Origin: an uncultured Nitrospirota bacterium | GTDB lineage: Bacteria; Nitrospinota; Nitrospinia; CAJXCL01 | Length of the DNA: 64,000 nt | NCBI GenBank assembly: GCA_913051775.1 | Contig: CAJXCL010000001.1 | Coordinates: 21,936-85,935 of the forward strand | Reading direction: 5' to 3' | In this document: piece after piece, positions 1-64,000 of the stretch | Layout of the letters: the number at the start of each line of letters is the position of its first letter | Numbering within the stretch: the stretch's first letter is position 1 | Program-made: the position numbers and the translations under genes | Notes under the pieces: generated by a model | What the model saw: only the letters and a program-made list of their open reading frames with translations | What the model was told of the DNA's origin: nothing | The model's database searches: none

Positions 1-93
1 TTATTGAAAACGATAGAGATTTTGGTTGTGGCCCTGAACACTCTGTGATCTCTGCGGTTAAATATTTAAAAGCCAATTATTGTATTAAAAACT

Positions 94-1221
94 ATGAACC
101 TTGCCTTATATTTTCATATTCCCTACTGCAAACAGAAATGCCCTTATTGTGATTTTAATTCTTATGGTAATGGAATGAATAAGGATTTTGTCACAGCTTT
201 AAAAGAAGAAATTGGTATAAAAAGTAAAAATATAGATCAATATCAAATTGGGTCTGTTTTCTTCGGTGGAGGCACTCCTACAACTCTATCTTCTTTTCAA
301 ATCACAGATATTCTCAATTTCTGTTTTAATAAATTTTCTATTAAATCGGACTGCGAAGTTTCCATCGAAGCTAATCCGGGCACTATTGATTATCAATATT
401 TAAAATTGTTAAGAAATAAATGTTTTAATCGTTTGAGTCTAGGGTGCCAGTCTTTTAATGATGATCTATTAAAAAAAATAGAACGAATTCATAACTGTGA
501 TGAAATCTTTCAATCTGTATCCGCTGCCAGGAAGGCTGGATTTAAAAATATTTCACTGGATCTAATGTTTGGTCTTCCGGGACAAAGTTTTGATATATGG
601 GAAGAAACACTTCAAAGTGCTACTCAACTGAAACCAACCCATCTTTCTGTGTACAACCTGACAATTGAAAAAGAGACTCCTTTCTACGATCAATTGAGGA
701 AAGGAATATTAATTCTTCCTTCGGAGGGACTTCAATTAAAAATGTATAAAAGGGCTGTTGAATATTTATCACAAGCCGGTTATATCCATTATGAAATTTC
801 TAATTTTGCTGTGAAAGGTTATGAGTGTCGACATAATAAGGTCTATTGGAATAATAATGAATATGTTGGATTCGGGCCGGGCGCTGCATCGTATTTAAAT
901 GGAACAAGGAGCAAAAATATTTTATCACCGGAGAAATATATTGAGACCCTTTTGGAGAAAAAAGAAATTCCTCTTTTTGAGAAAGAAACATTGGATCAAA
1001 AGAAGAGCATGTGGGAAACTCTAATGCTTGGATTAAGAATGGTAAAAGGAATTAACCTTTCTGATTTTGAGAAAAGGTTTGGTAAAACTCTGGATTCTGA
1101 ATTTGATGAAAAGATAAGAAAATTACGTAATGAACATTTTTTGGAATACAGCGATAAGAAACTGAAATTAACTCGCAAGGGAATTTTATATTCCAACGAA
1201 GTTTTTGTTGAACTGATATAA
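94..1221 (+). CDS. hemW: Radical SAM heme chaperone HemW (HemN-like oxygen-independent coproporphyrinogen oxidase family)
   Basis: 375 aa. N-terminal CxxxCxxC motif (HIPYCKQKCPYCDF) typical of the HemN/HemW radical SAM family. The length fits HemW rather than HemN (~450 aa). Confidence 0.8.
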   Translation: MNLALYFHIPYCKQKCPYCDFNSYGNGMNKDFVTALKEEIGIKSKNIDQYQIGSVFFGGGTPTTLSSFQITDILNFCFNKFSIKSDCEVSIEANPGTIDYQYLKLLRNKCFNRLSLGCQSFNDDLLKKIERIHNCDEIFQSVSAARKAGFKNISLDLMFGLPGQSFDIWEETLQSATQLKPTHLSVYNLTIEKETPFYDQLRKGILILPSEGLQLKMYKRAVEYLSQAGYIHYEISNFAVKGYECRHNKVYWNNNEYVGFGPGAASYLNGTRSKNILSPEKYIETLLEKKEIPLFEKETLDQKKSMWETLMLGLRMVKGINLSDFEKRFGKTLDSEFDEKIRKLRNEHFLEYSDKKLKLTRKGILYSNEVFVELI

Positions 1222-1232
1222 CAAGTTTCATT

Positions 1233-1257
1233 TTTCGACAGGATAACAGGATTAACA
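1233..1257 (+). repeat. Short dispersed motif 'tttcgacaggaYtaacaggattWa' (copy 1 of 2), 12 nt after the hemW stop
   Basis: Near-identical 25-nt sequence recurs at 26103-26127, also just after a + strand stop codon. It contains the internal triple direct repeat aacagg. Confidence 0.5.
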
Positions 1258-1357
1258 GGGAAAATTATTAGGTTAACTTAACCACCCATTCGCTTTGCTC
1301 TTCCCCTCTTTGCCAAGGAGGGGATACAGGGAAGGTTGACAAAATAATTTTATTTAA

Positions 1358-1436
1358 AAGTGTTTAGCGAGTGAACTTAAAATGAAAATTATACTCTACG
1401 CTGATTCCCTTTAGTCTTGCTTCATGGAGCTTCAAC
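1358..1436. repeat. Family-A dispersed intergenic repeat, long form (copy A1)
   Basis: Shares 'gtgtttagcgagYga...aaaatgaaaattatactctac.ctga...agcttcaa' with copies at 5961-6080, 6179-6232, 10522-10572, 56092-56175 and (reverse) 36639-36680. Lies between convergent genes. Confidence 0.7.
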
Positions 1437-1904
1437 TTAAACATGATTTATATACCAGCCGATTAACGCGGTAACTACTCCTCCGATCAACGCGACTTTA
1501 TCCAATACAGACATAATCCTGCCAATTTTCTTCAAACGTTCAGGGTTTCTTCCCGAAGCAGCTAATTCCCGTTTAACATACCTGAGATAAAAATGATTGC
1601 AAAAGGCGGCTCCCAAAGCAACTATCCCAAAAATAATTTTTGTCAGAAAGACCGAGTTGCTGATTATCATATCGAAACTTAACAGGGCTATTCCAATAGC
1701 TGACAGGCCGACTAAGATAACAATAGCATCCACAATTGGATGCCAGCGTTTCTGAATAAATTTGACCCCTTCTTTTTTCCCGGAGCTGTTCGGGATTCTT
1801 TTCATAACATTAGCCACGACTAATTGCATGATGGTCATGGTCATAACAAAAGCCGCAGCTGATACAGCGTGCACAAAAACTATCCATCCGTAATAATCCA
1901 TCAA
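1437..1904 (-). CDS. Hypothetical 4-TM integral membrane protein
   Basis: 155 aa. Four hydrophobic segments. No recognisable catalytic motif. Confidence 0.4.
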   Translation of the reverse strand: MMDYYGWIVFVHAVSAAAFVMTMTIMQLVVANVMKRIPNSSGKKEGVKFIQKRWHPIVDAIVILVGLSAIGIALLSFDMIISNSVFLTKIIFGIVALGAAFCNHFYLRYVKRELAASGRNPERLKKIGRIMSVLDKVALIGGVVTALIGWYINHV

Positions 1905-1985
1905 CTTCTCCTAAATCTCAGTTTGCTATAATACTGTGTTTTTTACGAAAATATTGTATCATAAAGATTAGATTTTGGAGGCATT

Positions 1986-3341
1986 ATGAAAAACGAAATC
2001 AGTAAAAACATTTTCAGGTTATACGATATACGTGGTGTTGCTTATGAAGAGTTAACACCTGATACTGTAAATATTATAGGCAAAGCCTACGGAACTTATA
2101 TGAGAAGTATGGGGTACAACACGATAACCGTTGGATGTGATAACAGAGCAAGTTCGGATGAATTTTTTAATGTTCTGAGCGAAGGAATTAATTCAACAGG
2201 TTGTAATGTAATTAACCTTGGCACAGTTCCTACTCCATTGCTTTATTTTTCACTTTTTCATTTGAAACCTGATGGAGGAATAATGATAACCGGTAGCCAC
2301 AATCCATCGGAATATAACGGGCTTAAGATTTGTGTTGGGAAAGACACTATTTTTGGAGAAGAGATTCAAAAGATTAGAAAAGTTTGTGAAGAAGGTAATT
2401 TTTACCAGGGAACAGGAAAAATAGAAGATGCCGATGTTATTACACCATATACAAAACTCCTCCTTGAAAAGTTCCAGTTCAAGAAAAATATCAAAGTAGT
2501 CGTAGATGGTGGAAATGGTGTTGCCGGGACTGTTGTGCCGGCATTATTTGGAAAGCTGGATTGTGATTTCATTCCTCTTTATTGTGAACCTGACAGCCGA
2601 TATCCAAACCATCATCCGGACCCAACAGTCCCGGAAAATCTACAAGACCTCATCAAGTCGGTAAAAGAGAATAAAGCTGACGCTGGAATTGCTTTTGACG
2701 GTGACGTAGATCGCATCGGGGTTATCGATAACCAGGGAAATATTATCTGGGGAGATAGGCTTTTAGTTCTTTATTCCAGAGACGTATTAAAGCGGCACCC
2801 GGGAGCGTCTGTGATTTTTGAAGTGAAATGTTCTCAGACTCTTTACGATGACATTCAGAAGAACGGTGGCAAACCGGTGATGTGCGCTGCCGGGCATTCT
2901 ATTATTAAAGGGGAGATGAAAAAAGAAAAAGCTCTGCTGGCTGGAGAAATGAGCGGACACATGTTTTTTGCGGATGAGTACTTCGGGTACGATGACGCAA
3001 TTTATGCGGCATGCAGGCTTATTAGAATCCTTTCCGAATCAGGTAAAAGCATTTCTCAATTGTTGGATGATGTACCCAAAACCTTTTCAACACCTGAAAT
3101 TCGAGTTGATTGCCCGGATGATGAAAAGTTTGAAGTGATTAAAAAAGTAGCAGATGATCTTAAAAAAGATTTCAAAACTGTTGATATAGATGGTGTTCGG
3201 ATAATTTATGAGCACGGCTGGGGTCTGGTTCGTGCTTCTAATACCCAGCCCGTATTGGTGCTTCGTTTTGAAGCGGATAGTGAGGAGAACCTGAACTATG
3301 TGAGGAATACTATAGAAAGTAAATTAAGGGGGCATTTATGA
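1986..3341 (+). CDS. Phosphomannomutase/phosphoglucomutase (alpha-D-phosphohexomutase family)
   Basis: 451 aa. N-terminal 'FRLYDIRG', active-site Ser loop 'TGSHNPSEYNG', and metal-binding 'FDGDVDR'. Confidence 0.8.
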   Translation: MKNEISKNIFRLYDIRGVAYEELTPDTVNIIGKAYGTYMRSMGYNTITVGCDNRASSDEFFNVLSEGINSTGCNVINLGTVPTPLLYFSLFHLKPDGGIMITGSHNPSEYNGLKICVGKDTIFGEEIQKIRKVCEEGNFYQGTGKIEDADVITPYTKLLLEKFQFKKNIKVVVDGGNGVAGTVVPALFGKLDCDFIPLYCEPDSRYPNHHPDPTVPENLQDLIKSVKENKADAGIAFDGDVDRIGVIDNQGNIIWGDRLLVLYSRDVLKRHPGASVIFEVKCSQTLYDDIQKNGGKPVMCAAGHSIIKGEMKKEKALLAGEMSGHMFFADEYFGYDDAIYAACRLIRILSESGKSISQLLDDVPKTFSTPEIRVDCPDDEKFEVIKKVADDLKKDFKTVDIDGVRIIYEHGWGLVRASNTQPVLVLRFEADSEENLNYVRNTIESKLRGHL

Positions 3342-3964
3342 CTTTTTATCTAAAACAACTAGAAGTGGGGATGATACAAAACTTTAACTACCTTATCGGC
3401 TGTTCTGAAACAAAAGAGTGTGGTGTGGTAGATGCTGCGTTTGAAGTGGATCGGATTTTAAGTATGGCAAAGAAAGACGGCATGAAAATTACAACAGCGC
3501 TTTTTACCCATACCCACTATGATCATATCGATGGGATAGGGGAGTTAACCAAAAGGGCTAACATTGGGAAAATATATGTCCACAAAAATGAAGCTAAGGC
3601 TTTATCGGAATTTAAAGAAAAAGTTACTGAGATTGATGATGGATCGCTCATCCCCATAGGAAATATATCCCTTAAAGTCCTCCATACTCCAGGCCATCTC
3701 CCTGGATGTGTTTGTTACCTTGGCGATAATTTTGTGGTTACCGGAGATACCCTTTTTACAGGTGCTATTGGTAGATGTGATTTTCCGGAAAGTAACCCGA
3801 AAGACATGTACAGAAGTCTTCAAAAACTAAAAGAACTGCCGGACGACACCAGAGTGTATCCCGGTCATGATTATGGAGCGTCAATCACCTCAACTATAGG
3901 TGAAGAAAAGAAGACCAATCCGTATCTAATGATCTCTTCCGAAGAGAATTTTTTGAGAATGTAA
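3338..3964 (+). CDS. MBL-fold metallo-hydrolase (hydroxyacylglutathione-hydrolase-like)
   Basis: 208 aa. 'HTHYDHIDG' (HxHxDH) motif. Start overlaps the upstream stop by 4 nt (ATGA), suggesting translational coupling. Confidence 0.7.
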   Translation: MTFYLKQLEVGMIQNFNYLIGCSETKECGVVDAAFEVDRILSMAKKDGMKITTALFTHTHYDHIDGIGELTKRANIGKIYVHKNEAKALSEFKEKVTEIDDGSLIPIGNISLKVLHTPGHLPGCVCYLGDNFVVTGDTLFTGAIGRCDFPESNPKDMYRSLQKLKELPDDTRVYPGHDYGASITSTIGEEKKTNPYLMISSEENFLRM

Positions 3965-3997
3965 AATCGAAAATCCAAAATCCAAAATCGTCAATCC
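3963..3997. repeat. 7-bp microsatellite (aaaatcg/aaaatcc) x5 between convergent gene ends
   Basis: Units read directly: aaaatcg aaaatcc aaaatcc aaaatcg tcaatcc. Sits in the 41-nt spacer between the MBL hydrolase and acs stops. Confidence 0.6.
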
Positions 3998-4005
3998 GCA
4001 ATTCC

Positions 4006-5943
4006 TTACTGCCTTCCCTCTACCAGAGATTCAACCACAGTCGGGTCTGCAAGTGTAGAGGTGTCTCCCATGTTTTCAATGTCTCCTTCGGCAATTTTTT
4101 TCAAAACTCGCCGCATGATTTTCCCTGAACGTGTTTTTGGCAACACCGGTGTAAACTGGATTTTGTCTGGTGTGACATGAGGGCCCAAAAGCTTGCGTGC
4201 CGTAGAACGAATATTTGCGACGATGCCGTCACTGGAATCCACACCCGTCATTAAAGTTACAAAGGCATAAATCCCCTGGCCTTTTATATCGTGCGGAAAG
4301 CCTACTACTGCGGCTTCCGCAACGCCTTTTGTCTGGCCTATGGCTCCCTCGACTTCAGCAGTGCCTATGCGGTGTCCTGAAACATTCAGCACATCATCCA
4401 CCCGTCCGGTAATCCAATAATAACCATCCTCATCTCTGGTAGCGCCGTCTCCCGTAAGATAATATCCGGGGAATTGATCGAAGTATATTTGTCGAAAGCG
4501 TTCATGATCTCCATAGACGGTTCGCATGATTCCCGGCCATGCCGCTTTGATAGCAAGATATCCTTTGCAAGGTCCCTCAAGTTCTTTACCCGATTCATCT
4601 AATATCACTGGCTGCACACCGAAAAAAGGAAGTGTTGCCGAGCCGGGTTTTGTAGAAATTGCGCCCGGTAAGGGAGTAATCAGTATTCCACCTGTCTCTG
4701 TTTGCCACCAGGTGTCTACTATCGGACACCGATCTTTACCTATTTTCCGGTGATACCATAACCACTCAGGTTCTTTAATGGGTTCTCCCACAGTTCCAAG
4801 CAGACGAAGTGATGATAAATCGTGTTTTTCAGGCCATTCATTCCCTTCTTTCATCAATGATCTAAGAGCTGTCGGGGCTGTGTAAAAGAGATTAATTTTA
4901 TGCTTTTCCACTATTTGCCAGAACCGCCCAAAATCAGGATAATTAGGTACTCCCTCAAACATTACTGTAATGGCACGATTGGCTAACGGACCGTAAACAA
5001 TATAAGAATGACCTGTTACCCAGCCGATGTCAGCAGTACACCAATAAATATCTCCTTCATGATAATCGAAAATCAGCTCGTGTGAATATGAAGTGTAGAC
5101 CAGGTACCCGCCGGTTGTGTGAAGCACTCCTTTAGGCTTGCCAGTTGAACCGGAAGTGTACAATATAAACAAAGGATCTTCCGCGTCCATTTCCTCAGGA
5201 GCACCTTGATCCCTTGCTTCTGACATTGCCTGATCCCAGTAAATATCTCTTCCTTCTTTCATTTTTACTTTTTCACTTGTTCTTCGGACAACGACAATCT
5301 TTTCAATTGATGGACATTCAGCGGCAGCAATATCTGCGTTGGTTTTCATAGGGATATTTGTTTTAGTCCCGCGGACGCCCGTATCTTGGGTGATCAGCAT
5401 CTTACATGATGAGTCGTTGATACGGTCTTTCAGGGAACCAGAGCTAAACGCTCCAAAAACTATAGAATGAACCGCTCCAATACGGGCGCAGGCGAGCATG
5501 GCAACCGGAAGTTCGGGAATCATCTGAAGATAGATACAAATGCGATCGCCTTTTTTTATACCATTATCCTTCATGGCATTTGCGAATTTTTGAACATCAG
5601 TAAGAAGCTCTGAATAAGTGAATGTCTTTGACTCCTTTGGATCATTCCCCTCCCATATCAGGGCAGTTTTATTGCCATGACCTGCCTCCACATGCCTGTC
5701 GAGGCAATTATAGCTGACATTTAGTTTTCCTCCTTCAAACCATTTGATATCTGCCTTCACAAAATCGTATTTAACCACAGTTTCCCATTTCCTGCTCCAG
5801 TCAAGCCTTTCAGCTACTTTTCCCCAAAACCCCGCGGGATTTTGAATAGATTCTTTGTAAAGTTCTTGATATTTTTCTAAAGAACTAATATGCGCATTTG
5901 CGGAAAAATCAGGATTCGGTGAAAATTTCTTAATATTGCTCAT
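4006..5943 (-). CDS. acs: Acetyl-CoA synthetase (AMP-forming)
   Basis: 645 aa. AMP-binding signature '[12 protein letters not shown]'. Overall Acs architecture with C-terminal '[11 protein letters not shown]'. Confidence 0.95.
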
Positions 5944-5960
5944 AGAAAAACTCCTTTAAT

Positions 5961-6080
5961 GTGAAAGTCTTTAGCTAGTGCAGCCTTCGCAGCTTGCTGC
6001 GGGGCTAGCGAGCGAACTTAAAATGAAATCATACTCTACACTGAAGATTTCCAGTAGCTTGCTACGGGGAGCTTCAATGT
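5961..6080. repeat. Family-A repeat, composite copy (partial short form fused to a long form; A2)
   Basis: 'gtgaaagtctttagctagtgcagccttcgcagcttgctgcgggg' is followed by 'ctagcgagcgaacttaaaatgaaatcatactctacactgaagatttccagtagcttgctacggggagcttcaatg'. It lies in the 860-bp divergent acs/msrP intergenic region. Confidence 0.7.
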
Positions 6081-6178
6081 TAAAAAGTGGATACAAAAGT
6101 TTTTTATACCAGTTCTGTCTTTCCTACGCAAGCAGGGATGACATCAAAAACTGTAGTTGCTGAAGATAAAGTTAATTT

Positions 6179-6232
6179 TGAAAGTGCTTAGCGAGCGCAT
6201 TTTTCACAGCTTTGCTGCTAGGAGCTTCAAAA
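6179..6232. repeat. Family-A repeat, short form (A3)
   Basis: 'gaaagtgcttagcgagcgcatttttcacagctttgctgctaggagcttcaaaag', about 100 nt from A2. Confidence 0.65.
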
Positions 6233-6804
6233 GAAGTTGAAATTGAATTGTAATGCAGGTTATGTTTTAATTAGGAAAAATTTTTGATATAAGGAAATAT
6301 TATGAAGCGTTTCAAACTGTTATTGCCCTTTCATTCTGGGAAAATTTTCATTTATATTTTGTGCCTGGAACTCTTTCCAGAAAAGTAAGGAAAAATTCTA
6401 TAAATGCATAAAGGTATACAATTCAGACTTTGAAAACAAACAGGGTGAGAAAGCTGTATTTCTGGTGCATCCGGATCAGCAGAAAGAATTTCTAACTAAA
6501 ATTATTGACGTGAACGATAAAATAATCTTTTACGAAAGCTCGGTTCTCAAAACCAGGTTTTTCCAAAGATGGTCATCCCATAAAGCAAAATGGAAATGGG
6601 GAGATAGATGATGGAATAGACAAAACCATTGTGACGATGCGTTACCAGCTGGTTATCTCACCGAGCAATAAACTGAAATTGCTCATAATCGAGCAAGAAT
6701 GGGTGCGTATGGAAAAAGACTGGTTTGTCAAACCCAACTAAAACGATTTTTTTAAATAGTCCTTTGTAAAGGAAATCTAAATTATTTTTGTAAGGAATAA
6801 ATAA

Positions 6805-7722
6805 ATGACAAAGGTTAAATCTTCTGAAATTACACCGGAAAGCTTATATCTTAACAGGCGAAAATTTATGGTTGGTGTTGGAGGAATAATATTAAGTACT
6901 GCAGGTTTCCCCGGTTGCGACAATTATAAGACAACATATGAACCATCAAAAGGCGGCGTTTTGCCGGATGATAAGCTTACGTCCTACAAAGATATAACTA
7001 CATATAACAACTTTTATGAATTTTCACTAGATAAAGAGGACGTAATTTTTGCGGCAAAAGACTTTAAAACATCTCCATGGAAATTAGAAATAGGAGGACT
7101 TACAGAGAAGTCTTTGAGTATTGACGTGGATGATTTGACTAAAATATACGATCAAGAAGAAAGAATATATCGTTTTCGATGCGTGGAAGGGTGGTCCATG
7201 GTGATCCCCTGGTTGGGACTTCCTCTCGCCAGACTTTTAAAAGAGGTTGAACCCCTGCCGGAAGCTAAATATGTTCAGTTCATGACGCTTCATAGTCCGA
7301 GCAGGATGCCAAATCAGAAATCAAGATCTTTTCCCTGGCCATACATTGAAGGACTTCGGATTGATGAAGCTATGCACGATCTTACATTCTTATCAACAGG
7401 GTTGTACGGCAAAAAACTAATGCCACAAAACGGAGCCCCTATTCGCCTCGTTGTTCCCTGGAAATACGGTTTTAAAAGCATAAAATCTATAGTCAGGATA
7501 CTCCTGGTTGAACACATGCCTTCGTCTCTATGGATGAAAGTTAACCCTCGTGAATATGGTTTTTATTCAAATGTAAACCCGACAGTGGATCATCCCCGCT
7601 GGTCGCAAGCGTCCGAGCGCAGGATCGGCGAATTTGGACGCCGCGAAACTCTACCGTTTAATGGATATGAAGAAGATGTGGCCGACCTTTACAAAGGAAT
7701 GGATTTAAAAAAGTATTTCTAA
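6805..7722 (+). CDS. msrP: Protein-methionine-sulfoxide reductase catalytic subunit MsrP (YedY, molybdopterin oxidoreductase)
   Basis: 305 aa. Twin-arginine signal 'NRRKFMVGVGG'. YedY-like conserved core. Followed by the membrane partner gene with a 1-nt overlap. Confidence 0.85.
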   Translation: MTKVKSSEITPESLYLNRRKFMVGVGGIILSTAGFPGCDNYKTTYEPSKGGVLPDDKLTSYKDITTYNNFYEFSLDKEDVIFAAKDFKTSPWKLEIGGLTEKSLSIDVDDLTKIYDQEERIYRFRCVEGWSMVIPWLGLPLARLLKEVEPLPEAKYVQFMTLHSPSRMPNQKSRSFPWPYIEGLRIDEAMHDLTFLSTGLYGKKLMPQNGAPIRLVVPWKYGFKSIKSIVRILLVEHMPSSLWMKVNPREYGFYSNVNPTVDHPRWSQASERRIGEFGRRETLPFNGYEEDVADLYKGMDLKKYF

Positions 7723-8303
7723 TGAAATCATCGTTAATTGTATGGATTAAAGTCTTTATCCATATAGCCGCGTTATACTTTACCGGTTTGATATTTTGGG
7801 ACTACCTTAATGATCAACTTACCGCAAACCCTATTGAAGAAATAACGAAAAGAACAGGAAAATATGCCTTAATTTTACTCGTCCTTACACTTTCATGCAC
7901 ACCGGTTAAAATTTTATTTGGGTTCAACCAGATTATAAAAGCGCGGCGTCAGATTGGCCTTTATTCTTTCTTTTTTGCCACTTTACATTTTTTTACTTTC
8001 CTGGGACTTGATTACTCTTTTGACTTCGATTTAATCCTAAAGGATGTTATCAAAAAACGTTTTGTTATTGCCGGATTTTCAGCTTACTTAATTCTTATTT
8101 TACTCGCTGCAACCTCTTTTAATAACGCTCGGAGAAAGCTTGGTCGGCAATGGTACAATTTGCACGCGTTGATTTATCCTGTGGCATCGATTGTGGTTCT
8201 TCATTTTGCGTGGCTTGTCAAGTCAGGTGTCCTGGAACCTTTATTATATGGAACGTTGATTTCGCTATTGCTCATATTGAAGTTGTCTTTATTGAAAAAA
8301 TAA
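7722..8303 (+). CDS. msrQ: Heme-binding membrane subunit MsrQ (YedZ)
   Basis: 193 aa polytopic membrane protein immediately downstream of msrP, overlapping it by 1 nt. Confidence 0.75.
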   Translation: MKSSLIVWIKVFIHIAALYFTGLIFWDYLNDQLTANPIEEITKRTGKYALILLVLTLSCTPVKILFGFNQIIKARRQIGLYSFFFATLHFFTFLGLDYSFDFDLILKDVIKKRFVIAGFSAYLILILLAATSFNNARRKLGRQWYNLHALIYPVASIVVLHFAWLVKSGVLEPLLYGTLISLLLILKLSLLKK

Positions 8304-8650
8304 AAGTTTTTCTCGTAGAGACGAAAAGTCGTAGAGATGGAAAAATCCGAAACCCGAAGCACGAATTCATAAACAAATCCAAATCTCAAATTTTAAAATT
8401 TCTAAAACTTTATTTGTCATTGATTTTTTTGACATTTGAATTTATTTCGAGTTTTGTATTTCAAAATTCGTGTTTCTTTCATATTTGCGGCTTTACGAGA
8501 GATTTTTTTAGTTATCCCCTGCTACCTTGAGTAAATCTGTGAACCAAAATTTAACAAAATTTAAAAATCTTCTAAAACAAAAGAATCAAATGTAAAAATA
8601 TTTTATCCATACTATAATAAAAATATTTTCAAAATGAATCAGTAAAATCT

Positions 8651-9496
8651 ATGTCTTATTTAATTATGAAGCTTGGTAAATTTGAAATTCAAACAGTCAG
8701 CGGCGGAAAGTATAAGCTGGACGGTGGGGCTATGTTTGGGGTTATCCCAAAACCGCTATGGGAAAAGACCAACCCTGCTGATGAAAAAAACCGGATTGAT
8801 CTGGAAACCAACTGCCTTCTCATAGATTCCGGTGATAAAAAAATATTGGTTGATACGGGAAACGGGACGAAATTTTCCCCAAAGGAAAAAGATATCTTTG
8901 GATTAGAGAATCGTTCCGTACTGGAGGAGTCTATTAAAGCAAAAGGTCTTGAGCCTTTAGATATAGATATTGTTATTTTAAGCCACCTCCATTTTGATCA
9001 TGCCGGCGGTGCAACAATGAACGAAAGTGGAAAAGCGGTTCCTGCTTTTCCCAAAGCGACTTATATTATTCAAAAAGGAGAATGGGAAGACGCAATGAAC
9101 AATTTTGGCATAATGAAGTATTCATACCGAAAGGAAAATTTAATCCCCCTCCAGGAATCAGGTCAGGTAGAATTTATTGAAGGTGATTTTGAGGTTGTGC
9201 CTGGACTACATACGCGGGTGACCGGCGCTCACACGCGGTATCATCAAATCATACAGATTGATTCGAAAGACGATAAAGGGGTGTACTTAGCCGATCTGGT
9301 CCCCACAACATCACATTTGAAACTGCCTTATCTTATGGCCTATGACCTTTTCCCCCATGAAGTTTTATTGAAGAAAAAAGAGTTATTAACGCAGGCAGCA
9401 GAGGAAAAGTGGCGGATTTTTTTTGACCATGATCCAAAAGCACCGACCGGGAAGATATTTAAGGAAAAAGAAGATGTCTTTGGCATTGAAGTTTAA
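8651..9496 (+). CDS. MBL-fold metallo-hydrolase
   Basis: 281 aa. 'SHLHFDHAGG' HxHxDH motif. Confidence 0.7.
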   Translation: MSYLIMKLGKFEIQTVSGGKYKLDGGAMFGVIPKPLWEKTNPADEKNRIDLETNCLLIDSGDKKILVDTGNGTKFSPKEKDIFGLENRSVLEESIKAKGLEPLDIDIVILSHLHFDHAGGATMNESGKAVPAFPKATYIIQKGEWEDAMNNFGIMKYSYRKENLIPLQESGQVEFIEGDFEVVPGLHTRVTGAHTRYHQIIQIDSKDDKGVYLADLVPTTSHLKLPYLMAYDLFPHEVLLKKKELLTQAAEEKWRIFFDHDPKAPTGKIFKEKEDVFGIEV

Positions 9497-9567
9497 CCAC
9501 TGCTAAGTTCATGGACCAGAGGTCAGAAAAAAGCCGATCCCTGAAATATGATCCCCAACCCCTGAAT

Positions 9568-10101
9568 TTAATATTCTATGCCTTTTTGTGCCTTGACACC
9601 GGATTTGAAGGGATGCTTTATTTCTTTCATTTCCGTTACGAGATCGGCAATCTCTATGATTTCAGGCGGGGCGTTTCTACCTGTTAATATGACATGCAGA
9701 TCTTGCGGTTTTTTTTTGAGAAAATTCATGACATCATGAACATCAAGATAATTATATCTCAGGGCGATATTAATTTCGTCCAATACAACTATTTTATACT
9801 TTCCCGATAAAATTTTTTCCTTACATAACTCCCAGGTGCGTTGTGCCACCATAGTATCACGTTCTTTATCTTTAGTATTCCATGTAAAACCTTCTCCCAT
9901 CGGTATCAGTTCGAAGTTATCGGAAAACTTTTTTGCGGCATCCAGTTCGCCATAATTCCAACTTCCCTTAATAAACTGGACCATGCAGACTTTATAATCA
10001 TATCCTAGGGCTCGAAAAGCAGTTCCTAACGCCGCGGTGGTTTTCCCTTTCCCGTCACCGGTATTGACTATGATTAGTCCTTTTTTATTTTTTTTATTCA
10101 T
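9568..10101 (-). CDS. cobO: Cob(I)yrinic acid a,c-diamide / cob(I)alamin adenosyltransferase (CobO/BtuR family)
   Basis: 177 aa. 'GLIIVNTGDGKGKTTAALG...VCMVQFIKG...GFTWNTKDKERD...VLDEI...HPFKSGVKAQKGIEY' aligns position-for-position with BtuR/CobA. Confidence 0.9.
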   Translation of the reverse strand: MNKKNKKGLIIVNTGDGKGKTTAALGTAFRALGYDYKVCMVQFIKGSWNYGELDAAKKFSDNFELIPMGEGFTWNTKDKERDTMVAQRTWELCKEKILSGKYKIVVLDEINIALRYNYLDVHDVMNFLKKKPQDLHVILTGRNAPPEIIEIADLVTEMKEIKHPFKSGVKAQKGIEY

Positions 10102-10521
10102 AATCGTACTATTTAATTTTCACAACAAATTTATCACAATTATTACAGACTTTTATACTATAATTTTTAGAGGTATAGAATTTATTAATCCGCGGAACAG
10201 AGAAGGGTCGCGAAATAATGAATATTGATTTATTTTTTTTCGTGCTTTTCGTGGTTGATTATTAAATTTGATTGCAGTTTTGTGGCGATATGCAAAGTCA
10301 AAGTGAACTGGTTCAGATATTATCAAGGTTGAAAAGAACCCCATACCCGGCTACCGAAGTATAAAAGAGATATGCGAATTAATAATGACAGATGTACGAG
10401 AGAAAGGACTGGACTGTTTAAGTGAAGAGTGGATAAGAGGAGATCTGTCTGAATTTAGAATCTTTGAATTGGCAGCTACTCTGAATCGCTTTCGAAGCCT
10501 AAAGGTAAAGCAAATAAGTTT

Positions 10522-10572
10522 GGAAGTGTTTAGCGAGCGCATTTCTAGCAGCTTGCTGCGGGGAGCTTCAAT
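10522..10572. repeat. Family-A repeat, short form (A4)
   Basis: 'gaagtgtttagcgagcgcatttctagcagcttgctgcggggagcttcaat'. Intergenic between cobO and the CDP-alcohol phosphatidyltransferase operon. Confidence 0.7.
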
Positions 10573-10617
10573 TTCAGGCAACCTGCTATCACCCAGATTG
10601 CCTTTTACACCAGTTCT

Positions 10618-11886
10618 TCAAGCTGTCTGAATTCTCGGTTTTCTCCAGAAAGGTGAGAGGATATAGATGAAAATTGGACCGCTCAAAAAGCCGATGGGAT
10701 TAATGAAAACTGCCGGGATGAGCCCGAGGGACACGCTGATGATTATTTCGGTTATCCGCATTGTCGGTAGAATTCGATTAAAATGCTGCCAGAAGATTTT
10801 GAATGAACACATCAGAACGGCTGCAATGACTTCGATAATAATACCAACTGCCGGTGGAACACAAAGGATAGTGGAAGATATCAGCCAGGCCCCGGCCGGA
10901 CTTGGGAGACCGCGAAAAAAGCCTGGTGGTGTGATATCTTTAGTTTTACTGTAATCATACAACCTGATGCAGATGGCTGTGAAATAAATAAGCCCGCCTA
11001 TCATGTTTGCTGCTGTCCACCCTGTCATGGCAGCTACCAGCACGGCTGGAGCCAGGCCGAAACTGACCAGGTCTGCTATGGTATCAAAATCTTTGCCGAA
11101 CTTACTGGTTACGCCAAGGCGTCTGGCCACTGAACCGTCTATCAGATCAAAGCCCATGGCGGCAAAATTTAACAGGACTCCGGTTTTCAACTGGCTCTGG
11201 CTTGCGTACAATATGGCCAATAGCCCGCAGATGAGGTTGCTTAAAGTTAAAAGCTGCGGGATTAGCAGACAGATAGAATGTTTCGCTTTGTCCGGTATAA
11301 CGCGGATAGCAACTGAGATACTCGCAAGCACCAGTGCTGTCCAGATTAGCAAGTTGCCAATGACGTTTAACCGAGGGACGTTGGTCAGAATCGCTATGCC
11401 GAAGAAAAGTTTTGATAGATTCTGAGACAGGGCCTTTTTTTTACCGAACTCGTTGGCGCCTTGTACCTGAGTGCCTCGCAGGAAGGTCGAGGCAATGTCG
11501 AGGGCAAAAAGGATAGCAAGAGCAGTATGGTTAATAGCCGACCAGAATAGGATCAAAGTACTGTAAGTGATCAGTTTGTCTACTGCCGGGTCAAGAACTT
11601 TTCCATGCTGGCTAACCTGGCCTGTTTCCCTGGCCAGAGCGCCATCCACAATGTCAAACATGATGACTATTGTTACCAGCAGCAGGGCAAGCAGACCGAT
11701 TAGCTGCCACCAGATACCGAGCAGTTCTCCCAGTTCGTGCATATAGACCCATAAAAACCAGCCCGGTGCAAAAAATAGAAGACGGGCAACGGTGATCTGG
11801 TTAGGAGAAATTCCTAAATCATACCCGATCCACCTGACAAATTTTCTAAACTGATTACGTGGCATTTGCACAAATAATTCTCTCAT
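10618..11886 (-). CDS. Tandem (duplicated) CDP-alcohol phosphatidyltransferase fusion protein
   Basis: 422 aa polytopic membrane protein carrying two complete D-G-x2-A-R-x8-G-x3-D-x3-D signatures: 'DIVDGALARETGQVSQHGKVLDPAVD' and 'DLIDGSVARRLGVTSKFGKDFDTIAD'. Confidence 0.7.
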   Translation of the reverse strand: MRELFVQMPRNQFRKFVRWIGYDLGISPNQITVARLLFFAPGWFLWVYMHELGELLGIWWQLIGLLALLLVTIVIMFDIVDGALARETGQVSQHGKVLDPAVDKLITYSTLILFWSAINHTALAILFALDIASTFLRGTQVQGANEFGKKKALSQNLSKLFFGIAILTNVPRLNVIGNLLIWTALVLASISVAIRVIPDKAKHSICLLIPQLLTLSNLICGLLAILYASQSQLKTGVLLNFAAMGFDLIDGSVARRLGVTSKFGKDFDTIADLVSFGLAPAVLVAAMTGWTAANMIGGLIYFTAICIRLYDYSKTKDITPPGFFRGLPSPAGAWLISSTILCVPPAVGIIIEVIAAVLMCSFKIFWQHFNRILPTMRITEIIISVSLGLIPAVFINPIGFLSGPIFIYILSPFWRKPRIQTA

Positions 11887-12401
11887 TTTCTTCCTGCTTT
11901 ATAAAGATTGCGAATTTGCAATAATGTTTCATTATACAATCCGGTTTTAAAATCGGGGAAGCTGTAAGGGTATGAATGGAAGTTTCCCTTTTCATACCAG
12001 AGAGTCGGATCAGCATAAATTCCAAGGTAAAGGTAAATTTTTTGCCCGTTGTATTTGGCAGAAGCTAAAACCACTTTGTTTAAATCCATATACCCCGGAT
12101 CCAGGTTCACCTTTCGTTTACTGTTTACAGATAGAAGGTTTTCTACTTCATTAGTTTTTATTTTTGTTTTAGCTAATTCGCCTGGATCAATTAAATTTGT
12201 AAAAGAAACAAATTTTCGTAAAACAGGGCTGCCCATTTCATCTTTATAGTAATTTGAAACAGTAAAATTAAAATCTGGACTCGTGTAATCTATTTCTCCA
12301 AACTTTTCCTTGAGAAAGCAGATTGCCTTTTCTAGTAATTTCGCATCGCTGAATAAAATTCCGATAAAAAACTTTACAGTATCTGGTTCAATTGGTTTCA
12401 T
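11883..12401 (-). CDS. Conserved hypothetical protein (possibly DUF4416-like), translationally coupled to the phosphatidyltransferase
   Basis: 172 aa, soluble. Its stop overlaps the downstream phosphatidyltransferase start by 4 nt. No catalytic motif recognised. Confidence 0.5.
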   Translation of the reverse strand: MKPIEPDTVKFFIGILFSDAKLLEKAICFLKEKFGEIDYTSPDFNFTVSNYYKDEMGSPVLRKFVSFTNLIDPGELAKTKIKTNEVENLLSVNSKRKVNLDPGYMDLNKVVLASAKYNGQKIYLYLGIYADPTLWYEKGNFHSYPYSFPDFKTGLYNETLLQIRNLYKAGRK

Positions 12402-12510
12402 TGTAGTTTAATCTTCGTGACATTCATGAATTCAAGCCTTTGCAGGTACTCTTCACTGGGCGAATCTGCGAAGCCACGCTTAGCGGGGCGAAGCTAAATT
12501 CGTGGTTAAC

Positions 12511-13407
12511 TTATTTTGGCGTCCAGAGTCCCAAAGCCCTTTCTTTTTCGAGATTAATTTTTAATGTTGTCATGGCCTGTTCAGAGAGCTCTTTGTCAAT
12601 CCCGAAAACATCATGAATAGCTTCGTGAAAATTGTTTTTAATATTAAAATTTTGTTTCCCATCAAAAGTTGTTTTGCGCATAAAATTACCGCAGACAAAA
12701 AAAATCCCCTCATCTATTGTTTTGCTTAAATAAAGTCTATGCATGGAATTCCATTTAAAAGAAGCAAGCCAGTGCCGCAAAAATTCATCATCTGTCACAG
12801 GTTTATCCTGAAACCTGTAACGCCATTTAGTTTCAAAATTGTTAAAAGTAAACAAATTATAGCTTTGATTTTTTTGATCGAATTCAAGTTTTACTCCTGC
12901 AAATTTATTATTGATGAGTTGATTTTTTTCAGGATTGATTTCCATTGGTTTTTTCAGGAGATAGCCGGGATCCACCAGATATTTAACAGAACCCAAAACT
13001 ACGATCAGGCAGCAATGGATGTTTTTACCGGCACGCATCTCCGCCATGACAGGATAACAAATAAATTCGCAATAATTCAAAATACTTTGAATGAAAAAAG
13101 TTAAAGAAAAACAGGTGCCGCCTAATTTATAGGAAATATAGTCTTCTATAAGCTCCTCCGGTAGACGGATTTTATTTTCAGAGTCCCAATCATTGTCCAA
13201 TTTTATTATTTTGCTGAGATTTTCATAAGGAAGATTAGAAAAATGAAGTAGGAGTTCCTGCAAAAAAATCGAATCAGGCTTTTTTCGCTTAAGTTTAAAG
13301 AACTCAAGAAAACGTTTCACTCCCTCGTCGTGAGCAGTAAGGTCTAACAAAATTTTTTGGCTATCATCTATCATTAAAAAGTTGCAAAAATTTCTTTTTT
13401 TTCGCAT
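12511..13407 (-). CDS. Arylamine N-acetyltransferase (NAT)-family / transglutaminase-like Cys-protease-fold protein
   Basis: 298 aa. 'NLPYENL' and 'LGGTCFSL' (catalytic Cys), then 'HCCLIVV' (His) and 'DPGYLL' (Asp), matching the NAT Cys-His-Asp triad order. Confidence 0.55.
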
Positions 13408-13448
13408 TATATTATAATAAAGGTTTAATTTTTACTAAGGAAATTTTT

Positions 13449-13766
13449 ATGGCTGTAGATGAACAGAGTTTTGAAGAAAATGTTTTAACCAAAAAGAGAG
13501 AAAAAGTAGAAAAACCACCTCTTTACAGGGTTGTTTTACATAACGATAATTATACAACTATGGAGTTTGTTGTATTGGTACTCCAGAAATTTTTTTATAA
13601 AAACGAAACTGAAGCCAACCATATAATGTTAAATGTGCATAAAAAGGGTAGGGGAATCGCGGGTATTTTTACATTCGAGGTGGCTGAGACAAAATTGAGC
13701 CAGGTTCATTCTTTCGCGAAGAATCAAGACCATCCTTTGAAATGCAGTTTGGAGCCGGATAAATGA
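13449..13766 (+). CDS. clpS: ATP-dependent Clp protease adaptor ClpS
   Basis: 105 aa. '[20 protein letters not shown]...' conserved ClpS core. Overlaps clpA by 4 nt. Confidence 0.9.
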
Positions 13767-16033
13767 GTTTGATTAGCCATGAAGTTGAAATAGCCTTTAA
13801 AGTAGCTTCAGCAGATGCTCATTCACGGCGACATGAGTTTTTGACATTGGAGCATCTCCTCTTTGCGCTCCTTCATGATGCTGAAACGTCCGGAATTATT
13901 GAATATTGCGGAGGAGAACCTGGGACGATCAAAAATGAATTAAATGATTTTTTGAGCAAACAGTTTACTCCTTTACCAGAAGGCAGTGAAGCAAAACCGG
14001 AACCTACAATAGCTTTTCAGAGGACCATTCAAAGGGCAGCTATTCATCTCCGGAATTCGGAAAAAAATGGGCAAATAACGGGCGCTGATTTAATTGTCGC
14101 ATTTTTTGACGAAGCTGATTCTTTTGCAGTATATTCCCTGAAAAAATTAGGCATTACCCGATACCATATTGTCAATTACCTTGCCCATGGAATTCCTGGG
14201 ACTGGAGAAGAGGGAGAAATCTTACCCGAGAAGGAAGAAGAGCCCGGTATTCCTAAAGAGGGTAAGCGGCCTGGAAAGAGCCCGCTTGATCTTTTTACTG
14301 TAAACCTTGTTGAAAAAGCAGCAAAAGGGGAGATCGATCCGATTATAGGACGTACAGCAGAGTTAACCAGAACAATTCATACTCTTTGCCGCAGGCGAAA
14401 AAACAACCCGCTTTTTGTGGGAGATTCTGGCGTTGGCAAAACAGCAATTGCCGAAGGCCTGGCTTTAAGAATATTTGAAGGGAAAGTACCTGATATTCTC
14501 AAAGATGCAGTTATTTTTTCGCTGGATATGGGATCATTGCTGGCCGGCACAAAATATCGTGGTGATTTTGAGACGCGTTTAAAAGGGGTCCTTAAATCTC
14601 TCAAGAAGCTGAAAAATACCGTTCTCTTTATTGATGAAATTCATACGATTGTTGGCGGAGGCGCAACATCTGGCGGAGCTATGGATGCCTCCAATCTGCT
14701 AAAACCGTCATTAGCTTCCGGAGAATTGAAGTGCATTGGGTCCACTACCTATAACGATTACCGTAATTATTTTGAGAAAGATAGAGCACTGGCACGACGC
14801 TTCCAGAAAATTGAGGTCAATGAACCGTCCCTAGATGAATCTATACAAATACTCAAAGGGTTGAAATCTCATTATGAGAAATTCCATAATGTTAGGTTTA
14901 CAATGTCGGCTTTACGGGCAGCTGTTGAGCTTTCCGCTAAATATATTAACGACCGGAAACTTCCGGATAAGGCAATAGATGTAATTGATGAAGTAGGCGC
15001 GTCAATGAAGATATTACCTCCGTACAAACAGAAAACAACCATTGGGACTAAAGAAATTGAACAGATTGTGGCCGGCATTGCAAGAATCCCTGCAAAAACA
15101 GTATCCACCAGTGATAAAAAACACCTTAAAACTCTTGAGCGTGATCTTAAGCTTCAAATCTTTGGACAGGATAAAGCCATTAAGGCTTTATCAAGCGCAA
15201 TTAAATTATCGAGAGCCGGACTGTCACACCCTGAGAAACCGATCGGATCCTATTTATTTACAGGCCCAACAGGTGTCGGCAAGACCGAGGTGGGCAAACA
15301 ATTAGCTCATATAATGGGTGTTAAATTTTTACGTTTTGATATGAGTGAATATTCAGAACGACACACCGTTTCCAGGTTAATAGGAGCTCCGCCCGGTTAT
15401 GTAGGGTTTGATCAGGGGGGGCTGTTAACCGAAGCTGTGAACCAGTCTCCCTATTCCGTTTTGCTGCTTGATGAAATGGAAAAGGCTCATCCGGACCTGT
15501 TCAATATTTTATTGCAGGTGATGGACTATGCCACATTAACAGACAACAATGGGAAAAAAGCTGATTTTCGGAATGTGATTTTAATTATGACCAGTAACGT
15601 AGGCGCCCGCGAACTGGCGAGAGAAACAATTGGATTTGGCAAGGATGAATCCGCTAAAAAAAGCGGCTCTGATAAACCGTTGAAAGAAACCTTCAGCCCC
15701 GAATTCCGGAATCGCCTCGATGCAGTTATAACATTCAGCCAATTAGGCATCGATATTATAGAACGGATAGTGGATAAATTCATAATTGAACTTGAAACTC
15801 AACTTATAGACAAGAAAGTATTGTTGCGGCTGACACCGGAAGCCAGGACATGGCTGGCAAAGAAAGGATATGATCCCGTTTACGGAGCGCGTCCTTTGGC
15901 GCGCGTTATCCATCAGGAAATCAAACAGTCCCTCGGCAATGAAATTCTATTTGGAAAACTTGAGAAAGGTGGAACCGTGGAGATAGGACTCAAGGATGAG
16001 AAGCTTACATTTTTCTACAATTCAAGAAATTAG
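13763..16033 (+). CDS. clpA: ATP-dependent Clp protease ATP-binding subunit ClpA
   Basis: 756 aa. Two AAA+ modules (Walker A 'GDSGVGKT' and 'GPTGVGKT'). ClpA-type N-domain. Downstream of clpS. Confidence 0.9.
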
Positions 16034-16409
16034 GCTTATCTTTTGCAGCAACCACCGAACAGGTTAGACCGCTCATAGTAGATGGACAAAATCCACTCGA
16101 CTATCAATCTAAATATCCCATTAGGCGGGTTTTACATTTAACCACCGATGGTCCGCCTCGAGGAGCCGTAAAAGAATTTTTTGATTGTGTTTATTCCAAT
16201 GAAGGCAAAGCAGTCATAAAAAAGCGATTTATGCCTTTACAATAATATACGAAGTTGTCGTACCGCAATGGCGGCACCCATAAACGATGGAAATTTTAGA
16301 TTATCAGTGTCGTAGATTTCCAATCAAGTCGAGAGTGGTAATTCTACCCTTATGTCATTTCCGCAAAAGCGGGAATCTATTTTGTTGATTATAGTAACAG
16401 TATTTTCTT

Positions 16410-17072
16410 ATGTTAATCGGTCTTGCTGACAACATTCCATTTCCTGACGTTAAAAAGGCTACCCCTGAAGGGCTGGTTGCTGTTGGGGGTAACTTGTCTC
16501 CGAAGAGACTTCTTTCAGCTTACCGGCAGGGAATTTTTCCATGGTACAGCGAAAATCAGCCGATATTCTGGTGGTCGCTAGACCCACGGGGAATTATTCC
16601 ATTAGATGATTTTCATGTGGGTGCAACCTTAATTAAAGTTTTAAAGCGAAAGATTTTTGAAATTAAAATTAATACCGCTTTTGAAGATGTTATGAGAGCG
16701 TGCGCTGTTCGGTCTGACGGCAGTGAATCAGGGTGGATTACTGAAGAGATGATTTCAGCCTATACGGAACTTCATCGGCTTGGAAACGCGCATAGTATAG
16801 AATCTTGGCGGAATGGGAAGCTGGTGGGAGGAGTCTATGGTATTGCAATAGGCGGTTTATTTGCCGCGGAATCTATGTTTTACCTGGAATCAAATGCATC
16901 AAAAATAGCGCTGACAGCATTGGTTGAGCGTATGAAAGAAACGGGATTTACCCTATTTGACTGCCAGATGGTAACCAATGTGACAAAAAGAATGGGCGCC
17001 ATTGAAATCAGCCGTGAAGAATATTTAAAACAGCTGAATAAGGCTTTATTGCAGAATTGTATATTTATTTGA
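16410..17072 (+). CDS. aat: Leucyl/phenylalanyl-tRNA--protein transferase
   Basis: 220 aa. 'RLLSAYRQGIFPWY...PIFWWSLDPRGI' Aat signature. Classic clpS-clpA-aat N-end-rule arrangement. Confidence 0.9.
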   Translation: MLIGLADNIPFPDVKKATPEGLVAVGGNLSPKRLLSAYRQGIFPWYSENQPIFWWSLDPRGIIPLDDFHVGATLIKVLKRKIFEIKINTAFEDVMRACAVRSDGSESGWITEEMISAYTELHRLGNAHSIESWRNGKLVGGVYGIAIGGLFAAESMFYLESNASKIALTALVERMKETGFTLFDCQMVTNVTKRMGAIEISREEYLKQLNKALLQNCIFI

Positions 17073-17193
17073 AGTGGTAAAAGTTTTTTTAACCACAATT
17101 TTATAAATTACGCTAATTTTTTTGGTATAATTCTTTTCTAAATAATTTTTAGTGTAATTAGTGTAATTTGTGGTTTTTTTTTAGGAGATAAGA

Positions 17194-18168
17194 ATGGTGT
17201 TTCCAATAACACGCCTGAGGCGGCTGAGAAAAAATGAAAATTTGAGAAGGATGATCAGGGAAACCAGGCTGTCGGTTGATAACCTCATCTATCCTCTGTT
17301 TGTAACATTTGGAAAAGGCGTTAAAGATGAAATTTCATCCATGCCAGGGCATTACAGGTTTTCTGTCGATAAAATAACGGAGGAGGTAAAGGAAGCTCAA
17401 AACCTTAAAATTCCGGCGATTATACTATTCGGTATCCCGGAGCATAAGGATGAAGTAGGTTCAGAAGCCTATAACAAATGCGGCGTTGTGCAGGGAGCAG
17501 TTAAAGCAATTAAATCTGCCACACCTGAAATAATTGTAATTACCGACGTCTGTATCGATGAATACACCTCTCATGGACATTGCGGACTTGTTAAGGGAGA
17601 TGAAATTCTAAATGACCCGACCCTTGAGCTTCTTTCAAAAATGGCTTTAACGCATGTGGAAGCAGGAGCGGATATGGTAGCGCCTTCCGATATGATGGAC
17701 GGACGTGTGGGTGCAATAAGAGAAACCCTTGATGATAATGGTTTTGATAATATACCGATAATGGCTTATTCCGCAAAATATGCTTCGGCGTTTTACGGTC
17801 CGTTCAGGGAAGCGGCTGATTCAGAGCCGAAGTTTGGAGACCGCAAGTCATACCAGATGGACCCTCCAAACAGCGAGGAAGCCATGAGAGAAGTTCTTCT
17901 TGATATTGAAGAAGGAGCGGATATCGTCATGGTAAAACCAGCCTTACCCTACCTTGATATAATCTACAGGGTAAAACATGAACTTGGTATGCCTGTTGCC
18001 GCATACAACGTGAGTGGAGAGTTTTCTTTAATAAAAGCCGCAGGCCAAAAAGGATGGGTTGATGAAGAACGGGTAATGATGGAAGCGCTCATCAGCATCA
18101 AACGCGCTGGAGCGGATATGATCCTCACCTACTTTGCCAAAGAAGCCGCTCGGGTTCTTACTGCTTAA
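17194..18168 (+). CDS. hemB: Porphobilinogen synthase (delta-aminolevulinate dehydratase)
   Basis: 324 aa. '[18 protein letters not shown]...LIYPLFV' and active-site Lys region '[10 protein letters not shown]'. Confidence 0.9.
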
Positions 18169-18704
18169 TAAATGCAGGAACAATAATTTTAACAGGTCCT
18201 ATAATTTCCATTTGAAGAGAAAAGTTTTTTATGCGGTTCAGTCTAATTCCATCAATCTCTTTTCCTTTAGGGCAGATAAGTCGTCCGGTTTTTGATGTAA
18301 GTTATTCATATTAATGCTCTGGAGTAATACTCGGGTGGAGGTTTTTCCGGCTCAAAAGGTCCGGAATGTAATCTCTCCAACAGCCATTTCAACATTCTTA
18401 ACAATCTCTTTATCCATTACAGTTTCGGTTCATCAGGATATTACAATAAGGAAACAACGACTCCTGGATGAGCGATTACCGAATCTTCCTTGGATACAAA
18501 TTCTAATCAAAGTTTTTGATTAAACAGACAATCAGGCTTTTTTACAAATCCTGAACGCCCCACTTTTCCACAATCCTCTTGTAAGCATCGTCTGCTTTAA
18601 TCTGCTACAAACTATGCGCTATAAGCAGCAAGTTACGAATCGAATGCTATCTGCAATTTGTTACTGGTTTTAGTGAATTAGTGGCTATGCAGATTTACCC
18701 GGGG

Positions 18705-19895
18705 TCAAGTTGTGACTTCCTCTTTTTCTTTTTGAGTCTGGATAGGTTCGTATATGCAGTAGGGTTCTTCTTCGAGGTAATTTCCTTTTTCAAAATAGGC
18801 GCGGGCTCTGCACCCTTCACAAACCTTTTTATATTCGCAAATGCCGCATTTTCCCAACAGAAGGTCAGGATCTCGCAAATTCTTAAAAACTTCAGAGTTG
18901 TCCCATACGTCTTTAAAAGATTGTTTCAGGATATGCCCTGCTTCCACTGGCAGGTATCCGCACGGAAAGACCTCTCCTTTATGGGACACAAAGCAGATCG
19001 AGCTGCCAGCCAAACAGCCTTTGGTCATGGCTGCCATGCCGTGAGTCTTAGGTGTGATTTTTATCCCGTCCTCTTTTGCCCTCTGCCGCATGATTCTAAA
19101 ATAATGAGGAGCACAGGTAGCTTTTGTTTCAATTTTCTTTTCTAAGGAAACATCATAAAACCAGTTCAACACTTCCTCGTATTGCTCCGGTGGGAGCATC
19201 TGGTCATCGGCGATCTCAACACCACATCCAACAGGTACTAACATAAATATATGCAGGGCATGGACTCCAAGCTCTACGGCGTTTTTGTATAATTGCTTAA
19301 TTTCATGGACGTTGTGTTTGGCAATGGTGCTGTTTATCTGGACACTCATGCCGAGTTTCTGTAAATGCTTTAATCCTCTGAGCGCCATATCAAAAGAGCC
19401 GGGAAGTTTTCTGAATTCATCATGCGTTTTGCTGGTAGCCCCGTCAAAACTGATGGATACCCGTTGAATCCCTGAGTCGACTATTTTTTGTGCTATCGCT
19501 TCATCAATCGATGTCCCATTTGTAGCTAAGGCCAAAGTCAAACCTTTTTTTACCCCGTATTTGGCAATGTCGAAAATATCAGGACGAAAGAGCGGCTCGC
19601 CTCCGGATAAGACAAGGATTGGTTTTCCAACACTTGCGATATTATCAATAAGCTGGAAGGACTGTTCTGTAGTTAGATCATCCCTCATTAATTCTTTGCT
19701 GACGTCCAGTCGTCGGCAATGAACGCATTCCAAGTTACATCCCGCAGTTGTTTCCCAGAATATAAGCCTGAGCTGGTTTTTGACATTTTTCATAAAATGA
19801 GCCGCATGATGTGACCCATGCTTTTTATCATCTTTTATTTTATGAAACATTTCTTTTATTGTTGCATCTTTCGGGTGTCCTAAATTATGAGTCAT
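18705..19895 (-). CDS. Radical SAM / SPASM-domain protein of the NirJ/AhbC/AhbD (PqqE-like) type
   Basis: 396 aa. 'TTAGCNLECVHC' CxxxCxxC. C-terminal Cys cluster 'CGICEYKKVCEGC' typical of a SPASM auxiliary-cluster domain. His-rich N-terminus. Confidence 0.65.
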   Translation of the reverse strand: MTHNLGHPKDATIKEMFHKIKDDKKHGSHHAAHFMKNVKNQLRLIFWETTAGCNLECVHCRRLDVSKELMRDDLTTEQSFQLIDNIASVGKPILVLSGGEPLFRPDIFDIAKYGVKKGLTLALATNGTSIDEAIAQKIVDSGIQRVSISFDGATSKTHDEFRKLPGSFDMALRGLKHLQKLGMSVQINSTIAKHNVHEIKQLYKNAVELGVHALHIFMLVPVGCGVEIADDQMLPPEQYEEVLNWFYDVSLEKKIETKATCAPHYFRIMRQRAKEDGIKITPKTHGMAAMTKGCLAGSSICFVSHKGEVFPCGYLPVEAGHILKQSFKDVWDNSEVFKNLRDPDLLLGKCGICEYKKVCEGCRARAYFEKGNYLEEEPYCIYEPIQTQKEKEEVTT

Positions 19896-19957
19896 TCAAA
19901 TCTCCTTTATTGGTGCATATTCGCGTAATTCGTGGTTAAGAAATAATAACATAAATC

Positions 19958-20106
19958 GGAGAGGCTCGACAACCACAATTCGGCATGGAAAGCCGAATTG
20001 GACGGATTCCGAAGGAAAAACGCCCCAAGGGTGAGGGCAGGGATGGCTGAAATCAAGTGAAGCTTCCGCTCCGGAGAGCTAATAAAAAAATTTGTTCAAA
20101 AAAAAT
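19958..20106 (+). repeat. Family-B ~145-nt structured intergenic element (copy B1; candidate ncRNA or cis-regulatory RNA)
   Basis: 'caaccacaattcgg...aattgga.gg.ttccgaag.aaaa.cgcc.caaggg.tgagg.ca.ggatggc.ga.aatcaa...hairpin...ctaataaaaa..ttgt.caaaaaaaa' is shared with 28843-28987 (about 80% identity). The terminal hairpin shows a compensatory change. Confidence 0.6.
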
Positions 20107-20209
20107 TTATTTTACAAATTAATAGTATAAGAGGTGAAGCTTTTCTAAACCTATTTATATCAGTAGGTAGTTGACTTAACAATTTCATTTTGTTTAAACT
20201 AAACGCATC

Positions 20210-21565
20210 ATGAACGATTTTGAAAAATCGAGAGGATTCTGGGGTTCCCGCGCAGGGTTTGTAATTGCAGCGGCGGGTTCCGCTATCGGATTGGGGAATA
20301 TTTGGAAATTTCCTTATATTACAGGCCAGCACGGGGGAGGGGCGTTCGTCATTGTGTACCTGATATGTATTGTTTTGATAGGAATCCCCATAATGCTGGC
20401 GGAATTTACAATTGGAAGGAAAACTCATAAGAACCCTGTAGGAGCATATAAAAATATCCATCCGGCAGGTTTATGGTTTCTTGTTGGAGGAATGGGAGTT
20501 TTAGCGGGATTTATGATTTTGTCCTTCTACAGCGTGGTTGCGGGCTGGACAATCGCGTATGTTGTTAGATCCATCTTTATGTTGGTAACCCAATTTGAGA
20601 CAGCTGCCGATGCGGGAAAATATTTTGGAAATTTTGCTTCAAACCCCTTTGAAGCGTTATTGTTCCATACCATATTTATGAGCCTGTGCATCTCTATAGT
20701 TATTAAAGGCGTCAGATCAGGGATAGAAAAGTCATGTGATATCCTCATGCCGACACTTCTATTTATACTTGTATTGCTTGTTATTAGATCACTGACCCTG
20801 AAGGGTGCGTGGGCAGGAGTAGTATTTTATTTAAAACCGGAGTTCAGCAAGCTCACTGCTCAGGGTGTCCTGGTGGCATTGGGTCACGCTTTTTTCTCTT
20901 TAAGTTTAGGAATGGGCGCGATGATTACTTACGGCAGCTATCTTTCTAAAAAAGAAAACCTTGCCTCTTCCGCTTTGATAGTAGGTGCCCTTGATACAGT
21001 GATTGCTTTATTAGCCGGGCTGATGATTTTCCCGGCTGTCTTTGCTATGGGACTAGAACCTTCTGCGGGTCCGGGACTGGTATTTCATGTATTACCCGCT
21101 GTTTTTTCTAAAATGCCATTTGGGAATATAGTTTCCATTGCTTTTTTTACCCTCCTTGCCATTGCCGCATTAACATCAGGCATTTCACTTCTTGAAGTTG
21201 TTGTCGCATATTTCATAGATGAAATTCGCTGGAGTAGAAAAAAAGCCGTTTTGATAGTTGGTAGCGTGATTTTTATTTTGGGGATTCCATCAGCTCTTTC
21301 TTTTGGTGCATTTGGTGAGTATAAGCTTTTTGGAATGAACTTTTTCGATATTGTTGACCACATAGCTTCAAATTATCTGTTGCCTCTGGGGGGCCTGTTG
21401 ATCTGCGTTTTTGTCGCGTGGGTATGGGGTCCAAAACCTGCTCTGGAAGAAATACATATAGGCGAACATAAATTTCCGTTTGCCGGTGGCTGGGTATTCC
21501 TGGTTAAATATATTTCTCCCGTTGCGGTAGGGATTATTTTGATCGCTAAATTAATGGGAAAATAA
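20210..21565 (+). CDS. Sodium-dependent transporter, neurotransmitter:sodium symporter (SNF/NSS) family
   Basis: 451 aa. 'GFWGSRAGFVIAAAGSAIGLGNIWKFPY' NSS TM1 signature. About 12 TM segments. Confidence 0.85.
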   Translation: MNDFEKSRGFWGSRAGFVIAAAGSAIGLGNIWKFPYITGQHGGGAFVIVYLICIVLIGIPIMLAEFTIGRKTHKNPVGAYKNIHPAGLWFLVGGMGVLAGFMILSFYSVVAGWTIAYVVRSIFMLVTQFETAADAGKYFGNFASNPFEALLFHTIFMSLCISIVIKGVRSGIEKSCDILMPTLLFILVLLVIRSLTLKGAWAGVVFYLKPEFSKLTAQGVLVALGHAFFSLSLGMGAMITYGSYLSKKENLASSALIVGALDTVIALLAGLMIFPAVFAMGLEPSAGPGLVFHVLPAVFSKMPFGNIVSIAFFTLLAIAALTSGISLLEVVVAYFIDEIRWSRKKAVLIVGSVIFILGIPSALSFGAFGEYKLFGMNFFDIVDHIASNYLLPLGGLLICVFVAWVWGPKPALEEIHIGEHKFPFAGGWVFLVKYISPVAVGIILIAKLMGK

Positions 21566-21594
21566 TTATTTAATCAGTGTAATCAAACTTCATT

Positions 21595-22776
21595 ATGAAA
21601 ATAGCATATTTTGACTGCTTTTCAGGTATTAGCGGGGATATGATTCTAGGAGCCTTAGCTGATTTAGGCAATGATTTTTCCTTTATTAAAAAAGAGTTAA
21701 AAAAACTTGATCTGAAAGGTTATTCCCTTTCGCATAAAAAAGTAAAGCGTGGAGTTATTGAAACCACAAGAGTCGATGTTAAAGTAACAGAGAAAAGTTC
21801 CTCTAAAAGAAATCTGAAAAGTATTATTTCCATTATTAAAAACAGCGGCCTCGCGGAAAAGATTAAAAATGACTCCATAAAGATATTTCGCAGGCTGGCA
21901 GAAGCTGAAGCAACAGTTCATGGGACGACCATTAACAAAATCCATTTCCACGAAGTCGGCGCGATAGACTCTATTGTAGATATAGTGGGTTCTGTTATTG
22001 GAATTCATCATTTAAACATTTCTAAAATAGTTTCGTCGTCCATTAATATCGGCAGTGGATTTGTAAAATGTGACCATGGTACTCTTCCTGTTCCCGCTCC
22101 TGCTGTTGTGGAAATTTTAAGAGGGGTTCCCTGTTTTTCATCTGGTACTAGGCAGGAATTGACCACTCCCACGGGAGCAGCCGTTATTGCAACCCTGGCA
22201 AATGAATTTGGTTCGTTGCCTGAATTAAAAACTGACAGGGTAGGTTACGGAGCAGGAGGTAAGAATCTAAAAGAAATGCCTAATGCTTTAAGAATTATCT
22301 TAGGAGAACTCTCGATTGCAAACGAATTAAAAAAGGAAATCTTTGTATTAGAAACAAATATAGATGATATGAATCCGGAATTTTACGATGTTGTAATGGA
22401 AAAGCTTTTTCAAGCAGGTGCAGTTGATGTTTTTCTTACACCTATCATAATGAAAAAAAATCGTCCTGCTACAAAACTTTCAGTATTGACACAACAGCAA
22501 AATGTTGAAATGCTTGCGAACGAAGTTTTAAAAAATACCACCAGCTTTGGTATCCGCTTTTACCCGGTTGAAAGAGTAATGCTTGAAAGAGAGTTTCAGG
22601 AGATTGAAACTGTATTGGGTAAAGTGAAAGTAAAAATTGGGAAAAGAGATGGTGAGGTTTGCCACATATCTCCCGAGTACGAACACTGTAAAAAAATTTC
22701 CAGAGAACAGGGCATCCCCATCAAAAAAGTCTACGAAGAAATACAATCTGCCATCTGCAAAATTTTTAAGGTGTAA
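21595..22776 (+). CDS. larC: Nickel-pincer cofactor biosynthesis protein LarC (DUF111 family nickel insertion protein)
   Basis: 393 aa. N-terminus 'MKIAYFDCFSGISGDMILGALADLG' is the LarC/DUF111 hallmark. Confidence 0.8.
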   Translation: MKIAYFDCFSGISGDMILGALADLGNDFSFIKKELKKLDLKGYSLSHKKVKRGVIETTRVDVKVTEKSSSKRNLKSIISIIKNSGLAEKIKNDSIKIFRRLAEAEATVHGTTINKIHFHEVGAIDSIVDIVGSVIGIHHLNISKIVSSSINIGSGFVKCDHGTLPVPAPAVVEILRGVPCFSSGTRQELTTPTGAAVIATLANEFGSLPELKTDRVGYGAGGKNLKEMPNALRIILGELSIANELKKEIFVLETNIDDMNPEFYDVVMEKLFQAGAVDVFLTPIIMKKNRPATKLSVLTQQQNVEMLANEVLKNTTSFGIRFYPVERVMLEREFQEIETVLGKVKVKIGKRDGEVCHISPEYEHCKKISREQGIPIKKVYEEIQSAICKIFKV

Positions 22777-22795
22777 TCAATACTATCAAATGGAA

Positions 22796-22906
22796 TTACT
22801 TGCCGCTAAGCTTTTTGATGGTGCTAACAGCCTTTTTTGTTCGATCTCCGCTAATTTTTTTAGCAGCTTCAGACGAATATTTTCCGAACATAAAAAATGT
22901 CGCCAT
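22796..22906 (-). CDS. Candidate small protein (36 aa), convergent with larC
   Basis: Reverse-strand ORF 'MATFFMFGKYSSEAAKKISGDRTKKAVSTIKKLSGK'. A perfect GGAGG Shine-Dalgarno sits 5 nt upstream of the ATG (rc of 22912-22916). Absent from the ORF track because it is under 60 aa. Confidence 0.35.
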   Translation of the reverse strand: MATFFMFGKYSSEAAKKISGDRTKKAVSTIKKLSGK

Positions 22907-23114
22907 ATTAACCTCCTTTCTGTGATGGCAATTGCCATCCAATAAAAAATGTTTACATAAATATAAGCTTATTTTATGATAATTCTCATTGTGTAGAGTG
23001 TCTGCTTAATTTCTTAATACCCTAAGAATTTTTTTGATTGGATTATAGGATAGATTATTTTTTTGAAGTGTAATGACCGTGTCATTGCATTCTTTTTTAT
23101 TCAAATAGGAAATT

Positions 23115-23564
23115 ATGAAAAAAAGTATTCTTTGTTTTTTGTTATTTTTAGTTTTCTCCTGGGTTGCGGTGGAATCAGGATTTTCCGATAACAACGACAA
23201 TGATAATGTCATCAAAAAAGTTTCTCCTGAAATATCTAATATAAAGGTAGAACCATTATCCGGTTATAACGGAACAGTTATCAGAATAACCCTCGAGATA
23301 AACGACCTACAGGGTTTAGATAATATACGCAAAGAGCTATATCAAATACGTGAAGGAATCGAGCCTATTGTGTTAAAGCTCTCTGACGACGGGACTCACG
23401 GTGATACTGTAGCCAACGATAGCATCTTTTATGCGGAGACAATAGTTCCAAAAACCGCTGCAAAAGGGGTTCATGAGTTTCATGTGTTTGTATTTGATAA
23501 GGATGGCAATAAAAGTAATACACTGACTTATAAATTTACAGTTAGTGAGCTTCTTGAAGTTTAA
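23115..23564 (+). CDS. Hypothetical secreted protein (signal peptide, possible Ig-like beta domain)
   Basis: 149 aa. N-terminal hydrophobic signal 'MKKSILCFLLFLVFSWVAV', then D/N-rich linker. Confidence 0.4.
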   Translation: MKKSILCFLLFLVFSWVAVESGFSDNNDNDNVIKKVSPEISNIKVEPLSGYNGTVIRITLEINDLQGLDNIRKELYQIREGIEPIVLKLSDDGTHGDTVANDSIFYAETIVPKTAAKGVHEFHVFVFDKDGNKSNTLTYKFTVSELLEV

Positions 23565-23596
23565 AGCATAAAGCGGCAAGTTTCCGTAACAGAATG

Positions 23597-23642
23597 GAGC
23601 TTCCGCTCCAGTGAACAAACAAAAAAACTTGTTCAAAAAAAA
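23597..23642 (+). repeat. Family-B partial copy (3' hairpin plus A-rich tail only; B3)
   Basis: 'ggagcttccgctccagtgaacaaacaaaaaaacttgttcaaaaaaaag' matches the 3' end of B1. Located 70 nt upstream of prpD. Confidence 0.55.
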
Positions 23643-23709
23643 GTTTTCACAGTGTAATAGCAAAGACGATCTTCCTTCTTTAATACATGATTTTGAGGTT
23701 TTTTTTATC

Positions 23710-25083
23710 ATGAACAAAAAGCCGAAAAGTATTTCCAGAAATCTTGCCGAATATGCATCCTTCCTTGAATATAAAGATCTTTCTCCAGAAGTTATACATG
23801 AAATTAAAAGGCGTTTAATAGACAGCTTTGGATGCGCGCTTGGGGCTTTTGAAAGTGATCCGGCGAAAGTTGCAAGAGGAATAGGACAGAAAGCTAAAAC
23901 ATCTCAAGGCGCTACACTTTTGGGGACTTCTTTTAAAACGACATTTGACTTGGCCACTTTTGCTAATGGAACTCTTGTTCGTTATCTGGATTTTAATGAT
24001 ACCTATTTATCTAAAGAACCGGCTCATCCGAGTGATAATATATCAGCCGCCCTTGCTGTCGCGGAAGCGGAAAAGGCTAATGGTAAGGCTCTCATTACGT
24101 CTATAGCATTAGCGTATGAAATCCAGTGCAGGCTATGTGACGCCGCCTCTCTCAGGGCAAGGGGATGGGATCATGTGGGCTATGTCTCCATAGCAAGCGC
24201 GCTTCTTGCGTCAAAGCTTATGAATTTGGATCAGGACATAATAGAACATGCCATTGCCTTGAGTATTACGCCTAACACAACTTTACGACAGACCAGGGTA
24301 GGGGAGTTGTCCATGTGGAAAGGGTGTGCTGCTGCCAATGCAGCGAGAAACGGGGTCTTTGCTGCCTACCTTGCTAAGGAAGGAATGACGGGACCTTCAG
24401 AAATTTTTGAAGGTGAAAAAGGTTTTTTTAATCAGGTTACAGGTCCTTTTGATTTGGAAGTGGAAGCCTTCGGTAAAAGTGGTAAAAATTTTAAAATTCT
24501 TGATACTTATATAAAATACTATCCTTCTGAATATCATTCCCAGGCAGGAGTGGAGGCCGCCTTAAAACTTAGAGATAGAATTAAAGTCGATGATGCTGAC
24601 AAGATAAATATTGAAACTTATGACGCATGTGTTGACATTATTGCCGGAGAAAAGGAAAAGTGGTGCCCCCAAACCAGAGAGACAGCAGACCACAGTCTCC
24701 CTTATTGTGTGGCAGTTGCTCTTTTTGATGGAAAGGTCGGTCTGGAGCAGTTCTCAGAACAAAGGATTCAGGACACTGAACTCCAGAAATTTTTAAGTAA
24801 AATTAAGGTTAAACGAAATGAAGAACATAACAAACAATACCCTGAATCCTTCCCCTGCTTTATAGAGATCAAGAGCAAAGCAGGAGAGTTTTTTTCTGAA
24901 ACCGTTGATTATCCAAAAGGCCATCCTAAAAATCCCCTGAGTGACAGGGAAGTGGAAGAAAAGTTTATATATTTAAACGATGGTCGTATAAAAAGTGTGA
25001 AAGTAAAGGATATAATGAATCGCATCTGGGACTTGGAAAATCTGAAAGATTTAAGTAATTTTATAAGTCTTTTGAAAATATAA
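23710..25083 (+). CDS. prpD: MmgE/PrpD family protein, probable 2-methylcitrate dehydratase
   Basis: 458 aa from the internal ATG at 23710; the track ORF starts at 23611 inside the B3 repeat. Size and operon context with prpB/prpC support the call. Confidence 0.75.
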   Translation: MNKKPKSISRNLAEYASFLEYKDLSPEVIHEIKRRLIDSFGCALGAFESDPAKVARGIGQKAKTSQGATLLGTSFKTTFDLATFANGTLVRYLDFNDTYLSKEPAHPSDNISAALAVAEAEKANGKALITSIALAYEIQCRLCDAASLRARGWDHVGYVSIASALLASKLMNLDQDIIEHAIALSITPNTTLRQTRVGELSMWKGCAAANAARNGVFAAYLAKEGMTGPSEIFEGEKGFFNQVTGPFDLEVEAFGKSGKNFKILDTYIKYYPSEYHSQAGVEAALKLRDRIKVDDADKINIETYDACVDIIAGEKEKWCPQTRETADHSLPYCVAVALFDGKVGLEQFSEQRIQDTELQKFLSKIKVKRNEEHNKQYPESFPCFIEIKSKAGEFFSETVDYPKGHPKNPLSDREVEEKFIYLNDGRIKSVKVKDIMNRIWDLENLKDLSNFISLLKI

Positions 25084-25219
25084 TGAAGAGGATGTAGGAT
25101 GAATAGTAAAGGGTCGGGTGTCAGGGATCGGGGTTCAGATAAAAAAAGCTGACCCATGATACCCAACACCTGATTACTACTTGAAAATTCTCATTAATCT
25201 TTGTCAATAGTTAAGCATT

Positions 25220-26083
25220 ATGGGAAAAGTAATTAAGAAATTGATGGGTAAAGGTATCGTTGTAATGCCGGGGGCGTTTAACGGTATCTCAGCAAAGCTG
25301 GTTGAAAAGGCCGGCTTTAAAGCCCTTTATATTTCAGGAGCAGGCCTCGTCAATGGCGTCATGGCTATGCCAGATGTAGGACTCCTCACCATGACCGAAG
25401 TTCAGACACAGGCGGGTTATATTATCAATGCCGTTAACATACCCTGCATTGTGGATGGAGATACAGGCTTCGGAGAGACTGCAAATGTAATGAGAATGGT
25501 GAAAGGACTCGAAGGTGTTGGAGTGGCCGGAGTCCATATTGAAGATCAGGAACTGCCCAAGAAATGCGGACATCTTTCCGGTAAAAGGCTTGTGTCTCCT
25601 CATACAATGGCGGAGAAGATTGCTTCCGCTGTGGAAGCAAGGAAAGACCCGGACTTTATTATTATCGCGAGAACAGACGCAAGAGGGGTAGAAGATATTA
25701 AAAAAGCGATAGAAAGGGCAAACATTTATTTGGAAGCCGGAGCAGATGTTATTTTTCCCGAGGCCTTGCAATCAAAGGAAGAATTCATTACTTTTAAAAA
25801 AGAGGTCAATGCCCCGCTTTTAGCTAATATGACAGAATTCGGTAAGACACCGTTCATAACTGTAAGTGAGTTTGAAGATATGGGTTACAGCATTGTCATC
25901 TTCCCTCTAACTGGCTTCAGAGTGATGCTTAAAGCCGTTCAAGAAGCTCTGGAAAAGCTGAAAGCCGAAGGAACGCAGAAAGACTTGATTGAAAAGATGC
26001 TTACCAGGAAAGGCTTGTATGAACTTATCGATTATAATGATTATGAGGGGATTGATAAAAAAATAAGTAATAAATTCAAATGA
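25220..26083 (+). CDS. prpB: 2-Methylisocitrate lyase (isocitrate lyase/PEP mutase family)
   Basis: 287 aa. Family signature 'KKCGH' ('PKKCGHLSGK'). N-terminal 'MPGAFNGISAKLVEKAGFKALYISGAG'. Confidence 0.8.
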   Translation: MGKVIKKLMGKGIVVMPGAFNGISAKLVEKAGFKALYISGAGLVNGVMAMPDVGLLTMTEVQTQAGYIINAVNIPCIVDGDTGFGETANVMRMVKGLEGVGVAGVHIEDQELPKKCGHLSGKRLVSPHTMAEKIASAVEARKDPDFIIIARTDARGVEDIKKAIERANIYLEAGADVIFPEALQSKEEFITFKKEVNAPLLANMTEFGKTPFITVSEFEDMGYSIVIFPLTGFRVMLKAVQEALEKLKAEGTQKDLIEKMLTRKGLYELIDYNDYEGIDKKISNKFK

Positions 26084-26102
26084 TATTAATTTTTTTAAAG
26101 AT

Positions 26103-26127
26103 TTTCGACAGGACTAACAGGATTTAG
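26103..26127 (+). repeat. Short dispersed motif 'tttcgacaggaYtaacaggattWa' (copy 2), 20 nt after the prpB stop
   Basis: 22 of 25 nt identical to 1233-1257. Confidence 0.5.
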
Positions 26128-26258
26128 TAGATTTTGGATTGTGGATTTTTAATGCAAAACCGAAACCCAAAATCCTATATTCGAAATTATTGAATCCAGG
26201 CAATCCTGTGCATCTTGCAAAACTGAGCTTAGCTCATGTCAAAAAGAAAGTAACTATA

Positions 26259-27389
26259 ATGAGCGCTGAACAAAAAATTGCTGCCGGGCTTGCGGGAATA
26301 ATTACCGGAAGGAGTTCAATTTGTGAGGTAGATGAAGAAAATTGTGAGCTCTATTACAGGGGATATTCCATCTTAGACCTTGCGGAACACTCTAACTTTG
26401 AGGAAGTCGCGTACCTTTTGCTGAAAGGTGAGCTGCCCGAAAAGAAGAATTTAGGAGAGTTTCAAAATAAGTTGTCGGAGGAAAGAGAAATTCCCCATAA
26501 AGTTGATGAGGTTCTAAAAGGGCTTTCAGCGAAAACCGACCCTATGGATGTTTTAAAGATAGCTGTTGGGATTCTTCATACCGTAGACCCCGATGCATCT
26601 TCCAATGAAGAAGAAGCCAATATAAGGAAGGCTATAAGACTAATTGCGAAAATCCCGACAATTATCACAGACAATTTTCACTTCTCTCATGGAAACGAAC
26701 CTGTTAAACCCAATCCTCATCTTTCCCTTGCCGAAAACTTTCTTTATATGTTGAAGGGAAAGGAACCGGAAGCTTTTGAATCGAGCGCCCTTGAAAAATC
26801 ACTAATCCTTTACGCGGAGCATGAACTGAATGCTTCCACATTTGCCGCGCGGGTAGTTGTCTCTACTCTTTCGGACATGCACTCTGGTATCATTGCCGCT
26901 ATTGGAGCGTTAAAGGGCCCTTTGCACGGTGGCGCTAATGAAAGAGCTATGGAAATGCTCCTTGAGATAGAGGAACCTGAAAAAGCAGAATCTTGGATTA
27001 AGGACGCCCTGTTACAAAAAAAGCGGATCATGGGATTTGGTCACAGGGTTTATAAAAAGATGGACCCGAGAAATCCGGTTATAAAAAAGATATCAAAAGA
27101 ATTGGGCGCAAGGAATGAAAACAGCAAGTGGTTTGAAATTTCAGAAATAATAGAAAAGATTATTGATCGGGAAAAAGGACTCCATCCAAATCTGGACTTC
27201 TACTCCTCTTCTGCCTATTATCTCTTAGGGATTCCGATTCCTCTTTATACACCTATTTTTGTTGCCTCAAGAGTTACGGGCTGGGTAGCTCATGTGATGG
27301 AACAGTACTGCGATAACAGGCTCATAAGACCCAGGGCGGAATATACAGGCGAGAAAAAAAGGGAGTACGTACCGATTGAAGACAGATGA
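26259..27389 (+). CDS. prpC: Citrate synthase family, probable 2-methylcitrate synthase
   Basis: 'GFGHRVYKKMDPR' citrate synthase signature. Start moved to the internal ATG at 26259 (377 aa); the track start at 26139 adds a non-conserved 40-aa leader. Confidence 0.8.
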   Translation: MSAEQKIAAGLAGIITGRSSICEVDEENCELYYRGYSILDLAEHSNFEEVAYLLLKGELPEKKNLGEFQNKLSEEREIPHKVDEVLKGLSAKTDPMDVLKIAVGILHTVDPDASSNEEEANIRKAIRLIAKIPTIITDNFHFSHGNEPVKPNPHLSLAENFLYMLKGKEPEAFESSALEKSLILYAEHELNASTFAARVVVSTLSDMHSGIIAAIGALKGPLHGGANERAMEMLLEIEEPEKAESWIKDALLQKKRIMGFGHRVYKKMDPRNPVIKKISKELGARNENSKWFEISEIIEKIIDREKGLHPNLDFYSSSAYYLLGIPIPLYTPIFVASRVTGWVAHVMEQYCDNRLIRPRAEYTGEKKREYVPIEDR

Positions 27390-27465
27390 TAGAGAGTAAA
27401 TAGTATGGAGCAGGGCAATTAGCAGTTATCAATGAGCAATTAATTGGACGCAGATAAACGCGGAT

Positions 27466-27499
27466 TTTATGATTAAAAAATCATTACCCGCGTTTTTTT
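27466..27499 (+). terminator. Rho-independent terminator after prpC
   Basis: 'aaacgcgg-attttatgattaaaaaatcatta-cccgcgtttttttg'. An 8-bp GC-rich stem is followed by T7. Lies between convergent prpC and thrC. Confidence 0.6.
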
Positions 27500-27552
27500 G
27501 AGGGAATCTATGTCCTATTTTTTTTACCGAAAATTAGTAAAGCAACCAATTA

Positions 27553-28686
27553 CTAAATACCAAGCATCGCTGTTTTTAGCCCGTTGCCTGATACAATAAG
27601 GACAATTCTGGCGTTCTTTTTCAACCGGTTTTTTAGTTTTATCAGACCTGCTAGGGTGACGGCTCCTGCAGGCTCCGCAAAAACCCCTTCTTTTTTAGCG
27701 AGATAGTCTTTTGCTTTAAGTATTTCTCTGTCTGTTACAGATTCTACCATTCCATGGGATTCCCGTAGAACCTGAAGAGCTTTTAATCCGTCGAGAGGAT
27801 TGCCACAGGCGATAGCGCCGGCAATGGTATGCGGTTTTACAGGTTTTATAAAATCCATCTCTTTTTTAAATGCATTGACTACTGTATTGCACCCCTTTGA
27901 CTGAACTCCTATGAGTACGGGGAGTTTTTTTGCAAGCTTAACATTTTTGAATTCCTTTAGTCCTTTCCATATTCCGTAAATTAAGGTTCCGTTTCCAATC
28001 GGGGAAATGATATAGTCGGCATTGATCTCATCGGCAATTTCAAATCCGACTGATTTTTCTCCTTCACCTCTGTACGGATAATCCCCCATCAGGTACCATC
28101 CTCTTTTTCTGAATAATTTTGATGCTTCCACTTCGGCGGCATTATAATCTCCATAGACTCTATGGATTATGGCGCCGTGGCTTTTGATTTGCGCTATCTT
28201 TATGTCAGGTGTATCGACAGGGAGGATGATGTGCGCCTTAACGTTTGCCGCCGCGGCATAAGCGGATACAGAGGCGCCCATATTGCCTGTGGACGCGCAC
28301 ACGATTTCATTTGACCCAAACTCTAAAGCCTTGGATATCTCAACGGTAGTTCCCCTGTCCTTGAATGATCCGGTGGGGTTTTCACTTTCGCATTTAAAGA
28401 AAAGATTATCAAAGCCAAGTTCACGGGAAATGTTTCTTGATTTTAAAAGAGGTGTTCCGCCCTCCATTAAAGTGACGCTGTTTTCTGATTTGACGAGAGG
28501 AAAGAACTCTTTATATCTCCAGTGCCTGAATGGCCTTTTTCTCAGCCTGTCCCAAGAGATAATGTTTCTTATTTCATTAAAGTTAAAAACAACTTCAAGG
28601 CTTTGTCCACAAGCGCATCGGTACCTTATCTCTTTTTTTGAGTATTTTTCTTTACATTTTATGCATTGGAGATACCGGATATGCAT
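27553..28686 (-). CDS. thrC: Threonine synthase (PLP-dependent, fold type II) with N-terminal zinc-ribbon
   Basis: 377 aa. PLP-lysine motif 'ENPTGSFKDRG'. N-terminal 'CIKC...CACG' Cys4 ribbon. Confidence 0.75.
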   Translation of the reverse strand: MHIRYLQCIKCKEKYSKKEIRYRCACGQSLEVVFNFNEIRNIISWDRLRKRPFRHWRYKEFFPLVKSENSVTLMEGGTPLLKSRNISRELGFDNLFFKCESENPTGSFKDRGTTVEISKALEFGSNEIVCASTGNMGASVSAYAAAANVKAHIILPVDTPDIKIAQIKSHGAIIHRVYGDYNAAEVEASKLFRKRGWYLMGDYPYRGEGEKSVGFEIADEINADYIISPIGNGTLIYGIWKGLKEFKNVKLAKKLPVLIGVQSKGCNTVVNAFKKEMDFIKPVKPHTIAGAIACGNPLDGLKALQVLRESHGMVESVTDREILKAKDYLAKKEGVFAEPAGAVTLAGLIKLKNRLKKNARIVLIVSGNGLKTAMLGI

Positions 28687-28751
28687 GAAAGCAATTTTAA
28701 CATAATTGACAACGTAAGTATCTCACTTTATAATGCCTCCTTTAGATGTCG

Positions 28752-28775
28752 TCTTGAGCTTGTCAAAGGGCGATA
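28752..28775. repeat. Short motif 'tcYtgagcttgtcRaaggg..a' (copy 1 of 2)
   Basis: Recurs at 58624-58646, 30 nt upstream of murC. About 20 of 23 nt are identical. Confidence 0.4.
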
Positions 28776-28842
28776 CTCTACTTTTTTCTATGTAATACTG
28801 AGACAGGTTTAGTGTGACATACAGCCGTTTTCCACAGAGTAG

Positions 28843-28987
28843 CGAGGCCACCAACCACAATTCGGTAAGGAATGCAAAATTGGATGGTTTCCGAAGAAAA
28901 GCCGCCCAAGGGGTTGAGGCCATGGATGGCCGATAATCAAATGGGCTGCCGCCCAGTCTGCTAATAAAAAGTTGTGCTAAAAAAACA
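28843..28987 (+). repeat. Family-B ~145-nt structured intergenic element (copy B2), 40 nt upstream of tRNA-Gln
   Basis: Aligns with B1 throughout. The hairpin 'tgggctgccgcccag' replaces B1's 'gaagcttccgctcc' (A-T to G-C covariation). Confidence 0.6.
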
Positions 28988-29026
28988 CAATTATACAGAT
29001 TTACAGTACAGAGGTTATCAATTGAG

Positions 29027-29100
29027 TTGGGGGATGGTCTAATGGCAGGACGAGCGGCTCTGACCCGCTTAGTGAAGGTTCGAATCCTTCTCCCCCAGCC
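29027..29100 (+). tRNA. tRNA-Gln (anticodon CUG)
   Basis: 74-nt cloverleaf folded by hand. Acceptor TGGGGGA/TCCCCCA. D-stem GTCT/GGAC. Anticodon stem AGCGG/CCGCT with loop cTCTGac. T-arm GAAGG-TTCGAAT-CCTTC. Discriminator G, encoded CCA. U1-A72 as in bacterial tRNA-Gln. Confidence 0.9.
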
Positions 29101-29306
29101 ACGCTCAGCGTGGCTGAGTCCTGCTCAGCGGGACAGCCATCTCAAGCATTAAAGTTTTGCAATTAGTAAGAATATTATTTTTGTACTATGAATTATTAAG
29201 GCTCTTTCCCAAATGTTCTACGTTTATATTCTCCATAGCATAAAAGATAGGCAACTATGATGGGTTTGTGAGAGCTAGATATTAGAGCAGGCCAGTAAAT
29301 TAATAT

Positions 29307-29738
29307 CTATTTCTTTTTAGTTCCCGCTAAAAAAAATTCGAGCTGTTTAGCTTTGTCTGGGTTTATCTTTTTCAGATCTATCAGGATTTCTTTTGCCTTG
29401 CTGATTTCTCCTGTTTCAACATAAGCTATTCCAATATTTCTGTAAAAATCAGAGTCAAGTGGATTTAGAGAGATGGCTTTTTTATATTTTATAATTGCTT
29501 CTTTTACTTTATCCGATGCAAATAGCATGTTTGCCAGATTATAATGATAGTCAGCGATTTTAGGATTAATTTTTATAGCCTTTCTAAATTCCTTAATGGC
29601 CATTTCATATTTACCTTCTTCCGAATACATGTTTCCCTTATCAAAATGATCTAAAGCATCATCCGCAAAACATGGAGTAATAGCAGGAAACATAAAAACC
29701 ATGAGCGCAATTAAAAAAAACAAAGATCGAACAGTCAC
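29307..29738 (-). CDS. TPR-repeat protein with signal peptide
   Basis: 143 aa. N-terminal hydrophobic segment. Three TPR-like repeats (e.g. 'YEMAIKEFRKAIKINP', 'EAIIKYKKAISLNP'). Confidence 0.6.
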   Translation of the reverse strand: MTVRSLFFLIALMVFMFPAITPCFADDALDHFDKGNMYSEEGKYEMAIKEFRKAIKINPKIADYHYNLANMLFASDKVKEAIIKYKKAISLNPLDSDFYRNIGIAYVETGEISKAKEILIDLKKINPDKAKQLEFFLAGTKKK

Positions 29739-29817
29739 AAATAATTCCTAATAGAAAAGTTTTATAAGTAAAGTTTTTTTAATACTGTAAATATTATGGA
29801 TTTTTTTTTCGCTGTTA

Positions 29818-31395
29818 TCAACTATTTGATATACTTCTGTTTTTCTTCCAGCGTTGTTTCCTCTTTCCCCTATAAAAATTGAATCCACCATAAACAATAG
29901 TGCAGAAAAGGATAGCAATAGCAAAGATATCTCCGTAAAGGGTATAGAATGTTCTATAATTCTTTTCCGGAAAGATATTTCCGATAATTTTATCCCGCAC
30001 AAATATATCTGTTTGCGAGATGATTTTTCCGCGGCTGTCTATTATCCCTGTAATGCCTGTGTTTGCTGCCCGGATAGTTGGTCTTCGGTTTTCCACAGCC
30101 CTGAATACCACCATTGAAATATGCTGATAAGATGCGGCGCTTTTTCCAAACCAGGCGTCATTGGTTATATTCACTAAAAATTCGGCTCCTGCTTTAACGA
30201 AACGCCTGACCAGGTCAGGAAATATTACTTCAAAACAAATGAGCACACTGAGTTTTGCATCTGGTATGGAAAAAACCGTATATTCAGTTCCGCTCCCAAA
30301 ATTACCAATACCTGTTACCATTTTATCCACAAAAAATAAAAGCTTTTTTAAAGGTACGTACTCGCCAAACGGAACGAGGTGTATTTTGTCATACCGGCCA
30401 AGCACCTTTTTTTCAGGTGAAATCAAATAGGCGCTGTTAAAAAGCGTTATATCCTTTCTTTGTTCTGTATAACTCGGACTCCCGAATAGAATATTGCTAT
30501 TACTTTCTTTTCCTAATTGCAAAAGTTTTTTCTGATTAACTATATCGCTTGAGAAATTAAAGGGAGTCGCGGTCTCAGGCCAGACAATTAAGTTCGGGTC
30601 GCTTCCCGCCGCTTTTAGCGTCATGTCCTGATAGGTTTTATAAACCATTTTTTGATAGACTGGATCCCATTTATGATTTTGTTCAATATTTCCTTGAAGC
30701 AAGGCCACTTTTAAAGACTTCTTTCCTGTTCGACTGCCGAAAGAGAAATTTTTCCAAAAACCATACCCTAATGTTACAAAGATTAAAAGAACAGCTACCC
30801 CAACATAATTTCCAAATATAGACAGCTCCATTTTTTCAGGCTGAAAGGAATAAAAATAATCGAGAATCAAAAAAAATATGACATTTATAAAAACAATCAG
30901 AAAGGATAAGCCATAAATACCTGTGATATCCACAATCTGAATAACTGAAAGAAAATTAAACTGTGAATAAGCAAGGCTTGCCCATGGGAAGCCTGTGAGA
31001 AAATGCGCCCGCACATATTCCAGCGAAACCCATATGAAAGAAGCTGCAAGCCATTTATGAACTTTTGGGTGGCTAAAACAGGAAAGAAAAAAACAGAAAA
31101 GGCCGGTATATGCCCCAAGGTACAAAGCAAGCACAATCAATAAAAAAATACTTACTGAAAGAGGGAGTCTTCCGTAATTTACCATGGTATTGATAATCCA
31201 TGACAACGTACCCAGGTAAAAAAGAATCCCCTGAGCCCATCCCAACCAGAACGATTGGAGCGGAGTTTTATTGTGAATAGCGATAAAAAGAGGGATCATT
31301 CCGAACCAGGCGAAAGGCCAGAAGTTATAATTGGGAAACGCAAGGATCAATAAGAGGGAAGAAAATCCAGCTGAAATAAAATCAGTTATTTTCAT
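29818..31395 (-). CDS. lnt: Apolipoprotein N-acyltransferase
   Basis: 525 aa. N-terminal polytopic domain plus CN-hydrolase domain: E of 'LIVWPETA', K of 'KIHLVPFGEYVP', and catalytic Cys in 'ICFEVIFPD'. Confidence 0.8.
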   Translation of the reverse strand: MKITDFISAGFSSLLLILAFPNYNFWPFAWFGMIPLFIAIHNKTPLQSFWLGWAQGILFYLGTLSWIINTMVNYGRLPLSVSIFLLIVLALYLGAYTGLFCFFLSCFSHPKVHKWLAASFIWVSLEYVRAHFLTGFPWASLAYSQFNFLSVIQIVDITGIYGLSFLIVFINVIFFLILDYFYSFQPEKMELSIFGNYVGVAVLLIFVTLGYGFWKNFSFGSRTGKKSLKVALLQGNIEQNHKWDPVYQKMVYKTYQDMTLKAAGSDPNLIVWPETATPFNFSSDIVNQKKLLQLGKESNSNILFGSPSYTEQRKDITLFNSAYLISPEKKVLGRYDKIHLVPFGEYVPLKKLLFFVDKMVTGIGNFGSGTEYTVFSIPDAKLSVLICFEVIFPDLVRRFVKAGAEFLVNITNDAWFGKSAASYQHISMVVFRAVENRRPTIRAANTGITGIIDSRGKIISQTDIFVRDKIIGNIFPEKNYRTFYTLYGDIFAIAILFCTIVYGGFNFYRGKRKQRWKKNRSISNS

Positions 31396-32184
31396 TTATT
31401 GTTTTACAGCAATAATGTCGAATGAATTTTCACTTTTGATAATTCTTGTGGCTATAAAAGATGGGATTCCATACCGGCGGGCGCAATATTTATATTTGTT
31501 TACAACTTTAAGACCCTTTGAATTTAAAATGTCGCATACATTTTTAATGTCTATTCCTCCAAAACGACGCTGAAAATCGGAAAATCCATATTTTTCACCT
31601 GGCATTGATATTCCCTGAAGAGTCATTGATAATCGATAAAGTGTTTCATCCGTTTTCTTCAGAAGTTTATGAAAAAAAGAACGTAACCCGTTGTCAACCG
31701 GCTGTTTTATTGGCTCAAAAAAAATGAGAAGTATACCACCCTTTAGTAAAGCAGAGCAGGCCGCTTTCAATACAGTTTCATAATCAAAAAGATGGTGTAA
31801 AAAAGCTGACATGGAGATCAATGAAAAAACTTCTTTATTATGATTGAGATAATCAGAAGCGCTGTTGTTTATCAGTGTAGCTTTTGTTTTAAGTTTGTCA
31901 GGGATTTTTTCTTCTAAAGCCGTAATCATTTCTTGTGAAAGATCGATTCCTGTTATTTCAAATCCCCTCTGCAAAAACTCCAAAAGAAGGTATCCTGTCC
32001 CACACCCAATGTCCAGAATTTTGCAATGATTCTCAGGCAGCAAGTCAACTGCTTTATTAATGTTTTTGGTCAGGTGAGCATATTGGAAGAAGTTCGTTTG
32101 TTCCGGATGCCGGTGAAGATATTCCTTGCTTTCCAGGGCATGGATCAAAATATTTTCCTTTATGACTTTTTCTGCAAGTTGCAT
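31396..32184 (-). CDS. Class I SAM-dependent methyltransferase
   Basis: 262 aa. Motif I 'ILDIGCGTGYLLLEF'. Its stop abuts the lnt start (31395/31396), implying co-transcription. Confidence 0.7.
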   Translation of the reverse strand: MQLAEKVIKENILIHALESKEYLHRHPEQTNFFQYAHLTKNINKAVDLLPENHCKILDIGCGTGYLLLEFLQRGFEITGIDLSQEMITALEEKIPDKLKTKATLINNSASDYLNHNKEVFSLISMSAFLHHLFDYETVLKAACSALLKGGILLIFFEPIKQPVDNGLRSFFHKLLKKTDETLYRLSMTLQGISMPGEKYGFSDFQRRFGGIDIKNVCDILNSKGLKVVNKYKYCARRYGIPSFIATRIIKSENSFDIIAVKQ

Positions 32185-32307
32185 TTTATATTTTTCGATC
32201 TATGTAATCTTTTCAGCCCAACGGGCTATCCTCTACAATCCTTTCGGACTTTTGGTTCTAATTGTTTTAGCTTTTTTAGATTTTAATGTATAAACCTGTA
32301 ATGATTA

Positions 32308-33231
32308 TTAAATAATAAACCTCTTCGCTACTTTTTGACTTTCGTATTCATTGCAATTTTTGCATATTTGCGGAAAATCTTTATCCATATGTCTTTTTCG
32401 GAGCCTTCTCATAGCTAGTCCGTTCCAGATGGAATCCACTGTTTCATTCAGGACGTTCCCGATTTGGAGCTCTCCTTCATAATCCGCGCAGCAGGGAACA
32501 ACTTTTCCGTCCCACAAGACCACCACCTTTCCGTAATCTTTCCCAAAAAGTTCTGGACAGATATCTGTCCTTTGTAATGCAAACTTGTAAAATTGTGTTT
32601 TTTTAGCACAATTTTTTTTAGCAGATTGGACGGTAGCCCCTTTGGTAGTGGCCTCTTGGCTATGCTGTGAACGGATTAATTTAGGTTGAAAACGAACATG
32701 GTCTGCTATGGATTTCCACTTATCATAAAAGGAGTCCATATCTTTTTCTGTTTGTTCTTCAACAACCATTACAATCCCTATTTTAAGGGGGCTGTTTTTC
32801 TCGTTTCTACCTTTTATCAGATTCAAAATATTATTTTCGATTATTTGAAAATCAATACCCCGAATTTTTTGGTATGTGTCCGGGTTTCCATCCACAGAAA
32901 TTCTCAATACACTTAAAGGACTGTTAAGAATTCTGTGGATAGTGTTGTCATCGAGCAATGTTCCGTTGGTATTAAAAACCGTATAACGAATTCCTTTATT
33001 ATGAGCATATTTGATCATATTAAATAAATCTTTGTTCTGCGTTGGTTCACCCCAGTTATGAAGGCAGAGATGCTTCAGCGATTTTCCGCTACCGATTGTT
33101 TTTTGAAAAAGTTCAAAAGACATGAATCCTTTTTTTCTTTTCATTTCATTATTAGTCGGACATATGCGGCAATTCAAATTACATACATTCGTCGTCTCAA
33201 TAGTTAATGATGTGAGTTTATTGATTTTCAT
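32308..33231 (-). CDS. Radical SAM enzyme with C-terminal SPASM-like Cys cluster
   Basis: 307 aa. 'ETTNVCNLNCRIC' CxxxCxxC. C-terminal 'PCCADYEGELQIGNV...CKNCNEY'. Confidence 0.7.
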   Translation of the reverse strand: MKINKLTSLTIETTNVCNLNCRICPTNNEMKRKKGFMSFELFQKTIGSGKSLKHLCLHNWGEPTQNKDLFNMIKYAHNKGIRYTVFNTNGTLLDDNTIHRILNSPLSVLRISVDGNPDTYQKIRGIDFQIIENNILNLIKGRNEKNSPLKIGIVMVVEEQTEKDMDSFYDKWKSIADHVRFQPKLIRSQHSQEATTKGATVQSAKKNCAKKTQFYKFALQRTDICPELFGKDYGKVVVLWDGKVVPCCADYEGELQIGNVLNETVDSIWNGLAMRRLRKRHMDKDFPQICKNCNEYESQKVAKRFII

Positions 33232-34193
33232 TATTTGAGGATATCGTCAATTACAAAATCAGGTTGGTCTTCGATTATCTCTTCAATTACATAATCAGGC
33301 CTGTCCTGTACCTGGGAATAAATTCTACCGATATATTCTCCAAGAATTCCAATGGAGAGAAGTTGCACTCCTGCAAAAAGAGAAAAAAGAGCTGTCAGCA
33401 CGGTAAGACCATCATACATTACACCTCTAACATAACGTTGAAAAAGTAAAAAGATCATCAATAAAAATCCAAGAGACGCGCCAAAGAAACCGAGATAAGT
33501 AACTATTCTTAAAGGAAACCTCGAAAATCCTGTTATAAGATCCATTGCTAATTGAAACAGCTTCCCAATGCTATATTTTGTTTCTCCATGCAGCCTTTTC
33601 GAATGATCCACTTCCACATGGGCGCTGGAAACACCCATCCAGCTTACCAATGCCGAGAGAAATTTTGATTTATCTTTACATTGATTGATTTTTTCGATGA
33701 CACTTCTTCTCATCACGCGGAAGGAACTTATATAAAGCCTGATATTCTTGCCCATTAACTTCGATATCAAGAAAGCTAAAATAGAAGAACATATTTTTCG
33801 CGGGAAAAAGTCCTGCCTATTTTTTCGAATTCCGCTGACTATATCGTAGCCTTCATTAAGTTTCAGGATTAGCTTGGGTATCTCTTCTGGTGGGTTTTGG
33901 AGATCGGCGTCTAACTGGACAATAATTTTTCCTTTACAATGTTTGAATCCGGCAAGGACTGCTGACTGCTGCCCAAAGTTTCTGGTAAATTTTAAAATAC
34001 TGATATTTTTATCTTTATGTCTCAAATCCTTTAGCATGTTGAGGGAATTATCCGTACTGCCGTCATCAATAAAGATTAATTCATATCGGGGCGAAATTGG
34101 AGTTATTGAAGCTAAGAGCCTGTCATATAGTTCACTAATATTTTCCGCTTCGTTATATACTGGGATAACAACTGAAATATCTACCTGGTTCAT
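33231..34193 (-). CDS. GT2 polyprenyl-phosphate glycosyltransferase (DPM1/ArnC/GtrB-like) with C-terminal TM helices
   Basis: 320 aa. 'VVIPVYNEAENI...IFIDDGSTDNS' GT-A DxD region. Two C-terminal TM helices. 1-nt overlap with the downstream radical SAM gene. Confidence 0.8.
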   Translation of the reverse strand: MNQVDISVVIPVYNEAENISELYDRLLASITPISPRYELIFIDDGSTDNSLNMLKDLRHKDKNISILKFTRNFGQQSAVLAGFKHCKGKIIVQLDADLQNPPEEIPKLILKLNEGYDIVSGIRKNRQDFFPRKICSSILAFLISKLMGKNIRLYISSFRVMRRSVIEKINQCKDKSKFLSALVSWMGVSSAHVEVDHSKRLHGETKYSIGKLFQLAMDLITGFSRFPLRIVTYLGFFGASLGFLLMIFLLFQRYVRGVMYDGLTVLTALFSLFAGVQLLSIGILGEYIGRIYSQVQDRPDYVIEEIIEDQPDFVIDDILK

Positions 34194-34300
34194 TGCACAA
34201 TGTTAACATAATATACTATTACCCCGTAAAAATTTTTTTTTATTTTGTTATACTGCCTAATGTTTTTTTGAATAGCTTTTAATGGTAAAATGCAGAAACT

Positions 34301-35881
34301 ATGTGTATTGATGTTCATAAAATCAGTGAATTAAGAACCAGACCGACCTCTGAATTTCGTTTTACTCTAATAGCGCTCTATAACTTTAATCATTTAGGGG
34401 TTCGCGCCCTCCATTCTCTTTTAAAGTCAAAAGGCGTTCATGTGGATCTTATTTTTTTTAAAAATATGTTGTTTAACGACGCTAAAAGGCCAACCCTGGA
34501 AGAAACTAACCAGTTAACAGAATTAATTAAAGAAAAAAATCCTGACCTTGTCGGGATTAGTGTGAGCTGTTCAACTTTTTATAACATTGCGAAAGATATT
34601 ACTGATAGCGTTAAGCAAAAGATATCATCCCCTGTTATCTGGGGAGGAGCACACCCGACGATAGATCCCGATCAGTGCATTAATCACTCGGATATGGTTT
34701 TTATTGGAGAGGGAGAATTTGGTTTGCTTGACCTCATAACTAAAATGTCACAAAACCTGGATTTCTCAGATATTCCAGGCCTTTGGATAAAAAAGAATGG
34801 TGGACACGTAATTAAAAATGCTCCGACTCCATTAAGCAACTTTCTTAACCTGATTCCGCCGAATGACTACGAAGATGATAAAAAATATTATATTGAAAAA
34901 GGAAACTTGAAAAATGGGGATCCTTACTCAAAAAATAATGAACTCTACACAATTCTGACCGGCAGGGGTTGTCCTTTTGATTGTACATACTGTATTAATC
35001 ACCTTTTTAAGGATATTTACACGAGCAGGGGATTTCCTGTCAGGCGAAGGAGTGTGTCACATGTCATAAACGAGCTTGGTCAGGCAAAAAAAATGTTTCC
35101 TAACCTGAAGCGGGTGACCATTTTTGATGATGTCTTTGTATTGGATAAAAAATGGGCGAAAGAATTTTGTGATGAATATAAAGAAAAAATCAATTTGCCC
35201 TTCTCGTGCCTTTTTCATCCTTCCACGATTAAAGAAGATATTGTGTCTATTTTGAAACAGGGGGGGCTGGACTATATAGATATAGGTATAGAAAGCGGTT
35301 CAGAAAGAATTAGACGTGAAATATTTGGACGAAAAGATTCAAACCGGGTTATTAAAAACGCGATGGATATCATGCGTAGATATAATGTCAGACCTTATCT
35401 CGACTTCATCCTAGATAACCCTTTTGAAACCGTTGAAGATAAACGGCAGACTCTTGATCTGCTCTTAAGTTTCCCCAGGCCTTTTATGTTTTATTTTTAT
35501 TCGTTAATTTATTTTCCTAAAACAAAAATGACTCAGCTTGCCCTTGAAAAAAAGATTATTACTGAAGGTGACGTCGAAGATAAAAAAGGAAAAGTTTTCG
35601 ATCAATTTCAGGTTACATTCAGTTACAAAAGAAAAAAAGAAGAATTGTTCTGGATATGCCTTTTTTCTTTGTCAGGGAAAAGTTTTATTCCAAAATTTTT
35701 GATCAGGAGTTTGAGTAAAATTCGCCTGTTATCAGCTAAACCGACTTTGCTCGTAATGCTAACAACCATTTCCAACTATATCAGGGTTATCGGTATAGGC
35801 CTCGAGCGACTCTTTTCAGGTGAGTTGACTTATACGATGTTTAAGCGGTATTTTAAAGCGGCTTTTACATTGAATAAATAG
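34301..35881 (+). CDS. B12-binding-domain radical SAM enzyme (class B radical SAM)
   Basis: 526 aa. N-terminal cobalamin-binding-like domain ('DLVGISVSCST...VIWGGAHPT'). Radical SAM 'GRGCPFDCTYC'. Divergently transcribed from the GT2/rSAM/MT/lnt operon. Confidence 0.7.
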   Translation: MCIDVHKISELRTRPTSEFRFTLIALYNFNHLGVRALHSLLKSKGVHVDLIFFKNMLFNDAKRPTLEETNQLTELIKEKNPDLVGISVSCSTFYNIAKDITDSVKQKISSPVIWGGAHPTIDPDQCINHSDMVFIGEGEFGLLDLITKMSQNLDFSDIPGLWIKKNGGHVIKNAPTPLSNFLNLIPPNDYEDDKKYYIEKGNLKNGDPYSKNNELYTILTGRGCPFDCTYCINHLFKDIYTSRGFPVRRRSVSHVINELGQAKKMFPNLKRVTIFDDVFVLDKKWAKEFCDEYKEKINLPFSCLFHPSTIKEDIVSILKQGGLDYIDIGIESGSERIRREIFGRKDSNRVIKNAMDIMRRYNVRPYLDFILDNPFETVEDKRQTLDLLLSFPRPFMFYFYSLIYFPKTKMTQLALEKKIITEGDVEDKKGKVFDQFQVTFSYKRKKEELFWICLFSLSGKSFIPKFLIRSLSKIRLLSAKPTLLVMLTTISNYIRVIGIGLERLFSGELTYTMFKRYFKAAFTLNK

Positions 35882-35969
35882 TTAGTCACTGGTCATTTGA
35901 CATCAGTCAATAATGATTTCCCAATGACAAGTGATTAATGACGAACGACTAATATAAGGAAATAACAAT

Positions 35970-36302
35970 ATGACAATAGAAAGATACTGGGTTCTGTTTC
36001 CCATTCTGTTTTTTCTTGTTCTCGGATGTCTTATCGCGGCCGTCATTCGGACATTCAGGCAAAATGAAAAAGGCATTGAGAAGTGGACTGTTGTCCCGGC
36101 ACTGGCACTGATTATTGTTACAGCTTTTTCGGGTTGGCTTTTTCCGAGCTACCACAGGATTATTTCGTTTGTCGCGGAGGGTCTTATTTTTTACAACGCC
36201 ATAATTTTCTGGAAAAAGAAAGAGAGATTTACATCATGGTTAAACATAGCAGCGCTATTTTTTATCTTTTGTGATTTTTCTCTGCATAAGATTTTAAAAT
36301 AA
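35970..36302 (+). CDS. Hypothetical small membrane protein (3-4 TM)
   Basis: 110 aa, mostly hydrophobic. Downstream of the B12-rSAM gene. Confidence 0.4.
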   Translation: MTIERYWVLFPILFFLVLGCLIAAVIRTFRQNEKGIEKWTVVPALALIIVTAFSGWLFPSYHRIISFVAEGLIFYNAIIFWKKKERFTSWLNIAALFFIFCDFSLHKILK

Positions 36303-36309
36303 AGAGGAG

Positions 36310-36618
36310 GTGATGATTATGAATTTAAAGAAATTTTTTATTATTTTCTTCATACTTTTTTTAGCGGCGTGCGGAAAGACAGGAAAAAATTTTAACGAAG
36401 GGTACGTTGAATATATTAAAAATGGCGAAACAACAATGCATGAGATAGTACAAGAAATAGGGGAACCTAACAGAAAAGGGACGGCTGACGGGCGTGAATG
36501 GTGGATCTATGAGTATAACACCTATAAATTAGGAAAAACTCTTTCCAAAGATCTGCAAATTGTATTCGATGATAAGGGAGTAGTAAAGGCAATCACTTTT
36601 TCCAGTAATTTCCCCTGA
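36310..36618 (+). CDS. Hypothetical lipoprotein
   Basis: 102 aa. Signal peptide ending in lipobox 'LAAC' (…FILFLAACGK). Confidence 0.45.
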   Translation: MMIMNLKKFFIIFFILFLAACGKTGKNFNEGYVEYIKNGETTMHEIVQEIGEPNRKGTADGREWWIYEYNTYKLGKTLSKDLQIVFDDKGVVKAITFSSNFP

Positions 36619-36638
36619 GAAGAAACCGGGGAAATTTA

Positions 36639-36680
36639 TTGAAGCTCCCTGCAGCAAAGCTGCGAGGAATTTTCAGTAAA
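36639..36680 (-). repeat. Family-A repeat, short form, reverse orientation (A6)
   Basis: Reverse complement 'ctgaaaattcctcgcagctttgctgcagggagcttcaat' matches the A4/A5 3' half. Confidence 0.6.
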
Positions 36681-36734
36681 GAATATTGGGCAGAATAACA
36701 AGATTACTAATTAACAGTTTACATCTTTCAATTA

Positions 36735-36763
36735 TCAATTAACAATTGATCGTTGTTAATTGA
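36735..36763. promoter_or_regulatory. Perfect 11-bp inverted repeat (tcaattaacaa-N7-ttgttaattga), candidate operator upstream of the HAD hydrolase gene
   Basis: Read directly from the sequence. Embedded in further 'taattga' iterations. Lies 55 nt upstream of the 36818 start. Confidence 0.4.
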
Positions 36764-36817
36764 CCATTGCTAATTGATTCATCCTATCAAAAAATTAATT
36801 GAAAGAACAAATTAGAT

Positions 36818-37474
36818 ATGCGATTAATAATTTTTGATTTGGACGGCACTCTTATTGACTCTAAAAATGATATTGCCGATTCAGTTAACTATACTTTAAA
36901 GAGACTTCATCTTCCCTCATTGCAAAACAGCTTAATTTATAGTTACGTGGGAAACGGTGTTCTTCCCCTGCTTGAAAAAGTGATCTCTTGTTCAAATAAA
37001 AAAAGTAATTTAGAGAACGCATTGAAAGTATTCAGAAAACATTATGAAGAGCATCTTTTAGATTCGACCAGACTCTATCCGGGTGTAATGGAAATATTGA
37101 AACATTTTTCAGACGTCAACATGGGGCTTGTTTCCAATAAACCGGAACGGTTTGTTAAAAAGATTTTAAAGGGATTAAACGTCGATTGTTTTTTCCCCGT
37201 GGTAATAGGAGGGGACACCTTGAAAACTAAAAAGCCTGATCCAGAAGGCGTTAATATGATCAGGAATAGATTTGGCGCTGATCTCCACGAAACAGTTATT
37301 GTTGGAGATGGGGGCGTGGATATAGAGACGGGCAAAGAAGCTGGTATCCACACCTGCGGTGTCAGTTACGGTTTGCGAGACAGAAAGGAATTAGTTGAAG
37401 CAGGGGCAGAAATTATTATCGACGATATTCTGGAATTAAAAAATCATTTTAATTCTGGCTTTTTTAATGTTTAA
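36818..37474 (+). CDS. HAD-superfamily hydrolase (phosphoglycolate-phosphatase-like)
   Basis: 218 aa. Motif I 'IFDLDGTL'. Later 'VSNKP' and 'VGDGGVD' motifs. Confidence 0.7.
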   Translation: MRLIIFDLDGTLIDSKNDIADSVNYTLKRLHLPSLQNSLIYSYVGNGVLPLLEKVISCSNKKSNLENALKVFRKHYEEHLLDSTRLYPGVMEILKHFSDVNMGLVSNKPERFVKKILKGLNVDCFFPVVIGGDTLKTKKPDPEGVNMIRNRFGADLHETVIVGDGGVDIETGKEAGIHTCGVSYGLRDRKELVEAGAEIIIDDILELKNHFNSGFFNV

Positions 37475-37686
37475 TTTTATAAGTTATAAAGCAAATAGTG
37501 AATGGTTGTTATACAAATGATACAAAGTACTTGTACTTATTGACTTCCAATTAACTTAAAATCTGAAAATCCTGCTGAACTGGATGTTAAACCGCGAGAT
37601 TATCTATAAATGAGTAAGCGGTTAGCGATAGGTAAGGCAATAAAAAAAAGATATCAGGTCTAAGTGTCTGTTAAACGCTTACGAAA

Positions 37687-38628
37687 ATGGAAAAAAGAAA
37701 ATTAGGCGCAAGTGATCTAAAAGTAAGCGTTATTGGATTTGGTGCGTGGGGAATAGGCGGGCATCCGTTCTGGACTAATGAAGGTGACAATAAATCAGTC
37801 AGCGCAGTTCAAAAAGCCTTTGATTTAGGAATCAATTTCTTTGATACCGCGCCGGTATACGGGTTCGGCCGTTCGGAGCGTTTAATTGCAAAGGCTCTAA
37901 ATAAAAAACGGGATAAAGTAATACTTGCCACAAAATGCGGGTTGCGGTGGGAGAAGGAATCAGCTGGTTCAATACGAAAGGATAGTTCAGCAAATTCTAT
38001 TCGTTTTGAAATTGAAGAAAGTCTAAAAAGACTAAAAACAGATTTTATAGACCTCTACCAGGTGCATTGGCCAGACCCGAACACTTCTTTCAGAGAAACG
38101 ATGGAAGAGTTATTGAAATTGAAAGAAGAAAAAAAAATCCTTACTATTGGATTAAGTAACTTCTCTAAATCACAAATGGAAGAATGTTTGAAGTATGGAG
38201 AATTTATATCCCTTCAGTCAATGTATAACATGCTTGAAAGGGATTTGGAAAAAGATGAAATCCCTTTTTGCAAAGAAAAAGGAATTGGAATTATTCCGTA
38301 TTCGCCGCTGGCTTCCGGAGTTTTAACGGGAAAATATGATAAACAAACGAAGTTCAGGGACTGGCGCGGAAAAGGGATTTTAGGCCACTTTTCAGGTGAA
38401 ATCTATGAAAGCCATATTGACAAAGTGGAAAAGTTAAAAAGTTTTGCTTCTAATTATGGCAAGAAAGTGTATCACTTGGCAATAAACTGGCTTTTAGCAC
38501 AAGAAGGAATCTCTACTGCTATAGTCGGCGCAAAAAAAGCAGTTCAGGTACAGGATAACCAACAGGCAACAGGATGGGAGATTTCCGAAGAAGATATGAA
38601 AAATATTAATGAGTTGTTAGCGACGTAA
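37687..38628 (+). CDS. Aldo/keto reductase
   Basis: 313 aa. 'GASDLKVSVIGFGAWGIGG', 'FFDTAPVYG', 'IDLYQVHWPD' AKR signatures. Confidence 0.8.
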   Translation: MEKRKLGASDLKVSVIGFGAWGIGGHPFWTNEGDNKSVSAVQKAFDLGINFFDTAPVYGFGRSERLIAKALNKKRDKVILATKCGLRWEKESAGSIRKDSSANSIRFEIEESLKRLKTDFIDLYQVHWPDPNTSFRETMEELLKLKEEKKILTIGLSNFSKSQMEECLKYGEFISLQSMYNMLERDLEKDEIPFCKEKGIGIIPYSPLASGVLTGKYDKQTKFRDWRGKGILGHFSGEIYESHIDKVEKLKSFASNYGKKVYHLAINWLLAQEGISTAIVGAKKAVQVQDNQQATGWEISEEDMKNINELLAT

Positions 38629-38657
38629 CTGCCACTTCGTGGCTATAAAACAATTTG

Positions 38658-39530
38658 TCAATATTTATAGAAACCTTCCCCTGTTTTTCCCCCCAGCTTT
38701 CCTTCTTTTACTAAAGATTCAAGCATTGGGGTTGGTTTATACCTTTCATCCTTTAAACTTTCATATAGGTAGGTCATTATATTGCGGCAGATATCGAGTC
38801 CTATAAAGTCTGCTAATTCAATTGGACCCATGGGATGGTTCATGCCGCATTTCATGATTGCATCGATATCCTCCTTGTCAGAGATACCTTTTTCTAAAAG
38901 CCGCAAAGCCTCACCAATGAGGGCAAACAGGAGTCGGTTGGATACAAAACCTGGGGAGTCATTTACTACAGCAGAAGTTTTTCCTATTTTTTTTGATAGA
39001 TCCAAAATACTCTTTAAAGTATTTTCTGATGTTTTTTCTCCTTTAATGACTTCTAACAGTTTCATTACTTTGGGCGGGTTCATGAAGTGCATTCCGATGA
39101 AACAGGATGGTTTTTCCACTGCCTCTGCAAGTTTGTTAATAGAAAAAGCGGATGTGTTGGTCGCGATAATGGTATCGTTCTTACATACTTTGTTAAGGAC
39201 ATTATAAATCTCTTTTTTTACATCCACGTTTTCAAAAACAGCCTCAATAATAAGATCGCAATCTTTTATTTTCTCAAAATTCGTTGAGGTTTCTATATGG
39301 CCTGAAACTTTATTCCATAACTCGGGTTCCGTACGGCTCTTTACATTGTTTAGCGCGTCCTGAAGTATAGTCTCTTTCTCATCTACAAGTACGACAGGGT
39401 AATCATAGAGAGCAAAAACCTGTGCTATGCCTCTTCCCATTGTGCCCGCGCCTATAATGCCTATTTTTTTTATTCTTTTGTGCACTTTGTCTTCTCTACG
39501 GTGAATTTTCTGACTCCTGACCTCTGACAA
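38658..39530 (-). CDS. hbd: 3-Hydroxyacyl-CoA / 3-hydroxybutyryl-CoA dehydrogenase
   Basis: 290 aa. Rossmann 'IGIIGAGTMG'. HCDH catalytic region. C-terminal dimerisation domain. Confidence 0.8.
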   Translation of the reverse strand: MSEVRSQKIHRREDKVHKRIKKIGIIGAGTMGRGIAQVFALYDYPVVLVDEKETILQDALNNVKSRTEPELWNKVSGHIETSTNFEKIKDCDLIIEAVFENVDVKKEIYNVLNKVCKNDTIIATNTSAFSINKLAEAVEKPSCFIGMHFMNPPKVMKLLEVIKGEKTSENTLKSILDLSKKIGKTSAVVNDSPGFVSNRLLFALIGEALRLLEKGISDKEDIDAIMKCGMNHPMGPIELADFIGLDICRNIMTYLYESLKDERYKPTPMLESLVKEGKLGGKTGEGFYKY

Positions 39531-39560
39531 CTAATTTATTGTTCTTTCGGTTAAAAATTT

Positions 39561-40748
39561 TTATTGCAACTCCACAAGGAGCAGGCCGGGGTCTTCGAGG
39601 TGGGTGCTTACGGTTTTCAGGAACTTTGCTACCGTGGCGCCGTCCATCAATCTGTGGTCAAAGGTGAGCGATAAAGGTAAAACTTTCCTTATCTTTATTT
39701 CTCCATCTATTGCTACCGGTTTTTCTTGTATTCTGCCTGTGGCGAGGATTGCGGCTTCTGGATAGTTTATAATAGGAGTGGCAAAGATTCCTCCATAACC
39801 TCCGATATTAGTAATAGTGAAGGTGCTTCCTTTTAAATCTTTAAGAGCAATTTTCCTCGACCGGGCGTCATCTGCGATCCTACTTAAAGAATCAGCCAGA
39901 GTAAGAATATTTTTCTTGTCCGCGTTTTTAATGACTGGAACCATAAGGCCGTCATCCGTATCTACAGCAATGCCTATGTTGTAATAATTTTTTATAATGA
40001 TTTCTCCGTTTTCCATATCCAGTGTAGAGTTTAATACAGGATATTCTTTTAAACCGATAACTACCGCTTTGATGACAAAGGGGAGGAAAGTCAGGTTTTT
40101 CCCCTTTTTAGTCATAATACTTTTTTCTTTTTCTCTGATCTCCATGAGCTCAGTAACATCCGCTTCATCTATGTGAGTAACATTGGCTGAATCGTGCTGT
40201 TGAAAGGCCATATGCTTTGCGATGGCTTTTCTTATTCCTCTTAAGGGAACTCTTTTAATAGGACCATGCGAATCATCCCCTTCCTTTATACCGGTGCTTT
40301 CTTTACGGAATTTTTGCAAATCCTCTTTTGTAATCCTTCCGCCGGGACCTGTGCCTTTCACTTTACTAAGGTCTATACTTAAGTCTTTTGCTATTTTTTT
40401 GACCGCGGGAGTTGCCAGAACTTTAGAGGGTGCTTTCTTTGCAGCGGGTTCTTCGGCTTCCTCTAATACTCCTACAACAGTCCCCTTATCCTTTTTGCGT
40501 CCAAACTCCTCCTCAGTTCCTATAGTTAAAAGAACTTCTCCAACATTAATGACGTCACCTTCCTTGAAATGTAGATTAATTATCACTCCTTCTGTTGGAG
40601 AGGGTAATTCAACTACAGCTTTATCCGTTTCAACATCAACTAAGATATGATCTTCTTTTATCTTCTCTCCTACTCTTACCCTCCACTTCACTATTTCACC
40701 CTCGATTATTCCTTCCCCTACATCCGGAAATTTAAATTCTGTAACCAT
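39561..40748 (-). CDS. 2-Oxo-acid dehydrogenase complex E2 (dihydrolipoamide acyltransferase)
   Basis: 395 aa. Lipoyl-lysine motif 'VETDKAVVELPSP'. Catalytic 'DHRLMDGA'. Confidence 0.85.
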   Translation of the reverse strand: MVTEFKFPDVGEGIIEGEIVKWRVRVGEKIKEDHILVDVETDKAVVELPSPTEGVIINLHFKEGDVINVGEVLLTIGTEEEFGRKKDKGTVVGVLEEAEEPAAKKAPSKVLATPAVKKIAKDLSIDLSKVKGTGPGGRITKEDLQKFRKESTGIKEGDDSHGPIKRVPLRGIRKAIAKHMAFQQHDSANVTHIDEADVTELMEIREKEKSIMTKKGKNLTFLPFVIKAVVIGLKEYPVLNSTLDMENGEIIIKNYYNIGIAVDTDDGLMVPVIKNADKKNILTLADSLSRIADDARSRKIALKDLKGSTFTITNIGGYGGIFATPIINYPEAAILATGRIQEKPVAIDGEIKIRKVLPLSLTFDHRLMDGATVAKFLKTVSTHLEDPGLLLVELQ

Positions 40749-40838
40749 TTATTTTCCCCATCAAAGTTGTTAGATGTTAGTTTTTGGTTGTTAGGCAATA
40801 AATCAGCAATCTGACCCCCGACACCTGCAAACTGCAGT

Positions 40839-41816
40839 TTAAAAATTAATTATTTTTTTCAAACCCTGTAAAATCCTATCAACACTTGGTATATAATAAT
40901 CCTCACCTTTGGCAAGAGGGACGGCGATATCTTGCCCGGTAACCCTTAATACCGGCGCGTTAAGACTCAAAAGCGCTTTTTCATTTATCAAAGCGACTAT
41001 TTCAGCGCCCAATCCGCATGTTTTAGGTGCTTCGTGGACGACCAAAGCTCTACCGGTTTTTTCTACAGAGGTGATTATTGTATCCTTATCTAAAGGAGAA
41101 AGTGTTCTCAAATCTATTATCTCTATGTCAATATTCTCTTTCTCTGCTTCTTCCGAAACCGTTTCCACAACCCTAACCATAGCCCCCCAGCAAATAACAG
41201 TGATGTCTTTTCCTTCTTTAACCATTCTGGCCTTGCCCAGAGGTATGGTGTATTCCTCTTCAGGGATATCTTCTTTAATAGCCCTGTAAATTCTTTTTGG
41301 TTCAAGAAAAATTACAGTATCAGGGTCTCTAATGGCGGATGTAAGGAGTCCTTTGGTGTCTTTTGGAGTGGACGGGACTACCACCTTGATTCCTGGGATC
41401 TGGGTAAAGAGAGCTTCCGTGCTTTCGGAGTGATGCTCGGGTGCACGGATTCCTGCCCCATAAGGCACTCTGATAACCAGCGGAGCAGTAATTCTTCCGC
41501 GAGTTCTGTTTCTCAACCTCGCGGCATGACAGATGATATGATTTAGGATGTAATATACAAAGCCCATAAACTGAATTTCAGCAACAGGCCTTAACCCGTT
41601 CACTGCCATCCCTAACGCGCCGGCAACAATACCGTTTTCCGAGAGGGGAGTATCTATTACCCTGTTATCACCAAATTCCTCTAACAGTCCGATAGTAGCC
41701 CTGAAGACCCCGCCGTTTACCCCAACGTCTTCACCAAGAACGATGACACGGTCATCCCGCTTCATTTCTTCTTTTAACGCCAGGTTAACCGATTCAATTA
41801 TATTATGAACCGCCAT
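40839..41816 (-). CDS. 2-Oxo-acid dehydrogenase E1 component beta subunit
   Basis: 325 aa. Transketolase-like pyrimidine-binding and C-terminal domains. Confidence 0.85.
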   Translation of the reverse strand: MAVHNIIESVNLALKEEMKRDDRVIVLGEDVGVNGGVFRATIGLLEEFGDNRVIDTPLSENGIVAGALGMAVNGLRPVAEIQFMGFVYYILNHIICHAARLRNRTRGRITAPLVIRVPYGAGIRAPEHHSESTEALFTQIPGIKVVVPSTPKDTKGLLTSAIRDPDTVIFLEPKRIYRAIKEDIPEEEYTIPLGKARMVKEGKDITVICWGAMVRVVETVSEEAEKENIDIEIIDLRTLSPLDKDTIITSVEKTGRALVVHEAPKTCGLGAEIVALINEKALLSLNAPVLRVTGQDIAVPLAKGEDYYIPSVDRILQGLKKIINF

Positions 41817-41991
41817 AATAATTGACTATACAGCACGGTAAGTTGCCGCAACCAAAAGGGCTACCGCCCGTTGTCCAACAAAACTTTTAAAAAAAACGAA
41901 ATAATGTTGCAAGTTTGTAATACAGATTACTAAAATTTATTACAATTATTTACTTGTTTTTATTTTTAAACTTCCAAAAACTAACAACCTA

Positions 41992-43065
41992 TCACTCCTT
42001 TAGGCTTTCTTTTAATTCCTCCAACTCCTCTTTAATATGCCATGGCATTTCAGCATATGTATACTTAAAAAAATCTTCTATGTCAGGCGGCGGTTCGGCC
42101 TCTGCCTTTTTTACGGCTTCGTCTACCAGATCTTCCGCTTCTTTTCTTGTCTCTTTTTCAAAATTTTTATTCCATATCTGCTTTGATCCCAAATAAGATT
42201 TAAATCTTGCGATAGGATCTTTGCCGCGCCATTCATCAATTTCTTTTTCGCTTCTGTAGCGGGACGCATCATCTGCTGTGGTATGATCACCCATGCGATA
42301 TGTGACTGCTTCAATAAGAGTTGGCCCATCTCCTTTATTTGCTCTGTCAACAGCCTCTTTTGTGACGGCATACACGGCAAGGATGTCATTCCCATCCACC
42401 TGGATACCGTTAAAGCCGTATCCTATTGCCTTTTGAGCCAGGGTTTTAGACGCGCTTTGTTTTGTTCTAGGTACGGATATAGCCCACTGGTTGTTAATGC
42501 AGAGAAATACAGTTGGGGTTTTAAATACGCCGGCAAAGTTTAGCCCATCATGAAAATCTATTGCTGATGTAGCCCCGTCCCCAAAAGAAATCAGGGTAAC
42601 TGCTTTCTCTTTTTTCAGTTTTGAAGCCCAGGAAAATCCCATGCCGAGAGATATCTGACTGCCAACAGGGATAGCAATAGGAAACACATTTGTTCCTTCA
42701 GGGAATCTGCATCCATTTTCATTTCCCATCCAGTAAAGAAAAATAAGATCCAGGGGAACTCCCATCACAAGCATGGCGCCCATATCCCTGTACACAGGGA
42801 ACAGCCAATCATTTTTGTTCATGGCAAAGGCAGATCCGATCTGAACCGCCTCATGCCCTTTTAAAGGAGGGTATGTTCCAATTCTCCCTTCCCTTTGCAG
42901 GGCGAAAGCCTTCTCATCCGCAATGCGGGATAGAACCATGTATTTGTATATTTCGATTAAATCTTTTTTTTCAATTTTTGGTTCTAACTCGCTGTTGACA
43001 TTCCCATTTTCATCCAGTATTTGCAGCCTCTTGTTTTTTAAAGGATCGTATTCATCAATAAGCAT
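41992..43065 (-). CDS. 2-Oxo-acid dehydrogenase E1 component alpha subunit (TPP-dependent)
   Basis: 357 aa. TPP-binding 'GDGATSAIDFHDGLNFAG'. Confidence 0.85.
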   Translation of the reverse strand: MLIDEYDPLKNKRLQILDENGNVNSELEPKIEKKDLIEIYKYMVLSRIADEKAFALQREGRIGTYPPLKGHEAVQIGSAFAMNKNDWLFPVYRDMGAMLVMGVPLDLIFLYWMGNENGCRFPEGTNVFPIAIPVGSQISLGMGFSWASKLKKEKAVTLISFGDGATSAIDFHDGLNFAGVFKTPTVFLCINNQWAISVPRTKQSASKTLAQKAIGYGFNGIQVDGNDILAVYAVTKEAVDRANKGDGPTLIEAVTYRMGDHTTADDASRYRSEKEIDEWRGKDPIARFKSYLGSKQIWNKNFEKETRKEAEDLVDEAVKKAEAEPPPDIEDFFKYTYAEMPWHIKEELEELKESLKE

Positions 43066-43131
43066 CTTTAATCCGTAATCAGCTGTTAGTTTTTAGTTGC
43101 CTGTTTTTAGACCTTTTTTGCAAAGAATTAA

Positions 43132-43425
43132 TTAATCCTTGGAGCAATTTACCAATCTCAGCAATAGCGCTTTAAGTTTTTCATGGCTTCGCGAGTCTAT
43201 ATACTTTAGGCGTTGCCCTAATTTCATTATAGTTACCACTTCATATTGAGACCTCAAAGCAAAGTACAGAAATTGAATAAATTCTTTTGATGATTTGCAT
43301 GCGGAATCTTCTGAAATATTTAATGGTATAGATGTCGACGCCCTCCTAAACTGAGGTGTCAAACCATAAAGTTCTTCTTCAGGAAATCCTTTAGTTTTAT
43401 TATAAACTTCAAGACAGAATTCCAT
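43132..43425 (-). CDS. Four-helix-bundle protein (TIGR02436 / '23S rRNA intervening-sequence protein' family), N-terminally short
   Basis: 97 aa. 'FPEEELYGLTPQFRRASTSIPLNISED...KEFIQFLYFALRS' matches the family core. An in-frame stop lies 2 codons upstream of the ATG, so the usual ~25 N-terminal residues are absent. Confidence 0.5.
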   Translation of the reverse strand: MEFCLEVYNKTKGFPEEELYGLTPQFRRASTSIPLNISEDSACKSSKEFIQFLYFALRSQYEVVTIMKLGQRLKYIDSRSHEKLKALLLRLVNCSKD

Positions 43426-43536
43426 TGCTTTTTACCATACGATTAACTTTTCAAAATTTTAATATTTTGGCTTGTTGATTTTAAATGATGCAATCGTTTT
43501 TCATATTTCTAAAAACTAAAAACCAACTACTAACCA

Positions 43537-44025
43537 CTATTTTGTTGGGATAAAATAAACGTCCGTAACTTTAAACTTTGAGTTTCTTAAAAACTTTGTT
43601 CTTACATTCATCCCAATTTTTATATCTTTTTCTTCTATACCCATCAGTCTGGACAGGAACAGTGTACCCACACCTTCAAACTCCACGAGGATGAGATTGT
43701 ATGGGGTTTCTTTTAAAAACGCTTCACTGCCAAAATAACAAGTTGTCCACGTGTGGATTTTACCTGTTAGCGGTAGTTCAAACCATGATGTTTGTTTTCC
43801 GCAGTACATACAATGGCTTCTTGGAGTAGCATATTTATATTTACAGGGTTTGCATTCATTCCCCAAAAGTTTTCCCTTTGCAAGTCCGGCAAAAAAAGGC
43901 GAGTCCTGCGCGTAAGAATGAATGTAATTTATCTCATAACTGCTTTTTAGAATAATAGGGTCAAGATTAAAAAGAGTTGTCCCTTCTTCTGTCTCCGGCA
44001 GCTTGATTTTTTTATTCTTTGCCAT
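43537..44025 (-). CDS. Zn-ribbon / OB-fold DUF35 protein (thiolase partner)
   Basis: 162 aa. 'CKPCKYKYATPRSHCMYCGK' rubredoxin-like ribbon followed by an OB fold. Immediately downstream of the thiolase-like gene. Confidence 0.7.
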   Translation of the reverse strand: MAKNKKIKLPETEEGTTLFNLDPIILKSSYEINYIHSYAQDSPFFAGLAKGKLLGNECKPCKYKYATPRSHCMYCGKQTSWFELPLTGKIHTWTTCYFGSEAFLKETPYNLILVEFEGVGTLFLSRLMGIEEKDIKIGMNVRTKFLRNSKFKVTDVYFIPTK

Positions 44026-44131
44026 ATTCTTTATTCATCATTAGACACTAATTTTTTAAAATTTTCGTGTTTTTTTATTTTCCTCATTAGAAAGTCCTTC
44101 TTGAGAGGGAACTTATTTAGTAACTTATTTT

Positions 44132-45418
44132 TTATTGAGCCTTCTCTAAAATCGTCACAGTAACATAAGTGCCTGTTCCGGCATGGCTGTGGATGAGACC
44201 TTGCTTTGCATTTTTTACCTGAAGCTTATTATTTCCAAAATGTTTTTTAATTGTTCCCTGCAACTGCCACATGGCGAATACTGCCTGCATAATTCCGGTG
44301 GCTCCCACGGGATGACCAGATGCGAGAAGTCCTCCTGACGGGTTAACCGGAATCTTGCATTTCTTAGAAAGTTTCAATCCATATTCGATGCCATCCATAA
44401 AAGGAAATCCTTTTTCCACGAACTTCCCTCCTTCACCATATTTACATAAACCAAGGTCTTCATAAGTCTGAATTTCGGAAGACGTGTACGCGTCATGCAG
44501 TTCAATAAAATCCAGTTCTTCTATTGGATTTTTTATTCCTGCATGTTCATAAGCAGTTTTTGCAGCCATCCTTCCGGCCCTGAAAGAATGTACGCCGGGA
44601 TATTTCAACTTTTTGTAATCTTTTTTGTTTTCGTGAGGGAGAAGGATAACATCTCCATGTGGTCTGTCAGCCATTCTCATACAATCCGTTCCTGTTCCAA
44701 TGCCTTTTATTAAAACAGGATTTTCGCAAACTTTAAAAGCGGTTTCCTCATCTGCTAATATAACAGACGCGGCGCCGTCAGACATGGTACAGCAGTCAAG
44801 TCTTGTCAGAGGCCATGCCACCATTGCTGAGCTCCTCACGTCTTTCACGGTAAGCTCCACTGGGTGCTGAGCAAATGGATTATAAAGAGCGTTTTTATGG
44901 TTTTTAACAGATACGTATGCCATCTGTTCCGGCGTTGTTCCAAACTCATGCATATGTCTTACAACCATCATCGCGTAATATCCGGAGTAAAAGCCGCCAA
45001 CCGGGTAATCAAAGTTTGTATCCGAAGCATGGGCAATAAATTCATTTCCTTTCCATGTATTGACCCTACTCATGGTTTCGAAACCTGCCCCAACAACTAC
45101 CTTCATTCTCCCTGACGCAATTTCCTGGTATGCACTCTGAACACACAAACCGCCGGTAGCTCCTCCACCTTCCACTCTCCTTGAAGGTTTCGGACAGAGT
45201 CCTATATAATCCTGAACCATGGCTCCTGACATGAGCTGACGTGTAAAGTGGTCTGAAAAATAAGAGATCACAGAGCCGTCTATCATGGAAGGCTTGAGCT
45301 TTGGAACATCGGAAAGGGCATGATCATAAGCTTCCCTGACCATAAACCTGAAATCTTTCTCAGGATTTGCCTTGGAAAACTTTGTTACACCGCCTGATAT
45401 CAGATAAACTTTTTTCAA
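44132..45418 (-). CDS. Thiolase-like protein (SCP-x-type / DUF35-associated condensing-enzyme fold)
   Basis: 428 aa. Thiolase fold with active-site Cys region 'GLCVQSAY' and C-terminal 'GHPVGATG'. Confidence 0.7.
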   Translation of the reverse strand: MKKVYLISGGVTKFSKANPEKDFRFMVREAYDHALSDVPKLKPSMIDGSVISYFSDHFTRQLMSGAMVQDYIGLCPKPSRRVEGGGATGGLCVQSAYQEIASGRMKVVVGAGFETMSRVNTWKGNEFIAHASDTNFDYPVGGFYSGYYAMMVVRHMHEFGTTPEQMAYVSVKNHKNALYNPFAQHPVELTVKDVRSSAMVAWPLTRLDCCTMSDGAASVILADEETAFKVCENPVLIKGIGTGTDCMRMADRPHGDVILLPHENKKDYKKLKYPGVHSFRAGRMAAKTAYEHAGIKNPIEELDFIELHDAYTSSEIQTYEDLGLCKYGEGGKFVEKGFPFMDGIEYGLKLSKKCKIPVNPSGGLLASGHPVGATGIMQAVFAMWQLQGTIKKHFGNNKLQVKNAKQGLIHSHAGTGTYVTVTILEKAQ

Positions 45419-46141
45419 TTATACCCCTTTCACCGCAAAGACTCAGAGAATACAAAGATTAAATTTAATGCCTCAACATTATTACAGAAAATCTCTTTTT
45501 CCAAAACTAAAAAAACCTACCTTGAAAGCAAAACTTAATTTTTTAATTCCCGGCCACTAGAATAACAGCCGACCTATTGATTTGAAAATTTAAATACATG
45601 ATCAACAAAATTTGAGATTTTAATAGTAGGTTGTTGAAAACTTGACATAATGTATAATTATTATTAACTTTTATGGAGGTAGAAAAATAGAAGAAAAAGA
45701 GGAAAGAGGATTGGGGAAAATAATGTATGTGGAGTTTTGCAGGGCAATTGCCTAGGGCATTACCTTTTAGGTCTTTCTGTTTCTCAGCGTCTCTATAATA
45801 TTTTGCATCTTTAGGTAGGATGTCAAAGACGCTGAAGATTTTGCCTAAAAAAGGGCTATTACCAATGCGATGGGAAGTCTTCTTGACAAAGACATCTTTG
45901 TAAAGATTAAACAAAATACAAAAGAGACAATAGAATTTGCTGTTAAGTCCATTAATCGGGAATTAGTGGCACCCTATCGACCCCACCAAGAGTAGGGTAT
46001 GTGTCTCCCTGCATTTAACTTGACGCTCATTAATTAAATTATTAATGGAGCAGTTGCTAATAACGAAAAGCATGCAAAGGTGTGAGGATCGGCTTTACCT
46101 TTTTTCATTGCCAGAAAACACAAATATGACAATAATTAATT

Positions 46142-46942
46142 ATGAGAAAATCGGCGGTAGCAGGAAAATTTTATTCGGATTCACCAACTGAACTTCAGAA
46201 AGAAGTCTCAAGTTTCATTAATGTTTCATCCAAAAAACAAAATGCGCTTGGAGCTTTGTCCCCCCATGCCGGGTATGTTTATTCAGGGGCTGTAGCGGGC
46301 GCGGTTTTCTCAGCAATAGATCTGCCGAAATCTTTTGTAATTATTGGCCCAAACCATTCAGGAAGAGGTGAAACAGCATCTATTAATTCCAAAGAAGAAT
46401 GGAAAATGCCGGGCACTATCATAAAAATGAACAGCAGGCTGGCTGAAATTATCAAGTCAAAAAACAATGCGATAAAAGAAGACAGTATCGGACACCGATA
46501 TGAGCATTCTCTTGAAGTGCAAATACCTTTTATACAGAGTTTCCTTGACGATTTCGATATAGTGCCGATATGTATCCAGCATTTAGACTATTCTACCTGC
46601 AAAGAAATGGGAATTGCTATAGCAAGGTCTATTAAAGAATATGGCGAGCCTGTCTTAATAGTCGCTAGCAGTGATATGACACATTATGAATCTCAGAAAA
46701 GCGCGGAACAAAAAGACAGGATGGCGATTGATCAAATTATTAAACTTGATCCCAAAGGGCTTTTTGATACTGTCCGGAAACATTCTATCAGCATGTGCGG
46801 GTTTATTCCCGCCACAATTATGCTTATCGCCTGTAAGGAACTGGGAGCTGAACGTGCGGAAATGATAAAATACATGACGTCAGGAGATGTCAGCGGAGAC
46901 TATGATCAGGTTGTGGGATACTCTGGTGTTGTCGTTGTTTAA
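46142..46942 (+). CDS. MEMO1-family protein (AmmeMemoRadiSam system protein B)
   Basis: 266 aa. 'SPHAGYVYSG...IIGPNHSG' conserved Memo-like metal-site motifs. Confidence 0.7.
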   Translation: MRKSAVAGKFYSDSPTELQKEVSSFINVSSKKQNALGALSPHAGYVYSGAVAGAVFSAIDLPKSFVIIGPNHSGRGETASINSKEEWKMPGTIIKMNSRLAEIIKSKNNAIKEDSIGHRYEHSLEVQIPFIQSFLDDFDIVPICIQHLDYSTCKEMGIAIARSIKEYGEPVLIVASSDMTHYESQKSAEQKDRMAIDQIIKLDPKGLFDTVRKHSISMCGFIPATIMLIACKELGAERAEMIKYMTSGDVSGDYDQVVGYSGVVVV

Positions 46943-47006
46943 ACTTAAAAGCTGAAAGTCGAAACAGGAAGTCGTAATCAAATAAATCCCACTTGTTAAG
47001 TATTAT

Positions 47007-47058
47007 CCCCCCTTAGTCTCCCTTTGAGGGGGGGACTAAAAGGGGAAAATGTTTTTTT
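47007..47058 (+). terminator. Rho-independent terminator after the MEMO1-family gene
   Basis: Long GC hairpin 'cccccttagtctccc-tttga-gggggggactaaaagggg' followed by 'ttttttt'. Confidence 0.55.
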
Positions 47059-47107
47059 CGTTTGTAGTAAAAATAAGGTTTTATTGCTCCCCCTTTTACC
47101 GGTTAAG

Positions 47108-47332
47108 TCAACACACCTCTTCAACGCTTTGAACACCGGGTACTTTTTCTTTTAAAGCCTGTTCTATGCCCACTTTCAGGGTAACCTGAGAACTTGGACA
47201 TCCGGAACAAGCTCCGGTGAGTTTCAACTTAACGTTACCATCATTAGTTACATCAACTAATTCCACGTTTCCACCATCAGCCATCAGCATAGGCCGAATA
47301 TCCTCCAATGCTTTTTCTACCTGTTCTTTCAT
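47108..47332 (-). CDS. NifU-like (Nfu) Fe-S cluster scaffold domain protein
   Basis: 74 aa. '[11 protein letters not shown]' CxxC motif of the NifU C-terminal domain. Confidence 0.7.
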
Positions 47333-47737
47333 AATAATTTCCTCCTTTAATAAATTATCTAACTCAATACTTTAACATATTTATATATAAGAAAAAATGT
47401 TTTTTTACTCTTTATTTGCATAATAATTAATGGAATTACGATGTGATGAAGTTTGGAATTTATACTAGAACTATAGATTATGTGAGAGAGTTATTTGAAA
47501 ATCTTTCTTTTAAATACGCCCACGAATGGAAAAAAGAAGATCACTCTTGAAAGATTATTGGGTTTTTGCCTATATACATTGATCTCCCTCCAACATTGTA
47601 CAACCCTCAGAGTGATGATTTTTCTATGCCGTCAGTTGGAGAGGAGCGAAAACTGATGGCACAGGTTCAAACGTTCCTGGTGCTGGAGATAGATATCCCG
47701 GTGAGTTGTGAGGTCTGATAATATTACATTCTATGCG

Positions 47738-47869
47738 TCACTCTTCAATCAATACTTTTGCTTCAGCCATAATCTCAAAAATCTCACCATTTAAGAGCTC
47801 ATCCCGAAGCTTTCTTGTAATTTGCTCTGCTCGAAAACGCTTTTTTCCTATAAACTTGCGCGCTTTCTC
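47738..47869 (-). pseudogene. Possible remnant of an IS3-family transposase OrfA (HTH N-terminus), no start codon
   Basis: Reverse-strand translation 'EKARKFIGKKRFRAEQITRKLRDELLNGEIFEIMAEAKVLIEE*' resembles the '...F(T/S)xEQI(I/V)xKLREAE...' N-terminus of IS3 OrfA proteins. It is 43 codons long and stop-bounded on both sides. Confidence 0.3.
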
Positions 47870-48115
47870 TTAATGTTTTTTATCACAATACTAACTTTAA
47901 AGGTTGTTCAATTTTCAAGGGGTATGGCCATCTTTTTTCTCCAAAATTAAATCCAGTTATTTCCATAAATCCTGCCAAAAAAATACCTGCTTTATCCCTC
48001 AGAAAACAAATATATTTTTTTCTATTTTTTTGTTGACAAGGTATTGAAGATATGGAATTATGTGTCTTAAAATGTATTAAAGTGTTTTATAGTGTCATAA
48101 AAATAGTAAATTTCT

Positions 48116-48568
48116 ATGTTTACTGGCAATTACACATTGAATCTGGATTCCAAGGGCAGGATGAATATCCCTGCTAAATATAAGGAAGTTCTGGAAACGA
48201 AATATAACGATGTACTGTTTATAACCACTAAATCCAACTGTCTTACGGCTTATCCGCAGTCTGTGTGGGATGTCCTTGTAAACCAGGTAAGACAGCTTTC
48301 TTCTTTAAAAAAGGAAGTGAGTGAATTTAAACGGCTTTTTTTAGGCTCGGCACAAGAAGTTACTATTAAACACGGCCGTATTCTTATTCCGGCTAACCTC
48401 AGAAGCCATGCCGGCATTGCTAAAGCAGCAGTTCTTGTTGGAGTGGATGACACATTTGAGATATGGAGCAAGGATAGCTGGATTGAGTTTTTCCAGGATA
48501 GACAGGAAAGTTTGGATGACTTAGGGGATAAGCTTGCTGATCTTGGTGACAAACTTCCCAACATTTAA
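48116..48568 (+). CDS. mraZ: Transcriptional regulator MraZ
   Basis: 150 aa. Duplicated MraZ half-domains. First gene of the dcw cluster. Confidence 0.85.
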   Translation: MFTGNYTLNLDSKGRMNIPAKYKEVLETKYNDVLFITTKSNCLTAYPQSVWDVLVNQVRQLSSLKKEVSEFKRLFLGSAQEVTIKHGRILIPANLRSHAGIAKAAVLVGVDDTFEIWSKDSWIEFFQDRQESLDDLGDKLADLGDKLPNI

Positions 48569-48574
48569 CAGGGT

Positions 48575-49519
48575 GTGTTAATGAAGAAAATGCACCTGGC
48601 TGTGTTAACAGGAGAGATTTTGGAAATGCTCCAGGTCAAAAAACACGGTATCTATCTGGATGGTACCCTTGGCGATGGCAGCCATGCTGAGCAAATCCTT
48701 TCCCGAATGGATCCCGAGGGAATATTAGTTGCTTTTGAACAGGATAAAGATTCTATTTCTTTCGCTCAAAAGCGGCTCCAGCCTTTTAAATCCCAAACGA
48801 AAATATTTCACGACAATTTTAAGAACGCAAGGAAAGTTCTTATTAAAGAAAAGATCGGACTTTTGAATGGAATTTTATTAGACCTGGGGTTCTCGTCACG
48901 ACAACTGGAAAACCCAGAAAGGGGATTCAGCTTTGCTTCAGATGCTTTTTTGGATATGAGAATGGACCAAAGAACCAAAACTACTGCTTTTGACCTAATA
49001 AATAATTCTTCGGAAAATGAGCTAATAACTATTTTTAAGGAGTTTGGCGAAGAAAGATGGGCAAAGAGGATCGCCAGAGCCATTATAAGTACAAGGAAAA
49101 TACAACCCATACGAACCACAGGTGAGTTGAGCAAGTTAATTCTTTCCACGGTTCCGGCAAAATCAAAAAAATACAAAATTCATCCGGCGACAAGGGTATT
49201 TCAAGCATTGAGAATTGCTGTTAACAATGAATTGGAAGCTTTATCTACTATTTTAGATGATGGTATTGAGTGCCTTAAACCGTCCGGCAGGTTTTGCGTT
49301 ATTTCCTTTCATTCACTTGAAGACCGCCTGGTAAAGACGAGGTTTCGTCAACTTGAGAAGGGTTGTATCTGTCCGCCAGATATACCGCAATGTGTGTGCG
49401 GCAGGAAAGGCGTGTTAAAGGTAATAACGAAAAAGCCGATTGTGCCGACGGAAGATGAAGTAAAGAAGAACCCGAGAGCAAGAAGCGCAAAACTGAGAGT
49501 AGCGGAGAAAATAGGTTGA
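48575..49519 (+). CDS. rsmH: 16S rRNA (cytosine1402-N4)-methyltransferase
   Basis: 314 aa. 'DGTLGDGSHA', 'LLDLGFSSRQL', 'SFHSLEDRLVK' RsmH motifs. Confidence 0.9.
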   Translation: MLMKKMHLAVLTGEILEMLQVKKHGIYLDGTLGDGSHAEQILSRMDPEGILVAFEQDKDSISFAQKRLQPFKSQTKIFHDNFKNARKVLIKEKIGLLNGILLDLGFSSRQLENPERGFSFASDAFLDMRMDQRTKTTAFDLINNSSENELITIFKEFGEERWAKRIARAIISTRKIQPIRTTGELSKLILSTVPAKSKKYKIHPATRVFQALRIAVNNELEALSTILDDGIECLKPSGRFCVISFHSLEDRLVKTRFRQLEKGCICPPDIPQCVCGRKGVLKVITKKPIVPTEDEVKKNPRARSAKLRVAEKIG

Positions 49520-49607
49520 CAGTTGTAAGAGTTAGGAGATCGGCAGCAATTGAAAAAGCTATTTTTACCATGATCCTTGAGAACTGAATCCTGAAAACTG
49601 ACTTCAT

Positions 49608-49952
49608 ATGTTTATTAAATTTTATAAAAAATTAAAGGGGAAAAGATATAACCCGGGGCAGAGAAAGAAAATCCGCAAGGTGCAAGCTTATGCGAGCTTT
49701 TTGATAGCATTTAGTTTAATTGGGTCAGGCATTTTTTTTTATAGTTGGCCGAGAGTGAGACTTGTAACCATGACCTATGACTATAACAAGCTGCGGGCAA
49801 AGGAAAATGAGCTGATCCATTTAAACAGGATGCTGAAACTGGAACTGGCGTCCATTAAGTCTTTAAAAAAAGTTGAAAAGATAGCAATAGAAAAGATGGG
49901 AATGATTGAGCCGAAAGACGAAGACATTATTTTTATAAAGGTGAAAAATTGA
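49608..49952 (+). CDS. ftsL: Cell division protein FtsL
   Basis: 114 aa. Single TM plus coiled-coil. Positioned between rsmH and ftsI. 4-nt overlap with ftsI. Confidence 0.6.
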   Translation: MFIKFYKKLKGKRYNPGQRKKIRKVQAYASFLIAFSLIGSGIFFYSWPRVRLVTMTYDYNKLRAKENELIHLNRMLKLELASIKSLKKVEKIAIEKMGMIEPKDEDIIFIKVKN

Positions 49953-51850
49953 GCCGGGACAAGAAAATTAAAATAAAAAGTATGTTCATTTTTATCTTTT
50001 TCGTTTTAAGCGGCATTGGAATTATTACGAAACTGTATCATCTGCAAATAAAAGACCACGAACGCTTTGATGAAAGAGCGCTCAATCAATATGAAGGCAA
50101 GGTTTATAAGTATGCGAACAGGGGAAATATCTTTGATCGCAATATGCGGCCGCTTGCCGTTAATGTAAAGGTAAAATCCGTTTATGCCCACCCTGATAAA
50201 ATCCAAAACCACATGAGGACTGCCGGAACGGTATCATCCATCCTCGATTTGCCGAAAATAGAGATCAGAAAGAAATTAAAACAGAAATTACCATTTGTTT
50301 ATATAAAAAGGAAAATTAATCCTGATGAATACAATAAATTAAAAAACAAAAATTTGTCCGGCATTCATTTCTCCACGGAATATAAAAGGTTCTATCCAAA
50401 AATGGAATTAGCCTCAAAGACCATCGGGTTTGCGGGCATGGATAACCAAGGTTTGAGCGGAATTGAATATTATTTTGATGATTATTTGTCCAATGGTGGT
50501 AAATGGGTACGTTTTAAGAAAGACAGACGCGGGCGAAGCGTTGATTTAGTCGGGAATGAAACTGATTACTTACCAGAAGGAAGTAATATCGTTCTTAGCA
50601 TTGACGAAGTTCTCCAATATCATGCCTTGAAAGCAGTTCAGAAAAAAGTAATTGAAACAAAGGCCAAAAGAGGTATTGCCATAGTTATGGAGCCGAACAC
50701 CGGGGAAGTCCTTGCTATGGCTGAGTATCCTTCCTTTAACGCGAATTTATCCAAAAGGTATACTTTGCAGCAGAGGAAAAACAGGGCGGTTTCAGATGCC
50801 TTTGAGCCGGGGTCTACTTTCAAACTTATCCTTGCTTCTGCCGCGTTAGAAGAAAAAATTGCACAACCCAAAGATATCTTTTTTTGTGAAGATGGTGTTT
50901 TTGATATAGGCGGAATTGTCATACATGAGGCCAATAGGAAAAAATACCGCTGGCTGACCCTTACGGAAATTATCACCAAATCAAGCAATATAGGGTCTGT
51001 AAAAATAGCCCGGCATCTGGGTGAAAGCAAGTTTTACGAATATATTAAAAAGTTTGGGTTTGGTGAAATAACAGGTATCAATCTGCCGGGCGAAGCAACC
51101 GGGATAACGAGAGACCTTTCTCAATGGAAAAAAGTTTCTTTAGGTTCTATTTCGATTGGACATGAAATTTCTACCACTCCTCTTCAACTGGTCACAGCCG
51201 TCTCAGCCATCGCAAATGGCGGTTATCTAATGAAGCCGACGATTGTTAAGCAGGCTGTTCATGAAGGCAAGATTATCAAAAGTTTCTCTCCGGAAATAGT
51301 AAGAGAAGTTCTTTCCCAGAAGACGGTTCAAGCCATGAAAGAGATTTTAACCCAGGCTGTTAATTATGGAACAGGTAAAAAAGCATCCATCCCTGGTTAT
51401 TTGGTGGGAGGAAAAACAGGAACAGCGCAGAAAATTGATCCTGATACGAAAAAATATTCTGCCAATAACTATGTAGCCTCTTTTGTCGGATTTGTTCCTG
51501 TTGAAAACCCGAAGCTGACAATCCTCGTGATGATAGATGAACCCCGCGGTATTCACTGGGGCGGCATTGTTGCTGCACCTGTTTTCAGGGAAATTGCTAA
51601 AAAAGCGCTTAGACACTTAAACGTACCTTCAGAAATGAATCGTATTTATACTTTGCCGACCAAAAGCAATAAAAGCAATAAAAGCAATAAAGGCAATAAA
51701 AGCAATCACAGTATATTAAACGCGGGTTTAATGACAAATTTTTTTCACGATAACATTAATTTGAATATTAGAAAAAATGTCGATAAATTTTTAAGCCGGG
51801 TTATTACCGGATTAAAAAATCATTATTGGGAAAAAGATAAAAATGCCTGA
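49949..51850 (+). CDS. ftsI: Peptidoglycan D,D-transpeptidase FtsI (PBP3)
   Basis: 633 aa. SxxK 'STFK', SxN 'SSN', 'KTGT'. C-terminal tail contains (KSN)n encoded by a 9-bp tandem repeat. Confidence 0.85.
   Translation: MSRDKKIKIKSMFIFIFFVLSGIGIITKLYHLQIKDHERFDERALNQYEGKVYKYANRGNIFDRNMRPLAVNVKVKSVYAHPDKIQNHMRTAGTVSSILDLPKIEIRKKLKQKLPFVYIKRKINPDEYNKLKNKNLSGIHFSTEYKRFYPKMELASKTIGFAGMDNQGLSGIEYYFDDYLSNGGKWVRFKKDRRGRSVDLVGNETDYLPEGSNIVLSIDEVLQYHALKAVQKKVIETKAKRGIAIVMEPNTGEVLAMAEYPSFNANLSKRYTLQQRKNRAVSDAFEPGSTFKLILASAALEEKIAQPKDIFFCEDGVFDIGGIVIHEANRKKYRWLTLTEIITKSSNIGSVKIARHLGESKFYEYIKKFGFGEITGINLPGEATGITRDLSQWKKVSLGSISIGHEISTTPLQLVTAVSAIANGGYLMKPTIVKQAVHEGKIIKSFSPEIVREVLSQKTVQAMKEILTQAVNYGTGKKASIPGYLVGGKTGTAQKIDPDTKKYSANNYVASFVGFVPVENPKLTILVMIDEPRGIHWGGIVAAPVFREIAKKALRHLNVPSEMNRIYTLPTKSNKSNKSNKGNKSNHSILNAGLMTNFFHDNINLNIRKNVDKFLSRVITGLKNHYWEKDKNA
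51662..51706 (+). repeat. 9-bp tandem repeat (aaaagcaat)x5 inside the ftsI 3' end, encoding KSNKSNKSNKGNKSN
   Basis: Five in-frame units, one with an A>G change. Read directly from the sequence. Confidence 0.8.
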
Positions 51851-51863
51851 TGACAGATGACTA

Positions 51864-53351
51864 ATGGCTAAACTGCGTCAATTATTAAAGGAAGTAGAAA
51901 TGATAGAAAACGTTGGAAATTTAGATGTAAATATAAGCGGAATAGAATATAACTCACAAAATGTCAATAGGGGTTCAGTTTTTGTCGCCATAAAAGGATT
52001 TCAGCGGAATGGCACTGAGTTTATAGAAGAAGCTGTTGAGAAGGGGGCGGTTGGCGTAGTGTTGGAGGAAGGCACTGCAATGCTAAATAGAATAGGTGCC
52101 AAAACCGGTGTGGTGGTAGTGAAAAACAGCCGTAAAGCCCTGGCTTCTTTGTCAGCGGATTTTTTTGGTAATCCGAGCCGGGAGTTGGATGTTGTAGGAA
52201 TTACAGGAACAAATGGAAAGACCACAACAGCTTATCTTCTGGAATCCATTCTGCAATCAGCCGGCAGGAAAACAGGGATTATAGGAACTATTAATTACCG
52301 TTTTGACGGGAAAGTAAAACCTGCCGTACAAACAACTCCTGAATCGTTAGATCTGCAAAAAATGTTTCGTGAAATGGCGGATGGCAAAGTTGACAACTGT
52401 ATTTTAGAAGTTTCCTCTCATTCATTAACACTTGACCGGGTTTATAAAACCGACTTTTCAGTCGGTATTTTTACAAACCTGACTCAGGATCATCTCGACT
52501 TTCACCTTACGGAAGAAGATTACTTTAAGGCAAAAGAGAAACTGTTTTTGGAATATAGCCTGAAAAAAGCTGTGGTTAATGTTGATGACCCTTATGGAAA
52601 AATGATTTCTAAAAAGACTTCCGCGGAAACGATTACGATAGGCATAATTGAAAAAAGTGACGTACACACTCGGAATATAGAAACATCAATTAACGGGATA
52701 CAGTTTACGGCTAAAACGCCTAAAGGTGAAGTACAGATAGTGTCCGGCCTTATGGGCCGTCATAATGTCTACAATATCTTATGTGCGATAGGAACGGGAC
52801 TTGCCCTAGATATTTCTCTTGAAGAAATTAAAAGAGGTATCGGTAGTCTGCAAAATGTTCCGGGCAGGCTTGAAAAGATAGATGAGGGGCAAAGTTTTTC
52901 AGTGGTAGTGGATTATGCGCACACAGAAGATGCGCTGAAAAATTTGCTGAAAGCGGTAAGGGAACTTACAAAAAAAAGGTTAATTTTGGTCTTTGGTTGT
53001 GGAGGAAACCGCGATAAAGGTAAAAGGCAAAAGATGGGAAAGGTTGCCGGTGAATACAGTGACTACACCATTATAACTTCGGATAACCCTCGAAACGAAG
53101 AACCTGCTTCTATAGCTTCTGAAATAGAGCAGGGAATAAAAAAAGTGGCTGGCAGCGGTAAATATTCCTTAATTCTGGACCGGATGAAGGCAATCAGGCA
53201 AGCCATTAATCTGGCTGGAGAAGAAGATTTTGTAGTGATAGCAGGCAAGGGTCATGAGAATTATCAGCTATTTAAAGACCGTCGAATTCACTTTGATGAC
53301 TTCGAAACTGTAAGAAAACTAATAAAGGAAAAATTATCAATGATAAATTAG
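51864..53351 (+). CDS. murE: UDP-N-acetylmuramoyl-L-alanyl-D-glutamate--2,6-diaminopimelate ligase
   Basis: 495 aa. 'GITGTNGKTT' P-loop. 'DNPR' motif (ITSDNPRNE), indicating meso-DAP specificity. Confidence 0.9.
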   Translation: MAKLRQLLKEVEMIENVGNLDVNISGIEYNSQNVNRGSVFVAIKGFQRNGTEFIEEAVEKGAVGVVLEEGTAMLNRIGAKTGVVVVKNSRKALASLSADFFGNPSRELDVVGITGTNGKTTTAYLLESILQSAGRKTGIIGTINYRFDGKVKPAVQTTPESLDLQKMFREMADGKVDNCILEVSSHSLTLDRVYKTDFSVGIFTNLTQDHLDFHLTEEDYFKAKEKLFLEYSLKKAVVNVDDPYGKMISKKTSAETITIGIIEKSDVHTRNIETSINGIQFTAKTPKGEVQIVSGLMGRHNVYNILCAIGTGLALDISLEEIKRGIGSLQNVPGRLEKIDEGQSFSVVVDYAHTEDALKNLLKAVRELTKKRLILVFGCGGNRDKGKRQKMGKVAGEYSDYTIITSDNPRNEEPASIASEIEQGIKKVAGSGKYSLILDRMKAIRQAINLAGEEDFVVIAGKGHENYQLFKDRRIHFDDFETVRKLIKEKLSMIN

Positions 53352-53572
53352 CACCCCCCTTAATCCCCGCGAGAAGGGATTTGACAGCTTCAATCCCTTC
53401 AGGTAAGGAGGTAAGGGGGGTGTCATTATCTATAAGAAAGAAATGTAAAACAACGATGGATAGGCTTATTTACGCATACTCGTTGTAAAGTTTATAAATG
53501 AGAATGTTACGAGTTGTTAATTGCAAACTGAATACTTTAAAAAATATGAAACCTGAGATCTAAAATTATAAA

Positions 53573-54670
53573 TTGCTTATGCTCTATCATCTTTTATATC
53601 CATTGCGTGAAAGTTTTTCGGTGTTCAATGTCTTTAAATATATTACTTTTCGTTCTGTTTACGCGGGACTTACGGCAATGATAATCAGTATTTTAATGGG
53701 TGTATTTTTTATCAAATTGCTTTCCAAGCACCAAATAGGCGAAACCATTCGTGAAATAGGTCCAGAATCCCACCGTTCTAAAGAAGGCACTCCAACAATG
53801 GGTGGGATTTTAATCCTGGCAGCTACTTTCATTTCTGTTCTGCTCTGGGGAAATTTGCTGAACCAGTATATATGGGTTCTTTTGCTTTCCATGTTGAGTT
53901 TTGGTTTGTTAGGGCTGACAGATGACTATATCAAGGTTATTTTGAAAAAAAAAGATGGGATCAATGTTTCTTTAAAACTTATGATACAGGCTGCTATCGG
54001 ACTTTGCATTGCGCTCTATGTTGTTTTCTTGGATGCAGATAGGTCTGCTTACGCGACATATTTAGAAGTGCCTTTTTTTAAAAATGTAGTGCCAGACCTG
54101 GGGTTGTTTTACATTTTATTTATTGTTCTGGTCATTGTAGGAGCGTCTAATGCCGTGAATCTGACTGATGGATTAGACGGTCTGGCAATAGGACCAATTA
54201 TCGTTGCTACATTTTCTTTTATGATACTGACTTATGTTACCGGCCATATTAAATTTTCAGACTATTTAAACATTCAATACATAGGCAGTGTCGGGGAGTT
54301 ATCCGTTTTTTGTGGAGCTTTAATCGGAGCGGGATTAGGGTTTCTCTGGTTTAATTCCTATCCGGCTCAGATTTTTATGGGGGATGTTGGTTCTTTGGCT
54401 ATGGGAGGTGCGTTAGGGACTCTGGCGGTTTTATCCAAGCACGAGCTTTTGTTGGTTATTGTCGGCGGGTTGTTTGTTATCGAAGCTCTATCAGTCATAT
54501 TGCAGGTATCATATTTCAAAATATCAGGTGGAAAAAGGATATTTAAAATGGCGCCGCTTCATCATCATTTTGAAAAAAAGGGGTGGTCAGAACCGAAAGT
54601 AACTATACGGTTCTGGATTGTTGCCGTCATATTGGCATTGTTAAGCTTAAGCACACTTAAAATCAGGTAA
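53573..54670 (+). CDS. mraY: Phospho-N-acetylmuramoyl-pentapeptide transferase
   Basis: 365 aa, 10-TM. Conserved 'NAVNLTDGLDGLA' and 'FMGDVGSLAMG' MraY motifs. Confidence 0.9.
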   Translation: MLMLYHLLYPLRESFSVFNVFKYITFRSVYAGLTAMIISILMGVFFIKLLSKHQIGETIREIGPESHRSKEGTPTMGGILILAATFISVLLWGNLLNQYIWVLLLSMLSFGLLGLTDDYIKVILKKKDGINVSLKLMIQAAIGLCIALYVVFLDADRSAYATYLEVPFFKNVVPDLGLFYILFIVLVIVGASNAVNLTDGLDGLAIGPIIVATFSFMILTYVTGHIKFSDYLNIQYIGSVGELSVFCGALIGAGLGFLWFNSYPAQIFMGDVGSLAMGGALGTLAVLSKHELLLVIVGGLFVIEALSVILQVSYFKISGGKRIFKMAPLHHHFEKKGWSEPKVTIRFWIVAVILALLSLSTLKIR

Positions 54671-54673
54671 TGA

Positions 54674-56032
54674 ATGAATTTTGAAGATAAGAATGTTCTG
54701 GTGGCTGGTATCGCCAGAACAGGAATAGCAGCGTCTAACCTTCTCGCAAGAAATAAAGCCGGTGTAACAGCGGCAGATGATAAAAAGGAAGAGGATTTGA
54801 AAGAAAACCTGGAAAAACTGGACAAAAGAGTACAAATTCAAACGGGGGGAATTAAAACAGGTGATATTAGTGATTTTGATCTAATAGTTGTAAGTCCAGG
54901 TATTGATATGCGAAATCCTTTATTCAAAAAAGCTGTAGAAAAAGGCATACCCGTCTGGAGCGAGATCGAACTTGCTTCACGGTTTATTAAAAAGCCCGTT
55001 ATTGCCATAACAGGGACTAACGGAAAAACAACTTCTACCAGCATGATTGGCAATATACTGCAAGACAACGGAGAAAAAATTTATGTAGGAGGAAATATCG
55101 GATTTCCTTTGTCGAATATTGCGGATCAGGCGTCGCAATACAGCTATATTATCCTGGAGGTTAGTTCTTTTCAATTGGAATGGGTTTATCAATTTAAACC
55201 GTTTATCAGCGCCATTTTAAATATTACTGAAGATCACCTCGACCGACATCTTGATTTCAATGAGTACGTCTCTTTAAAAAAAAGAATATATCAAAAGCAG
55301 ACGGAAGAAAATTATCTGGTTTTGAACGAAGACGATCCTGCTACTGCAGGCATTGAGCCGGAAAATAAAATTCACAAGCTGTTATTCAGCCGGATTCGTG
55401 AAGTTGAAGATGGCGCGTTCTTAAGAAAAGACAACATTGTAATCCGCCTGCACGGTGAAGAAAAAGTGGTAGGCCCTGTCAGTAAGCTGAAAGTTAAAGG
55501 AATTCACAATATTGAGAATGGTTTAGCTTCCGCCCTGATTGGAGCACTCTGCAAGGTACAAGCGGAAACTGTAATGGATTCTCTATCTCATTTTTGTGGC
55601 ATTGATCATCGTATGGAGTTTATCAGAGAAATAAATGGAGTTAGGTTTATTAATGATTCCAAGGGTACCAATACGGGGGCAACAATGAAATCCATAGAAA
55701 GTTTTAATTGTCCCGTTATTCTAATTGCCGGAGGAAAAGATAAGGGAGGAGATTACGGATCCCTGGGTGAATTAATAAAGAAGAAAGTTAAATTCTCAAT
55801 TTTAATAGGGGAAAGCAAAATAAAAATTCGGTCAGCTTTAAAAGATTACAATAACGTTGAAGATGCAGCGACTTTAGAAGACGCAGTAAAAAAGGCTTCT
55901 TCTAAAGCAATGGCTGGAGATGTAATTATTTTGTCACCAGCCTGCTCTTCTTTTGACATGTTCAGAGACTATGAAGATCGTGGAAATGTTTTTAAAAAAG
56001 CTGTTTTAAGTTTACCGGGAAATAATAATTAG
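54674..56032 (+). CDS. murD: UDP-N-acetylmuramoylalanine--D-glutamate ligase
   Basis: 452 aa. 'ITGTNGKTTSTSM' P-loop. Mur ligase domain order. Confidence 0.9.
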   Translation: MNFEDKNVLVAGIARTGIAASNLLARNKAGVTAADDKKEEDLKENLEKLDKRVQIQTGGIKTGDISDFDLIVVSPGIDMRNPLFKKAVEKGIPVWSEIELASRFIKKPVIAITGTNGKTTSTSMIGNILQDNGEKIYVGGNIGFPLSNIADQASQYSYIILEVSSFQLEWVYQFKPFISAILNITEDHLDRHLDFNEYVSLKKRIYQKQTEENYLVLNEDDPATAGIEPENKIHKLLFSRIREVEDGAFLRKDNIVIRLHGEEKVVGPVSKLKVKGIHNIENGLASALIGALCKVQAETVMDSLSHFCGIDHRMEFIREINGVRFINDSKGTNTGATMKSIESFNCPVILIAGGKDKGGDYGSLGELIKKKVKFSILIGESKIKIRSALKDYNNVEDAATLEDAVKKASSKAMAGDVIILSPACSSFDMFRDYEDRGNVFKKAVLSLPGNNN

Positions 56033-56091
56033 TGTTTAAACGAAATCTCCATTTTCCTATTATTTCGAGCGGAGCGAGAAAATTTAGGTGA

Positions 56092-56175
56092 GTGAAAGTG
56101 TTTAGCGAGCGAATTTAAAAAAAATTATACTCTACACTGAAAATTCTCAGTAGCTTGCTACGGGAAGCTTCAATG
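56092..56175. repeat. Family-A repeat, long form (A5), inserted between murD and ftsW inside the dcw cluster
   Basis: 'gtgaaagtgtttagcgagcgaatttaaaaaaaattatactctacactgaaaattctcagtagcttgctacgggaagcttcaatg'. The track-predicted ftsW start (56155) lies inside it. Confidence 0.7.
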
Positions 56176-56196
56176 TGGCTAAAATTTAATAATAGG

Positions 56197-57357
56197 ATGG
56201 ATATGAGGACTTCAGAAAATCGATACGACCCTGTAATTTTTATATCAGTTATTCTTTTAATCGGTTTAGGGCTAATAATGGTTTACAGTTCCAGCGCCGC
56301 GATTGCATACCAAAAATTTAATGATCCTTACTACTTCTTAAAACGACAGATTTTCCAGGTCATTATCGGCGGGGTTTTAATGGTTTTTTTTATGTGCTTA
56401 GACTATCATACTATTCAAAAGTTTACTTACCCAGCTCTCATTATAACCATGTTTCTTCTTATTCTGGTTTTGTTCCCGCAGTTTGGGAAAAAAGTAGGCG
56501 GGGCTCAGCGCTGGTTACATATAGGAAGCTTCTCTTTTCAACCGTCAGAACTGGCTAAATTTACCTTAATCCTTTATGTGGTTCATTCTCTTGTTAAAAA
56601 ACAGGAGAGGATAGAAGATTTCTTTTACGGGTATTTACCTAACCTGCTTGTCCTAGGCTTTTTCTCTATTTTATTTCTTTTTCAACCTGACCTGGGGACA
56701 ACCGTGGTTTTAATTGCAGTAGTTTTTATTCTTTTTTTTATTGCCGGCATAAAATTCAATTATCTCTTTTATTCAGTTGTGATGCTTTTGCCGGCCATCT
56801 GCTGGGTTATTTTAAGTTCAGAATATCAGAAGAACAGAATCATTTCATTTTTAGATCCTGAAAAGGACCCCCTTGGAAAAGGGTATCAGATTATTCAATC
56901 TTTTATGGCCTTTAGCCGCGGGAATGCATTCGGTATTGGGCTGGGTGAAGGCAGGCAAAAGTTGTTCTTTCTTCCTGAACCTCATACTGACTTTATTTTT
57001 TCCATCATTGGTGAGGAGTTGGGATTTGCCGGAACAGTTATTGTTGTCATGCTGTTTTTAGCCATTATTTGGCGGGGAATCCAGACTGCGATAAAATCTT
57101 CGGATCTATATGGAAAATTTTTGTCCTTGGGATTAACTTCTCTGATTGGTGTTCAGGCCATGGTAAACCTGGCTGTGGCAGTGGGGCTTCTCCCTACTAA
57201 AGGACTAACTTTGCCATTTGTCAGTATGGGAGGCTCCTCCCTGGTGGTTTCGATGATCTGCGCTGGAGTTTTATTGAATATATCTAAAAAGATAGGGGTC
57301 AGAAATCAGTCCTCAGTAGCGAGGGTGAGAAGAGTTGTACAGACACAAAGAGCGTAA
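56197..57357 (+). CDS. ftsW: Peptidoglycan glycosyltransferase / lipid II flippase FtsW (SEDS family)
   Basis: SEDS 10-TM protein between murD and murG. Start moved to the ATG at 56197 (MDMRTSENRY...) to exclude the repeat. Confidence 0.85.
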   Translation: MDMRTSENRYDPVIFISVILLIGLGLIMVYSSSAAIAYQKFNDPYYFLKRQIFQVIIGGVLMVFFMCLDYHTIQKFTYPALIITMFLLILVLFPQFGKKVGGAQRWLHIGSFSFQPSELAKFTLILYVVHSLVKKQERIEDFFYGYLPNLLVLGFFSILFLFQPDLGTTVVLIAVVFILFFIAGIKFNYLFYSVVMLLPAICWVILSSEYQKNRIISFLDPEKDPLGKGYQIIQSFMAFSRGNAFGIGLGEGRQKLFFLPEPHTDFIFSIIGEELGFAGTVIVVMLFLAIIWRGIQTAIKSSDLYGKFLSLGLTSLIGVQAMVNLAVAVGLLPTKGLTLPFVSMGGSSLVVSMICAGVLLNISKKIGVRNQSSVARVRRVVQTQRA

Positions 57358-57380
57358 AAAAACATCAAAAAATAAACTTT

Positions 57381-58496
57381 ATGAAAATTATCATAGTCGG
57401 GGGGGGAACAGGAGGTCATCTTTTCCCGGGGATAGCAATTGCACGGGAGTTTCAAAAGAGGAACCCGAAAATAAAAATTCTATTTGTGGGAACTCGTAAA
57501 GGAATTGAATTTAAAGTGTTGCCAAAAGAAAAATTAGAACTAAAAACAATATTGTCCAGCGGGCTGAAAGGGAAAATATCCTGGCGTACACTGATAGCTC
57601 TTGTAGAAATGCCAATAGCGCTTTTACAGTCTCTTTTGGTTCTTATTAATTTCAGGCCAAAGCTTGTTCTGGGTGTTGGTGGATACGTAACAGGTCCTTT
57701 TGTTTTAATGGCATGGTTATTAAGGATACCTACTGCTATACAAGAGCAAAACTCAATGCCTGGAATGACAAATCGTATTTTAGGAAAAATTGTGGACAAA
57801 ATATTTGTCACATTTGAGAAATCAAAAAAACACTTCCCTGAAAAAAAAGTGGAAGTAACCGGAAATCCTATTCGGGAGGAATATTATGAAGCTAAAGATA
57901 GAACAAAGGAATCACGGTTTAATGTCCTTATTTTTGGCGGGAGTAAAGGCGCAAGTAGTATTAACCGCGCTATGGTTGAAGCTCTTGATTTTCTGTCAGA
58001 AGATAAAAATTCGATACACTTTATTCACCAGACAGGTGAGGAACAGTTTAAAACTGTACAAGCAAGATACAGGTCAAAAAATATTTCCGCTGAGGTAAAC
58101 CAGTTTATTTACAATATGGCTGATGTTTACCGAAGATCGAATTTGGTTATATGCAGGGCAGGAGCATCAACCATTGCCGAGTTAGCGGCCAGCGGACGAG
58201 CAGCTATTTTAGCTCCTTATCCCTTTGCGGCAAATAACCATCAGCAATTGAACGCGGAATACCTTGTAGATAATGGCGCGGCGGTTATGGTGAAGGATTC
58301 CGATTTGTCCGGAAAGAAATTAGCAGAACTAATTAAAAAACTGATGGATCAGCCGAATCTGCTGCGTGAAATGGAAAAAAAAAGTGCCAGAATGGCTAAG
58401 AAAGATGCAGAGAAAAAAATTGTAGATCAGTGTTATAAACTTGCATTTAGTAATATTTCATTGCAGAGAATGCATGGTTTGGCAGGCTTATCGTGA
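57381..58496 (+). CDS. murG: UDP-GlcNAc--undecaprenyl-PP-MurNAc-pentapeptide GlcNAc transferase
   Basis: 371 aa. N-terminal 'GGGTGGHLFPGIAIA' G-loop. GT28 architecture. Confidence 0.9.
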   Translation: MKIIIVGGGTGGHLFPGIAIAREFQKRNPKIKILFVGTRKGIEFKVLPKEKLELKTILSSGLKGKISWRTLIALVEMPIALLQSLLVLINFRPKLVLGVGGYVTGPFVLMAWLLRIPTAIQEQNSMPGMTNRILGKIVDKIFVTFEKSKKHFPEKKVEVTGNPIREEYYEAKDRTKESRFNVLIFGGSKGASSINRAMVEALDFLSEDKNSIHFIHQTGEEQFKTVQARYRSKNISAEVNQFIYNMADVYRRSNLVICRAGASTIAELAASGRAAILAPYPFAANNHQQLNAEYLVDNGAAVMVKDSDLSGKKLAELIKKLMDQPNLLREMEKKSARMAKKDAEKKIVDQCYKLAFSNISLQRMHGLAGLS

Positions 58497-58623
58497 CATG
58501 TTATGTCTCTGTACTCAAATTTAAAAAATTGTGTTTTTTTGGCACAATTTATGTTAGTAGACCGGGCGGCAGCTCATTTGGTTGCGCTTCCCTGGCTGTT
58601 CTGTGACAGCAATTATTTGTCAT

Positions 58624-58646
58624 CCTGAGCTTGTCGAAGGGATAGC
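58624..58646. repeat. Short motif 'tcYtgagcttgtcRaaggg..a' (copy 2), 30 nt upstream of murC
   Basis: See 28752-28775. Confidence 0.4.
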
Positions 58647-58672
58647 GTTTTTGTGGTGAGTCTATATCTAAA

Positions 58673-60040
58673 ATGTTTAGAAAAACGCAGCACATTCATT
58701 TTGTTGGAATTGGAGGAGCGGGCATGAGCGGCATAGCCGAACTTTTGATTAACTTTGGTTATAACGTAAGTGGTTCTGATATTGCCGTTTCTGAAACAAC
58801 GGAGCGTCTCTCCAGACTTGGAGCTAAAATTTCCATTGGGCATGATGCAAAAAATTTAAATAACGCCGAGGTGTTAGTGATTTCAGCAGCAATTGATCAA
58901 AATAATGTTGAAGTAGTGGAAGCCAGGACGCAAAAAATTCCTGTAATTCCGAGGGCGGAAATGCTGGCGGAATTGATGCGACTTAAATATGGAATTGCAA
59001 TAGGAGGAACACATGGAAAAACCACCACAACCTCAATGGTTTTTGCTGTTCTTGCCGGAGGAAATCTGGATCCTACATCTGTAATCGGTGGAAAACTGGA
59101 AAGCATGGATACCGGAGCAAAACTCGGGAAAGGGGATTTTCTGGTTGCTGAGGCTGATGAAAGTGACGGCTCTTTTTTGAAATTGTCTCCCACTATTGCA
59201 GTTGTAACTTCGTTAGATAACGATCATCTCGAATTTTACACAAACATGGATGAAACAAAATCCGCATTCTTGAAATTTATAAATCATATTCCATTTTACG
59301 GGGTATCAATACTCTGCCTGGATGATGAAAACATTCAAGCACTGATTCCAAAGATAGAAAAACGATTTATTACTTACGGCCTTAAAGGACAGGCTGATTA
59401 TACGGCAAAAAACATCCAGATGTCAGAGGAGATAACCAGTTATTTTGTCGATTATCATAGCAAAAATTTAGGAAAAATTAATATTAAAATGCCGGGAATT
59501 CACAATGTACTAAATTCCTTAGCAGCAGTAGTTGTGGGGCTGGAACTGGATATTCCATTCGAATCCATTGCGCAATCTCAGAGCGAATTTAGCGGGATTG
59601 AAAGACGGTTTCAGATAAAAAGCACTAAAAAGGATGTTTTAGTTGTTGATGATTACGGCCATCATCCAACGGAGATAAAAACAACTTTGAAAACTCTGCG
59701 GGAAATCTACAAAGAAAAAAGGATAATCGTAGTTTTCCAGCCACACCGCTATACGCGGACCCAATTATTATTGAATGATTTTTTTACTTCCTTTTATGAC
59801 GCGGATCTTCTAATTATAGCACCTATTTATCCGGCGAGCGAAAAACCTATAAAGGGGATTAAGTCAAGTCTCATTTGTCAAGGAGTAAAGGATCACGGGC
59901 AAAAAGATGTTCTGCTGTTGGAAGATAAGCAGGAGATAGTCGATTATCTTTTACATAACACAAAAGCCAATGATGTGGTTTTAACACTTGGGGCGGGAGA
60001 TATTTGGAAAGTTGGAAATGAGTTTATCGACACATTATAA
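58673..60040 (+). CDS. murC: UDP-N-acetylmuramate--L-alanine ligase
   Basis: 455 aa. 'VGIGGAGMSGIAE' N-terminal Rossmann. 'GTHGKTTTTSM' P-loop. Confidence 0.9.
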   Translation: MFRKTQHIHFVGIGGAGMSGIAELLINFGYNVSGSDIAVSETTERLSRLGAKISIGHDAKNLNNAEVLVISAAIDQNNVEVVEARTQKIPVIPRAEMLAELMRLKYGIAIGGTHGKTTTTSMVFAVLAGGNLDPTSVIGGKLESMDTGAKLGKGDFLVAEADESDGSFLKLSPTIAVVTSLDNDHLEFYTNMDETKSAFLKFINHIPFYGVSILCLDDENIQALIPKIEKRFITYGLKGQADYTAKNIQMSEEITSYFVDYHSKNLGKINIKMPGIHNVLNSLAAVVVGLELDIPFESIAQSQSEFSGIERRFQIKSTKKDVLVVDDYGHHPTEIKTTLKTLREIYKEKRIIVVFQPHRYTRTQLLLNDFFTSFYDADLLIIAPIYPASEKPIKGIKSSLICQGVKDHGQKDVLLLEDKQEIVDYLLHNTKANDVVLTLGAGDIWKVGNEFIDTL

Positions 60041-60050
60041 AGAAACAGAA

Positions 60051-60983
60051 ATGTTATCTGTGAAACTTATGACTTCAATAAAAGACCTATTGAACGATGT
60101 TGATGGGGAAAAGAGGTATAAAGAACCTCTTTCCCTGCATACTTCATTCAGGGTAGGAGGAAATGCAGATGTTCTCTTCTTCCCGAAAGATGAAGCTTCG
60201 TTAGTTTTGGCGGTGAGAATTTCCAATGAAAACGATGTTCCAATTTTTATTCTTGGAAACGGCTCTAACCTTCTTGTTCGTGATGGCGGAATTCAGGGGA
60301 TGGTAATTTCTTTAAAAAAAATGGAAGGGAATATTGAGATTAATCCAGGAACACACGAAACATTTTTGGTTGTATCTCCTGCGGGAACCTCAATGCCGGC
60401 CCTTGTTCGTTATGCCGTTGATAAAGGTTTGGAAGGTTTAGAAACGCTCATAGGTGTACCGGGTACATTGGGTGGTGCGTTAAAAATGAATGCAGGGGCT
60501 CAAGGAAAAGACATAGGGGATATCTTTCACTCTGTAAGGATGCTGAATATGAAAGGCGAAGTAAAGGAGTTTATGAAAAATGAAGTACGCTTTCATTACA
60601 GGGGAACAGAATTTCCGGAAAAAGGAATTTTCCTGGAGGCAATATTAGAATTGAAAAAAGGTAATAAAGACGCTCTTTCACAAAAGGTGAAGATACTGCT
60701 GGAAAAGAGAAACACCAGTCAGCCGATTACACAAAAAGGGGCCGGTTCAATCTTTAAAAATCCGAAAGGCCATTACGCAGGACAATTAATTGAAGAAGCC
60801 GGGCTGAAAAGCTTCTCTATTGGAGACGCCGAAGTATCTCCTAAACACGCTAATTTTATTATTAATAGAGGTAAAGCAAAAGCGAGAGATATTGAGGAAC
60901 TGATAAAGGTAATACAGGAAAAAGTGATGGTTAAAGCAGGTATATCTTTAAAACCAGAAATCGAAATTGCAGGAGAACGCTAA
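60051..60983 (+). CDS. murB: UDP-N-acetylenolpyruvoylglucosamine reductase
   Basis: FAD-binding 'FRVGGNAD' region and MurB C-terminal 'GSIFKNP...GDAEVSPKHANFIIN'. Start chosen at ATG 60051, just after the murC stop; the track start 59988 overlaps murC by 53 nt. Confidence 0.8.
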   Translation: MLSVKLMTSIKDLLNDVDGEKRYKEPLSLHTSFRVGGNADVLFFPKDEASLVLAVRISNENDVPIFILGNGSNLLVRDGGIQGMVISLKKMEGNIEINPGTHETFLVVSPAGTSMPALVRYAVDKGLEGLETLIGVPGTLGGALKMNAGAQGKDIGDIFHSVRMLNMKGEVKEFMKNEVRFHYRGTEFPEKGIFLEAILELKKGNKDALSQKVKILLEKRNTSQPITQKGAGSIFKNPKGHYAGQLIEEAGLKSFSIGDAEVSPKHANFIINRGKAKARDIEELIKVIQEKVMVKAGISLKPEIEIAGER

Positions 60984-61806
60984 AATTATAAAAAAACGAC
61001 GATATTTAAAGCGATCTCAAGACACAATGCGTTTGTCATTGGAAAAGCGAGAACTGTTTGTAAACGGCGTAAAGCAGATTTTAAAAACTGCTCTCATGTT
61101 GTTTTTTACATTTGCACTAATTTTAAGTGGATATTATCTTTACTACCAAGCTACGACATTGGCTAATTTTCAAATTTCAAATTTTGAAATAAAAGGTAAC
61201 TCTTTTTTAGAAAAGAGCAAGGTAATGCAATTGGCAAAACAAAGCGTTCTTGGACAGAATATCTTTCAAGCAAATATCCAGCTTGTACCAGATCGATTAA
61301 GGGATAATCCATGGATTGAAACGGCTGAAGTCAGCAGAAAAATGCCTGACAGCCTGCAAGTAAAAATTAAAGAACGAATCCCCTTTGCAAAAATTGAAAT
61401 GACTGATGGGAAGACTTTTTTGATAGACAGGAAAGCCTTCCTGATAAAAGAAATTGAAAGTCATGAATACCAGATTCTCCCTGCAATGCAATTAAATGAT
61501 GATACTTATTATGAGATTGGCAATTCTTTACAATCAGAGGAAATAAAAAACTGCATCAAGTTTATTGAAAAAATATTAAGTGTTAAAAACTCGGATCAAG
61601 TTATTAATTTTACTTCATTAACCATGGAAGAAGGGGGTAGGTATACTTTAAAAACACCTTCTACTTCTGTCCGGCTATCCGAAGAAAGTTTGAAGGAAAA
61701 TCTGGACAAGTTGAGGAAAGCATCAAAAATAATTCATCAAGAAGGCTTGAAAATAAAATCCATCGACCTGACATTTGATGATCAGGTTGTTTTAGAACTT
61801 CTGTAA
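60967..61806 (+). CDS. ftsQ: Cell division protein FtsQ/DivIB (POTRA domain)
   Basis: 279 aa. Basic N-terminus, single TM, POTRA-like beta region. Sits between murB and ftsA. An alternative start at 61027 is possible. Confidence 0.7.
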   Translation: MQENAKIIKKRRYLKRSQDTMRLSLEKRELFVNGVKQILKTALMLFFTFALILSGYYLYYQATTLANFQISNFEIKGNSFLEKSKVMQLAKQSVLGQNIFQANIQLVPDRLRDNPWIETAEVSRKMPDSLQVKIKERIPFAKIEMTDGKTFLIDRKAFLIKEIESHEYQILPAMQLNDDTYYEIGNSLQSEEIKNCIKFIEKILSVKNSDQVINFTSLTMEEGGRYTLKTPSTSVRLSEESLKENLDKLRKASKIIHQEGLKIKSIDLTFDDQVVLELL

Positions 61807-61972
61807 GCATTCAGTGGTCAGCTGTAAGAGATCAGGAGTGCAAGTAGAAAAATAAGTTCAGTGTGAAAATATTTTGTATTTTTTAAGGTTTTTCAATTTT
61901 TAAATATTGTATCAGAAAGCTGACGGCTTATGGCTGAACGCTTGCGCTCTATCTTTGTAAGGAGGATTAAAT

Positions 61973-63205
61973 ATGGCAAAGCCGAGTAACGTGATTGCCG
62001 GGCTTGACATTGGTACTACTAAAATTTGCTGCATTATAGGCGAAATAAATGATAAAGGGGAGCTTGATGTTATCGGCATAGGGAGTCACCCTTCCAAAGG
62101 ATTGAGGAAAGGCGTAGTTATAAATATTGAAAGCACTGTAGACTCTATCAAGAGTGCTGTTGAAGAAGCTGAATTAATGTCCGGTTCGGAAATTGATTCT
62201 GTCTATGTTGGAATTGCCGGCGGGCATATAAAAGGTTTTAATAGCCACGGTGTTTTAGCTGTAAAAGATAAAGAAATAGTTGAGGCAGATATAAGCCGAG
62301 TTATAGATGCCGCTAAAGCGGTTGCCATACCCATGGACAGGGAGGTAATACATGTAATTCCACAAGAGTATATTGTGGATGATCAGGATGGCATAAAAAC
62401 TCCCCTTGGAATGTCGGGGGTACGACTTGAAGCTAAAGTCCATATCGTAACTGGTGCGGTTACTTCCGCTCAAAATATAGTAAAAAGCGTAACCAGGGCA
62501 GGGCTTCAGGTAAATGATATTGTTTTGGAACAACTTGCTTCAAGCAAATCGGTTCTGAGTAGTGACGAAAAAGAACTGGGTGTGGCTATGATTGATATTG
62601 GCGGAGGAACTTCCGACCTTGCTATTTTCTTCCAGGAGGCCATCAAACACACTTATGTTCTGGCTATTGGAGGAAATCATGTAACAAATGATATTGCCAT
62701 TGGACTTAGAACCCCCGTATTTGAAGCTGAAAGAATCAAAAAGGAATATGGGTGCGCGCTGACATCCCTTATAAACGGAAATGAAACTATAGAGGTTCCA
62801 TCAGTTGGAGATAGGGAAAACAGAGTTTTGTCTCGCCGTCTCCTGAGTGAAATTATAGAACCAAGATTGGATGAGTTATTTACTTTGGTAAAAATGGAAA
62901 TAGGTCAAAGCGGGCATAAAGATTTAATAACCTCTGGAATTGTCCTCACAGGTGGATCATCAATTTTGAAAGGAATAGTAGAAGCGGCAGAAAAGATTTT
63001 TAAGCTGCCAGTTCGCAGAGGAATGCCTAAATCTATAGGTGGATTAGTCGATGTAGTCAATAGCCCAATGTATGCGACAGCCGTTGGATTACTCTTTTAC
63101 GGCATGGAAAAAATCAAAACAGGAGAAATACCAAACCTGACTGGCACGAAAGTTTTCGATAGGGTTTTTAACCGTATGAAAGAGTGGATAGAGGAGTATT
63201 TTTAG
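61973..63205 (+). CDS. ftsA: Cell division protein FtsA
   Basis: 410 aa. Actin-fold 'IAGLDIGTTKICCI' and 'DIGGGTSD' phosphate motifs. Confidence 0.9.
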   Translation: MAKPSNVIAGLDIGTTKICCIIGEINDKGELDVIGIGSHPSKGLRKGVVINIESTVDSIKSAVEEAELMSGSEIDSVYVGIAGGHIKGFNSHGVLAVKDKEIVEADISRVIDAAKAVAIPMDREVIHVIPQEYIVDDQDGIKTPLGMSGVRLEAKVHIVTGAVTSAQNIVKSVTRAGLQVNDIVLEQLASSKSVLSSDEKELGVAMIDIGGGTSDLAIFFQEAIKHTYVLAIGGNHVTNDIAIGLRTPVFEAERIKKEYGCALTSLINGNETIEVPSVGDRENRVLSRRLLSEIIEPRLDELFTLVKMEIGQSGHKDLITSGIVLTGGSSILKGIVEAAEKIFKLPVRRGMPKSIGGLVDVVNSPMYATAVGLLFYGMEKIKTGEIPNLTGTKVFDRVFNRMKEWIEEYF

Positions 63206-63301
63206 GCTAGTTTTCGGCTGTCAGGAAAAAGAAAGTTGCAATGGACTGATATCTGGAATTTTTAACTATTTTATTAACTTTTTTAAAAGGAGGGAGTATT
63301 T

Positions 63302-64000
63302 ATGATCGAATTGGCAAAAGAAAATACAAGTGGAGCGAACATTAAGGTAATTGGTGTTGGAGGTGGAGGCAGCAACGCCATTGGAACAATGATTGCGTCC
63401 AGGATGAAAGGAGTTGAGTTTATCGTTGCAAATACAGATATTCAGGCATTACAAGCTGTTCCGACTCCCAGCAAACTGCAATTAGGGGTAAACCTCACAA
63501 AAGGCCTTGGCGCTGGTTCTGATCCTGAAATGGGAAGGCAGGCCGCATTAGAAAATTCTGAAGAAATCGGTGGGATGTTTGAAGATGCCGATATGGTTTT
63601 TGTAACTGCTGGGATGGGAGGAGGAACAGGCACGGGAGCAGCTCCTGTTATCGCGCAGCTGGCTAAAGAAAAAGGTGCGTTAACTGTAGGAGTTGTTACT
63701 AAACCGTTTCATTTTGAAGGTAAGAAAAGAATGTCTCAGGCCGAAATGGGGTTAATGGAGTTAAGAAGTTCGGTGGATACATTAATTACTATTCCCAACC
63801 AAAGATTGCTGGGTGTGGTTGGCAGGCATGCCGGAATAGGAGATGCTTTTAAAACGGCTGATAACGTCCTCAAGCAGGCAGTAAAAGGTATCTCGGATTT
63901 AATACTGACACCCGGTCTGATTAACCTTGACTTCGCAGATGTAAAAACAATTATGAGCGTAGGTGGCATGGCCATCATGGGAAGCGGCTCCGCAGAAGGT
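63302..64000 (+). CDS. ftsZ: Cell division protein FtsZ (5' partial, runs off the window)
   Basis: Translation '[30 protein letters not shown]...[13 protein letters not shown]': tubulin signature GGGTGTG. Not in the ORF track because there is no in-window stop. Confidence 0.9.

Follow-up and report, generated by a model that had tools for sequence, protein, structure and literature searches.

The question raised by this locus is whether lnt, the gene for apolipoprotein N-acyltransferase, belongs functionally with the glycosyltransferase, methyltransferase and radical SAM genes packed around it, and which of these genes form a unit. The window, i.e., the whole 64 kb stretch of DNA that was analyzed, comes from a deep-ocean Nitrospinota MAG. 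On the minus strand, a gene for a GT2 glycosyltransferase (33231-34193) is followed by genes for a small radical SAM enzyme (SPASM enzyme, 32308-33231; Radical_SAM and SPASM domains), a class I SAM-dependent methyltransferase (MT, 31396-32184; Methyltransf_11/12/23/25 domains), Lnt (29818-31395) and, 3' of lnt, a small TPR protein (29307-29738; TPR_1/2/11 domains). On the other side of an AT-rich divergent spacer of 107 nt (34194-34300), the plus strand encodes a B12-binding (class B) radical SAM enzyme (34301-35881; B12-binding and Radical_SAM domains), a 110-aa membrane protein with 3-4 TM segments in a hydropathy scan (TM110, 35970-36302) and a 102-aa BamE-like lipoprotein with an LAAC lipobox (Lpp102, 36310-36618). 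An earlier sequence-only reading had described the same eight ORFs, and all of them were found in place with every domain call upheld. It had also described the minus-strand junctions as 0-1 nt, which is correct for two of the four: GT2 and SPASM genes overlap by 1 nt (TAATG) and lnt starts immediately after the MT stop codon (TAAATG), while the gaps between SPASM and MT genes and between lnt and the TPR gene are 123 nt and 79 nt, respectively. The physical description of the locus stands, and GT2-SPASM-MT-lnt is likely to be one transcript in the window genome.

The conservation of this neighborhood was followed in a census of species-level loci from 61 other Nitrospinota species. The GT2 gene adjoins the SPASM gene in 60/60 loci, and MT is found directly 3' of the SPASM gene in 53/55. 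The order of the triad, with GT2 first, SPASM at the center and MT third, and its strand are constant across the loci. As this is the case at only 43-55% identity, the adjacency of the three genes is greater than expected by chance. The proposed neighborhood is therefore kept across the phylum for GT2-SPASM-MT, whereas Lnt, TM110, Lpp102 and the B12 gene of the window are linked to it solely within the window's own clade.

The assignment of Lnt is clear, as it scores 361 bits against TIGR00546 (cut-off 133) and retains the WPE, RYxKxHLVPFGE and ICxE motifs in the alignment with E. coli Lnt (5xhq). Its proposed role as the organizing member of the locus did not survive the census, since 0/50 other Nitrospinota loci had lnt at a distance of up to ±10 kb from the triad. 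In Nitrospinaceae, lnt is found in unrelated gene contexts, and neither a GT2 nor a radical SAM gene was called with it on the fetched contigs. Within the window's clade, the cassette is flanked by lnt on one side and by a backbone of bamE-like lipoprotein, HAD and AKR genes on the other, and locus L096, with a 67% identical Lnt, has AKR-HAD-Lpp102 opposite lnt without the cassette. In L006, 2.3 kb with opposite-strand FGE-like ORFs separates MT from lnt, and in L007 an integrase gene is found immediately 3' of MT. Because of the missing linkage in other Nitrospinota, the cassette-less L096 and the interrupted junctions in L006 and L007, Lnt is a housekeeping neighbor in one small lineage and not a member of the triad. 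The TAAATG junction is common to the window and L086 (65-73% identical), and besides inheritance, selection for co-expression could have contributed to its retention. In all, lnt is probably co-transcribed with the cassette in the window lineage, which does not imply functional coupling. The TPR gene is located 3' of lnt in the window as well as in L005 and L006, but L086 and L096 do not have it there; a hydropathy scan of its product gave one N-terminal hydrophobic segment, consistent with secretion.

A reading of the plus-strand genes as conserved partners was not borne out. L086 carries TM110 opposite GT2-SPASM-MT-lnt without the B12 gene, and in L006 the GT2/B12 spacer contains an inserted VapBC/PIN pair. 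Every NCBIfam match of the B12 protein is far under its cut-off. Homologues at 70% identity or above were found only in the window's clade, the next ones being at most 47% identical, with named matches in other phyla. The best full-length metagenome homologue (L097) has GT2 genes and a gene for a PMT_2 GT-C enzyme as neighbors. A distinct B12 radical SAM paralogue is found upstream of the triad and co-directional with it in 21/54 Nitrospinota loci, and the window's protein is only 24% identical to the cluster-linked B12 radical SAM enzyme of Nitrospinaceae. The B12 gene of the window is thus probably a horizontally acquired, lineage-specific accessory. TM110 has no Pfam or NCBIfam match above threshold, and its jackhmmer homologues are restricted to the window species (L001-L003), L006, L007 and L086. 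Lpp102 scores 24.0 bits against Pfam BamE (cut-off 23.2) and stays with HAD and AKR in L096, directly opposite lnt where the cassette is absent; it belongs to the chromosomal backbone and not to the cassette.

The first triad protein, GT2, scores 127 bits against PF00535 and has full-length matches to ArnC (9hwj, 248 bits) and to GtrB sll0501 (5ekp, 223 bits). It shares the DADLQN motif of ArnC (PMC12690121), and two C-terminal hydrophobic helices were found at about 233-286 in a hydropathy scan. By these sequence features, GT2 is an ArnC/GtrB-type polyprenyl-phosphate glycosyltransferase. In the Arn pathway (ArnC, ArnD, ArnE/F, ArnT), which provides lipid A with aminoarabinose, a sugar is likewise tailored around the lipid-carrier step, and some Nitrospinota versions of the operon also contain a PMT_2/ArnT-like GT-C gene. 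However, GT2 reaches 281 bits against an ArnC equivalog cut-off of 529, homologues of ArnA, ArnB and ArnD are absent, and the tailoring enzymes would instead be a methyltransferase and a radical SAM enzyme of the twitch type. The Gtr system of O-antigen glucosylation (GtrA/GtrB/GtrC) is similar in that it, too, is a small cassette that makes a product for use at the periplasmic face. It differs in that the locus studied here lacks both a flippase of the GtrA family (TM110 gave no match to GtrA) and an adjacent GtrC, and in that the additional radical SAM enzyme and methyltransferase imply a modified sugar and not plain glucose.

For the SPASM enzyme, every NCBIfam match is far under its family cut-off. 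The best solved relative of its family profile is BtrN (E 2.8e-24), the 2-deoxy-scyllo-inosamine dehydrogenase of butirosin synthesis, and the alignment covers the core as well as the twitch motif PC...CKNCN. A fold search with the AF2 model (pLDDT 87.9) also returned BtrN first, followed by DesII, with BlsE at rank 8. BtrN, DesII, BlsE and SpeY resemble the SPASM enzyme in size (about 250-270 aa compared with 277-307 aa), in the CX3CX2C motif and in a C-terminal twitch motif with the same cysteine spacing. They differ in that the SPASM gene is not in an aminoglycoside gene context, and identity in the structural alignment is only about 14%. An extra cysteine pair (C247/C248) and, in the window clade, a 27-aa insertion also distinguish the SPASM enzyme. 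Sequence and predicted fold together suggest that it is closest to BtrN, a sugar-oxidizing twitch radical SAM enzyme. MT is without a close characterized relative, its best PDB match being 34 bits.

In other Nitrospinota, the triad closes operons of NDP-sugar enzymes. In Nitrospinaceae, the triad forms the end of an operon, after genes for an RmlB-like 4,6-dehydratase, WbqC, a second SPASM radical SAM enzyme and sometimes a B12 radical SAM enzyme. In four loci (L018, L033, L036 and L040), the operon starts with a PMT_2 GT-C gene (ArnT/PMT-like), three genes for SDR-family NDP-sugar enzymes and a WbcJ/FdtA-like cupin gene, and a Wzx-like flippase/heptosyltransferase II fusion is encoded convergently to it. 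More distant homologues sit in O-antigen-type clusters, and the genes at their flanks include many B12 radical SAM, methyltransferase, GT2, GT1/4 and GT-C genes. The 64 kb of the window contain no GT-C gene, no recognizable flippase and no NDP-sugar genes, and the pathway is therefore incomplete as seen there.

The position of lnt could also be read as a coupling of lipoprotein acylation and glycosylation as in Corynebacterineae. A lipid-linked sugar made by GT2 and tailored by the radical SAM enzyme would be transferred by a GT-C enzyme to lipoproteins, and lnt would be kept in the operon because the N-acylation and glycosylation of these proteins act jointly. The premise that lnt normally stands alone had overlooked the actinobacterial lnt-ppm1 operon and fusion: C. 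glutamicum has Lnt (Ppm2) and Ppm1 in one operon, the two are fused in M. tuberculosis Rv2051c, and both steps belong to one pathway (PMC3460810). The tight MT/lnt junction in the window and L086, the PMT_2 GT-C gene in some Nitrospinota operons and a lipoprotein gene close by fit such a coupling, and here too lnt is linked to a polyprenyl-phosphate glycosyltransferase gene with which it is probably co-transcribed. However, only one small Nitrospinota clade shows the linkage, and even there the cassette is missing next to lnt in L096 and the junction is interrupted in L006 and L007. In the window, two genes separate lnt from GT2. Furthermore, GT2 has its own membrane helices and is not a DPM1-type enzyme needing an Lnt-domain anchor, and the nearby lipoprotein gene is a BamE-like backbone gene. 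We therefore regard this coupling as unlikely.

Tailoring of a membrane lipid appears less likely still. Here, the radical SAM enzymes and MT would act on a core or hopanoid-like lipid, and GT2 would add a head-group sugar to yield an unusual glycolipid. The SPASM enzyme weakly matches Tes and GDGT-MAS (41 bits in NCBIfam, 57 bits in PDB), and the B12 protein, which has a hydrophobic C-terminal segment in the hydropathy scan, weakly matches HpnJ (95 bits), the ladderane family (92 bits) and HpnR (43 bits). The family cut-offs are 360-650 bits, so neither protein reaches the thresholds of these lipid families; in addition, GT2 has the full polyprenyl-phosphate glycosyltransferase signature, and the conserved operon partners encode NDP-sugar dehydratases/epimerases, WbqC, a cupin and GT-C and not lipid synthesis. 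Maturation of a small ribosomal peptide by the SPASM enzyme, the B12 enzyme and MT is very improbable, even though such radical SAM enzymes are frequent among RiPP maturases and weak NCBIfam matches to PapB, DynA, ApyD and rSAM_ocin_1 were found (37-79 bits, against RiPP cut-offs of 282-750 bits). The 123-nt gap between SPASM and MT genes has no same-strand ORF of at least 20 aa, the other triad junction is the 1-nt overlap, and about 60 loci showed no conserved, recurrent gene family between the triad genes (ORFs of at least 70 aa called). The radical SAM core begins right at the N-terminus of the SPASM enzyme, leaving no space for a peptide-recognition domain, and its best relative is a sugar enzyme. 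Genes for a protease or an exporter are absent, and the partner that is conserved is a polyprenyl-phosphate glycosyltransferase.

The second option of the sequence-only reading, lipid-linked tailoring, comes near to the conserved module, and we consider it reasonably probable that the cassette belongs to an Arn/Gtr-like pathway in which a sugar is tailored on a lipid carrier for the envelope. NDP-sugar enzymes encoded elsewhere in the genome would make a nucleotide sugar, probably a 6-deoxy or 4-keto hexose derivative, which GT2 would move onto undecaprenyl phosphate at the inner membrane face. The SPASM enzyme would take a hydrogen from the sugar, most likely converting a secondary alcohol to a ketone as in BtrN, and MT would add a methyl group; this tailoring might take place on either the NDP-sugar or the lipid-linked sugar. 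After flipping across the membrane, a GT-C enzyme of the ArnT/PMT type would hand the sugar to an envelope acceptor, most likely the lipid A or core of LPS, following the logic of Arn and Gtr. Besides lipid A, proteins can also be glycosylated by enzymes of the PMT_2 family, and a lipoprotein acceptor is therefore possible. In the window lineage, the cassette would have come to lie in the divergent spacer between lnt and the bamE-like gene, via insertion or via loss elsewhere in the clade, next to the gene for a small membrane protein and a B12 radical SAM gene of apparently foreign origin.

The triad of radical SAM enzyme, methyltransferase and lipid-carrier glycosyltransferase is real and conserved and appears undescribed so far. 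Collectively, our results favor as the functional unit a phylum-wide Nitrospinota cassette of three genes, in which GT2 is joined by a class I methyltransferase and a twitch radical SAM enzyme resembling BtrN, and which would most likely build a modified envelope sugar on a lipid carrier.

The sequence-only reading had placed eight open reading frames at this locus, and all of them stand at those positions, with every domain call upheld by Pfam and NCBIfam. The minus strand carries the genes for a GT2 glycosyltransferase (33231-34193), a SPASM radical SAM enzyme (32308-33231), a class I methyltransferase (MT; 31396-32184), Lnt (29818-31395) and a small TPR protein (29307-29738). On the plus strand, across a divergent spacer of 107 nt from the GT2 gene, are a B12-binding radical SAM gene (34301-35881), TM110, encoding a 110-aa membrane protein (35970-36302), and Lpp102, encoding a 102-aa lipoprotein whose translation contains an LAAC lipobox (36310-36618). 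As read in the sequence, GT2 and SPASM overlap by 1 base (TAATG) and the lnt ATG directly follows the MT stop (TAAATG); SPASM and MT are spaced by 123 nt, and lnt and the TPR gene by 79 nt. A search of the 123-nt SPASM-MT gap found neither a terminator-like site on the coding strand nor a same-strand ORF of at least 20 aa. Because the junctions are tight and this gap holds no such site or small ORF, co-transcription is likely, i.e., GT2-SPASM-MT-lnt likely form one transcript in the window genome. An identical SPASM protein is encoded on contigs of the Nitrospinota MAG GCA_036013005.1 and of other metagenome assemblies (JGI, ENA).

Outside this locus, the window is ordinary chromosome. Its plus strand has a complete dcw cluster (mraZ, rsmH, ftsI, murE, mraY, murD, ftsW, murG, murC, murB, ftsQ, ftsA; ~48100-63200), which marks the window as core chromosome. 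No exact-protein match is on record for 53573-54670, probably owing to a different start-codon call, and the Pfam annotation was used there. The window also contains a methylcitrate-cycle trio (23611-27389, plus strand) of PrpD-like, methylisocitrate lyase-like (PEP_mutase/ICL) and citrate-synthase-family genes, together with a 2-oxoacid dehydrogenase complex and heme genes. At 10618-12401 (minus strand), the gene for an unusually long CDP-alcohol phosphatidyltransferase (422 aa) and a DUF4416 gene overlap by 4 nt; the phosphatidyltransferase may be a phospholipid head-group enzyme of an unusual kind. Rfam gave tRNA-Gln alone over the window, with no riboswitch or other Rfam family.

For the comparison with other genomes, 80 species-level genome loci were fetched with a SPASM-family profile, the window proteins were placed by tblastn, and the flanking genes were clustered. 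Conservation was counted over 61 Nitrospinota loci in which the SPASM protein shares 42-55% identity with that of the window. GT2 is directly upstream of the SPASM gene in 60/60 of these loci and MT directly downstream in 53/55. Lnt lies within ±10 kb of the SPASM gene in none of the 50 Nitrospinota loci outside the window's clade, and in Nitrospinaceae lnt has other, unrelated neighbours, none of them a GT2 or radical SAM gene. The conserved unit is the triad GT2-SPASM-MT. Lnt, which had been read from the sequence as part of the same association, does not hold up as a conserved partner, and its linkage is also broken or absent in three loci of the window's own clade (L006, L007 and L096). 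Identity to the window is 50-55% for GT2, 43-47% for SPASM and 40-50% for MT, similar to the 48-52% of housekeeping Lnt, as would be expected if the triad was inherited vertically while its surroundings were rearranged.

Within the window's clade, locus L005 (Lnt 90% identical) is arranged as in the window. In L086/L087 (Lnt 73%), TM110 stands opposite GT2-SPASM-MT-lnt with a tight MT/lnt junction, and the B12 gene is absent. Locus L006 (Lnt 83%) has a VapBC/PIN pair between the B12 gene and GT2, and its MT is separated from lnt by 2.3 kb that contain FGE-sulfatase-like ORFs on the opposite strand; these split ORFs (L006 6755-7434) are probably a pseudogene. In L007, a tyrosine recombinase gene (12131-13096) comes right after MT. 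The cassette is absent from L096 (Lnt 67%), where AKR-HAD-Lpp102 lie opposite lnt with 537 bp between. The comparison of these loci thus gives, as the older arrangement, a backbone of bamE-like lipoprotein, HAD and AKR genes divergent from lnt. TM110, B12, GT2, SPASM and MT are five genes in this divergent spacer, either by insertion or with later loss in L096. Linkage to Lnt is peculiar to this lineage and has been interrupted more than once, the MT-lnt junction is a rearrangement hot spot, and Lnt is probably a neighbour through local rearrangement, an accident of gene order.

Lpp102, which belongs to the backbone, combines its lipobox with a marginal Pfam BamE match (24.0 bits, threshold 23.2). 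TM110 is confined to the window's clade and matches no Pfam or NCBIfam family; we rejected it as a GtrA or ArnE/F-type flippase, for which neither library gave support even at E ≤ 0.1. VapBC/PIN pairs are found directly upstream of GT2 in two distant Nitrospinota lineages (L006 2931-3571 and L088 1708-2301). A shared mobile element was rejected because the PIN proteins are only 21% identical, and judging from this divergence the two pairs seem to have inserted independently at this position.

The GT2 protein matches PF00535 (127 bits) over residues 7-169, the N-terminal GT-A catalytic domain, and has two C-terminal hydrophobic helices (233-251 and 258-286). Its DXD motif is of the DADLQx form; the translation reads VQLDADLQNPPE, with DADLQN present, and the motif is DADLQN in ArnC and DADLQD in GtrB (PMC12690121). 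Residues 6-308 align to ArnC 10-315 (248 bits) and residues 4-306 to GtrB 26-329 (223 bits), yet the score against the ArnC equivalog NF007986 (281 bits) is below its cut-off of 529. Because it aligns with ArnC and GtrB over its full length but falls below the ArnC cut-off, the protein is by signature a polyprenyl-phosphate glycosyltransferase and not ArnC proper. None of arnA, arnB, arnD and arnT is found near GT2. The window Lnt scores 361 bits against TIGR00546 (cut-off 133) and matches both PF20154 (LNT_N) and PF00795 (CN_hydrolase), and its motifs WPE, RYDKIHLVPFGE (RYxKxHLVPFGE) and ICFE (ICxE) align with E. coli Lnt 5xhq. We take these three motifs to hold the residues of the Glu-Lys-Cys catalytic triad. 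On profile and motifs, the protein is a bona fide Lnt.

The SPASM enzyme is 277-307 aa long and has the cluster motif CX3CX2C (C17-x3-C21-x2-C24), at least 90% conserved in the family alignment. C225, C247/248, C290 and C293 are invariant there, in the spacing of a C-terminal twitch domain with one auxiliary cluster. When the family profile was compared with solved structures, BtrN was the best match (E 2.8e-24) and the runner-up was ten orders of magnitude weaker; the alignment includes the core and the twitch motif PC...CKNCN, with BtrN 196-264 covering the twitch. In a fold search with the AF2 model (pLDDT 87.9), BtrN and DesII were the top folds and BlsE ranked 8, and RiPP maturases and anSME followed at similar E-values. 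BtrN, DesII and BlsE all act on sugars. By profile and predicted fold, the SPASM enzyme is BtrN-like. Its NCBIfam matches, including RiPP maturases and Tes, are all far below cut-off, and the family comprises 7,016 cluster representatives at E ≤ 1e-30. A basic insertion of ~27 aa rich in Lys, Gln and Thr (residues 190-216; window 32584-32664, minus strand; pLDDT <50) follows the radical SAM core and precedes the twitch domain. It occurs only in the window's clade; the Nitrospinaceae orthologues, of 277-288 aa, do not have it. For MT, no close characterised relative was found.

In Nitrospinaceae the triad is the 3' end of an operon, beyond which the genes are convergent and unrelated. The operon runs from an RmlB-like NDP-hexose 4,6-dehydratase (339 bits, just below the cut-off of 365) through WbqC, a second SPASM radical SAM enzyme (372-419 aa) and, where present, a B12 radical SAM enzyme to GT2, the BtrN-like enzyme and MT. 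Among the 54 Nitrospinota loci with room upstream, 21 have a co-directional B12 radical SAM gene there. At four loci from other Nitrospinota MAGs (L018, L033, L036 and L040) the operons are headed by a PMT_2 membrane transferase (GT-C, ArnT/PMT-like), followed by three SDR-family NDP-sugar dehydratase/epimerase/reductase paralogues and a WbcJ/FdtA-like cupin, and then by B12 radical SAM, GT2, SPASM and MT. These operons are convergent with a Wzx-like flippase fused to LPS heptosyltransferase II, an unusual domain fusion of 854 aa in L036 (11709-14273, minus strand), seen also in L018 and L033. The window has neither a GT-C transferase, such as the PMT_2 that heads the homologous operon, nor a recognisable small flippase. 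Further afield, one distant homologue lies in an O-antigen-type cluster (rmlBACD, Wzm/Wzt, WbqC, DegT) and another is paired with a methyltransferase. The 94 genes flanking 18 non-Nitrospinota homologues include 11 B12 radical SAM genes, 12 class I methyltransferases, 5 GT2, 4 GT1/4, 2 PMT/PMT_2 and 2 DUF2079. Elsewhere, the triad has NDP-sugar enzymes as its conserved partners, joined by a GT-C transferase in four loci; this company is that of glycan chemistry built round a lipid carrier.

The window has a second SPASM gene of its own (18705-19895, minus strand), which we considered as a counterpart of the large SPASM enzyme that the Nitrospinaceae operon has and the window's cassette lacks. 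We rejected this, as the gene product is an AhbD-type heme b synthase (TIGR04545, 496 bits against a cut-off of 500). It adjoins hemB (ALAD; 17194-18168, plus strand), and this neighbourhood suggests a siroheme-dependent heme route in this Nitrospinota MAG.

The B12 protein matches PF02310 (56 bits) and PF04055 (70 bits), and GCPFDCTYC (CX3CX2C) is invariant in the alignment of its family; these domains predict a class B (cobalamin-binding) radical SAM enzyme. Relatives at least 70% identical occur only in the window's clade, and the next best are at most 47% identical, those named by source being from Desantisbacteria, Aminicenantes, Omnitrophota and SAR202. It was rejected as an orthologue of the cluster-linked B12 gene of Nitrospinaceae, with 24% identity and different best family matches. 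The window gene, absent from L086, is a lineage-specific accessory and was probably acquired. Its nearest solved structure is the peptide glutamine C-methyltransferase QCMT (9ccb), at an uninformative 40 bits. A metagenome scan with the B12 alignment tells little about the window's own family, since the matches listed are mostly remote paralogues (25-34% identity), with only L097, L098 and L108 full-length. The best full-length homologue among them, L097 (39%), lies among GT2, other B12 radical SAM and PMT_2 GT-C genes, and these surroundings fit, weakly, a role of the window gene in the same kind of chemistry. Five B12 radical SAM genes occur on L097 (1-10023), one of which has a frameshift, with two GT2 genes and one for a PMT_2 GT-C enzyme set among them; the contig looks like a multi-radical-SAM glycan-tailoring cluster.

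The cassette is best read as a variant of Arn/Gtr-type lipid-carrier glycosylation and not as a new category. In the pathway we propose, GT2 would attach a modified hexose to undecaprenyl phosphate, by analogy with BtrN the radical SAM enzyme would oxidise the sugar or otherwise activate it by hydrogen abstraction, and MT would methylate it. A GT-C enzyme encoded elsewhere in the genome would then pass the sugar to an acceptor in the envelope, LPS being the most likely one. The abutting MT and lnt genes of this clade could instead reflect a coupling in which lipoproteins are both N-acylated by Lnt and glycosylated with the radical-SAM-oxidised, methylated sugar delivered on Und-P. Acylation and glycosylation are coupled in a corynebacterial precedent (PMC3460810), but the lnt-GT2 linkage is not conserved outside the clade (0/50 loci). 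Moreover, a system of the actinobacterial Lnt/Ppm type would be expected to have a DPM1-type GT2 that is anchored in the membrane through Lnt, whereas that of the window is of the ArnC/GtrB type and carries its own two TM helices. We therefore consider such coupling improbable; if true, a diderm would have an equivalent of the corynebacterial Ppm1/Lnt/Pmt pathway with new sugar chemistry.

The sequence-only reading had also allowed for membrane-lipid tailoring and for RiPP maturation. For lipid tailoring, the HMM searches of the radical SAM proteins returned sub-threshold matches, with scores against cut-offs of 41/450 bits for Tes, 95/578 for HpnJ, 43/650 for HpnR and 92/360 for the ladderane family; GrsA/B and HpnP had no listed match. 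RiPP maturation would have the radical SAM enzymes act on a small peptide, but the SPASM-MT gap has no same-strand ORF of at least 20 aa that could encode a precursor, and no conserved gene family lies between the triad genes in ~60 loci, in a census that called only ORFs of at least 70 aa. The radical SAM core begins at about residue 10, leaving no N-terminal recognition domain, the scores are far below the maturase cut-offs (PapB 40/340, DynA 37/450, WgkB 36/650 and ApyD 79/750 bits), and the conserved partner is a glycosyltransferase. Neither idea is borne out, and lipid-carrier sugar tailoring is the reading we retain.

Searches for published descriptions of a Nitrospina radical SAM/glycosyltransferase cassette, or of cobalamin radical SAM enzymes with undecaprenyl phosphate, did not find this cassette described, and those for WbqC with radical SAM gave one unrelated paper. 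We found no paper on an operon that combines a polyprenyl-phosphate glycosyltransferase and a methyltransferase with a twitch radical SAM enzyme. Lnt, the gene that made the finding striking, most likely came to lie beside the cassette through local rearrangement. In the ocean, nitrite is oxidised mainly by Nitrospinota, whose envelope chemistry is, to our knowledge, almost unstudied. From the phylum-wide cassette one would expect LPS or surface proteins to carry an unusual sugar that is tailored by radical chemistry without the need for oxygen. The BtrN-like clade is very large and uncharacterised, and in the sampled loci its members are found repeatedly with B12 radical SAM enzymes, methyltransferases and glycosyltransferases; the characterisation of one member would annotate many glycan clusters.

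Follow-up and report, generated by a model that had tools for sequence, protein, structure and literature searches.

A modular repeat in the murD–ftsW spacer of a Nitrospinota dcw cluster

BOX elements of Streptococcus pneumoniae and Correia elements of Neisseria are short modular or structured repeats that reside within operons and 5' UTRs, as does the repeat described here. They can alter the expression of neighbouring genes, and they depend for mobility on an enzyme that acts in trans or is not known. The terminal inverted repeats of Correia elements measure 26 nt and are accompanied by a TA duplication, and BOX elements are confined to one genus. In IS608, cleavage takes place at the left end 3' of TTAC, 19 nt 5' of the hairpin foot, and at the right end at TCAA, 10 nt 3' of the hairpin foot, each site being read by the 4 nt that lie 5' of the corresponding hairpin foot (PMC3201880).

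The repeat family that we compare with these systems is represented by six copies in the stretch of DNA analysed here (64 kb, hereafter the window), all of them intergenic and placed in both orientations relative to the neighbouring genes. One of these copies lies between murD and ftsW. The copy is ordinary, but its family is unusually widespread. The window comes from a marine Nitrospinota genome; its top FtsW matches are metagenome proteins, the named ones being from Nitrospinae/Nitrospinales MAGs.

The dcw cluster and the copy between murD and ftsW

The dcw genes of the window are on the + strand and, as assigned with NCBIfam, follow the order mraZ, rsmH, a small unassigned ORF, ftsI, murE, mraY, murD, ftsW, murG, and murC. 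Three ORFs after murC occupy the positions expected for murB, ftsQ, and ftsA, judging from ORF positions and from Pfam labels in relatives. The murD gene (54674..56032, + strand; TIGR01087, E 1.1e-133) encodes a C-terminus ending in PGNNN and has a TAG stop codon, and ftsW (56203..57357, + strand; TIGR02614, E 7e-126) encodes a protein of 384 aa starting with ATG 56203. A previous reading of the window from sequence only had found this cluster open at three junctions. By ORF positions, we found five gaps longer than 80 nt: rsmH/ftsL (88 nt), murE/mraY (221 nt), murD/ftsW (170 nt), murG/murC (176 nt), and ftsQ/ftsA (166 nt). The same reading had considered the insertion of a repeat in a dcw cluster uncommon, which does not hold for the present clade, as repeat elements of other kinds occupy two further gaps of the window (murE/mraY and murG/murC) and, in a relative with 79% FtsW identity, the one between murD and ftsW.

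The segment 56093-56173 (+ strand) is a real long-form copy, decayed to some extent, of an interspersed repeat with a modular build. Its family-wide boundaries (81 nt, TGAA...GCTTCAA) agree within 2 nt with the complete long-form element that had been proposed at 56092-56175. Counts of the tail motif GCTTGCTRCGGGRAGCTTCAAT and the head motif TGAAAGTGTTTAGCGAGCG across the window are 4 and 5, where shuffled sequences predict 0.00 of either, and the copy shares 87% identity across 63 nt with 6018-6080. Moreover, an HMM made only from composite copies of other phyla, with no window sequence in it, matches 56101-56173 (E=3.5e-10). All four family parts are present in order: a TGAA[AC] head (TGAAAGTGTT, 56093-56102), the AGCGAGCG module (56103-56111), a CTTG-loop hairpin, here degenerate (CTCAGTAG-CTTG-CTACGGGA, 56146-56165), and the AGCTTCAA tail (56166-56173). 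The middle module (56112-56145) lies between the second and the third, and within it ACACT (56134-56138) is complementary to AGTGT of the head (56097-56101). Both the architecture and the length of about 80 nt agree with those of long forms from other phyla, e.g., at loci L010, L021, and L076.

The spacer has an older part upstream of the copy (56033..56092, + strand). Of the partial gagcggagcgag iteration that had been noticed there, the presence stood, in the form of a partial module GAGCGGAGCGAG at 56067-56078 followed by AAAATTTA; the likeness of this arrangement to the AGCGAGCG module and then AAAATTTA is only weakly above chance, as 16 of 300 shuffles score equally well. The segment has a BLAST match only in the closest relative (L004, 99% FtsW identity), and in L137, whose spacer lacks the element, its counterpart in the alignment is the initial ~61 nt of that spacer. 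It may be a decayed earlier copy of the repeat. Downstream of the copy, the remaining spacer (56174..56202, + strand) contains the ftsW Shine-Dalgarno sequence AGGA (56194-56197) and is common to L137, while GAGGA/AGGA and the ATG are common to L001.

The other copies in the window differ in form. A degenerate long-form copy (1355..1435, + strand; head motif and HMM) lies between convergent genes, and a composite copy with two hairpins in direct orientation occupies 5962..6077 (+ strand; HMM E=1.2e-20). Two short-form copies were found with the short-form HMM at 6179..6230 (+ strand; E=1.4e-8) and at 10521..10571 (+ strand; E=2.9e-14), the latter antisense to both neighbour genes. A 3'-half copy consisting of linker, hairpin, and tail (36639..36680, - strand; tail motif and HMM) is also antisense to its neighbours.

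Breadth, architecture and structure of the family

Sequence matches indicate that the family, labelled A in the earlier reading, is not local, as a near-identical modular element occurs in MAGs labelled as several phyla. Its 21-mer tail GCTTGCTRCGGGRAGCTTCAA is present as an exact match in at least 117 loci of species-representative genomes. The loci listed belong to MAGs labelled Desulfobacterales, Syntrophales, Desulfobulbaceae, and other Thermodesulfobacteriota, to Nitrospirota, among them Ca. Manganitrophus GAC4 with matches at four separate places of its complete 4.2-Mb chromosome, to a Nitrospinota MAG (L061) with a head identical to that of the window copies, and to one MAG labelled Fibrobacteres (label as deposited). 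The matching contigs include ones of 93 to 372 kb. Across MAGs whose labels span at least three phyla, an element of 50-120 nt has retained an unchanged stretch of 21 nt. This cross-phylum nature of the family was absent from the sequence-only reading.

The family occurs in many copies per genome. Several MAGs have 8-9 matching loci apiece among the matches listed, many 8-kb loci contain two to seven copies, and the density in the window is 6 copies per 64 kb. About 74 kb sampled from distant Nitrospinota loci (L005, L006, L008, L128-L132, L134, and L136) contained no copy; among the sampled loci, the family is confined within Nitrospinota to the close relatives of the window. No exact match was found in viral contigs, and the plasmid matches (PLSDB) were to three Ca. 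Manganitrophus plasmids only. In practice, the repeat is a nuisance when sediment and marine MAGs are assembled and binned and their genes called.

Three architectures were seen family-wide. The short form (~51 nt) reads TGAAC-N5-AGCGAGCG-CATT-CCCCGCAG-CTTG-CTGCGGGG-AGCTTCAA. The composite form (~115 nt) consists of the short form up to GGGG, followed by TTAGCGAGCGAAT, a lineage-specific middle module of ~35 nt, GATT, a hairpin, and AGCTTCAA. In the long form (~80 nt), the head with AGCGAGCG is joined straight to the middle module. The parts conserved in all this diversity are the 5' TGAAC, AGCGAGCG, the G+C-rich CTTG-loop hairpin, and the 3' AGCTTCAA, and the middle module comes in a different version in each lineage. 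Orthologous sites can carry different architectures (window 5962 versus L126, and L026 versus L021), so modules are gained or lost in place. The short, long, and composite forms interconvert at fixed loci.

The boundaries of the element are sharp, (T)TGAAC...GCTTCAA(T), with an excess of T immediately beyond either end (-1, 57%; +1, 77%); in the 3' flank this excess concerns only +1 and +2. Nearly all copies are intergenic, with only 12 of 131 located within crude ORF calls. Between co-directional genes, 44 copies are sense and 19 antisense, and the median distance from the stop codon of the upstream same-strand gene to the copy is 39 nt; these two features would equally suit a role at the RNA level. 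The locally G-rich strand carries 71 of 112 copies, a preference that is inseparable from the gene-sense bias.

Among 46 distinct composite copies, the proposed helices are paired in 90.8% of cells, versus 41-58% when the partners are slid by 1-3 columns, and their covariation score is 0.183, versus 0.03-0.07 in the slid controls. One covarying pair is represented by AU in 18 cases, UA in 14, UG in 9, GU in 2, and CG and GC in 1 each. Pairing between the head and the 3' end of the middle module is seen in at least five matched sequence types, such as ACCG/CGGT, ACTG/CAGT, ACAT/ATGT, AAATG/CATTT, and ATCC/GGAT, the type of the window being AGTGT/ACACT. In a register-free test this head–middle pairing is modest (4.1 contiguous pairs within a copy versus 3.1 across copies). 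The stems contain 76 G·T wobbles versus 7 A·C mismatches, which indicates a constraint on this strand in single-stranded form, be it RNA or DNA, rather than on a palindrome in a duplex. The helices are thus maintained on just one of the two strands.

Scans of the window and of eight loci with canonical copies against Rfam 15 at gathering scores gave only tRNAs, and every match from permissive scans had an E of about 1 or above. A known RNA family was rejected as the identity of the repeat on this basis. A literature search by sequence motif and keyword returned no paper containing the motifs and no description of the family, which appears to be undescribed. With covarying helices, no Rfam entry, and no linked transposase, it is a candidate for a new trans-mobilised single-strand element or RNA class. 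We consider it possible, if doubtful, that the family is an undescribed class of single-strand-structured element in which TGAAC, AGCGAGCG, the CTTG-loop hairpin, and AGCTTCAA are read by one conserved putative protein. If so, this could be a new HUH-type mobilisation with TGAA/TCAA sites, horizontally spread among Thermodesulfobacteriota, Nitrospirota, Nitrospinota, and others, or else a new class of multi-copy non-coding RNA.

We lean towards reading the family, its copy at murD–ftsW included, as a trans-mobilised, non-autonomous, single-strand selfish element, similar to REP elements or PATEs, which is a passenger at this locus. Such an element would spread through a single-stranded intermediate and would be recognised in trans, probably by an enzyme of the HUH/Y1 type, as REP elements and IS200/IS605 derivatives are, with cleavage next to TGAA at the left and after TCAA at the right. 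The ~0.9 Mb of sequence surrounding 117 copies contained neither an autonomous copy nor a Y1/HUH gene with the repeat ends as its borders, and in the loci examined there were no left-end-only and right-end-only HMM matches 0.3-3 kb apart. The sole find of a scan for HUH/Y motifs, an ORF with Y1_Tnp and DnaA_C at L071, was rejected as a parent, being flanked by unrelated repeats of its own. Clean empty sites, which would fix the point of insertion and reveal any target duplication, were sought at window positions 10521, 5962, and 6179 in two relatives with 87-89% identity (L126 and L127), where the sites turned out to be filled with variants or replaced, and all-against-all BLAST of flanks among the loci yielded filled/filled pairs only.

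As the second in rank after such a trans-mobilised element, we place a structured RNA acting in cis. It could regulate the gene downstream or, as REP does in E. coli mRNAs, serve as a hairpin for the protection or processing of 3' ends. Selection at the RNA level would preserve the structure, and at murD–ftsW such an RNA would stabilise the murD-proximal transcript or tune the translation of ftsW. The strand-specific wobble excess, the covarying helices, the sense bias, the position shortly past the upstream stop codon, and the folding of canonical copies (z about -3.6 to -3.7) all fit this, as does a 9-bp stem that brackets the copy at murD–ftsW and covers the ftsW Shine-Dalgarno sequence in both the MFE and the centroid folds. 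However, about 30% of the copies in co-directional pairs are antisense and others lie between convergent or divergent genes, no U-tract or terminator-like site accompanies the hairpin, and no Rfam family matches. Moreover, the murD–ftsW copy is degenerate and folds no better than shuffles, and the patchy, high-copy, subclade-restricted distribution is typical of selfish spread. On balance, we regard the cis-acting RNA as unlikely.

A classical MITE, recognised at its terminal inverted repeats by a DDE transposase and leaving a target-site duplication, would likewise be small, intergenic, and multi-copy. The ends TGAA...TTCA do form an inverted repeat, but one of 4-5 nt, versus a minimum of about 10 bp, and T is enriched outside both ends, but no duplication longer than 1 nt is visible. 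As the internal hairpins are directly oriented, the wobble asymmetry points to a single-strand and not a double-strand constraint, and a parent IS was not found in the ~0.9 Mb around the copies, we consider a MITE improbable.

The murD–ftsW junction in relatives and in the window

The junction of murD and ftsW has at least five states among the relatives of the window. The two genes overlap by 4 nt (TTGA) in L005 and L138 (88 and 87% FtsW identity), L136 (77%), and L008 (71%), and they also overlap in L132 (57%). In L004, the spacer has the identical length of 170 nt and contains the same copy of the repeat. L001-L003 (91%) have kept the 3' part alone, in which the hairpin CGCAGCTCTGCTGCG stands between what is left of the middle module, its end, and a degenerate tail, and two of these three contigs start inside the repeat remnant or just before it. 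The spacer of L137 (90%) is element-free and 103 nt long; both its ends are homologous to the window spacer, and 19 unrelated nt replace AG, the element, and TGTGGC of the window, so that it does not represent a clean empty site. In L006 (79%), the spacer measures 129 nt and contains a hairpin element of another kind, GCACCCCCC...GGGGGGTGC.

The distribution of these states shows that the TTGA overlap is ancestral in the clade and that the insertion is lineage-specific. This is what the alignment of dcw clusters proposed in the sequence-only reading was to resolve, and the relatives do not carry the same sequence as an unrelated conserved UTR. The junction is a hotspot of small-repeat turnover, and the repeat may explain why metagenome contigs of relatives break there. 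In one Nitrospinota subclade, the spacer that holds the copy now separates the formerly overlapping genes, and ftsW starts at ATG 56203 with its own AGGA. The murD–ftsW translational coupling has been lost in this subclade.

The consequence demonstrated at this locus is therefore structural: the TTGA coupling is gone, and ftsW relies on its own Shine-Dalgarno sequence. A further effect on translation or mRNA stability, which had been suggested from the position of the repeat, found no support. The copy folds with -15.1 kcal/mol and a z of -0.85, and the entire spacer has a z of -0.06, no better than shuffles. Its hairpin, with one mismatch and one wobble between CTCAGTAG and CTACGGGA where the family norm is a CCCC/GGGG foot, is decayed. 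The bracketing stem is formed by CCTATTATT (56056..56064, + strand) and AATAATAGG (56188..56196, + strand), the latter overlapping the Shine-Dalgarno sequence; L004 has two substitutions in it, with pairing kept as wobbles. This predicted stem could be due to chance.

No terminator-like site was found at 55500-56700, which, together with the weak fold, suggests that read-through is not stopped at the copy. As the family also has T only at +1 and +2 of its 3' flank, an intrinsic terminator was rejected. The copy is best read as a near-neutral, ordinary passenger that probably has little effect beyond splitting the two genes. It would travel within the polycistronic dcw transcript, ending murD–ftsW translational coupling while read-through continues, and at most it would mildly tune ftsW translation or mRNA decay.

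An outward promoter within the element, driving ftsW apart from the upstream dcw promoters, could be seen in the -10-like TATACT (56126-56131) with TTTAGC 19 nt upstream, and TATACT/CATACT is indeed kept in the three window copies that bear the middle module. However, a consensus scan made no call at TATACT, the 19-nt spacing speaks against it, and promoter-like sites around the junction (2, versus 3.6 expected from shuffles) are not in excess. Moreover, the motif is limited to the middle module of the window's lineage and is missing from canonical copies. Such a promoter is very improbable here, and it was rejected together with the terminator.

The start of ftsW can be fixed at 56203, although the sequence-only reading had placed the conserved N-terminus at ATG 56197. 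Close FtsW homologues, 383 or 384 aa long, start at the codon equivalent to 56203, and the relatives with 91% identity have ATA at the position of 56197, and their ATG is preceded, 7 codons away, by a TAG in frame. AGGA at 56194-56197 is placed 5 nt before ATG 56203, whereas a start at 56197 would be overlapped by it. In other relatives, too, in-frame stops lie shortly upstream of the ftsW start, and DNA conservation with relatives sets in at the Shine-Dalgarno sequence and ATG 56203. The observation that the ORF-track start lies inside the repeat was correct (TTG 56155 is within 56093-56173), and an ORF caller would otherwise begin the gene there. Since the homologue lengths and the upstream in-frame stops put the start at 56203, the repeat is non-coding and lies upstream of ftsW, in agreement with the sequence-only reading and with the onset of conservation; homologues do not align from 56155. 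Translation of FtsW from TTG 56155 (or ATG 56173) within the repeat, for which the open frame from 56155 speaks, was rejected as extremely improbable, given that every close homologue starts at the later codon, stops precede the starts in relatives, conservation begins only at the Shine-Dalgarno sequence, and the ftsW start overlaps the murD stop in four relatives.

Comparison with described mobile and repetitive elements

The sequences of BOX and Correia elements are unrelated to those of the present family. With REP/BIME elements and their RAYT transposases, the family shares high-copy extragenic hairpins, often just downstream of genes, a stem preceded on its 5' side by a short conserved motif, modules combined into mosaics, a presumed trans-acting HUH enzyme, and a possible stabilisation of the upstream mRNA. 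Unlike here, where the hairpins are direct and a link to RAYT was not seen, REPs are typically inverted doublets that flank a RAYT gene, and whereas REP families are specific to a species or genus, the present family keeps 21/21 nt across phyla. A REP/RAYT doublet was rejected, as the modules are direct and the ORFs between neighbouring copies, including oppositely oriented ones, are ordinary genes.

IS608 and the PATEs derived from IS200/IS605 differ from the family in several respects. The AGCGAGCG module and the head-to-middle helix are without counterpart in IS608, single-hairpin short forms are common in the family, and no tnpA/tnpB-bearing parent with the ends of the repeat was found in the ~0.9 Mb around the copies. 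In addition, the tail AGCTTCAA can also pair with CGAAG upstream of the hairpin as an ordinary helix, which rivals an IS608-like reading of it.

In contrast to these differences, the arrangement of the ends is similar. As in the IS608 model and the IS200/IS605-derived PATEs, the sub-terminal hairpins are direct on one strand, the two of the composite form being direct and not inverted, long terminal inverted repeats are missing, and the structural constraint is strand-specific. At the left border, an invariant TGAA precedes the foot of the first hairpin by 19 nt, as TTAC does in IS608, and the terminal TCAA follows the foot of the second hairpin by 8 nt, close to the position of TCAA at the right end of IS608. 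The 4 nt directly 5' of the two hairpin feet are conserved as CATT and GATT, at the places of the IS608 guides. That they would serve as guides, and TGAA and TCAA as cleavage sites, is suggested by their invariant positions and by the analogy with IS608 rather than by covariation. Taken together, among the described systems it is the ends of IS200/IS605 elements that the geometry of the family resembles most closely, by analogy and not as proof.

Possible pairings around the murD–ftsW copy

Throughout family A, the module AGCGAGC, which is conserved and single-stranded, is complementary to GCTTGCT, one of the pairs being G·U. GCTTGCT forms the loop of the hairpin in the same element, together with its 3' arm. 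Owing to this complementarity, seen for example in the murD–ftsW copy (56103-56110 versus 56153-56160), pairing between the two motifs may provide an alternative conformation of the family-A element, and it is this conformation that RNAfold selects for the murD–ftsW copy.

The murD–ftsW copy is flanked on both sides by a perfect 9-bp inverted repeat, CCTATTATT / AATAATAGG (56056-56064 and 56188-56196), which covers the ftsW Shine-Dalgarno sequence. In the first 60 nt of the spacer, the relative with 99% identity differs from the window by just two substitutions; both fall in the 5' arm of this inverted repeat, and both retain pairing as G·U.

Contig ends and a putative deletion at family-A sites

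In the 91% relative, two independent metagenome contigs start 59 and 42 nt 5' of ftsW (position 1 of L002 and of L003), inside or just ahead of the family-A remnant. These starts are consistent with assembly breaks at a repeat or at a strain-variable site. At the intergenic region of the short-form copy 10521, the 87-89% relatives carry approximately 1.5-2.4 kb of extra sequence (L126, 11270-13692 and 13904-15380; L127, 3466-4936). The corresponding non-coding stretch of the window, 516 nt long (10102-10617), looks like the product of a deletion.

The murE/mraY and murG/murC gaps

In the murE/mraY gap lies an element with a hairpin, GCACCCCCCTTA...TAAGGGGGGTG (53352-53425); in the 79% relative, an element of the same kind fills the gap between murD and ftsW (L006, 7890-7940). 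Within the window's element lies GACAGCTTCAAT, which is similar to the family-A tail. In the window's clade, murE and mraY have no murF between them (window 51864-54670; likewise L004, L006 and L008); in more distant Nitrospinota, a Mur ligase of 466-473 aa directly abuts mraY (L132, 1-1138; L134, 1-1115).

The repeat in the murG/murC gap (58497-58672) belongs to a third family, whose hairpin is TTGTGTTTTTTTGGCACAA; further copies are present next to the tRNA at 29028 (28938-29014) and at 32580 (32569-32682). The murG/murC gap additionally contains the motif TTTGTCATCCTGAGCTTGTCGAAGGGA, similar to the GTCATTCTGAGCAAAGCGAAGAATCTC motif of L126.

Other repeats and an HUH-type element

At its 3' end, the ftsI ORF includes about five tandem copies of a 9-nt repeat, AAAAGCAAT (51662-51711). 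In L071, a locus fetched around a family-A 21-mer match, a 336-aa ORF with Y1_Tnp and DnaA_C-like domains (1240-2440) is flanked by inverted repeats of its own, TATAGGGGACGTTCG / CGAACGTCCCGTATA. This Y1_Tnp ORF bears no relation to family A and is a separate element of the HUH type.
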